Source: a virus (lineage: Duplodnaviria > Caudoviricetes). From it: a stretch of 35,444 bases of DNA. The stretch spans positions 1-35,444 of the IMG/VR virus record IMGVR_UViG_3300022695_000041; one strand, given 5' to 3'. The notes under the pieces are model-generated. The model was not told the DNA's origin. It was given only the letters and a program-made list of their open reading frames with translations, and ran no database searches. The translations under genes and the position numbers were made by a program. Below, in pieces: positions 1 to 35,444 of the stretch. The stretch's first letter is position 1. The number at the start of each line of letters is the position of its first letter.

Positions 1-39
1 AGGGCAATGTCGGCGAATAACAGGGCGGTGATTAAAGCA

Positions 40-255
40 TTACGGGCGTGGAAGGTCATACTGAATGCCATCAATAATGTTATTCATCCACCTATCAAGT
101 ACTTTCATGTGTTTATTATGCGCCTCGATAGCTTTTTGTTTACACTGCCATATATACAAAACCTGCTGCTCTTTCTTAAACGGCATCAGCCTTTTCCTTT
201 CTGTCTCCGGCAAGCTATTCCTAAGATTACTATGTTCATTTGGTGGTATCTTCAT
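40..255 (-). CDS. hypothetical protein, last gene of leftward arm
   Basis: 71 aa ORF; ATGA overlap with the upstream gene at 252-255. Confidence 0.6.
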   Translation of the reverse strand: MKIPPNEHSNLRNSLPETERKRLMPFKKEQQVLYIWQCKQKAIEAHNKHMKVLDRWMNNIIDGIQYDLPRP

Positions 256-659
256 CCTATCACCTCCATCACAGCCGCACGCACGGCTTCTGTGTATGTT
301 TCAAACACTTCCGATTCCTTCATTATTCTCTGATCTTCCCATATCCAACCGGGCGGCGTGTAATCTGCATGGGTATGGGCTAGGCATATTTGATACTTCT
401 CCCCAAGCATTTTCACCACAGGAACGATTATGTCTGGGGCGGATAAGGTGAACTCGCCATCTTCGGTAAAAATTGCTTTTCCGTATTTTATTTTTCCGTC
501 TTCTGTCCATGTTGTTTCTACAAGCTGTGGGTGTTGCCCAAGTAACTTAGCCGCTGCCATATCTGCTTTTAGTTTATCACTCATAGTCTCTCCTCCTATT
601 TCTTCACATATCTCATCTGCATGCTCAAGGAAGTAAGATGGCTTGTGTATGTTACGCAT
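252..659 (-). CDS. hypothetical protein
   Basis: 135 aa ORF starting right after the previous stop (TAGATG). An in-frame ATG at 584 with AGGAGG upstream is an alternative start. Confidence 0.7.
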   Translation of the reverse strand: MRNIHKPSYFLEHADEICEEIGGETMSDKLKADMAAAKLLGQHPQLVETTWTEDGKIKYGKAIFTEDGEFTLSAPDIIVPVVKMLGEKYQICLAHTHADYTPPGWIWEDQRIMKESEVFETYTEAVRAAVMEVIG

Positions 660-845
660 CTATTCCAACTTCCTTGGTTCATCTCCCCACACCATAGGCT
701 TGCCAGTTAGCTTCTCTGCTGTGCCTTTTGGAACATTTGCAAAACCACTATGTACCTGCCAAACAGGCGTATTCTTGTTTTCAACGTATGGTTTGTACTC
801 TGAAATAATCTCACCGCCATCCTTATCTACTGCTATCCAAGCCAT
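660..845 (-). CDS. small phage hypothetical protein (MAWIAVDKDG...)
   Basis: 61 aa; strong SD AAAGGAGG; abuts its neighbours. Confidence 0.75.
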   Translation of the reverse strand: MAWIAVDKDGGEIISEYKPYVENKNTPVWQVHSGFANVPKGTAEKLTGKPMVWGDEPRKLE

Positions 846-1157
846 TTATTCCTCCTTTATAACTGCATCATAAGCACCAAGATTGTCGGCTATCATCATA
901 GCTATGTTAGCTACATCGGCTGCTTCTAACCTAACATCGTTCAAGGGAGCGCCTTCCACCTTATAAAGCATAACTGCCAGTGCTAGTTCTTCGCTTTCTT
1001 CGCGTAGTTTTCTAAGCAGAAACTGATGAGTACATGCAGGCTGTTTCCACCCACGCTTACCGCCCTCACTAGGCCAACCTTTCTTATCTGCATTGGCCTC
1101 TAACTTTTCCTGCATAGCGTCTGCCATAGCTATGACTGATGGATGATATTCGTTCAT
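846..1157 (-). CDS. MazG-like all-alpha NTP pyrophosphohydrolase-domain protein
   Basis: Motifs KLREESEELA and EAADVANIAMMIAD match the EExxE...ExxD pattern; SD AGGAGG. Confidence 0.6.
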   Translation of the reverse strand: MNEYHPSVIAMADAMQEKLEANADKKGWPSEGGKRGWKQPACTHQFLLRKLREESEELALAVMLYKVEGAPLNDVRLEAADVANIAMMIADNLGAYDAVIKEE

Positions 1158-1212
1158 CTATTCCTCCTCACCAATTATCTTTTATTGTACGTTTAGCCTT
1201 AAATGGTTTTGT

Positions 1213-1323
1213 TCAAGCCAACATATGCAGAAACAATATCCCCAAGCACACGATAGCAAACGAAAAACTAAGTATCAGCGTCACAACAGCAACACTTATT
1301 GCGGTATCAATTTTCTCTTGCAT
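1213..1323 (-). CDS. 36-aa membrane peptide (not in ORF track)
   Basis: Translated by hand: MQEKIDTAISVAVVTLILSFSFAIVCLGILFLHMLA; SD AAAGGAGG. Confidence 0.55.
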   Translation of the reverse strand: MQEKIDTAISVAVVTLILSFSFAIVCLGILFLHMLA

Positions 1324-1831
1324 CTATTCCTCCTTTGTCTTTACGGTAAGCCTGCCTTACTCCATTAAACACCCACCCTTTTGCGCTCTTAACCGATCCG
1401 CACTTCATTGCATATAGTCTATATCTTGAAATCATGTACCTATCTTCAAATTGAATAGCAGTTCCTTCAAATCTTCCGTGGAGTTCATTAGTAAGTGTGT
1501 ATATATCACCTTTATAGCACGGCCCGTTTACACCATGACGATCCCTCATTCTGCCCTTATTAATCATATCACGCATATTTTCTGTGTGAGTTCCAAGAAA
1601 TAGGTGGTCTGGATTGACGCATAACGGAGTGTCACATGTATGGCATACAAATAGCCCTTCTTTTATTGGGCCGTTGAAATACTCATAAGAAAACCTATGA
1701 GCACCTACCGTCTTACCGTTTAAGAAAAATCTTCCGTATTCTCCGTTATCTGATCACATCCATATATGGCAACCAGTTTCCGGTATTGGCATTACTTTAT
1801 CTGTAAATCTAGCGATTGTTGAATATTGCAT
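1307..1831 (-). pseudogene. HNH homing endonuclease 1 with in-frame TGA at codon 26
   Basis: ATG 1831 with SD GGAG gives MQYSTIARFTDKVMPIPETGCHIWM*SDNGEYGRF...AHRFSYE...VCHTCDTPLCVNPDHLFLGTHTENMRD, in frame with track ORF 1307..1576. The stop is at 1754-1756. Confidence 0.85.
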
Positions 1832-1935
1832 GATCTCTCCTATCAGGTAATTTCATCCTATCGCCGGGGGAGCAACCCGCCCGGCTCATCTGATAGGATG
1901 TTATCGCATTATACATTACCAAATATAAAAATCAA
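1829..1935 (-). promoter_or_regulatory. HNH-associated promoter plus structured leader, copy 1
   Basis: TTGATT-16-TATAAT-6-ACATCCTATCAGATGAGCCGGGCGGGTTGCTCCCCCGGCGATAGGATGAAATTACCTGATAGGAGAGATC-ATG; aligns with copies 2 and 3. Confidence 0.8.
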
Positions 1936-1938
1936 TCA

Positions 1939-2352
1939 TCAGAAGGGTATGCTTGAATTGTCAGCATTACCTTGAAACGGATCATTGTTCTTCTGTTTCT
2001 GTGCTGGCGCTTGCTGCGTTGCCTGCTGTTGCGGCCTTCCACCAAGCAACGCAACATCATCAACAATCAAATCCACAGACGTTTTCTCTGCGCCTTCCTT
2101 GTTCGTGTACTGGTTCACCTTCAACTCGCCGCTGACAGCTACTTGCTGACCTTTAACAAGGTACTGAATCAAGCCACCCTCTGCACGTTTCCCGAATAGG
2201 GTGCAGCGAAGCCATGATGTATGTTTATTTTCTCCCCACCCTGATTCAACGGGAATGGAAAATGTAGCTACTGCTGTCCCTGATTGAGTGCGCCTGATCT
2301 CGCAATCCAGGCCAAGGTTCCCGATTGCTGTCATGTTGTTTTTGATATTCAC
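1939..2352 (-). CDS. ssb: single-stranded DNA-binding protein
   Basis: IGNLG..., KGQQVAVSGEL, Q-rich linker and C-terminal IPF. Probable GTG start at 2352 overlapping the previous stop. Confidence 0.95.
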   Translation of the reverse strand: MNIKNNMTAIGNLGLDCEIRRTQSGTAVATFSIPVESGWGENKHTSWLRCTLFGKRAEGGLIQYLVKGQQVAVSGELKVNQYTNKEGAEKTSVDLIVDDVALLGGRPQQQATQQAPAQKQKNNDPFQGNADNSSIPF

Positions 2353-2492
2353 TTTTGCACTCCGCACACAGTGCAGCGAACCTTGCCCTTGCCGCTTCCA
2401 TCCTTCGGGCTACAATTATGCACCCGCTGGCCCTTGCCGTATTTCTTATCCTGATACTCATGTTTGCATGTGCAACTTCTAATTTCTGCCAT
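2349..2492 (-). CDS. 47-aa Cys/His Zn-ribbon-like protein
   Basis: ATG 2492 with SD AAAGGAG; motifs CTCKH...HN...CTVC. Confidence 0.7.
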   Translation of the reverse strand: MAEIRSCTCKHEYQDKKYGKGQRVHNCSPKDGSGKGKVRCTVCGVQK

Positions 2493-2596
2493 TGTTATTC
2501 TCCTTTGAATTGATGCTGGTATATTATGCGACCGCCAGCCCGGTGCTTCACTTCCGGCAAGGAAAGGAAGGGAGTGAACCCTGCCGGTGGAACTGG

Positions 2597-3364
2597 TTAC
2601 CCGCGCATTGACCATGCGGGAAGTGATAATCGTGTGACTCCATTAGGATCATTATATCCCGGCCAGTCGTCAAAGTCACGGCAGAGGATATATGTGTTCA
2701 GCCATGCGTCACGTTGTTCTAGTCCGCGATCTATAGCTTCCTGATCAAGGCGATAGCATTCGACAACATTGGTTTTCTTTTCTAATACAACAAATACAAA
2801 TTCATCAGCCTCGAATCCTTCCATGTAATGCGCAGCTTGAACATGATAGCTGAAATCAGCACATGACTTTGAGAACGCTCCCGGCGCTGCACAAGTCGTA
2901 GTTTTCAAATCGACGAGAATATCTGACACATAATCAGCCTTCGCCTTCAACTCCTCACCAGTCTTTTCATGCTTCCAGAACATTGCTCGCTCTGCCAAGC
3001 CTCCTGATAGCAGTTTAGAAGCCATAGGATGCGCGTGAACGGCTTTTTGTGCGTACATGGCGGCGTCATACTGCACTGGCGTGATAACCTCCTTATCGGC
3101 ATTATCTTCGCAGAACGCGGCCCATTCAGCTTTTCCGGCGTTTGTCCGCTTGTTTATCTCTGGTGCAACGATGTACCGGCTATCAAAAGCATCTGGCTCA
3201 AGCACAGCGCAGTGAATCATTGAGCCTTCGGCCATTGCCGGAGTCGATGGAAACGGCATCCGGCTTTTCATCGGGCAGTCCATGCGCGATAGCAATGATT
3301 TACTTATTGCGGGGCTGGCGAAATACTCGTCATCTGGCATGCTTATACCTTCACGCATCTGCAA
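2597..3364 (-). CDS. PD-(D/E)XK exonuclease, RecE/ExoVIII C-terminal-like (DUF3799 type)
   Basis: ISKSLL, GSMIHCAVLEP, KRTNAGK, KAKAD...VDLKTT, YHVQAAHY and C-terminal WPGY...LPAW. Confidence 0.9.
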   Translation of the reverse strand: MQMREGISMPDDEYFASPAISKSLLSRMDCPMKSRMPFPSTPAMAEGSMIHCAVLEPDAFDSRYIVAPEINKRTNAGKAEWAAFCEDNADKEVITPVQYDAAMYAQKAVHAHPMASKLLSGGLAERAMFWKHEKTGEELKAKADYVSDILVDLKTTTCAAPGAFSKSCADFSYHVQAAHYMEGFEADEFVFVVLEKKTNVVECYRLDQEAIDRGLEQRDAWLNTYILCRDFDDWPGYNDPNGVTRLSLPAWSMRG

Positions 3365-4046
3365 ACTCCTGCTTACGCTGGTTTATGAGCGTGGCGTATT
3401 TGGCATTACGCCCGCACTCCTTATCCCATACAGCTTTCAGCTCTTCCATGTTGGACGCTTTTTTAATGGCCTCGGCAACGGAAACAACACCCTCGACTTC
3501 ATTCGCTGCATTCCCGTCATCGTCTGATTCATCTGCGGACGCAAGCCCAAGAATTGACGACAATGTATATCGTTGCAGATATGTCACAGCCGAACCGATA
3601 GCCTGTATGCTGTTCTTACTCCCTGATTTGTCCGGCTCTGAAAACAATGTCGTGGACTCTGAATGTCCGAGCGTATGTGTTACCCTGCAAGTCACTGAAA
3701 CCGCGCCTGACGCTTGATCTGTAGTCCATGAATGCGACAATCCGCAAGCCTCAAGGTGTGGCTTGATCTGTTCAATCGTTTCAGCCAGTCCAGCGTATTT
3801 GCTGTTATGCGCCTGCTTTGTCTTTTTAATCACCGGACACTCAGCCCGAAACTTCGACATGGCCTGATTGTAAGCCTTGCGTGCTTCATTCGCTTCCCAC
3901 TGTTGTTGTAACTGCCACAGCTTTTCCAGCTTATCAACATCGGCATTTTGATTCATGGCCACTTCAATTAGTGCCATTGGTGTTACTGCCTGGCCTGTTA
4001 TCTGCCGGACTTCACCTACTTCGACTTTCTTAACTGCTGTACTCAT
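3351..4046 (-). CDS. erf: ERF family ssDNA annealing protein
   Basis: KYAGL and GSAVTYLQRYTLSSILGL...DDDGN, the ERF signature; adjacent to the exonuclease and SSB genes. Confidence 0.9.
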   Translation of the reverse strand: MSTAVKKVEVGEVRQITGQAVTPMALIEVAMNQNADVDKLEKLWQLQQQWEANEARKAYNQAMSKFRAECPVIKKTKQAHNSKYAGLAETIEQIKPHLEACGLSHSWTTDQASGAVSVTCRVTHTLGHSESTTLFSEPDKSGSKNSIQAIGSAVTYLQRYTLSSILGLASADESDDDGNAANEVEGVVSVAEAIKKASNMEELKAVWDKECGRNAKYATLINQRKQEFADA

Positions 4047-4180
4047 TATAAACCCCCATTGTAAAAATCATCGTCGCTTTCAATATCAGTAATGTCATGG
4101 CCTCTGTCCATATATCCGGCAATCAACATCACACCCACAAGACCGAACGTAAGAGCAATTATCCATAGTCCTATGCTCAT
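4046..4180 (-). CDS. 44-aa single-TM protein with acidic tail (not in track)
   Basis: MSIGLWIIALTFGLVGVMLIAGYMDRGHDITDIESDDDFYNGGL; TAATG overlap with erf. Confidence 0.6.
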   Translation of the reverse strand: MSIGLWIIALTFGLVGVMLIAGYMDRGHDITDIESDDDFYNGGL

Positions 4181-4281
4181 AACCTTGTCCTCTCTATAGC
4201 TACCATCTGGCCGCTTTTCAGCGTTATGATAGCGTATGATGTGCGGTGGCGCAGTAACCTCCTCAGAATTGATTTAATCAT
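4177..4281 (-). CDS. 34-aa basic hypothetical protein (not in track)
   Basis: ATGA overlaps at both ends fill the gap exactly. Confidence 0.45.
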   Translation of the reverse strand: MIKSILRRLLRHRTSYAIITLKSGQMVAIERTRL

Positions 4282-4544
4282 GCCGTTATAGCCATTAGCG
4301 ATTGAATATCTTCTTCAATCTTTTCCAGCCTAACTTGAGCATCGGCTTTAACTTTTTCGGACTCTGATTTCAATGATGCAACTTTAATATCCCTGATTTC
4401 AATGTCCGAAGGCATATCAAATTCAGCTTCAACTTCGACTTCACCCAATGCCACGCAATACTTCTCATCCTTTGTGGCATATGATTGCATAGCTGGTTCC
4501 CTGTCAAACCATTTCACAATATACATTTTCTGTTTAATTTTCAT
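4278..4544 (-). CDS. hypothetical protein with C-terminal coiled coil
   Basis: 88 aa; SD AAGGGAG; ATGA overlap. Confidence 0.75.
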   Translation of the reverse strand: MKIKQKMYIVKWFDREPAMQSYATKDEKYCVALGEVEVEAEFDMPSDIEIRDIKVASLKSESEKVKADAQVRLEKIEEDIQSLMAITA

Positions 4545-4852
4545 TTGTTATTCTCCCTTAATTCTACAAGCTGTTCATCACGGAACCGCTCGTATTCGTA
4601 ATCAGCCTTTTCAGCTTCTGCATCTTCCACCTGCTGCTGAAAGTCGGCTTCGGCTTCATCCATAAACCAATCCATATCATCCTCGGAAACGTCGCCGGTT
4701 ATGTTATGCGTGCCGAAAAGGATTACTTTGATAATCTCCAGTTCAGCGTTTTCCTCTGGATCAGTGCGTGTCGCTGGCATGAATTTACCATGCACTTGAT
4801 AATGCACAGTTATCGGCCAGTCGTTTTCGTTGTGAATTGTAAACTCATACAT
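4541..4852 (-). CDS. acidic hypothetical protein, first gene of leftward arm
   Basis: 103 aa; SD AAAAGGGAG. Confidence 0.75.
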   Translation of the reverse strand: MYEFTIHNENDWPITVHYQVHGKFMPATRTDPEENAELEIIKVILFGTHNITGDVSEDDMDWFMDEAEADFQQQVEDAEAEKADYEYERFRDEQLVELRENNK

Positions 4853-4937
4853 AGATTATACTCCCTTTTATCATCTGCCCTGCACCATAGTCACCCGGTT
4901 AGTGGTATCGTGGCCGTAGGTGCTGCTGACAAACCGA

Positions 4938-4966
4938 ACCGTAAACCCATCGAAAGGGAATGTCAA
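4938..4966 (-). promoter_or_regulatory. leftward sigma70-like promoter (pL-like)
   Basis: TTGACA(4966-4961)-17-TACGGT(4943-4938). Confidence 0.65.
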
Positions 4967-4972
4967 GCGATA

Positions 4973-5001
4973 TTGACGCTGGTGATTATTTATGATACGA
5001 T
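4973..5001 (+). promoter_or_regulatory. rightward sigma70-like promoter (pR-like)
   Basis: TTGACG-17-TACGAT with TGn extension, upstream of the Cro-like gene. Confidence 0.7.
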
Positions 5002-5019
5002 TCGGCCAAGGAGATTACT

Positions 5020-5217
5020 ATGGAAAAAGAAACTATTTGGCAGCGGCGTATAAAATCATTAGCAGAGAAAGGATTTAGCCAATCCGATATTGCCTTGCAA
5101 GTTGGCTGTACGCGGGCAGCTATCTCATTGCTCGCCCTGGGTGATACGATAACACCATCATATAAAATCGGTGTGGGAATAAACTCGCTTTGCGTCAGGG
5201 AGGCTATTGATGAATAG
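5020..5217 (+). CDS. Cro-like XRE helix-turn-helix regulator
   Basis: GFSQSDIALQVGCTRAAISLL...PSY; 65 aa; SD GGAG; first rightward gene. Confidence 0.8.
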   Translation: MEKETIWQRRIKSLAEKGFSQSDIALQVGCTRAAISLLALGDTITPSYKIGVGINSLCVREAIDE

Positions 5218-5228
5218 GGGTATTTATT

Positions 5229-5489
5229 ATGAAAGTATTATTACATGAATTAAGGCCGGTGGCGCGGAAAGAGTATCGCTGCATGGCGTATGATATTATC
5301 GACGACTACAGCGAATTTACCCATGATGAATTAAAAGCATATGCTCGGATGAAACGGAATGGCGGCATGATTCAGAAAGGCGAGCGGTATCTTCGGCAAT
5401 CATGTGTCAGGGATGGCGAGGTTTACGAATGGATAGCAAACATTGAAATGCATAATATTTGCATAAAGGATGATTTGTATGATGAATAA
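5229..5489 (+). CDS. phage hypothetical protein
   Basis: 86 aa; ARKEYRC...IQKGERY pattern. Confidence 0.75.
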   Translation: MKVLLHELRPVARKEYRCMAYDIIDDYSEFTHDELKAYARMKRNGGMIQKGERYLRQSCVRDGEVYEWIANIEMHNICIKDDLYDE

Positions 5490-5499
5490 ACATTTGCAC

Positions 5500-5621
5500 T
5501 TGACTCCCCGCTATCCTTGCCTAGAGTGCTGATGTCACTCATCCCTACATGGGGCATCATGGGGCTTCTTGCCCCGCCCCTGAAAGGGTGCTTTGACTGA
5601 CTAGGCGGGGAGAGTGACATC
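5500..5621 (+). promoter_or_regulatory. putative promoter plus multi-stem structured leader upstream of primase
   Basis: TTGACT-16-TAGAGT, then a 10-bp inverted repeat GATGTCACTC(5531-5540)/GAGTGACATC(5612-5621) enclosing GGGGC-TTCTT-GCCCC and CCC-TGAAA-GGG. Confidence 0.5.
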
Positions 5622-5652
5622 ACCTGCCAACGAATTAAAATAAAAGCGTTTC

Positions 5653-7044
5653 ATGGCGCGGGACGAGTGTGTCTTGAGAACGGCAGGAGAAGTAGTGGAG
5701 ATACAAGCACAAACAATAAACAGCAGAGATATTATAACAGAGTATTTACGATCACACAATGCACACGCAACGATAATTTGGCAGTGGGCAATGTCAAAAC
5801 CAAGTAACTGGGCTTTTAGGCGCGATGACATACTTGGCAGCCTTGCAGTACCAAGGCGAGCATATAAACAAGCTGGCGACCTTCTGAGAAGCCTTGGCTT
5901 AATGAAAACAATCACAACCACCGCACCGGATGAAAGCAACCCCCAAGTAAAAACAATTAAATCCTCACAAATAATTTTCTTCGACTACCCACGCAATGAG
6001 TTCTGGAAAGGTGAAAAATCACGACAAACTTTTATCCCTATTCCCGCACTACAGGAAGGGTCAATCATGCAAAAAACTTTACATAATACTGAAAAACCAT
6101 CAAAAAACGTTGAAAGTACACCGAATTGCACAGGGTGTGAAAATATAGATCATCATGTTATAACAGATAATACTGTTCTTGAAGTCCACGAGGCTATCCC
6201 ACAATGTGAGTGCGTGAATAACTTGAACGGAATGGAGCAGCGCATGATGTTTGCTGAACAGTTTGAAGGCAACATGATATGGCAGACGTTTGATGACAAT
6301 TCAGACAGGCGGGATGGAAACCTGACGAGAGTATTTCAGGGCGGGATATGGGATGTTCAGGACACGCTGGAATCATTGAACAAGCGTGGTGCCGGAATCT
6401 TCATGGCAGTGAATGAGATGAAGGGCGAAAAGAGAGGGAATGCCGAAACTAAGCGAGTGCGATACCTTGTTGCTGACTTTGATGGCGTTGATCCACGGAA
6501 GGCATTTACTGACAAGCCGCATATCATTGTTGAATCAAGCAAAGGTAAGTTTCACTGTTATTGGAAAATATGCGACTGCCCACCTGATGCTTACCAGAGA
6601 CTCCAGAAATCAATTATCAGGAAATACGGAAGTGATAAAGCAGTGAGCGACTTGGCGAGGGTGTTGAGGGTGCCGGGCTTTATTCACCAAAAAGCGAAAG
6701 GTGGTGAATCATCAGCACCGTTTGAAACGAAACTACACTATGTCGGAAGTCATCCACCGCTAACATATTGTGACGCAATCGAACTATTCCCGCCCGAACA
6801 GGTTAAACAATGGAGTGCGCCAAAATATCGGACGGATACAGGTGGCGAGTTCAAGGGCGAATACGGAGTAAGCGAGGGCGGAAGAAACGATCACATAGCA
6901 AGGCGTATTGGAGGAATGTTAAAGCGAGGGCTTGATTGGCTGACGATTGAGCACGAAGCCATGAAAGAGGCTCAAGCATGCAGTCCACCGCTTTCCGAAC
7001 GTGAAACAATGTCGATAATCAATTCAATGAGGCGCTACGCATGA
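5653..7044 (+). CDS. RepB-type AEP DNA primase with PriCT-1-like C-terminus and N-terminal wHTH-like extension
   Basis: ADFDG, IVESSKGKFHCYW, SDLARVLRVPGF, and EGGRNDH...PPLSERE. Confidence 0.85.
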   Translation: MARDECVLRTAGEVVEIQAQTINSRDIITEYLRSHNAHATIIWQWAMSKPSNWAFRRDDILGSLAVPRRAYKQAGDLLRSLGLMKTITTTAPDESNPQVKTIKSSQIIFFDYPRNEFWKGEKSRQTFIPIPALQEGSIMQKTLHNTEKPSKNVESTPNCTGCENIDHHVITDNTVLEVHEAIPQCECVNNLNGMEQRMMFAEQFEGNMIWQTFDDNSDRRDGNLTRVFQGGIWDVQDTLESLNKRGAGIFMAVNEMKGEKRGNAETKRVRYLVADFDGVDPRKAFTDKPHIIVESSKGKFHCYWKICDCPPDAYQRLQKSIIRKYGSDKAVSDLARVLRVPGFIHQKAKGGESSAPFETKLHYVGSHPPLTYCDAIELFPPEQVKQWSAPKYRTDTGGEFKGEYGVSEGGRNDHIARRIGGMLKRGLDWLTIEHEAMKEAQACSPPLSERETMSIINSMRRYA

Positions 7045-8657
7045 ACACATTGAAGCTACGCGACTATCAAGAACATTCACTACAACTACTACGCCAAGCA
7101 TTCAGCCAAGGTCATAAAAGGGTGGTGCTACAGCTTGCAACAGGTGCCGGGAAAACAGAATGCGCCTGCCAGATCATACTGAACGCATTATCGAGGGGGA
7201 AAAGGGTTGTGTTCACTGTGAATAAGATTGTGCTTTGTGAGCAGGCAAGCGCAAGGCTGGATAAATATGAAGTTCCTCATGGAATTTACCAAGCGAACAA
7301 TGAACGATGGAACCCGGAACAGCCATGCCAAGTGGCAAGCGTTCAAACACTACTACGCAGAAAAACACTTGAGGAAGTTGATATTTGCATAGTCGATGAA
7401 TGCCATTGCCATGCAAAAGCATTGGAAAAACTGGCTGTATATAACCCTGACTGTTTATTCATCGGATTGAGCGCAACACCCTATAGCAAACTTGCGCCAT
7501 GGTGGCAGAAATTAGTCACTGGTGTTACAATGCAATATCTGATGGATACCGGACACTTGGTAAAATATGATGTATTCGCTGCGCCTTGTGCTGATCTTAG
7601 CGGCGTAAAAATAGTAGCAGGCGAATTTCACCAAGGTCAGCTTGCAGAGGCAACAGACAAACCAAAACTTACAGGCGACGTTGTTTCTACATATCAGAAA
7701 ATAGGCCAAGGTAAACAGGGTATAATTTTTGCATGCAATAGGGCGCACGCGAAACATATCGCTAATGAATTTAATCGACGTGGCATACCCGCTGAAAGTA
7801 TAGACTGCTATTCCAAGCCGGAAGAAAGAGAAAACATGATTGACGCATTCAATTCGTGTGAGTTGAGAATACTTGTTTCGATTCAAGTCTTAACGACAGG
7901 ATTTGATGCCCCTATTGCTGGTTATGCTGGGCTTGCATGTGCAACAAAGTCGAGAATAAAGATGGCACAGGCGCTTGGCCGCGTACTTCGGCCATGTGTA
8001 GGAAAAGACAAAGCCATAGTCGCTGACCACGGGCAGAACTGTGAACGGCTCGGCTTTCCAGAGGACTGGAACGATACAGAGTTGGATGACGGCAAACGCC
8101 AAAAGCAATCAAAAACAAAAGAACGTGAAGCGCCACAGCCGAAAGCCTGCCCTTCATGCGATTACATAAAACCGGCTGGACGTCACAAATGCCCTGCATG
8201 CGGGTTTGCTCCAGAAAATATCCGTGATGTTGAGTTTGAAGCTGGTGAACTTGTGCGAATCCAGAAAAGATCACGCAAGCAATACAGCACAGCAGAAAAG
8301 CAGGAGTTCCTGGATGGGCTGAATAAATACGCCAAGGACAAAGGATACCGAAAAGGAAAGGGCGCTTATGGATGGAGCCTTCACGCATATCAGGATAAGT
8401 TCGGATGCTCCCCGTCAAACAAAATGGATTGGGGAAGTGTTGGCCCGATCACGGATGAAGTGAGAAACTGGATACAGCACAAAAACATAGCGTTCGCAAA
8501 AAGTAAGCCAAAGGACGGCAATACTATCAAGCCATGTAAGAAATGCGGCTCGACAAGGTGGAAACGTGGGGAACCTGTTGCACCACACGGAAACAAGCGC
8601 CTTTGCGAGAATAATCACTTTTGCGGGTTTTATAAGAAAGAATTGACGTGTAGCTAA
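7041..8657 (+). CDS. SF2 DExH helicase with Zn finger (RadD/YejH-like)
   Basis: LRDYQ, ATGAGKT, DECH, SAT, TGFD, QALGRVLR, CPSC...CPAC. Confidence 0.95.
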   Translation: MNTLKLRDYQEHSLQLLRQAFSQGHKRVVLQLATGAGKTECACQIILNALSRGKRVVFTVNKIVLCEQASARLDKYEVPHGIYQANNERWNPEQPCQVASVQTLLRRKTLEEVDICIVDECHCHAKALEKLAVYNPDCLFIGLSATPYSKLAPWWQKLVTGVTMQYLMDTGHLVKYDVFAAPCADLSGVKIVAGEFHQGQLAEATDKPKLTGDVVSTYQKIGQGKQGIIFACNRAHAKHIANEFNRRGIPAESIDCYSKPEERENMIDAFNSCELRILVSIQVLTTGFDAPIAGYAGLACATKSRIKMAQALGRVLRPCVGKDKAIVADHGQNCERLGFPEDWNDTELDDGKRQKQSKTKEREAPQPKACPSCDYIKPAGRHKCPACGFAPENIRDVEFEAGELVRIQKRSRKQYSTAEKQEFLDGLNKYAKDKGYRKGKGAYGWSLHAYQDKFGCSPSNKMDWGSVGPITDEVRNWIQHKNIAFAKSKPKDGNTIKPCKKCGSTRWKRGEPVAPHGNKRLCENNHFCGFYKKELTCS

Positions 8658-8754
8658 ACAAGAATATAATAGACGCACATCCTATGCAGATGAGGCGGGG
8701 CTTGATCTCCCCGCCGAGCATAGAGATGAAATTACCTGCATAGGAGACATCATG
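8643..8754 (+). promoter_or_regulatory. HNH-associated promoter plus structured leader, copy 2
   Basis: TTGACG-16-TATAAT-6-ACATCCTATGCAGATGAGGCGGGGCTTGATCTCCCCGCCGAGCATAGAGATGAAATTACCTGCATAGGAGACATC-ATG. Confidence 0.8.
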
Positions 8755-9396
8755 GTGAACTTCCCAACAAAAAAAACAAAAACATGGATGATAAATAGGC
8801 GTACACACATATTCGGAATTGGTATAAACGATGCAGACTATGTAACAGAGATAAAGATAGATGGAAGGCGCATTAAGTGTCCATTCTCTGTTGTATGGAA
8901 AAATATGATAATGAGATGTTATTGCGACAAATATCAGAAGATGAATACAACGTATATCGGATGCACGGTTTGTGAAGAATGGCTATTGTTCAGCAATTTC
9001 AAAGCGTGGATGGAACAACAAGATTGGATAGGTAAAGAACTTGACAAAGACATTATCAAATTCGGCAACAAAGTTTATTCACCAGAGACTTGTTGTTTTA
9101 TATCTACAAAAATAAATTGTTTTTTGTTGGATAGTGCAAAGAACAGGGGCAGTTACCCTATAGGGGTAAGCTGGCATAAGGGCGCTAATAAATTCAGATC
9201 GTATTGCAAGAATAATGGTAAAGTTGAATGTCTTGGTAATTATTTGACAGCAGATGAAGCAAGCGCAGCTTACTATAAACGCAAAAATGAAATAATTTAT
9301 GAAATAGCAATGCAACAAACAGATTTACGAGTAAGGAATGGTTTGCTATATCGTATAAGTAAACCTTATGCAAAAGCCCGCAACCATAACATATAA
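8752..9396 (+). CDS. HNH-like homing endonuclease 2 with AP2-like C-terminal domain
   Basis: GIGIND, VWKNMIMRCY, VCEEWLLFSNFKAW, ELDKDI...YSPETCCF, GVSWHK...LGNY...EA; visibly AT-rich. Confidence 0.8.
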   Translation: MVNFPTKKTKTWMINRRTHIFGIGINDADYVTEIKIDGRRIKCPFSVVWKNMIMRCYCDKYQKMNTTYIGCTVCEEWLLFSNFKAWMEQQDWIGKELDKDIIKFGNKVYSPETCCFISTKINCFLLDSAKNRGSYPIGVSWHKGANKFRSYCKNNGKVECLGNYLTADEASAAYYKRKNEIIYEIAMQQTDLRVRNGLLYRISKPYAKARNHNI

Positions 9397-9446
9397 CTAT
9401 TATACATTACCGGCAGGGTGATGATAATTGCGGCAAGAGGTGACAA

Positions 9447-9686
9447 ATGAATCTTGAAAGCGTAAGATATAAACGATGCACAGAGTGCGGCAGATTTCAT
9501 CCAATGGCGCATATTGTGCCAAACATTATTGTGGAGCGGAAGGATTACATAGCTGACAATTACAAGGCACACAAAAACAAACGCTGCTCCCCCTGCATCC
9601 GGGCAGAGATAGAACGACTCAAGACAAATGGCAGCCGTGAGGCGATGACTCGCATGTGTAAATTACAAAAGCAGGTGACGGCATGA
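9447..9686 (+). CDS. Cys-motif hypothetical protein
   Basis: CTEC...CSPC; SD GAGGT. Confidence 0.65.
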   Translation: MNLESVRYKRCTECGRFHPMAHIVPNIIVERKDYIADNYKAHKNKRCSPCIRAEIERLKTNGSREAMTRMCKLQKQVTA

Positions 9687-9928
9687 AAGGCTGGAATCAA
9701 CGCAACCCCGCAGGCTGGGAACTTATGCTTGATATGCCGGCCGCTGGCGAACGACTGGTTGATATTGCAAAAGCAACCGGAATACCGAGGCCGACTATCA
9801 ACACCCGCCTGATTCGCTATGGCAGATATTCGCGGGAGATTAAGGATACGCTGCCGCGCCCGTCCGAACCAACCTTTTGGCATGATGACAATGCGACAGT
9901 TAATCCGGCGTTGAGGTTGTTTGCATGA
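9683..9928 (+). CDS. HTH-like hypothetical protein
   Basis: LVDIAKATGIPRPTINTRL; ATGA overlaps. Confidence 0.65.
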   Translation: MKGWNQRNPAGWELMLDMPAAGERLVDIAKATGIPRPTINTRLIRYGRYSREIKDTLPRPSEPTFWHDDNATVNPALRLFA

Positions 9929-10632
9929 GTATCGAGTTGATTCAAGGTGATTGTATGGATTACTTACGCGATCTGCCGGACAATGCCTTTGAACTGGCGA
10001 TTGTTGATCCGCCTTATGGGATAGGATTCGATGGTCATGATCAAATAACATCTAACAAAGGTAAAGGTAGAACATTCAAAAAAATAAAACTATATGCAAA
10101 AAAAGATTGGGATTTTTCAATTCCAAGCAACTTTTATTTTGAGCAATTAAGAAGGAGTAGCGTTAATCAAATAATATGGGGCGGGAACTATTTTACCAAT
10201 TACCTAACACAAACAAAGTCTTGGATATTCTGGGATAAAGTTCCGAATACAAATAACCTTACATTTTCAGATGGCGAATTAGCTTGGACAAGCACAAAAA
10301 CACCTACCAGAATGGTAAGTATTCCGTGGATTGGTTTTGGCATGCTGAACGGGGGGGAAAGAAAACAGCATCCCACTCAAAAACCAGTCAAGTTATATGA
10401 ATGGCTCCTAACCAACTACGCCAAGCCGGGAGATAGGATTCTGGACACTCACCTCGGCAGCGGCTCCAGCGCCATAGCATGCCACAACCTCGGTTTTAAT
10501 TTTGTCGGAATGGAGCTTGATAAAGACTATTACGAAGCTGCCTGTAAGCGGCTTGAGAACCACCAGAAGCAGCCACGAATGTTCGATATGCCGCTGGAGC
10601 AGAAAACAGCCGAACAGGGGGCATTGCTATGA
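9925..10632 (+). CDS. beta-class N6-adenine/N4-cytosine DNA methyltransferase
   Basis: GDCM...VDPPY precedes HPTQKP and ILDTHLGSGSS. Confidence 0.92.
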   Translation: MSIELIQGDCMDYLRDLPDNAFELAIVDPPYGIGFDGHDQITSNKGKGRTFKKIKLYAKKDWDFSIPSNFYFEQLRRSSVNQIIWGGNYFTNYLTQTKSWIFWDKVPNTNNLTFSDGELAWTSTKTPTRMVSIPWIGFGMLNGGERKQHPTQKPVKLYEWLLTNYAKPGDRILDTHLGSGSSAIACHNLGFNFVGMELDKDYYEAACKRLENHQKQPRMFDMPLEQKTAEQGALL

Positions 10633-10769
10633 CCCGCGCTCAATATCTGCCAACCCTGCTAATCTGCATCAACATAGCCAGCGCCGGAATGTACGCTATG
10701 GATGGTGACGTAAGACATACATTTTATTGGATAAGCGCCGGAATTTTAACAGCGTGCGTTTCGTACTAA
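10629..10769 (+). CDS. 46-aa two-TM phage protein (not in track)
   Basis: MTRAQYLPTLLICINIASAGMYAMDGDVRHTFYWISAGILTACVSY; ATGA and TAATG overlaps. Confidence 0.65.
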   Translation: MTRAQYLPTLLICINIASAGMYAMDGDVRHTFYWISAGILTACVSY

Positions 10770-11002
10770 TGAGCATGCCACTGAAAATACTCCGATTGTG
10801 CGCTTTCCGCTACGCTATGGGCCGCAAAACGATGCTCGTACTGGACGTGATAGAGGAAATATCGGAACACTGGAGCGAGATGGAAGGCTTCCAGAAGCAA
10901 ATACAGGATGATATAAAGCATGCTATATATCACGGCATCATCGGTGATTCAAGGGACGTGAAGGCATGGGAAAAGATATTGAAACTGGAGGTTACGGAAT
11001 GA
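10769..11002 (+). CDS. hypothetical protein (AFRYAMGR motif)
   Basis: In-frame ATG at 10769 coupled to the previous stop. Confidence 0.7.
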   Translation: MSMPLKILRLCAFRYAMGRKTMLVLDVIEEISEHWSEMEGFQKQIQDDIKHAIYHGIIGDSRDVKAWEKILKLEVTE

Positions 11003-11169
11003 GCGTTTACATATGCCTTGATTGTGGCAAAGAAACGCCGAATATGAACAGCATCTGCCAAGTATGCATGGGTAAGCTGCAAAAGCAGGGCGAAAAGGCG
11101 CGTCAGGCGGCACAGAATCGATCAGGACGCGAGGAAAGGGAAAATATGGGTAAGGGTAGCCAGAAATGA
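10999..11169 (+). CDS. small Zn-ribbon protein
   Basis: CLDC...CQVC; SD GGAGGT; ATGA overlaps. Confidence 0.65.
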   Translation: MSVYICLDCGKETPNMNSICQVCMGKLQKQGEKARQAAQNRSGREERENMGKGSQK

Positions 11170-11672
11170 ATATAAGCCGCGTATGGGCGATGCCGAACAA
11201 AAATACTTTCAGCATAAAGCCAATAGCAGAATTGATAGCCAGAAACTTATCAGGATATTCAATCGACCCATTTGCAAACAACAATAGACTCGCAACAGTA
11301 ACGAATGATCTGAACCCTGATTACGAAGCTGATGATGCAATGGATGCGCTTGATTTTCTAAAGATATTCGCAGATGAATCAGTGGATACAGTTTTGTTTG
11401 ACCCGCCATACTCACCAAGGCAAGTGAGCGAGTGTTACAGAAGCCTAAAAATGGCCGTGAATATGCAGACGACACAAGCAACCTTTTGGAGTAATATGAA
11501 GGCTGAGATAGCCAGAATAACAAAGCCGGGCGGAAAAGTTATAACGTGCGGATGGAATAGCGGTGGCATTGGATTGAAATATGATTTTGAGCAGGTGGAG
11601 ATATTACTTGTCCCACATGGTGGATGGCACAATGACACGATAGTTACGGTTGAACAAAAGGCTATTTTATGA
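11166..11672 (+). CDS. short phage DNA adenine methyltransferase-like protein
   Basis: IDPFAN (motif I-like), FDPPYS (motif IV), ARITKPGG. Confidence 0.8.
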   Translation: MNISRVWAMPNKNTFSIKPIAELIARNLSGYSIDPFANNNRLATVTNDLNPDYEADDAMDALDFLKIFADESVDTVLFDPPYSPRQVSECYRSLKMAVNMQTTQATFWSNMKAEIARITKPGGKVITCGWNSGGIGLKYDFEQVEILLVPHGGWHNDTIVTVEQKAIL

Positions 11673-11697
11673 GTAAACCAACAAAGCAGGAGCGACG

Positions 11698-11982
11698 ATG
11701 ACAGCAAGTAAAAACAAGCGAGCGCCCACGAAAGCAGAGCGCGAACATATCCAGAGGGTGAAGTCTCTGCCTTGTTCGATATGCGACTGTCTTGGCCCAA
11801 GCGAGGCCCACGAACAAAAGCAAGGCCAGTGGTTCACGGCAGTAGCTTTATGCTGCGAGTGTCATCGTGATAACATAATGGGATGGCACGGACAGCGACG
11901 CGCATGGAAAATACGGAAAATGGATATGGACGACGCCCTCGATAAAACGCTGAGGCGGGCGTTCGAGTTGGCTGAACTGTGA
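11698..11982 (+). CDS. Ref/DUF968-like Zn-binding nuclease
   Basis: LPCSIC...EAH...ALCCECHR...GWHG; located in the nin region. Confidence 0.7.
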   Translation: MTASKNKRAPTKAEREHIQRVKSLPCSICDCLGPSEAHEQKQGQWFTAVALCCECHRDNIMGWHGQRRAWKIRKMDMDDALDKTLRRAFELAEL

Positions 11983-12362
11983 TTAAAAGATTCACGCTCA
12001 CAGCCGAAAACAAAGAGCAGGTTATCCCGCTAATCGGCCAATATCTCCGCAACCTGGATTGCACCAAGCCTCAGAGCGTGGTAATATCGGACAACAAAGA
12101 GACACGCCGAAGCCAGCAGAACAGGCTTTATTGGAAATGGGTTAGTATCATTGGCAATGAACTTGGCTACGAACGGCAGGAAATGCACGACACGCTTGTT
12201 TTCCGGCTATTGGGTATGGTGGATAAGGTAATACTCGGAAAGCCCGTCTGTATGCTTGCCAGCACCCATGATATGAGCGTTGCGGATTTCAGTGACTACA
12301 TGGAGCGCGTATCAAGATTTGCGGCAGAAATGAATATCAAGCTACCAGCGGAGGATATATGA
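11979..12362 (+). CDS. NinB/Orf-like recombination protein
   Basis: TRRSQQNRLYWKW...STHDMSVADFSDYME...I.LP. Confidence 0.8.
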   Translation: MIKRFTLTAENKEQVIPLIGQYLRNLDCTKPQSVVISDNKETRRSQQNRLYWKWVSIIGNELGYERQEMHDTLVFRLLGMVDKVILGKPVCMLASTHDMSVADFSDYMERVSRFAAEMNIKLPAEDI

Positions 12363-12538
12363 ATAATCTAGTCACAGCACTGAGCGACTACACAGACCCG
12401 ATGGAGGGCTTTGAAATCTTGAATTGTGCGGTAATCAAAGCGGCGATAATGTGGAACCGTGATCGAACAATGCATTCGGAAGAACTGCTGAAAGTAGCAG
12501 TTGAGGAACTGGAAGAATACCGGCGGCAAGTCGGATGA
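12359..12538 (+). CDS. 59-aa hypothetical protein (not in track)
   Basis: Hand translation MNNLVTALSD...RRQVG; SD GGAGG; ATGA overlaps. Confidence 0.6.
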   Translation: MNNLVTALSDYTDPMEGFEILNCAVIKAAIMWNRDRTMHSEELLKVAVEELEEYRRQVG

Positions 12539-12708
12539 TGTACTGTATCCACGGGCGCAGTGAAAAACAGAAATGTAAGCTGTGCTTTTGTCGCTCGAAG
12601 TGTTGCGATGCTGATGTAAAATATTTCAAAAACGGCTTTAAGCCGTCACCGATAGTTTGTGAAAAATGCGGCAAGGTTTGCGAGGTGCATGATGTTCGCT
12701 ATGACTGA
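12535..12708 (+). CDS. 57-aa Cys-rich hypothetical protein (not in track)
   Basis: CIH...CKLC...SKCC...CEKCGKVC. Confidence 0.55.
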   Translation: MMYCIHGRSEKQKCKLCFCRSKCCDADVKYFKNGFKPSPIVCEKCGKVCEVHDVRYD

Positions 12709-12925
12709 ATCAGCCGAAAAATGCCGGAAAGCACGAAAAGCCCGCGAGGAGTCAAAGCGGAAGTCTCGGATATGGTGGAGAAAGCAACGTGAAAAGCACT
12801 GAATACGTTTATGCAGGTTATTGCCAACACTGCCGGAAATACTACGACACATGGGCAGCGTACAAAGTTTCCAAGTGCGGGCGCTGGTGGGGTGATGCCC
12901 TGGACGATACGGGTAATTGTAGGAC

Positions 12926-13030
12926 TTGCAATAAAAAATCAGCGTGATAATATATGCAAACATCCAGTCGATGAGGCAGGCGGGTTGCTCCCCTGCCGTC
13001 TGGATGAAATTACCGACTGGAGCGTTTATG
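12926..13030 (+). promoter_or_regulatory. HNH-associated promoter plus structured leader, copy 3
   Basis: TTGCAA-16-TAATAT-6-ACATCCAGTCGATGAGGCAGGCGGGTTGCTCCCCTGCCGTCTGGATGAAATTACCGACTGGAGCGTTT-ATG. Confidence 0.8.
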
Positions 13031-13525
13031 CTTACTCAAGAATATGTAAAAAAGATATTTGATTATGACACAGAGTCCGGAATCTTAACGAATAAAATAT
13101 ATAGGAGTTCTAATTCTCCGGCAGGCTCAAGAGCCGGAGCATTCGATCACTATGGATATAGGCAGCTGACCGTCAAGGGTAGAAACTACAAGGAACACAG
13201 AATAATCTATTTATGGATGACTGGGGCAATGCCTGTTCATGGGATAGATCACATAAATGGTATCAAAGATGACAATAGATGGATAAACCTACGCGACGCG
13301 ACAACATCAGAAAACATGAGAAATAGAAAGATGTCAAGTAACAACACAAGCGGTTTTACTGGCGTAGTGTGGTTCAAGCCAATAAAGAAATGGTTTGCAA
13401 GTGTTGAAATGCTAGGGAAGAAGCATTCATTAGGGTACTTTGATGATATAAATGAAGCGGCTAAAGTCGTCCATGTTTTTAAAATGAAGAATGGTTTTAC
13501 GGCGAGGCACGGCATTGAAAAGTAG
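13028..13525 (+). CDS. HNH-AP2 homing endonuclease 3
   Basis: MLTQEYVKKIFDYD..., EHRII, IDHINGIKDDNRWINLR, NNTSGFTGVVW...LGYF. Start moved to ATG 13028 (SD GGAG). Confidence 0.92.
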   Translation: MLTQEYVKKIFDYDTESGILTNKIYRSSNSPAGSRAGAFDHYGYRQLTVKGRNYKEHRIIYLWMTGAMPVHGIDHINGIKDDNRWINLRDATTSENMRNRKMSSNNTSGFTGVVWFKPIKKWFASVEMLGKKHSLGYFDDINEAAKVVHVFKMKNGFTARHGIEK

Positions 13526-13883
13526 AATAATTATGGTTAATTATATTGCGCCAAGTTTGAATACCATATATGCGAACTGCCACTGGACAAAGCGCAAGCG
13601 GCACGCTGATGACGCTCACTTAGCCGTAAAGATAGCCTGCAAGGGGCTTAGGATCGCCGTCAGCGCCGTTTCGCTAGAATTCCAGCCGATGATACGCGGA
13701 AGGTGTTATGACGTTTCAAATTACGCATACTGCATTAAGCTTATCGAAGATGGATTAGTCCGTGCCGGAGTGTTGAAGGACGACACCAACAAATGGGTGA
13801 AGCGCATCATTATCAATGCGCCGCTGAAGGTAGCAAAGCCGGAAACCAGCTACATGCTTGTGACGATTACGGAGCTGGAATAA
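13515..13883 (+). CDS. RusA-like Holliday junction resolvase
   Basis: PSLN...DVSNY...KLIEDGL..AGVLKDD. Start uncertain (TTG 13515 or ATG 13533). Confidence 0.8.
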   Translation: MKSRIIMVNYIAPSLNTIYANCHWTKRKRHADDAHLAVKIACKGLRIAVSAVSLEFQPMIRGRCYDVSNYAYCIKLIEDGLVRAGVLKDDTNKWVKRIIINAPLKVAKPETSYMLVTITELE

Positions 13884-13913
13884 AAAAGCGGCCCATTGCG
13901 GAGCCGCTCTTTT
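13882..13913. terminator. bidirectional intrinsic terminator between convergent operons
   Basis: AAAAAA-GCGGC-CCATTGCGGA-GCCGC-TCTTTT. Confidence 0.75.
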
Positions 13914-13922
13914 CGTGTATAA

Positions 13923-14138
13923 TTATGGTTCGATCTTTACATCTGCAAGCTTACCCTCAGCAACTATGGCTCCTTTGGCTACATTTGAACCGAATGGCCC
14001 CATTTGCCTTATATCGTAATTATAGCCCCCAAAAATGCGCTCAAGCTCTTCTAACGCGTTGATGCGGTCAACATGGTCGGACAGGTTTTTATACTCAATC
14101 TTTACTAGCAGCATTTTAGTCTTGCTAATGACTTTCAT
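13923..14138 (-). CDS. hypothetical protein
   Basis: In-frame ATG at 14138 overlaps the previous stop. Confidence 0.65.
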   Translation of the reverse strand: MKVISKTKMLLVKIEYKNLSDHVDRINALEELERIFGGYNYDIRQMGPFGSNVAKGAIVAEGKLADVKIEP

Positions 14139-14362
14139 TGCACTGTGATTCTGCAATAATCAATGCAAACAAACTTGCGACCGGATGCCATGTAAAGCGA
14201 TTTGCTGGAAGCTTTGAACAATTCATATCCAGCCTTGCGCCACTTATTCAATGCTTTGAGATTGACCTTTGTGGTGTGCGTATGCGTAGAGATAAAAACA
14301 GTCCGACCGGATTCTAGCGCATCCATTATGCCTGATAATTTTTCAGATGGTGTCATTTTCAT
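14135..14362 (-). CDS. hypothetical protein
   Basis: 75 aa; SD AGGAGGT. Confidence 0.75.
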   Translation of the reverse strand: MKMTPSEKLSGIMDALESGRTVFISTHTHTTKVNLKALNKWRKAGYELFKASSKSLYMASGRKFVCIDYCRITVQ

Positions 14363-14369
14363 TACCTCC

Positions 14370-14621
14370 TTATTTTAGGGCGGACAATATAAGCGCCGCC
14401 GCATCTTCAACTGACACCTTCCGACATTCGATAGCAAGCCATTTCGCCGCTATTGGTGCGCACGCTTTGGTCTGTTTTTTATTCATGGCATTGACTCCGC
14501 AGTCATAGCGTGATAATTGACTCTGCGGCATCGACCTGCCGCCTGTTTGTTCTGCAAGCCATTGTGCAAAGCTGGACTGGTTCATGCCGAGCGCGGTTCG
14601 GGTTGTTCGTGAAAGGCTCAT
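14370..14621 (-). CDS. XRE-like HTH protein
   Basis: RTALGMNQSSFAQWL...QSQLSRYDCG. Confidence 0.7.
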   Translation of the reverse strand: MSLSRTTRTALGMNQSSFAQWLAEQTGGRSMPQSQLSRYDCGVNAMNKKQTKACAPIAAKWLAIECRKVSVEDAAALILSALK

Positions 14622-14839
14622 GACATTCCCTCAAAATACTGTTTGCCTTCCGGATGGTTGTTTATATGCCATATTGCCTCATCGGCTGATGAAAAATCAC
14701 AAGGAAAAATATGTGAAGTATGAAACCCAAAAGGAAAAACATGAACAAGCCTTTTGCCTACAAGCACAACGCGTGCGGTAATACGATGACCAAAATAGCC
14801 GTCCGGAACTGAGTATGTCCCGATAAATTCGCTTTTCAT
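14618..14839 (-). CDS. hypothetical protein
   Basis: ATG 14839 with SD GGAGGT. Confidence 0.7.
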   Translation of the reverse strand: MKSEFIGTYSVPDGYFGHRITARVVLVGKRLVHVFPFGFHTSHIFPCDFSSADEAIWHINNHPEGKQYFEGMS

Positions 14840-14935
14840 TTCAAAAACCTCCTGTTCCAATTATCCAAGCTGCATAAAGTGCCAGCCAAAAAGTAAAGCA
14901 TGTGGCGAAAACGATGGCGTCCTGTTTGAGCTGTT

Positions 14936-15133
14936 TCATGGCGTCACCGCTAATCCAGTCTCAGCCATTACAGCCGCTAGTCTCCATTCCTCAATAGTTG
15001 CTGACATCGGCGCGTCATCATTCAGCAATTCGTAAAGGTCGAGTCCTAAGAGGCGAATGTGTGTCATGCCATTGATTTGAGCATGCCGTAAATCGTTGGC
15101 TAGATAATTAAGCACATCCTGATTATTTATCAT
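14936..15133 (-). CDS. hypothetical protein
   Basis: 65 aa; SD AAAGGAGGT. Confidence 0.7.
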   Translation of the reverse strand: MINNQDVLNYLANDLRHAQINGMTHIRLLGLDLYELLNDDAPMSATIEEWRLAAVMAETGLAVTP

Positions 15134-15205
15134 CTTTGTTACCTCCTTTTATTCTAGCGCGTAGGCTAGCGAAGGGCGGCCATTGCTGGCGCGCCTATCG
15201 TTAGA

Positions 15206-15361
15206 CTATGCCAAGCCTAAGAATTGCGCCCTGATGCGCTTCACGAGCGGCGCTGTGTCAGGCCATACACGGCTTGAGTATGTAAGCCAGTCATCATAAT
15301 CGACCGAGCGCGGCCATGCGTATCCGGTTTTACGGACAAGTTGTTTTTCTAAGCGGCTCAT
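15206..15361 (-). CDS. 51-aa hypothetical protein (not in track)
   Basis: MSRLEKQLVRK...FLGLA; ATGA overlap. Confidence 0.5.
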   Translation of the reverse strand: MSRLEKQLVRKTGYAWPRSVDYDDWLTYSSRVWPDTAPLVKRIRAQFLGLA

Positions 15362-15621
15362 GATGCACGCTCGACAGCTTGAGCGAATAGCGGGTAATCT
15401 GAAAAGATACGCACGCGCCCCTTGTCGAAATAATCAGTCATCAGATCAGAGTCATCATGGAATTGATTGCCGAAAATCTTGCCAAGCGATTTATCGTAAT
15501 CTTTCGCGTAAAGAGTAACGCAATCGCGCTCATCATTGACTAACTTTTGATGGCTATACCATACGCGTGCTTTGATTTTCGTGGCAGTATCCACAACGTT
15601 ATATTTGTTCAATTTTATCAT
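15358..15621 (-). CDS. hypothetical protein
   Basis: 87 aa; SD GGGAGG. Confidence 0.75.
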   Translation of the reverse strand: MIKLNKYNVVDTATKIKARVWYSHQKLVNDERDCVTLYAKDYDKSLGKIFGNQFHDDSDLMTDYFDKGRVRIFSDYPLFAQAVERAS

Positions 15622-15624
15622 GAT

Positions 15625-15804
15625 TCAAGCCTCCCCTGTGTCGATATATTCGCCAACTTTGTTCCCGTTTATGTCAAACAGATAGAAACTGTCGCCATAG
15701 TCATTTTCAACCTGATTTGACACCACGTCGAGTATGCGTGCTATCTCATACGATTTGTTATCATCAAATGCTGCATTGCTTGTTTCGATTGTAATTGTTA
15801 TCAT
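15625..15804 (-). CDS. 59-aa phage hypothetical protein (not in track)
   Basis: MITITIETSNAAFDD...EIARIL...FDINGNKVG; SD AAAGGGAG. Confidence 0.7.
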   Translation of the reverse strand: MITITIETSNAAFDDNKSYEIARILDVVSNQVENDYGDSFYLFDINGNKVGEYIDTGEA

Positions 15805-15861
15805 AATTAACTCCCTTTTTTAATGCCGGATACCGCCGACTCGGTTTGTTTCCATATGCGA

Positions 15862-15890
15862 ACTATATCACAATACAATATGCTAGTCAA
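15862..15890 (-). promoter_or_regulatory. strong sigma70-like promoter for the leftward cassette
   Basis: TTGACT-17-TATAGT with TGn extended -10. Confidence 0.75.
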
Positions 15891-16117
15891 GGGGTAAAGA
15901 TTACACTATGTGATATGTAGGCAGTGTGAAAAGGCAGAAAAGCAGAAGATGTTGTGGTTGCAATCATGATGGATATCAGATATAGTGTTACAATGGATTT
16001 ATGCAAAAAGAATTGATAATGGAAGTGTAAAGCATAAGTAGGATTGATGAAAGGTTGAAAAGCACAGGATATAGTGGCATTATTGGCAGTCATTACTAGA
16101 TGTAGTGAGGTGAAAAC

Positions 16118-16273
16118 ATGAACTATAACACTGCAAAAGCTCGAAAAGTAGCGCAACATATCGCGCCCAGGGTGTTCGATCAGGCGATTCAAGCAATCAA
16201 ACAGGCAATAAACAATGCATCATTATACAAGCGGATCCTTTGCGCTGGCGCTGTAATTGCAGGGAGGTTTTGA
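16118..16273 (+). CDS. 51-aa hypothetical protein (not in track)
   Basis: SD GAGGTG; ends 3 nt before terS. Confidence 0.55.
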   Translation: MNYNTAKARKVAQHIAPRVFDQAIQAIKQAINNASLYKRILCAGAVIAGRF

Positions 16274-16276
16274 GTT

Positions 16277-16555
16277 ATGGCAGAAACAAAGCGGAAACCA
16301 GGCAGACCAAAAGGAACGCCAACCAGCTTACGCGGCCCAGCAATGGAACAAATGAGAAGTAAAATAAAGACAACCTTAATTCTAAAAGCGCTTAATAATC
16401 ACATAATTGGTGAGAAAGAGCTTTCCAGCACACAAGTCGCAGCAGCAAAAATCCTGTTAGATCGGACACTTCCGCAAATGTCACAGGTAGATTCCAACGT
16501 GAAAACAAGCGGAAATATAACGATTTCTATTGATAGCACAGACAAGAAAAGCTGA
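16277..16555 (+). CDS. putative terminase small subunit
   Basis: RKPGRPKG...QVAAAKILLDRTLP; upstream of TerL; SD GGAGG. Confidence 0.7.
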   Translation: MAETKRKPGRPKGTPTSLRGPAMEQMRSKIKTTLILKALNNHIIGEKELSSTQVAAAKILLDRTLPQMSQVDSNVKTSGNITISIDSTDKKS

Positions 16556-16687
16556 TGAATCTGGCTATGTATTGCTATTCAAACAGCCTCGAAAACGGCT
16601 CAGCGGCGATTCTATGGTGTCAAATGTGGCAATTTACAGCCGACCAGTACAGCAAATCCCGGCAAAAAGCTGCAAAAGGGGTGATTT

Positions 16688-16864
16688 GTGGATGATAAAC
16701 TGCACGCGCTAGGCATCACAGCATCAGCTCTAGCGCGCTATTACGGTGTGTCAGCCCGCACTGTTTACGACTGGCGGCATAGTGATTGCCCTGACTATGT
16801 TGCACGGCATATCGGCATACTGATGCAGTACAATCAAGCACTGGATGAGATCAGGAAGGCATGA
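16688..16864 (+). CDS. 58-aa HTH protein between terS and terL (not in track)
   Basis: GTG start; LGITASALARYYGVSARTVYDW; ATGA overlap with terL. Confidence 0.65.
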   Translation: MDDKLHALGITASALARYYGVSARTVYDWRHSDCPDYVARHIGILMQYNQALDEIRKA

Positions 16865-18201
16865 AGCTCACTGACAAGCAAAATGATGCCCGGCTGATGC
16901 TGTCAGGTGATGCTACAAACTATATGCTGTTCGGTGGCAGTCGATCAGGTAAAACATTTCTGCTCGTGCGTCAAATCGTCATTCGTGCATTGATGGCGTC
17001 AAGGTCAAGGCATGCGATATTTCGATTTAGATTCAATCACGTCAAAAATTCGATTGGCATGGATACGCTGCCCAAGGTTTTCGAGCTATGTTTCCCCGGT
17101 CTGACATACACGCTGGATAAGACAGACTGGTTTTTCCAACTGCCTAATGGTTCTCAGATATGGCTGGCCGGACTGGATGATAAAGATCGGACAGAGAAGG
17201 TACTTGGTCAGGAATATTCGACTATTTATTTTAATGAATGTTCACAGATCGGCAAAAGCGCGCGTGACACTGCAATGACTCGACTCGCTCAAACGTGTTC
17301 ACAAGATGCTGACGGCTCAGGCGACCCACTGGCATTGCGTGCGTATTACGATTGCAACCCGCCAAGCAAAGCGCATTGGACATTTCAGCTATTCGTGAAT
17401 CATATCGACCCGGACAGCAAAAAGCCTGTCGAGGAGGTAGACTATCAATGCATGCAGATGAACCCCGACGATAACCGGGCAAACCTGCCGAAAGGATACA
17501 TCGAGAAGACTCTGGCAGCGTTACCAGCACGCAAGCGCAAGCGTTATCTGGCAGGCGAGTTTGCAGACGCAACTCCTAATGCATTATGGACTGATGAAAT
17601 CATAGAGAGATTCAGACACATCGGAGGTGAATTACCGGACATGCAAAGACTCTTGGTTAGTGTCGATCCATCAGGTGCCAGCGATGCCGATGCAGCCGAA
17701 CATGATGCCATAGGTATCATTGTTGGTGGATTGGGTACGGATGGAAACTGTTATGTACTGGAAGACCTGACGGTTTCCGGAGGCCCATCAGTTTGGGGTC
17801 ATGTTGCGACGAGTGCGTTTGACCGGCATGGCGCTGATGCGATTGTAGGCGAGGGAAATTATGGTGGCGCTATGGTTGAGCATGTAATCCAGACAGCGCG
17901 GGCAAGGACTCCATACAAGTCAGTGACAGCGACGAGGGGCAAGGTAGTCAGGGCCGAGCCTATAAGCTCACTATATGAACAAGGAAAGGTTCGTCATGTT
18001 GGTGTATTCTCAGAACTGGAAGAGGAATTGTGTGCGTTTTCGACATTCGGATATACAGGAGAACGTAGTCCGAACCGGGCGGATGCGCTTGTTTGGTTGG
18101 TTACTGAGTTGTTCCCCGGATTAGTAAAACCTGAGAAAAAGAAGGCCAAGGTAAACAGGCCGGTCAGGTGTCAGGGCAGGGGTACCGGATGGATGGCATG
18201 A
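16861..18201 (+). CDS. terL: terminase large subunit
   Basis: Walker A GGSRSGKT, Walker B IYFNE, CNP; nuclease motifs VSVDP and SPNRADA. Confidence 0.95.
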   Translation: MKLTDKQNDARLMLSGDATNYMLFGGSRSGKTFLLVRQIVIRALMASRSRHAIFRFRFNHVKNSIGMDTLPKVFELCFPGLTYTLDKTDWFFQLPNGSQIWLAGLDDKDRTEKVLGQEYSTIYFNECSQIGKSARDTAMTRLAQTCSQDADGSGDPLALRAYYDCNPPSKAHWTFQLFVNHIDPDSKKPVEEVDYQCMQMNPDDNRANLPKGYIEKTLAALPARKRKRYLAGEFADATPNALWTDEIIERFRHIGGELPDMQRLLVSVDPSGASDADAAEHDAIGIIVGGLGTDGNCYVLEDLTVSGGPSVWGHVATSAFDRHGADAIVGEGNYGGAMVEHVIQTARARTPYKSVTATRGKVVRAEPISSLYEQGKVRHVGVFSELEEELCAFSTFGYTGERSPNRADALVWLVTELFPGLVKPEKKKAKVNRPVRCQGRGTGWMA

Positions 18202-18356
18202 TCAAGAGGTCAGCAAGTGACTTCAATGACATATTTGATTTCACTGAATACGCAGTACAGCATATGCACACAAAGCGGTTAATGGTAAAAAGGGTATACG
18301 ACATTTACGAAGACAAGCACTATTACATAGCAATCGAGGTACACCATGAACGATAA
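18198..18356 (+). CDS. hypothetical protein
   Basis: ATGA overlap with the terL stop; fills the gap to portal. Confidence 0.5.
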   Translation: MIKRSASDFNDIFDFTEYAVQHMHTKRLMVKRVYDIYEDKHYYIAIEVHHER

Positions 18357-20295
18357 TCAATTACTTGAAAAGGCTCGTAAGCGATTCCGTCAAGGCCGTG
18401 AATACTGGCAGGACATATTCGACGAGTACGAATCGTGTATGAGGTTCAAGCATGGTAAACAATGGGAAGAAGAGGAAAGGAAGGCGAGGGATGAAGACCA
18501 GCGCCCGTCATTGGTGTTCAACCGGATAGCAGGGCATATATCCCATTTAGTCGGTGAGCAGAGACAAAATAGACCCGCAATAAAGATTTTACCTGTTGAA
18601 ACATCAGATGATGAAATTTCAGAAACCATGTCAGGATTGATCCGGTCTATCGAGTCAGCCAGTGATGCAGAGGAAGCATACGATAATGCATATGAAAGTT
18701 CATTATCAGGAGGTGTTGGTGCATTCAGAATAAACATTGACTATTCAGACGATGACACATTCAAGCAAGATATTATTGTTGATTCGGTTCCTAATCCAAC
18801 CACTGTTATCATAGACCCGGCAAGTCGTAAAGCCGCAGGTCAGGACGCAGAATGGGCGTTTGTGTCTGAGAAAATGTCAAAGGAGACATTCAAGAAGCGG
18901 TGGCCAAAGGCCAAGGTTCCAAGCACAGGACTTGGTGATAAATGGAAAGACTGGATAGAGAAGGACGAAGTAAGGATTGCAGAATATTGGTACAAGATGC
19001 CGAGGAAAAAGACGCTTATTCTCATGTCAGACGGTTCGACTTTAGACACTGATGAACTTGAAAGAGACTCTGAGTTAGCCCAAGCCGTGAGTGGCTTACA
19101 GGTAGTCCATGAAAGGGTTGTGGAAGGCCATTGTGTCTGTAAAGCCTTGATTGCCGGTGATACCGTTCTGGAAAAGGTTGAATGGATTGGCAAGGACATA
19201 CCGATCATCATGGTATTTGGCCGGATGGAATGGATTGATGGCAAAAGAGTAATATCGTCAATTATCAAAAATGCGAAAGACCCGCAGAGGATGCTAAATT
19301 ATCTCAGGAGTCAGGAAGCCGAGACACTAGCCCTTGCCCCCAAGTCGCCATGGGTGGTCACCGCTGAAATGGTAGAAGGTTTTGAAAACGAATGGACAGA
19401 TTCATCAGTTAAGAATAACGCCGTTCTTACCGTTAATGAGACAGACGCAGGCATGCCGCAAAGACAGGCTCCCGTCCCTATTCAGTCTGGATATGAAGCC
19501 GCCGCATTACAGATGATTGACGAAATCAAGGCCGCAACGGGTCAGTATGATGCCAGTTTAGGAAACCAGAGCAATGAAACATCAGGAAGGGCAATTATAG
19601 CCAGACAGAGACAGGGCGAGACTTCCACGTTTGAGTTCATTGATAACCTTACCAGGTCAATTACTCAGGCTGGCAGGATTATGGTCGATCTGATTCCAAA
19701 AGTGTACTCGTATGAAAGGATGGTCAGGGTACTTGGCGAAGATGGAGACACAAAAGAGGTAAGGCTTAACCAACAAAAGCAGGACGATGAAACTGGTGAA
19801 ATCGTAAAGGTAAATGACGTTACAGTCGGCAAGTTTGACGTACAGGTCACTACAGGGCCGTCATACGCCACCCAGCGGGCAGAGGCAGCAGATTCAATGA
19901 TGCAGTTCATGCAAGCCGTTCCTGGCTCTGCACAGGTGATTGGTGACCTTATCGCAAGGAACATGGCTTGGCCCGGCTCAGATCAAATTGCTGACAGATT
20001 AAAGGCTATGCTACCAGCCGGTGTAGATGATGAAGAACAAAGCCCGAAAATGATGCAGGCGCAACAGCAGATTCAGCAGTTACAACAAGTCATCCAGCAG
20101 TTACAACAGCAATTACAGGACACGGAACACTCACAGGCAACCGAAATTGCAGACTTGGCTATCAAAGAATATGATGCCGAGACAAAACGACTTGCCCAAT
20201 TCAAGGATTCGCCGGAAATGCAGCAGTATATCCAGCAAATTGTCATGCATACATTGCGTGATATAAACACCCAAGGAGCGTATAACAATGGATGA
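18346..20295 (+). CDS. portal protein, P22-like
   Basis: 649 aa; GKQW, RPSLVFN, IAEYW, AKDPQR..N, ETSGRAI.ARQ, GPSY.TQR; Q-rich C-terminal coil. Confidence 0.92.
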   Translation: MNDNQLLEKARKRFRQGREYWQDIFDEYESCMRFKHGKQWEEEERKARDEDQRPSLVFNRIAGHISHLVGEQRQNRPAIKILPVETSDDEISETMSGLIRSIESASDAEEAYDNAYESSLSGGVGAFRINIDYSDDDTFKQDIIVDSVPNPTTVIIDPASRKAAGQDAEWAFVSEKMSKETFKKRWPKAKVPSTGLGDKWKDWIEKDEVRIAEYWYKMPRKKTLILMSDGSTLDTDELERDSELAQAVSGLQVVHERVVEGHCVCKALIAGDTVLEKVEWIGKDIPIIMVFGRMEWIDGKRVISSIIKNAKDPQRMLNYLRSQEAETLALAPKSPWVVTAEMVEGFENEWTDSSVKNNAVLTVNETDAGMPQRQAPVPIQSGYEAAALQMIDEIKAATGQYDASLGNQSNETSGRAIIARQRQGETSTFEFIDNLTRSITQAGRIMVDLIPKVYSYERMVRVLGEDGDTKEVRLNQQKQDDETGEIVKVNDVTVGKFDVQVTTGPSYATQRAEAADSMMQFMQAVPGSAQVIGDLIARNMAWPGSDQIADRLKAMLPAGVDDEEQSPKMMQAQQQIQQLQQVIQQLQQQLQDTEHSQATEIADLAIKEYDAETKRLAQFKDSPEMQQYIQQIVMHTLRDINTQGAYNNG

Positions 20296-21040
20296 ACAAC
20301 CAATCGAAGTCACAGAAGAAGTACCAACAGAACCGACGCCGGATGAAACGACGGAGAATGCTGAACAAACAACGGAACAAACAGCGGAACAGACACCGGA
20401 GACTACTGAACAGGAGCCGAACAGGACACAACAGCGAATAAGTGAACTTGTAGCCCAGAGAGAAGAGGCCCGTAGAAAGGCTGCTGATCTGGAGGCAAGG
20501 CTTGCAAAGACCGAAGACGCCGATGCACCTAAAGAGGATGCATTCGAGTCATATGAAGATTATACAAGGGCCTTAATCAAACATGAAGCTCAGGCTGTAC
20601 TCAAGACCGAAAGGCAGGCTGACATTGAAGCGCAAAGGGAGGCGGAGGCAGAACTTTCAGTACAGCAGTTCAATGTAAGGGCTGAACAGGGCCGTCAAAA
20701 GCATGAGGACTTCGACTCAGTAGTAGGTAATCCAGACCTTGCTATTAACGTGGATATGTTGGCATTGATGGCCGAATCAGATGTTGGTGCAGATGTTGCA
20801 TATCATCTTGGCAAGAATCCGGCAGAGGCTCGTCGCCTTTCAATGATGCCACCGGCCATGATGGGCAGAGAAATGGCGCGAATTGAGGCTAAATTATCAC
20901 AGGTGTATGCGCCTTCAATTCCACAACCTGTTGAAACTGGTACAAACTTATCCGGTGCGGGTGAATCAAGCGTGCCTGATTTGTCAAAAATGTCCACGGA
21001 AGAATATATCGCCGCACGAAGGGCAAGAGCGAACGCTTGA
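20288..21040 (+). CDS. scaffolding protein
   Basis: Acidic coiled coil between portal and coat; VAYHLGKNP; C-terminal MSTEEYIAARR. Confidence 0.85.
   Translation: MDEQPIEVTEEVPTEPTPDETTENAEQTTEQTAEQTPETTEQEPNRTQQRISELVAQREEARRKAADLEARLAKTEDADAPKEDAFESYEDYTRALIKHEAQAVLKTERQADIEAQREAEAELSVQQFNVRAEQGRQKHEDFDSVVGNPDLAINVDMLALMAESDVGADVAYHLGKNPAEARRLSMMPPAMMGREMARIEAKLSQVYAPSIPQPVETGTNLSGAGESSVPDLSKMSTEEYIAARRARANA
20360..20401 (+). repeat. degenerate 12-nt tandem repeat encoding (A/T)EQT
   Basis: GCTGAACAAACA ACGGAACAAACA GCGGAACAGACA CCGGAG. Confidence 0.6.
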
Positions 21041-21126
21041 CATGCAGTAAGAATTATGCATGAATTATGCACTATGGCCTCAGCACGTCTTTGAAACTGC
21101 TGCTTTAGCGTAACCTTGGGATCGCG

Positions 21127-21212
21127 TCCTTGGATTGAAGTTGTCGCACGGACTTATCAGTGCGTTTTGCGTAAAACGGTGTCGCAGGCCGAAACAACAA
21201 CAATCCAAGGAG
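21127..21212 (+). promoter_or_regulatory. multi-branch RNA structure occluding the coat-gene RBS
   Basis: TCCTTGGATTG(21127-37) pairs with CAATCCAAGGA(21201-11); extended by GTTGT/ACAAC; inner hairpins. Confidence 0.65.
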
Positions 21213-21219
21213 AATAATA

Positions 21220-22422
21220 ATGGCTACGAATACCCTATTGACCAGTGACATTATCACTAATGAAGCACTGGCAATTCTGCATAATAAACTGTCATTTATC
21301 GGTAAGGTAAACCGCCAATACGATGACAGTTACGCAAAGACAGGCGCAAAGATCGGCGATACGCTGCGAATCCGCTTGCCTAACCAATACACCGTTCGCA
21401 CGGGTACTGCGTTATCCACGAACAACACTGTGGAAAATAACACCACATTGACAGTCGGCACCCAGAAGGGTGTGGATATGTCATTCACCACGGCTGAACT
21501 TACCATGGACATTCAGGACTTCTCAGAGCGAATCATTGACCCTGCCATGTCTGTTCTGGCTGCCAACATTGAAGCTGATGCGTTTAACATGTATCAGGAC
21601 GTTTATAATCAGGTTGGTACACCGGGAACTACTCCGGCCACACTGAAAACGTATCTGGACGCCAAGACAAAGCTGAATCAGGGGCTTGCTCCGAAGGATA
21701 CAAAACGCTGTATTCAGTTGAACTCTGACGCATCTGCTACGCTGGTTGACGCATTGAAAGGTCTGTTCCAGTCATCTGGTCAGATTTCCAAGCAGTATAT
21801 TGAAGGCGTTATGGGTCGCGGTGCTGGCTTTGACTGGTTTGAAAATGAGCTTGTCCCCGTTCATACCAACGGCACGAACGTCGCTGCCGGTACTGTAAAC
21901 GGTGCAGCTCAGACTGGTGCAAGTCTTATTGTTGCAGGCCTCACCGCAACGAGTACGATTACCAAAGGCACTGTATTCACGGTTGCCGGTGTGAATCGGG
22001 TACATTCTGAAACCAAGGCAGACTTCGGTGTGTTACAGCAGTTTGTTGTCACCGCTAACGCAACGTCTGACGGTGCTGGTGCTGCTACACTTAGTATTTC
22101 GCCTTCACTTGTGGCTACTGGTGCCTACCAGAACGTAACAGGCTCTCCTGCAAACGGGGCTGCCCTTGTATGGGGTGACGGTGCCGCTTCCGCTGCGAAT
22201 CCGAAACACCTTGCCTTCCATAAGGATGCATTCGCGTTTGCTTCTGCCGATCTGGAAATGCCGGATGGTGTAGACTTCAAGGCACGCAAGCAGTTTGAAG
22301 GCTTGTCAATCAGGTGCATCCGTCAGTATGATATTAACACTGACACGATCCCCTGCCGTCTTGATGTACTGTACGGCTACAAAACGATACGGGCTGAACT
22401 TGCATCTCGTGTTACCGGGTAA
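21220..22422 (+). CDS. major capsid protein, P22 gp5-like
   Basis: VNRQYD...AKIGDTLRIRLP, FHKDAF, CRLDVLYG. Confidence 0.93.
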   Translation: MATNTLLTSDIITNEALAILHNKLSFIGKVNRQYDDSYAKTGAKIGDTLRIRLPNQYTVRTGTALSTNNTVENNTTLTVGTQKGVDMSFTTAELTMDIQDFSERIIDPAMSVLAANIEADAFNMYQDVYNQVGTPGTTPATLKTYLDAKTKLNQGLAPKDTKRCIQLNSDASATLVDALKGLFQSSGQISKQYIEGVMGRGAGFDWFENELVPVHTNGTNVAAGTVNGAAQTGASLIVAGLTATSTITKGTVFTVAGVNRVHSETKADFGVLQQFVVTANATSDGAGAATLSISPSLVATGAYQNVTGSPANGAALVWGDGAASAANPKHLAFHKDAFAFASADLEMPDGVDFKARKQFEGLSIRCIRQYDINTDTIPCRLDVLYGYKTIRAELASRVTG

Positions 22423-22429
22423 ACAGATT

Positions 22430-22456
22430 GGAGGGCTTCGGCCCTCCTTTCTATTT
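22430..22456 (+). terminator. intrinsic terminator after the coat gene
   Basis: GGAGGGC-TTCG-GCCCTCC-TTTCTATTT. Confidence 0.85.
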
Positions 22457-22467
22457 AAGGAGCAGAT

Positions 22468-22674
22468 ATGGCGTTTCAAGAATATCCAAAAATGATTAAC
22501 GGAACCATTGTAAACAGTGTTGCCGAGGAAAAGGCATTGACAGGAACATCAAAGAAAACCCGACCCGCAAAGTTTCACAGGCACCCAAAGCCTGAGTATG
22601 TGCCTATTGAATATCCCAAGATTGTGGATGGTGTCACTGTGAATAATGCGGAAGAGGAAAAGGCTCTTGGCTGA
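22468..22674 (+). CDS. small virion-region protein with internal duplication
   Basis: EYPK-x-I/V-x-G...VN..EEKAL occurs twice; SD AAGGAG. Confidence 0.8.
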   Translation: MAFQEYPKMINGTIVNSVAEEKALTGTSKKTRPAKFHRHPKPEYVPIEYPKIVDGVTVNNAEEEKALG

Positions 22675-23362
22675 TACTGCGAAGAAGATTATCAAGTCAG
22701 CGTTACGCAGGATAAAGGTAATACAGGCAGGTGAAGAACCGACAGCCTCAGAATTTACCGACGCACTTGAATATCTCAACGACTTACTTGCGGACTTGTC
22801 TATTGAAACTCTGTTTGTTCCTTATGTTACTAACGAAACTTTTAACCTCACACAAGGGAAGCAGTCATACACGATAGGATCAGGCGGCGACTTCAATACA
22901 GGACGCCCAACGTCGATTGTGCGGGCTTATACAACCATTTTGGACGTAGACTATCCGTGTGAAGTTATACCACGAAACAAATGGATGGGTATTGTCTACA
23001 AAATTACGACAGCATCATATCCGTATTGGCTGAATTACAGGGACGTATCACCTTTGGGCGAGATAAACTTTTATCCGATACCCGATACGGCAACGACAGT
23101 TACGTTCGACTCAATCAAACAATTAACCGAGTTTACAGATATAAACGCAACAACAGATTTACCAAGGGAATATAGCCGGTTTCTCAAAATTACACTCGCC
23201 AATGAACTCGCATCAGAATACGGCAAGTCTCTGAGTCAGGCTGATTACATTGCAATGACCCGGATAAAGAAGAATATCAAGAACAACAATCACGAACCCC
23301 TTGAAGTCAGAGTATTCGGCCCAAGGCGTAGATATGACATCTTCTCCGATGTTGGTTCGTAA
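22667..23362 (+). CDS. head-tail adaptor, P22 gp4-like
   Basis: TTG start; TAKKIIKSALRRI...GEEPT...LNDLL...LANELASEYG. Confidence 0.8.
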   Translation: MADTAKKIIKSALRRIKVIQAGEEPTASEFTDALEYLNDLLADLSIETLFVPYVTNETFNLTQGKQSYTIGSGGDFNTGRPTSIVRAYTTILDVDYPCEVIPRNKWMGIVYKITTASYPYWLNYRDVSPLGEINFYPIPDTATTVTFDSIKQLTEFTDINATTDLPREYSRFLKITLANELASEYGKSLSQADYIAMTRIKKNIKNNNHEPLEVRVFGPRRRYDIFSDVGS

Positions 23363-24777
23363 TGAGAATCCCTGTCAATCTTGTCGGCCAGACATACGAG
23401 GGGCGCAGCAGGGCGATTGATTCAGAACGCTCTATAAACTGGTATCCTGAGAAGAACACGCCGAACTCAAAGAATATCGTGTCTATGGTTCCATCTCCAG
23501 GCTCAAGTGTTATTGGAACCACAACGACCGGAACAGAATCTTTGGCAAGCCGTGGTGTCTATAGTTACAATAATTTACTCTGGACTGCTGCTACAAATGG
23601 TCATTTATATTCAAGTACCATAGCAGGCACAGTAACCGATGTTGGAACATTAACTGAAAAACTCAGTGACGTTGATTTTGCAGATAACGGATTAACCATG
23701 CTCGTCGTTGATGGTACGAATGGGTACTTATACACCAAGTCTACTAATACATTTGCACAGATTACCGACCCTGACTTCCCGCAAAATCCTGTTCATGTTG
23801 AATTTATGGATGGGTATTTCATCGTATTGGAAGGTGGTAGCGGTAGATTCTGGTTATCAGCGTTGGATGATGGCAGTTCATGGAATGCACTCGACTTTGC
23901 AACTGCCGAGGGTTCTCCAGATAACCTTGTAGGAATAAAAGTAAATCATAGACAATTATGGCTATTCGGCGATAAGACAACTGAAATATGGTATAACTCC
24001 GGAGACAAGGACTTCCCATTCCGAAGGATTCAAGGCTCATTTTTCGAGGAAGGTACTTTATCAGGCAGATCAATAGCCAAGTCAAACACATCAGTAGTCT
24101 GGCTATCAAATTCTGAAAGGGGAGAGGCTGCAATTTACATAGCCTCAACAACCAGACCAGAGAGAATTAGCACACTTGGCATGGAACTGGAGTTCGATAC
24201 ATACCAAAAACTGTCAAATGCAAATGGATATATGTTCTACGAGGACACGCACCTTTTCTATGTGCTTACTTTTCCTACCGATGAAAAGACATGGGTGTAT
24301 GACTTGACTACAGGCATGTGGCATGAAAGATCGACAAACAACAGACGTTGGATAGGCCAATATGGTGCAGTTATATCTGGTGGTTTATACGCAGCCGACG
24401 CTCTGTCCGGTAGAATATTGAAAATTGATAGTGCCTATAATGATGATTATGGGGTGGATATTCGCAGAGTGAGGGCCGGGAGACATATCCACAAGAACAG
24501 GGACAGGCTTGAATGTGATTCGCTTGAAATTGAGTTTGAACATGGATTAGGAACTGTTGATATAACCAACCCGCAAGTAATGCTAAGAGTATCCCATGAT
24601 GGTGGTTATACATGGAGCAATGAAAATACAAAGGGTGCAGGCGTTATGGGTGATTACAGGTCAAGGGCGAAGTTTAACAGGCTTGGAACGGCAAGGGACT
24701 TTGTGTTTGAGGTTTCGGTATCAGATCATGTTCCGTGGGTTATGGTTGGAGCATATGCCGAGATGGTGGCAACATGA
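23362..24777 (+). CDS. packaged DNA stabilization protein, P22 gp10-like
   Basis: 471 aa; INWYPE, DGYF, ATAEGSPD, TWVYD...WHER, SHDGGYTW. Confidence 0.88.
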   Translation: MRIPVNLVGQTYEGRSRAIDSERSINWYPEKNTPNSKNIVSMVPSPGSSVIGTTTTGTESLASRGVYSYNNLLWTAATNGHLYSSTIAGTVTDVGTLTEKLSDVDFADNGLTMLVVDGTNGYLYTKSTNTFAQITDPDFPQNPVHVEFMDGYFIVLEGGSGRFWLSALDDGSSWNALDFATAEGSPDNLVGIKVNHRQLWLFGDKTTEIWYNSGDKDFPFRRIQGSFFEEGTLSGRSIAKSNTSVVWLSNSERGEAAIYIASTTRPERISTLGMELEFDTYQKLSNANGYMFYEDTHLFYVLTFPTDEKTWVYDLTTGMWHERSTNNRRWIGQYGAVISGGLYAADALSGRILKIDSAYNDDYGVDIRRVRAGRHIHKNRDRLECDSLEIEFEHGLGTVDITNPQVMLRVSHDGGYTWSNENTKGAGVMGDYRSRAKFNRLGTARDFVFEVSVSDHVPWVMVGAYAEMVAT

Positions 24778-25139
24778 GTGTCCCGCATCCTTTATTCCAT
24801 AACGAACCGATTGAAGGCGGCTTTTTCACTATGTTCTGGTCTGATTGGCTCCAGAGGGTATATCAGGCACTTGGTCTGATTACTTCCACACTAACATCGA
24901 ATCAGGTGCATACATTCACTTCAATAGCCTCTGGATCAACACAGACCATGACTGTGGCAGTGTCCGGGGCAGGCGTAGAGGATGACGTGACACTTGGGCT
25001 ATCAAGCCTACAATCCGGGCTTATATATCAGGCATATGTAAGCGCAGCAAACACGGTTACGATTGCATGCACAAACACGACAACAGGGGCTATTACCCCG
25101 ACCGCCGGTAATATCAGAGTTACAGTGAGGACTTTCTAA
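24774..25139 (+). CDS. putative tail needle/accessory protein (gp26 position)
   Basis: Lies after gp10; N-terminal FW..W helix; small beta-rich C-domain. Confidence 0.55.
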   Translation: MSVPHPLFHNEPIEGGFFTMFWSDWLQRVYQALGLITSTLTSNQVHTFTSIASGSTQTMTVAVSGAGVEDDVTLGLSSLQSGLIYQAYVSAANTVTIACTNTTTGAITPTAGNIRVTVRTF

Positions 25140-26323
25140 TGGAAATCTTACAATTCGACATATCACACATGATGATGATAGGCGGTTTTTTATCGGGCCT
25201 TTTCCATGCTATTTCTCACCCGGCACAGGCTGTAAGTCATCTTATCCATAACCCTGCAAGCTCTGTTGTCCCGGTAGGTGTAAGAAACTCCAGTGCATAC
25301 AGAAACATCGTCCGGCCTATTGTGAAGGTAGGAACAGGTGCAGCAACCGGGTTCGTAACGAGTGGGTTCAATCCGCTTGGCGCGCTGGCCGGCGGTGTAA
25401 CGTCAGCTATCGGCGGAGGATTAACAAATAATGCATTCAGACCCCTACCGAATCTTGTTGGGCCGGGTGTCGCTGGTTTTGGTGTTGGCGCAGCCACAGG
25501 GAAAGGGCTAGGCGGTAGCGCAAGAAATGCTATTCAACAAATGGTGGGGAACGGCGGTGTTAATCCCAACGGTGCTATTACGCATGGCGGCGTAACGAAG
25601 ACAAGCGGCGGCTTCCTCAGTAAACTTGGTGGTGCCGCAAACAGTTTGGTTGGTGGCTCTGGTTCAAATCTTGCCAACCTTGCCCAGCAGGGCATAGGCG
25701 CTTACCTTAGTAATCAGTCTGCCAGACGTGCCGCCGCAATACAGGCTCAAGCCGGGCAGAATGCTAATAACACGACTTGGAATATGTTTAACCAGAACAG
25801 GGCCGACCTTTCGCCGTGGGCAACAACCGGCGGGGCCGCACTGAACCAGTTAGGCGGCGAGTCATTAGGCCCGAACGCACCATTAACAAGGGGATTTACG
25901 GCTGCTGATTTCCAGTCTGACCCCGGATACCAATTCAGAAAGAGCGAAGGACAAAAAGCTATTGACCACAGACTAGCATCTATGGGGATGGATCAGTCAG
26001 GGCAGTCAGTGAAAGAGGCGTCCAGATTCAATCAGGACGTAGCATCTCAAGATTACCAGAATGCATACGGAAGGTGGAACGCCGATCAGGCCAACAAGTT
26101 TAACAGACTTATGGCATTATCAAATGTCGGTGTAAATGCAGCCGGTAGAACTGCCGGACTTGGTGCAAATGCTGCTAACAACGTAGCGAATAATCAGATT
26201 GGTATTGGCAATGCTCAGGCTGCCGGTAAGATTGGCTCAAGCAATGCCTATATAAACGCACTGAATAATATGCAGCAGATAAATTCCAATAACAGATTCT
26301 TACAAATGCTTGGGGGTGGGTAA
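25139..26323 (+). CDS. DNA ejection protein, gp7-like
   Basis: G/A/N-rich; FQSDPGYQFR..EG motif; synteny. Confidence 0.75.
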   Translation: MEILQFDISHMMMIGGFLSGLFHAISHPAQAVSHLIHNPASSVVPVGVRNSSAYRNIVRPIVKVGTGAATGFVTSGFNPLGALAGGVTSAIGGGLTNNAFRPLPNLVGPGVAGFGVGAATGKGLGGSARNAIQQMVGNGGVNPNGAITHGGVTKTSGGFLSKLGGAANSLVGGSGSNLANLAQQGIGAYLSNQSARRAAAIQAQAGQNANNTTWNMFNQNRADLSPWATTGGAALNQLGGESLGPNAPLTRGFTAADFQSDPGYQFRKSEGQKAIDHRLASMGMDQSGQSVKEASRFNQDVASQDYQNAYGRWNADQANKFNRLMALSNVGVNAAGRTAGLGANAANNVANNQIGIGNAQAAGKIGSSNAYINALNNMQQINSNNRFLQMLGGG

Positions 26324-27615
26324 TGCCAATCAACGCGAGTATCCCGCTTTCGGGTATTAAAATGACCGTGCCAAACGAGCAGGGCATGGCAGTCAATGCT
26401 CAGAATATCCTTGCCTCAAGGGCGCATATGCAGCACCAGCAAAACGCAGATGCAGCCAATGCCCTCGCTACTCAGAACAGTGAAATGACTGCACAACATA
26501 AAGCCTCTATTGAGGCTGCGACAAGGATTGTTACGCACGCAAACGCAGCTTATACGCAGGCGATAAAGGCTAAAAAGACTCCAGAGGAAGCCAACAAAGA
26601 GGCCGACAAAGTTGCAAGGGCAATGTATGCAGAGGAAGCCAAGTATCAGTTAAAGCGGTTCCCTGATACCAAGATACCGACCTATGAGCAGGCAAAGCCA
26701 CTATTAGACCAGTGGCATCAGGTATTAACCAAGTTCGACCAGCAGAAACAGATGGAATCAATGAAAAACACAAATGCACTCTCACTACAGGGAAAGAGAG
26801 ACTCAGCCGCTATGGCACGAACAAAAGTGACTGCTCAGGGTAAATCAGGCTATGGGAGTCAATTCCAGGCAACCGGCCCCGATGGTAAGCCTGCTTTCTA
26901 TCATATGAATAAGCGCACACAGAAAGCCGAACCAATATCAGGCATATCTCCTATGCCGAAGACAGGCCCTACGTTGTCCATAAATGGCGACAAAGTTACA
27001 TATTCTCCTTATGGGATGACTTCTACACAGAGAGGAAAACAGAATGTAGATTTACAAAACACAGAGATTGCATTTAGGCAATCACTGGCATCAATAAATG
27101 ATATAGTCCAGAAGGTTAAGAAGAATGGAAGCTCAGTAGGGCTATCTGGATCACTTGCAAAAGGAATGGACACAATCAAGGAGCAATCTCTTAACCTTGC
27201 AAAAATGGCCGGTGTAGATATTCGTGGCTCCTTTAACAAACAACTTTCCGGCTATGATTGGAGTAGCTTCAAAAATGTTGGTGTATTAAACGCACAACTA
27301 AAAGGGGCATTGTTAAGCCTTGCGCGATCATCCGCTGCCATGAATGGAGAATCAAGCTCAAAACTATCTGATAAGGATGTTCAGCAGTATCTTGATATGA
27401 TTGGGGGAAGTGCTGGCAATAAAGACCAGTTGATAGGCGTAATATCTGATTTCTCAAAAAGATTAAAACGGAATTTCAAAATAAAGTATGAAACGATTAC
27501 AGGAAAGCAGTATAATGATGGTGAATCAAATACTGTCACTGTTAATGGAAGGACGTATGTATTCAAGAGCAAGACTGATGCAGATAACTTTAAGTCTGAA
27601 GCAGGGATACAATAA
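26323..27615 (+). CDS. putative DNA ejection protein (gp20 position)
   Basis: 430 aa, helical composition; synteny only. Confidence 0.6.
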   Translation: MPINASIPLSGIKMTVPNEQGMAVNAQNILASRAHMQHQQNADAANALATQNSEMTAQHKASIEAATRIVTHANAAYTQAIKAKKTPEEANKEADKVARAMYAEEAKYQLKRFPDTKIPTYEQAKPLLDQWHQVLTKFDQQKQMESMKNTNALSLQGKRDSAAMARTKVTAQGKSGYGSQFQATGPDGKPAFYHMNKRTQKAEPISGISPMPKTGPTLSINGDKVTYSPYGMTSTQRGKQNVDLQNTEIAFRQSLASINDIVQKVKKNGSSVGLSGSLAKGMDTIKEQSLNLAKMAGVDIRGSFNKQLSGYDWSSFKNVGVLNAQLKGALLSLARSSAAMNGESSSKLSDKDVQQYLDMIGGSAGNKDQLIGVISDFSKRLKRNFKIKYETITGKQYNDGESNTVTVNGRTYVFKSKTDADNFKSEAGIQ

Positions 27616-30098
27616 TGTCTGATTTGTCTGCACTGGCTAAGAAGTACGGTGGTATTGAATCAACCGATCTTGATGCATTGGCCGCAAAACATGGTGGTAA
27701 ACCAAGCAAAGCTGATATGAAAACTACTGAGCAGAGTGCAACAGGGGATAATGCTAGAAGATACGATAGTGTTGATGTAGGAACCAAGATAAGAAATCAT
27801 AAACAGGACGTGCAAGATGAATTAGGTGGCCCGGTTGATTGGGAACATGGGCTTGGCTTTACTGGAAGGGCGAAGTTCTCTTTCTCAAATCTTGATTCTG
27901 AGAAAGAAGCAAAATTGAAGAATATGTACCCCAATGGAGAATTAAGACGCATAAAATCAAAGAACGGATCGAATGAATTATATTTTAGGGAATCACCACA
28001 GGATGACTGGAAGCCTGTAGACCCTACCGGCCCCGATGCAGGAGATATTGCAGACTTTGCTGGAGATATACCATCAATGGTTGGTTCTGCTGCATTGACC
28101 CCCGTTGGCGGGCCTTTGATAGGAAGTATGCTAAGAGCAGGAATTGGCGGGGCATTAGGGCATCTTGCTGGTCAAGGTGTCGAGACAGTAGTGGGCGAAC
28201 AGCAAGACCCTGCTATAAACATACTTGCTCAGTCAGGCTTAAAAGGTCTGGAAATGGCGGCGGGGCAGGGAGTTGGATCAATCTTGTCTAAAGGTGGAAA
28301 TGCATTGGTTGGAAAAGGTTTCGCAGCACGAACCAACCCGCAACAGGACATTATTGATGCGAATAGGGAGATGGGAACATACCCGACTAGAGGTCAGGTG
28401 TCTGATAATCCATTATTCCAGCAAGCGGAAGGCTATGTATCTCGTTTGTCTTCTCCGATTGGCAAACAAAGATTGAATCAAGCATCTGCTGTTCATTCAT
28501 TTTCAAAAGGATTAATCAAAGATGCTGGTGGTAAGACGCATTTTGAGGCGGGCAGAGCAATTAGGGAATCAGGAAGGAAGATAATCGACACTGCAAAGAA
28601 TGAGATTGATTCTATGCGTAGTAGTTTCTCAAAGGGCGTGAGTAACATAGAGGCCGGAAGAACCGCACAGAAAGGGTTATCAGAGTTCAAGACAAGAATA
28701 GGGAAGATAGGAAATAAATTATATGCTGACCTTGGTATTGCAGCAAAAAAAGCAGGAGAACAGATAAAGGTTGATATAAGTAGTGCAAAGAACCTATATG
28801 CTGGGCGGGTCAAAGGTACTGTAACCGAAAAAGGAACGAGGTATAGTCATAAGAAGGTAATGGTTGTTCCTACTGAAGATGTTAAACTACTTCCTGTCAG
28901 TAGAAAACTGTCACCCGAAGTTGGCAAGTTGATAAGTGACGTAAACAAACTTGATGATGTCCAAAGTCTTGACGCAGTAAGGGCATTGAGATCAAGAGCA
29001 TGGGAATTATCGCAATCACCTTTGGGAGAGCCAGCAACTCTATCCAACAAGGAGGCAGGAAAGGTATTTGCTGCTCTAGACAGTTCTTTAGATAAAGGCG
29101 TAAGGATAAAAAACCCTGAGATTCTTAAAATGTACCGAAGAGCATCAACATACTGGCGTGCAAAATCCCAAAGGCTGGCGGATGACACAATCAGGCAAAT
29201 GATAAAGACAGACCGCCCTGATGAAGTCATAGACACAATATTAAAAGGAAACAGGGTTTCACGCCTATGGAAGATAAGGCATTCATTACCTAGAACTGCG
29301 TGGGATACATTCAGAGATGCCTTTAAGGGTAAAATGGCGTCAATAGACCCTTCAAAAATAAGAGGTGCTATTGAGGCGATTGACCCGAAAACCCGCAATA
29401 TACTCCTAACAAAAAAAGATCAGGCAAACTTACGCAATATAGCTGACCGATATGACGACCTTACTTCATCATCTGTTTATAAACTCGTGCAGAAGGACAC
29501 TGAATACGGGAAAATTATTAACGACGCATTCAAGAATGGTAAGGTTGAAACTGCGAGTGATCTTATCAGGGAATTAGGTGGCAAGGACACATCCGGTGGC
29601 CGCGCCGCAAGAAGCGGGCTTATGGATTTAATTATAAGCAAGACAGTATCCGTTGATAGAAAGACAGGACAAGCGGTAATTGACGGAGATAAATTGGCGG
29701 CGAAAATACAGGAACTACAATCGTCAGGAATAGGTGACGTGGTACTTACCAAGCAAGACCTTGTTGGATTGCATAAAATACAAATTGTATCAGCAAGGAA
29801 TAACTCTGCTGGAGCCGGGCTTGCTGCCGCAGGGCAAACTTCAAAGTTCATCAAGGGAGACATTAATACAAAGGCCGCAGCATTGATGATGTTTGCAAAA
29901 CTTGACCTGATAGGCCGGTTGCTTTCAAGTAAGTCTGGCTCAACCTTCCTTTATGGAAAGGGCGGAAGCCAAGTAAAAATGCCGTTATTAGAGAATTTGT
30001 CACGTTCACTTTCAGCAATATCTGGTGAGCTACACCATGACTATGCCCAACTGAAAAACGCGAACAAATCCCCAAAGGATAAGAATAATGGCAACTAA
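27615..30098 (+). CDS. putative large DNA ejection protein (gp16 position)
   Basis: 827 aa with a Gly-rich hydrophobic segment; synteny. Confidence 0.6.
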   Translation: MSDLSALAKKYGGIESTDLDALAAKHGGKPSKADMKTTEQSATGDNARRYDSVDVGTKIRNHKQDVQDELGGPVDWEHGLGFTGRAKFSFSNLDSEKEAKLKNMYPNGELRRIKSKNGSNELYFRESPQDDWKPVDPTGPDAGDIADFAGDIPSMVGSAALTPVGGPLIGSMLRAGIGGALGHLAGQGVETVVGEQQDPAINILAQSGLKGLEMAAGQGVGSILSKGGNALVGKGFAARTNPQQDIIDANREMGTYPTRGQVSDNPLFQQAEGYVSRLSSPIGKQRLNQASAVHSFSKGLIKDAGGKTHFEAGRAIRESGRKIIDTAKNEIDSMRSSFSKGVSNIEAGRTAQKGLSEFKTRIGKIGNKLYADLGIAAKKAGEQIKVDISSAKNLYAGRVKGTVTEKGTRYSHKKVMVVPTEDVKLLPVSRKLSPEVGKLISDVNKLDDVQSLDAVRALRSRAWELSQSPLGEPATLSNKEAGKVFAALDSSLDKGVRIKNPEILKMYRRASTYWRAKSQRLADDTIRQMIKTDRPDEVIDTILKGNRVSRLWKIRHSLPRTAWDTFRDAFKGKMASIDPSKIRGAIEAIDPKTRNILLTKKDQANLRNIADRYDDLTSSSVYKLVQKDTEYGKIINDAFKNGKVETASDLIRELGGKDTSGGRAARSGLMDLIISKTVSVDRKTGQAVIDGDKLAAKIQELQSSGIGDVVLTKQDLVGLHKIQIVSARNNSAGAGLAAAGQTSKFIKGDINTKAAALMMFAKLDLIGRLLSSKSGSTFLYGKGGSQVKMPLLENLSRSLSAISGELHHDYAQLKNANKSPKDKNNGN

Positions 30099-30179
30099 CC
30101 AAGGAACTGCCCTGATCACAAAAGGCAATGAATATATTATAGCAAACGCCAATATAATACCACCAGCAATATTAAACAT
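30030..30179 (-). CDS. 49-aa hydrophobic antisense protein, superinfection-exclusion candidate (not in track)
   Basis: MFNIAGGIILAFAIIYSLPFVIRAVPWLVAIILILWGFVRVFQLGIVMV; ATGACA-17-TAGTAT ends 7 nt before the ATG. Confidence 0.5.
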   Translation of the reverse strand: MFNIAGGIILAFAIIYSLPFVIRAVPWLVAIILILWGFVRVFQLGIVMV

Positions 30180-30251
30180 GGCATCAATACTACTATATGA
30201 ATGTTACAATGTCATTACCTTTATGGCATACTTCGAGCAAGGAGAATAATA

Positions 30252-30607
30252 ATGGCTACTTTAGGAAATGATGAAAACAACAACCCGGTTCCTGCCTTTG
30301 CTGAGCCGCCCTCTGGCCGGACAACACCGATAACGACTCTTGCTGCTGCGTCCAAGAAGACAATCGCCTTGTCAGATGCCCCTGAATCCGGGAAAACCGT
30401 TGTTGGCCCGTGGTATCGGTTGTTCATTCCAATACCATGACCGGGATACTACGTTTTGCATCCGGCGATCCTGCCACTGTTACAGCTACGGCTACAGACC
30501 TGCCAAGAACGGCTGGAGAATACTATATGCAATTCAATGCTGGTGACGCACTTGCGGTTTATGATGCAGGCCCATGCGGCGTAGTCATTGAATTAACGGA
30601 GATGTAA
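30252..30607 (+). CDS. small virion protein gene, split or frameshifted near 30425 (30252..30440 + 30437..30607)
   Basis: SD AAGGAG. Two ORFs with ATGA overlap read like one beta-rich domain if joined by a -1 shift. Confidence 0.55.
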
Positions 30608-32815
30608 ATGGCTACTTTATTACCATTCCCAAAATTTAAGGCAGTCGATAGCAATGGCAATCCATTGGCCGGTGGTCAGTTATTCACTTATGCGGCGGGA
30701 ACAACAACATTACAGGCAACATACACTGACACAAGCGCAGCGTCAGCGAATACGAATCCTGTAATCCTCGACTCAAATGGCGAAGCTGATGTTTTTGTGA
30801 CATCTTCACTTTCATATAAATACGTACTCAAAGATGCACTTGGTGTAACGCAATGGACACAGGATAATATCCAATCGAATGTCCCCGTCGGCCCCATCGC
30901 ATCGTCTGTAGTTTCTGACGTAGCGACTCTGAGACTTGGCACAGTGGTAAATGACTCGGCTATTCTTCTCATGGGGCATACTACACTCGGCATAGGCGGC
31001 GGCCATTTCCGTGGCGTAACTGGTGCAGCACCAGCCACATATGTTGATAACAACGGTACTATCATTGTGCCTACAGGTGGTGACGGTTCAACGGCTTGGT
31101 TGCGTGAGGATGTTGGATATGTCACGCCTCAGATGTTTGGTGCCTCAACAGCGCTTGCAGACAATGCGCCGCAATTCAGAGATATGTTTAATTACGCAGG
31201 GACACTTCAATCAAGTGACATTAGAATCCCACCGGGGACATGGAACTTAGGCAGTATAACTGGAACAGCGCCTTTTGGCGCATTCGCGAGTCTATATCCA
31301 AACATGAGCGTTAGCGGTGTAAAGGGCGCAACAGTTCTCAAAGCAACAGCAGGGTTATCAACTTCAAATCAATGGAATTTCTTTGTATTAAATTCTGCAA
31401 CATCTTTTGAACACGTTATAGTTAAAGATATTATTTTTGATTATAATGGTGTGAATAATTTAGTTCCGCCGACAGTATATCGACCCTGTATTGCTGTTTG
31501 GGTTATTGTATCAGGAACTGCTACAGGGCGTTTCGTTGAAGTCTCAGGTTGTAAGTTCCTCGATAATCCAGGTTCAAACTCTGTTTCAATAGTTGATAAC
31601 AACCCAACTGGTGGTCTTAATAATATGCTGGACATTGTTATTAAAAATAACGAATTTCTAAATTTTGGGTTCCTTGTAGGAGACTCGTTAAATGTAAATA
31701 ACTCTGACCACAGTTGCGTCTATACACAAAGCAAAAGATGCAAAATATATGGTAATACTTTTAGACAAGACTTCACTTTAGCCGAAGGTTTATCTATTGG
31801 CATGTCTGGTATTGACCTTCATGCTTCTGAAACTTCCGTGCATGACAATATTTGTGACAATGTTCACACTTTCGTATCGCATCAGAACAATTCATATAAT
31901 GCGCTTAATACGGTTGTGAAAGATAATATTTGTAAAAAAGTCGATAGAATATATGCCGCATTCGATGGTGGGTCAGGTAATTTATTCCAAAACCTAACTA
32001 TATCAGGAAACAGTTGTACTTTCCCAGCATCATCTCGTGAATTACCTTGTGTTGACTTATATCTATCTTTAACAGATATATATTTTAATGTACGAATATT
32101 AGAGAATAATTTTAATTTTGATTCTGGTTCTTTCTCTGGAAAAGCCGCATCTTGTATCAAGATAAGAAATGCTGATAACACTGTCATTCAAGACAATTAT
32201 ATTTCAAACTCATTTGGAAAGGCGATAGAAGTAATCCCTGATAAGGCAACATACAGACTAAATATCATGGATAACTATATAGTTTCTTATGGGTTGGATG
32301 AAGTAACAGGATTTAAGAAGGCTATTACTGTAACTGTGCCAGGCACATTTGGAAATACATTAACTTGCATTATAACTGGTAATACTTTATCTAATGGTTC
32401 ACTTGCTACAAGAGAATCTGCTATTGAGGTTTCTGGTGTAATAGCATCTCTCAAGGTCATTCACAATATGATAACCGGAGCAACGAAACAAGTTCCTTTT
32501 ATTACTGGCACGAACGTACTTAATCAACTAATAGTGAGAAACATATTAAGTGGTACATACTTCTTAAACTTTTCAGCAGTAGCGGCAGTTCCAGGGCAAG
32601 TAGCTCTTAACGCAACTGTTACAGGAGCGGCGGTTGGCGACCATGTTGAGATAGATTTTCCCGGAATTGTACTGTCTGATATGATATTATCAGCAGATGT
32701 TACTTTAACGGATACTGTTACAGTGCGATGGTCGCAATTAAAAGGCGCTGCAAAAGACCCAGATGGCAGCGGCGGTTACTATCGAATCGTTGTTGAACAA
32801 CGTGGATTCGATTAA
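30608..32815 (+). CDS. tailspike / depolymerase with parallel beta-helix
   Basis: N-terminal GNPLAGGQLFTYAAGTTT...NPVILDSNG anchor; VTPQMFGA...DNA...IPPGTW pectate-lyase-like cap; repeated I.xN strands. Confidence 0.88.
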   Translation: MATLLPFPKFKAVDSNGNPLAGGQLFTYAAGTTTLQATYTDTSAASANTNPVILDSNGEADVFVTSSLSYKYVLKDALGVTQWTQDNIQSNVPVGPIASSVVSDVATLRLGTVVNDSAILLMGHTTLGIGGGHFRGVTGAAPATYVDNNGTIIVPTGGDGSTAWLREDVGYVTPQMFGASTALADNAPQFRDMFNYAGTLQSSDIRIPPGTWNLGSITGTAPFGAFASLYPNMSVSGVKGATVLKATAGLSTSNQWNFFVLNSATSFEHVIVKDIIFDYNGVNNLVPPTVYRPCIAVWVIVSGTATGRFVEVSGCKFLDNPGSNSVSIVDNNPTGGLNNMLDIVIKNNEFLNFGFLVGDSLNVNNSDHSCVYTQSKRCKIYGNTFRQDFTLAEGLSIGMSGIDLHASETSVHDNICDNVHTFVSHQNNSYNALNTVVKDNICKKVDRIYAAFDGGSGNLFQNLTISGNSCTFPASSRELPCVDLYLSLTDIYFNVRILENNFNFDSGSFSGKAASCIKIRNADNTVIQDNYISNSFGKAIEVIPDKATYRLNIMDNYIVSYGLDEVTGFKKAITVTVPGTFGNTLTCIITGNTLSNGSLATRESAIEVSGVIASLKVIHNMITGATKQVPFITGTNVLNQLIVRNILSGTYFLNFSAVAAVPGQVALNATVTGAAVGDHVEIDFPGIVLSDMILSADVTLTDTVTVRWSQLKGAAKDPDGSGGYYRIVVEQRGFD

Positions 32816-32862
32816 CGGCATGAAATATTTGATGGATACATCGCTCAGGTACAGGTTTTAAT

Positions 32863-33195
32863 ATGTTTTCATTCATCGGCCTCGTAACCCGTAACCCGTC
32901 AATGGTTACCCGCCACGCTCGGAGGCTTTACGCCACCCACAAGGCTATGCGTGCATATCGTAAAGCACATCCTGCGTGCGCTTGGTGCGGACGCAAAAGG
33001 CGACTGGAAGTCCATCATGAGAAGCCTATATCGGTAGCGCCTGACTTGGCTGATGTGGAATCAAACCTGATCACACTATGCCGCCCATGCCACAGGATTG
33101 TAGGCCATAATACGTCATTTCGGGATAGATACGTTGAGAACGTGGCAGAGATATGCGCGACAAACAGAACAATGAAAACAGGAGCGGCAAAATGA
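32863..33195 (+). CDS. Zn-binding HNH endonuclease
   Basis: CAWCG...LEVHH...NLITLCRPCH; lacks the conserved leader. Confidence 0.85.
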   Translation: MFSFIGLVTRNPSMVTRHARRLYATHKAMRAYRKAHPACAWCGRKRRLEVHHEKPISVAPDLADVESNLITLCRPCHRIVGHNTSFRDRYVENVAEICATNRTMKTGAAK

Positions 33196-33560
33196 CATGG
33201 GACGGTAAAGAGAGAAGTAGCGAACTTTCACAGTCTATCAGGGCGTGCATGAAAACGGAACTCGACAAGCATGAAGAACAAGAACGCAAATGGCTTGAGG
33301 CGCACAAAAAGGAAGACATCGAATGGCTGACAGAGCATGAGCGCAAAGACATTGCCGCACATGATAAAGTGTGTGAAAAACTGGACAGTCTCGCAACTGA
33401 GCAGGAGTCGATTAAGACATTGATTCAGGAAGTGAAATCCGTGTGGAATGGTGTAGGTTTTATCAGTAAGGGAACATGGGCTGTTGCCAAGTTTCTAGGT
33501 GCCATAACAGTCATCATGGGTTCCTTTTGGGCGCTTGTGCATTTCGGCCCTAAATCATGA
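33192..33560 (+). CDS. coiled-coil protein with C-terminal TM (lysis region)
   Basis: ATG 33192 overlaps the previous stop; C-terminal hydrophobic helix. Confidence 0.7.
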   Translation: MTWDGKERSSELSQSIRACMKTELDKHEEQERKWLEAHKKEDIEWLTEHERKDIAAHDKVCEKLDSLATEQESIKTLIQEVKSVWNGVGFISKGTWAVAKFLGAITVIMGSFWALVHFGPKS

Positions 33561-33727
33561 CACTCAAAACACTAAAAGACCTGCTCCAGCACACGCTGAC
33601 CCACGCCGAGGAAAGCGTGACTGTAGCAGAACATAAAATAGAAGATGCCCGTGCAGAATTGCAGGAAGCGCAACTACTGATGAAGCAGATCAAATGGGTG
33701 CAGGAGGAATCAGATGTGGCTAAGTGA
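33557..33727 (+). CDS. 56-aa coiled-coil hypothetical protein (not in track)
   Basis: MTLKTLKDLLQ...SDVAK; ATGA overlap. Confidence 0.55.
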   Translation: MTLKTLKDLLQHTLTHAEESVTVAEHKIEDARAELQEAQLLMKQIKWVQEESDVAK

Positions 33728-34157
33728 GCATTTTACACGGCAGGAATTTGAAGTCAGCCAGACTGCTGAACGCGAGGAACTGGACAATACCATACCGACA
33801 CAGCTTTTAACGCCGATGATGGAACTCTGTGCAGGACTATTAGAACCGATACGCAATCACTACGGGCCGGTTATCATCAGTTCAGGTTACCGTAGCCCTG
33901 ATCTGAACCGGGCTATCCACGGTTCAACGACAAGCCAGCATTGTAAGGGCGAGGCCGCTGATATAATCATCCCCGGCAAGATCCCGCTAGAAGTATGCCG
34001 ATGGATTGAGGACGCCAATCTACCTTACGATCAACTCATTTATGAAGGCCGATGGACGCATATCAGTTACAGCGCAAAGATTCGCAGACAGACTTTGACT
34101 GCTGTGTTCGAGACAGGGCATGCGCCGATTTATCTCAAAGGGCTTCAAGATGTTTAA
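33714..34157 (+). CDS. endolysin, peptidase M15A family
   Basis: LSEHFT..EF, ISSGYRS..LN, SQHCKGEAADI, WTH. Confidence 0.9.
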   Translation: MWLSEHFTRQEFEVSQTAEREELDNTIPTQLLTPMMELCAGLLEPIRNHYGPVIISSGYRSPDLNRAIHGSTTSQHCKGEAADIIIPGKIPLEVCRWIEDANLPYDQLIYEGRWTHISYSAKIRRQTLTAVFETGHAPIYLKGLQDV

Positions 34158-34347
34158 AGAAGAAGACGGCAAACGCCACAGTCTAAGTCGCTGCATCTTT
34201 GCAGGCTCGTGGTTGATAGTCCTTGCCGGAGTTGTGAACTATCTATGGTTCAAAGGCCCGGACGTAGCAGCAATGGCCGGAGCATTACTCACCCCTGCCG
34301 GACTAGCTTATTGGGGCAGAGAGCATACGAAGCGAGGCGCACAATGA
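34150..34347 (+). CDS. putative holin (2 TM)
   Basis: Two hydrophobic helices and a basic tail, directly after the endolysin. Confidence 0.6.
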   Translation: MFKEEDGKRHSLSRCIFAGSWLIVLAGVVNYLWFKGPDVAAMAGALLTPAGLAYWGREHTKRGAQ

Positions 34348-34532
34348 ATCCGCTGTCAATACTGGCCCTGATAAAAGATCAGAAAGAGCGCGTAGTCTGG
34401 GCGCTGATAGCACTATCAATGCTATACTGGACATGGAACACAGCCAGCGACGTAGGCCAACTCAAGGCGCAGGTTGGCTATCAAGAGCAAGCAATGGATC
34501 TGATGTCACAGCAACTCAACGAGTGCAAATGA
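34344..34532 (+). CDS. single-TM hypothetical protein
   Basis: ATG 34344; VVWALIALSMLYWTW. Confidence 0.6.
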   Translation: MNPLSILALIKDQKERVVWALIALSMLYWTWNTASDVGQLKAQVGYQEQAMDLMSQQLNECK

Positions 34533-34624
34533 TGGACTGGCTGAATGTAATAATGATAACGCTTGTAAGCCTTGGCTTCATCGCCATAGCTTTCGCAATA
34601 GGACTATATTGGAGGTTCAAATGA
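34529..34624 (+). CDS. 31-aa TM peptide
   Basis: MMDWLNVIMITLVSLGFIAIAFAIGLYWRFK; ATGA overlaps at both ends. Confidence 0.55.
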   Translation: MMDWLNVIMITLVSLGFIAIAFAIGLYWRFK

Positions 34625-34842
34625 CATTTACTATCGGAACAATGATGCTTGAGTTTATTGCCACAGGGCTGATTGCTCTGGTGGCTGGTTTTCTGATCGG
34701 TGCGAACTGGTACAAGCGCAAGGGCAATGGCACCGTTATCGGAACGCTGGATGCAGAGAAGAAAGCACAGATTGAAGCTATCCGCATGAAGGCATTGGCA
34801 GAGATTAAGCAGATTAAGACACAGGCTAAAGAGACTTTGTAA
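34621..34842 (+). CDS. single-TM plus coiled-coil hypothetical protein
   Basis: SD GGAGGT before ATG 34621. Confidence 0.65.
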   Translation: MTFTIGTMMLEFIATGLIALVAGFLIGANWYKRKGNGTVIGTLDAEKKAQIEAIRMKALAEIKQIKTQAKETL

Positions 34843-35444
34843 TGCTCGCAGCACTCAGCCTCATGGGTGGCAAAGTCATAGGCAAATATATAGCCATAGG
34901 ACTAGCTGCTGTAGCCGTGGTGGCGTTTATCTATATCGGATGGACTGGCTACAACAAAGCTATAGCCAAGGCCGCTACAGAGGCTTCTAAGAATAAGACA
35001 CTCACAGCCAGTTTGGAGGTGGAACGTGGAAACACAAAGAGAACAGTGCAAGTATTGCAATCGGAGAGAAAGAACAGCCGTCGAGAAATTAACCGGTTGC
35101 AACACTTGTCCCGTCTGCGCCAGAAAAGAGCAAACGAAACTTCTGCGACGCTCGCTCACATGTTTAACGCTATGGGCAACGGTGATGCTGTTGTTGCTTT
35201 TAACAGGATGCTGGTGCAACGACTCGAACGTATCACGGGCGAATCATTTAACGATACTTCAAAACGAAACGCCGGTGATACCGGAAAGGCCGGTGCTGGA
35301 ACCGTTACACTTCCTTTCGCCTGCTTCGACAAAGAAACCGCCACGAAAATGATTCACAATGCAACGGCTGTTGCAGACTATGTTGATGACGTTGAGGCAC
35401 TAAAAGCGTCTAACGAACAACCACGCAAGCCACTCAGCAAGGGC
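34842..35444 (+). CDS. i-spanin (Rz-like), open to the window end (not in track)
   Basis: 201 open codons; N-terminal TM YIAIGLAAVAVVAFIYIGW, then a helical domain. Confidence 0.75.
   Translation, partial: MLAALSLMGGKVIGKYIAIGLAAVAVVAFIYIGWTGYNKAIAKAATEASKNKTLTASLEVERGNTKRTVQVLQSERKNSRREINRLQHLSRLRQKRANETSATLAHMFNAMGNGDAVVAFNRMLVQRLERITGESFNDTSKRNAGDTGKAGAGTVTLPFACFDKETATKMIHNATAVADYVDDVEALKASNEQPRKPLSKG
35026..35352 (+). CDS. o-spanin (Rz1-like) lipoprotein embedded in the +1 frame; start uncertain
   Basis: Lipobox LLTG-C (Cys 35209-11) followed by Pro-rich PVIPERPVLEP. Confidence 0.65.
   Translation: METQREQCKYCNRRERTAVEKLTGCNTCPVCARKEQTKLLRRSLTCLTLWATVMLLLLLTGCWCNDSNVSRANHLTILQNETPVIPERPVLEPLHFLSPASTKKPPRK

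Follow-up and report, generated by a model that had tools for sequence, protein, structure and literature searches.

Competition between a Shine-Dalgarno (SD) strand and an anti-anti-SD strand for one anti-SD strand is the logic of translational riboswitch platforms, and in the P1 C4 and P4 CI systems a processed RNA acts in trans on separate targets, a segment of it being complementary to two sites in the leader region. The maturation leader of the ssRNA phage MS2 and its Levivirus kin, as portrayed in PMC4615214, is a cloverleaf in which an upstream complement pairs with the SD; this closed fold is the equilibrium form, and a metastable hairpin formed early traps the anti-SD, leaving the SD open for a window of time. 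The leader of lambda cIII is described in PMC4166951 and PMC2777011 as serving a single gene of a dsDNA phage through two mutually exclusive folds, with the ribosome site exposed in one and hidden in the other, and as being open when cold and aided by RNase III. In the account given in PMC2988022, the T-even ribosome-binding-site hairpins (I-TevI, I-TevII, I-TevIII, segB and Aeh1 mobE) are single-state stems that hide the SD of a homing endonuclease gene, and keep its product scarce, relief coming from a late promoter whose transcripts lack part of the stem. The opposition of anti-SD and anti-anti-SD is thus known already. Comparative analysis of a leader of ~70 nt, common to three endonuclease-family genes of one phage and two unrelated genes of a second, points here to a real, apparently undescribed and so far rare family of cis-regulatory RNA with two selected folds and a putative regulatory role that is not tied to nucleases. 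Natural cases in which folding order controls translation kinetically, and in which evolution attests to both states, are few; in this leader both competing helices show compensatory changes, in two unrelated phages.

The window, that is the whole stretch of DNA analysed, is an entire virus record of 35,444 nt (45% GC), whose genes include a P22-like portal and coat, a terminase, ERF, SSB, a primase-helicase and a methyltransferase. It holds exactly three copies of the leader, at 1829-1901 on the minus strand (copy 1) and at 8677-8754 and 12960-13030 on the plus strand (copies 2 and 3), and every element of the layout set out in the original prediction is found at its assigned position: -35 box, 16 nt, -10 box, 6 nt, ACATCC-X-GATGA, a GC hairpin, a segment B, GATGAAATTACC, a segment C, GGAG, 5 nt and ATG, with X reading TATCA, TATGCA and AGTC in copies 1, 2 and 3. 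The -35 hexamers are TTGATT, TTGACG and TTGCAA and the -10 hexamers TATAAT, TATAAT and TAATAT, the last preceded by TG (extended -10), always with a spacer of 16 nt; in a sigma70-like scan the copy 2 promoter (11/12 consensus) is the best of the 42 promoters listed in 1-16500, that of copy 1 reaches 10/12 and that of copy 3 falls under the threshold. A covariance model made from copies 1 and 3 only recovers the held-out copy 2 with 44.8 bits and E 4e-9, the next match scoring 11 bits, so that a model built from the predicted copies does find the one withheld. Likewise, a sequence model of the leader finds the three copies and no other notable match in the window, and neither it nor the covariance model detects a fourth copy there. 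Folding z-scores of copies 1, 2 and 3 are -2.6, -3.4 and -1.9.

Copy 2 illustrates the anatomy on the plus strand. Its promoter (8643..8670) consists of the -35 TTGACG at 8643-8648, lying in the final codons of the helicase gene, 16 nt and the -10 TATAAT at 8665-8670, and transcription would start at 8677. Segment A (CATCC-X-G, 8678..8689) is the anti-SD strand used in both folds, and the ATGA that follows it (8690..8693) joins the final two bases of A to make up the 6-nt bulge AGAUGA of the open fold, the predicted toehold. The central GC hairpin P2 (8694..8715), seen by folding, is present in both folds; segment B (8718..8728), the anti-anti-SD, is the partner of A in the open fold; the A/U-rich linker AAATTAC (8729..8735) contains a TTA whose partner in the predicted closed fold is the TGA of the bulge; and segment C (8736..8746), which includes the SD GGAG at 8743-8746, is the partner of A in the closed fold, with A, B and C assigned from folding and covariation. 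In copy 1, on the minus strand, the promoter occupies 1908..1935 (-35 TTGATT right after the ssb stop, 16 nt, -10 TATAAT), the predicted start site is 1901, and the leader (1832..1901) runs through A (1900-1890), ATGA (1889-1886), P2 (1885-1863), B (1862-1854), linker (1853-1847) and C (1846-1838), with the SD at 1840-1837. In copy 3, on the plus strand, the promoter at 12926..12953 (-35 TTGCAA 12926-12931, 16 nt, TG-A-TAATAT with the hexamer at 12948-12953) is followed by a leader at 12960..13027 with a predicted start at 12960, A (12961-12970), ATGA (12971-12974), P2 (12975-12997), B (12998-13006), linker (13007-13013), C (13014-13021) and the SD (13019-13022).

A promoter-anchored pattern for the 5' half of the leader, run on 46 of the 64 parts of IMG/VR, gave 119 loci, one of which (L459) is a true copy. 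Its record, the 8.2-kb fragment G101, carries two copies (E 1.5e-6 and 1.3e-5 for the record, with a model from copies 1 and 3) and encodes RecE/RecT, Rha-like and Cro-like proteins, a DUF1376 initiator and DnaB; over these 8.2 kb it shares no further sequence with the window at blastn E < 0.01 or tblastx E < 1e-4. Copy g1 (G101 4182-4257) precedes a 43-codon ORF directly before the replication initiator, and by eye a terminator-like hairpin lies upstream of it; copy g2 (G101 6866-6938) follows dnaB and precedes a 296-aa protein. Both have TTGCT-type -35 boxes and 16-nt spacers. The 296-aa protein falls in no Pfam or PHROG family, is represented in 4 other clusters at 50% identity and has only weak AntA/Rha/Bro-like (antirepressor-like) structural neighbours in the Atlas (TM < 0.4), its own structure model being unusable at pLDDT 39. 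Over the five copies, then, three cargo genes are HNH-class and two, both in G101, have no nuclease family match. The expectation that the genes downstream would be nucleases holds for the former and fails for the latter, and with it falls the notion of a nuclease-specific device; that the leader moves with unrelated cargo, as had been proposed, is borne out by five copies before unrelated genes in two phages.

Beyond these five copies the searches returned little. IMG/VR patterns that require the 3' block or the loop gave true copies in 0/5, 0/49, 0/1 and 0/14 matches, and patterns of this kind gave 0/118 in JGI metagenomes (57 of 64 parts) and 0/27 in GTDB contigs; since they would miss both G101 copies, these counts are no proof of absence. 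Blastn searches of cultured phages with copies 1, 3, g1 and g2, and of plasmids with copy 2, yielded short chance matches or none. Model R1 found no copy in 5 records, and model R2 none in 96 loci or in 48 and 50 phage records. Model R3 retrieved only the five known copies from 86 sources, nothing significant in 88 loci, none in 49 other records with G101 as positive control, and none in two sets of cellular genomes (0/5 and 0/151); the upstream regions of L055-L068 were covered by models only. A five-copy pattern matched 0/401 and 1/401 genomes, the latter set with 5 control matches, and the single match (L507) was dropped, having an A:C-like stem and a score of 21.6 bits but no B, promoter or SD-start arrangement. 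The leader family is either rare in the collections searched or diverged beyond the reach of the models. Rfam 15 gives no match in the window, each copy and G101 producing only sub-threshold matches in E-value scans, and the suspicion that this is no named motif agrees with the lack of any Rfam family at gathering threshold; the literature searched, to which the supplement of PMC5737381 (224 candidate RNA motifs that might bear on novelty) does not belong, holds no description of the motif.

To score covariation across the five copies, the registers were fixed by CAUCC, by the GAUG of B and by the complement adjoining the SD. Watson-Crick complementarity between positions X1-X4 and C holds in 20 of 20 cells, a count that is partly by construction, as the C register for X1-X3 was placed by complementarity, yet lands on the SD in all five; with B, whose register was not so placed, 18 of 20 cells match, copy 2 having a bulged A and copy 3 a U-U. 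For B and for C each, one of the 120 whole-segment permutations reaches the observed value, and column shuffles do so 16 (C) and 28 (B) times in 100000, values that are not strict probabilities, the five sequences being related. Indeed, only five sequences of shared ancestry are available, and X1-X3 are the same in copies 1 and 2 and again in copies 3 and g2. In alignment A4, which was fitted to the A:C + P2 structure and is biased toward it, B being unfitted, 98.6% of 73 cells are paired, 7 of 15 pairs are changed on both sides, G-U pairs are tolerated and none of 500 shuffles scores as high. The P2 helix is itself 100% paired, with both sides changed at 3 of its 6 pairs, in keeping with the covarying central hairpin originally proposed. 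The proposal that C complements X over the SD fits both the full set of 20 cells and an A:C helix that covers GGA in the three window copies, and the further proposal that B also complements A holds but for the two irregular cells.

The strongest point for a selected B is the G101 pair. Copies g1 and g2 were found with neither pattern nor model containing A:B pairing, yet they form uninterrupted A:B helices of 8 and 10 bp; the covariation in B on which the switch idea had been staked is therefore kept in two independent homologues. Two mutually exclusive folds, both under selection, are supported by this comparison. Were only A:C of consequence, as in the T-even endonuclease leaders, B would have arisen incidentally, through local duplication or template-switch homogenisation among the repeats. 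The three window copies do have B and C as direct repeats at a distance of 17-19 nt, B matches A less perfectly by the two cells noted above, and when its variable positions are filled at random, 54-242 of 2000 trials per copy attain the open-fold energy observed. Against this, B keeps pace with A where substitutions occur, at three columns and in two unrelated phages, and always ends in GAUG, pairing the 5' CAUC that C cannot, and a static repressor would be defeated by a rival helix of equal strength; we regard a static repressor hairpin as improbable. What the leader does have in common with the T-even stems is predicted sequestration of the SD, by a covarying A:C helix that covers GGA in the three window copies. 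A late promoter giving transcripts without the inhibitory strand, on the other hand, was not seen: in a scan outside which phage-specific late promoters fall, the only conserved promoter lies wholly upstream of A in all five copies. The predicted start site being the first base of the anti-SD, relief here must come from refolding.

The two folds are predicted to be nearly balanced. At 37 °C the closed (A:C) minus open (A:B) ensemble energies of copies 1, 2, 3, g1 and g2 are -0.5, -3.3, -1.8, +2.2 and +0.1 kcal/mol, and at 4 °C they are -2.2, -5.0, -3.2, +2.3 and -1.9 kcal/mol; the folds lie within ~3 kcal/mol of each other in all five copies, so that the original idea of two alternatives gains a predicted near-isoenergetic A:B and A:C. 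The closed fold is predicted to be favoured in 4/5 copies at 4-20 °C, and heating would shift four copies toward open and leave g1 flat; in g1 the open fold is predicted to be ~2 kcal/mol stabler at all five temperatures, and of the SD its closed fold would cover no more than the first G. With g1 favouring open and copies 1 and g2 balanced at 37 °C, a one-way relaxation to OFF is not predicted for every copy. Mutually exclusive folds of similar stability, which prediction and covariation both indicate, are what the leader has in common with that of lambda cIII, likewise from a dsDNA phage, as the latter is described; cold, however, opens cIII and is predicted to favour the closed fold in 4/5 copies here, a temperature shift opposite in sign.

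A poised, cIII-like equilibrium switch, in which interconverting folds are held at a ratio set by a protein or by temperature, deserves weight as a possible though rather unlikely reading. It would suit folds within ~3 kcal/mol, one copy favouring open, two others balanced at 37 °C, and the shift to open with heat predicted in 4/5, and conserved single-stranded bases flank P2. Candidates are a phage RNA-binding regulator, RNase III acting on the long open hairpin, and RNase E, which would cut the A/U linker and free the SD from A; the linker resembles the RNase E site consensus. Besides the cIII precedent (PMC4166951, PMC2777011), Aca2 is reported to bind a phage leader RNA in PMC13551039. Yet a common phage factor is not evident, as G101 (8.2 kb) and the window share no other detectable sequence; the thermal shift, absent from g1, is generic to a closed fold with more pairs; the P2 loop takes three forms in five copies; and CsrA-type ANGGA sites are not kept in B, that of copy 2 lacking GGA altogether. 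A small-molecule riboswitch, with a ligand at the junction of conserved bulge, A-G at the base of P2 and linker fixing the state of the SD, appears improbable. It would use the same SD, anti-SD and anti-anti-SD logic as known platforms, and some unpaired bases are invariant across the two phages; most invariant bases, however, are explained by pairing in either fold, the junction varies (GGUGUA in g1, a longer linker in g2), the cargo genes have no pathway in common, and the best Rfam riboswitch match, preQ1-II, reaches 17 bits (E 1.6) where the cut-off is 47.

Of the kinetic, protein-driven and ligand-driven forms of gating, the anatomy of the segments leans toward kinetic strand exchange. 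In prefix folding of the three window copies, every prefix that ends before the SD folds as A:B, and the lowest barriers that nested paths meet between the open and the closed fold come to 12.8, 10.4, 12.8, 16.9 and 13.0 kcal/mol for copies 1, 2, 3, g1 and g2; these are enough for a metastable state on nested paths, and as they ignore a pseudoknotted toehold route we attach no time scale to them. The helices do not coincide on A but are staggered. The 5' CA, beyond the reach of C, is paired by B; at its 3' end A has 2-3 bases that stay free in the helix with B and are taken up by C; and in four copies the UGA that comes next is matched to the linker UUA in the predicted closed fold. The open-fold bulges read AGAUGA in three copies and GAUGA and GGUGUA in the others, and in each of the five the closed fold pairs the first bases of the bulge. 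Staggered pairing accounts for most invariant letters without a ligand, with CAUCC/GGAUG as anti-SD and presumed return toehold and AUGA/UUA as presumed forward toehold.

We therefore favour, with a probability of about 0.5, a model in which the portable promoter and leader module is a self-closing translation timer, open during transcription and then displaced. B would be transcribed ~15-20 nt ahead of C, A:B would form first, and the SD would emerge single-stranded behind the A/U-rich linker. The 5-6-nt bulge of the open fold, matching the start of C and the linker UUA, would act as a forward toehold, letting C displace B and so bury the SD in the closed fold, and the 5' CA that only B can pair would act as a return toehold. 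Early-loading ribosomes would delay closing, giving a short burst or low steady output of a nuclease, replication or regulatory protein, and the leader would thus likely ration the protein made per message. Exchange by branch migration is reported for designed cotranscriptional switches in PMC1802593. Somewhat short of even odds, in our estimate, is the fuller version of this timer: a toehold-exchange device that needs no trans factor, brings its own promoter, is open at birth, closes itself by intramolecular strand displacement and serves as a plug-in dose limiter for unrelated genes. On that version, helix letters are free to vary as long as the three strands stay matched, which would allow reuse by phages and selfish nucleases alike. 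A linker of 3-5 nt may not reach the bulge without fraying, and a protein or nuclease site would explain the conserved unpaired bases equally well. The small size of the module, the promoter it brings with it and its five natural variants, predicted at -3 to +2 kcal/mol, make the timer model directly testable.

In its predicted working the leader is likest to the MS2 maturation leader and lambda cIII, and by this comparison it is a member of neither. As in MS2, an upstream complement is predicted to pair with the SD and an earlier-forming hairpin to trap it, as indicated by the prefix folding of three copies and the covariation of B. Levivirus leaders, as far as the MS2 account goes, are cloverleaves of ssRNA phages with the closed fold at equilibrium, whereas here a single internal hairpin stands in dsDNA phages, the window's with P22-like portal and coat, and the energies are predicted to be near-equal; unlike that leader, the element is 70 nt long, has its own promoter, a single shared hairpin and a direct-repeat competitor, and moves between genes. 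The P1 C4 and P4 CI systems, with which the original prediction had also drawn a parallel, resemble it in that one segment is complementary to two sites in a phage leader region, but here every pairing is in cis and falls within 70 nt. In the window, which may be an incomplete record, exact 9-11-nt complements to the conserved 3' block or the P2 loop occur only on the copies' own opposite strands; with no separate complementary site in the window and no Rfam match, we rejected an antisense system of this kind and the parallel lapses.

Further candidates were rejected on structural grounds. Structured three-way-junction leaders also precede nuclease genes and occur upstream of homologues of the copy 2 cargo at six loci (L081, L087, L108, L116, L118 and L133), but they hold the complementary segment in a P3 hairpin loop within a P1-closed junction; a profile of 6 such leaders finds 0/5 copies, and R3 gives nothing significant in the 88 loci that include them. 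By eye, the P2 loop of 3/5 copies (GGUUGCUCC) loosely resembles their GGAGUAGCUACC loop. The hammerhead core has an unpaired CUGANGA and a GAA directly after stem II; here the positions corresponding to C-U-G show Watson-Crick covariation with segment C, the bases after P2 read GAU, GAG, GUC, GAA and GAA over the five copies, and no Rfam match exists. A leader-peptide attenuator was set aside, internal AUG/GUG frames and lengths differing across the five copies, as was a standard kink-turn, given a bulge of 4-6 nt and the lack of a G-A pair in g1.

The cargo proteins of the window are mutually unalignable (best BLAST E 0.03) and belong to different PHROGs (1872/59, 953 and 99), so the description of three different HNH endonucleases is right as to dissimilar HNH-class genes and too generous in two respects. 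Cargo 1, an HNH_3 endonuclease gene (1307..1831, minus strand), is broken by an in-frame TGA at codon 26 (1754-1756), where three homologues carry Gly, Gly and Ala; TGA recoding was rejected, since TGA terminates 11 of 24 genes checked, and the gene is therefore broken or mis-assembled. Cargo 2 (8752..9396, plus strand) is a 214-aa protein placed in the HNH-endonuclease class by PHROG 953 only (E 4e-83), with no Pfam match and, in a pattern search, no canonical HNH motif; some of its homologues contain an AP2 domain. Cargo 3 (13028..13525, plus strand) is a 165-aa HNH_3/PHROG 99 endonuclease. A covariance model search finds no leader at the phage's fourth HNH gene (32863-33195, PHROG 144), and the closest capsid relative, G001 (86%), has neither the leader nor an HNH gene matching the three of the window.

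Relatives of the window occur in one DNA run labelled as hydrothermal vent metagenome, with 41 contigs on 1-16000, 1 of them at >=99% identity (at least 99%), and the runs listed as matching the window include no RNA run. One contig of run X1 (1078 nt, depth 6.6) tracks 12798-12937 with 18 differences in 140 and then diverges, and by eye 11 of its first 13 diverging letters, among 30 visible, match 13507-13518 with one gap. This single contig, weak as it is, delimits an approximate copy 3 cassette at 12938..13506 (plus strand), comprising the -10 box, the leader and most of the HNH gene, and suggests that these entered the final codons of the upstream gene together, as a single cassette, reusing a resident -35. 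A contig joint at 8065-9354, with 20 letters on one side, is too weak for delimiting a copy 2 cassette. Mobile endonuclease genes would likely have acquired the module repeatedly as a ready-made throttle, one route by which such genes may become tolerable, and phages have also placed it before replication or regulatory genes. Its mobility could alternatively reflect a DNA-level element, such as the ends of a mobile unit, a single-strand hairpin signal or an operator, with RNA folding incidental, and the association with five unrelated cargos and a relative's contig that appears to lack cassette 3 would fit. We consider this highly improbable: the module always starts 6-7 nt past a -10 box and finishes with an SD that precedes a start codon by 5-8 nt, it accepts G-U pairs, and the apparent left junction lies inside the promoter rather than at a repeat end.

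The −35 and −10 promoter elements are separated by 16 nt in all five copies of the two-state leader, comprising the three in the window (1908-1935, 8643-8670 and 12926-12953) and the two on G101, an 8.2-kb fragment of an unrelated phage (about L506:4147-4174 and 6832-6859), instead of by the usual 17 nt. Because the 16-nt spacing recurs in every copy, the module seems to include the geometry of its promoter.

A second, different type of structured leader is found upstream of, or close to, genes of the PHROG 953 type, the family of the HNH-class protein encoded behind the second window copy. It occurs at six loci carrying such homologues (L081:1413, L087:1016, L108:2819, L116:1215, L118:1169 and L133:1213), as well as at L078, where it was recognized by eye, and its layout consists of GGA-UAG, a P2 helix with a GGAGUARYUR-type loop, GAYAAG and a P3 helix whose loop is complementary to a downstream segment. 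An Rfam scan of five of these leaders returned no match. At a further locus, the PHROG 953-type gene is preceded on its 5′ side by a group I intron (L067:883-1147; Rfam RF00028, 68.7 bits). Separately, a 12-bp stem opening with an ACATCC-like sequence in a cellular genome (L507:1458-1524, minus strand) is devoid of segment B, promoter and Shine-Dalgarno sequence and was dismissed as a chance resemblance.

Within the window, two DNA methyltransferase genes (9925-10632 and 11166-11672) separate endonuclease cassettes 2 and 3. HNH gene 1 is interrupted by an in-frame TGA (1754-1756, minus strand), and of the window's three leaders it is the one in front of this gene whose closed fold is predicted to be weakest (−0.5 kcal/mol, closed minus open ensemble energy at 37 °C), an anecdotal association. 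The contig of a relative departs from the window at position 127 into a loose end of 28 letters, bounded by inverted CCCCG/CGGGG-type repeats, which may mark where an insertion element of that relative terminates.

On G101 (L506:3025-4042), the gene oriented away from the Cro-like gene is Rha-like rather than a CI-type repressor; similarly, the window has a small helix-turn-helix gene (5020-5217) without a clear CI opposite. The 296-residue cargo protein behind the second G101 leader (L506:6939-7829) belongs to a tiny unknown family with four other clusters, and over the C-terminal 25-30 residues it nearly matches P0127, although the whole proteins are 44% alike.
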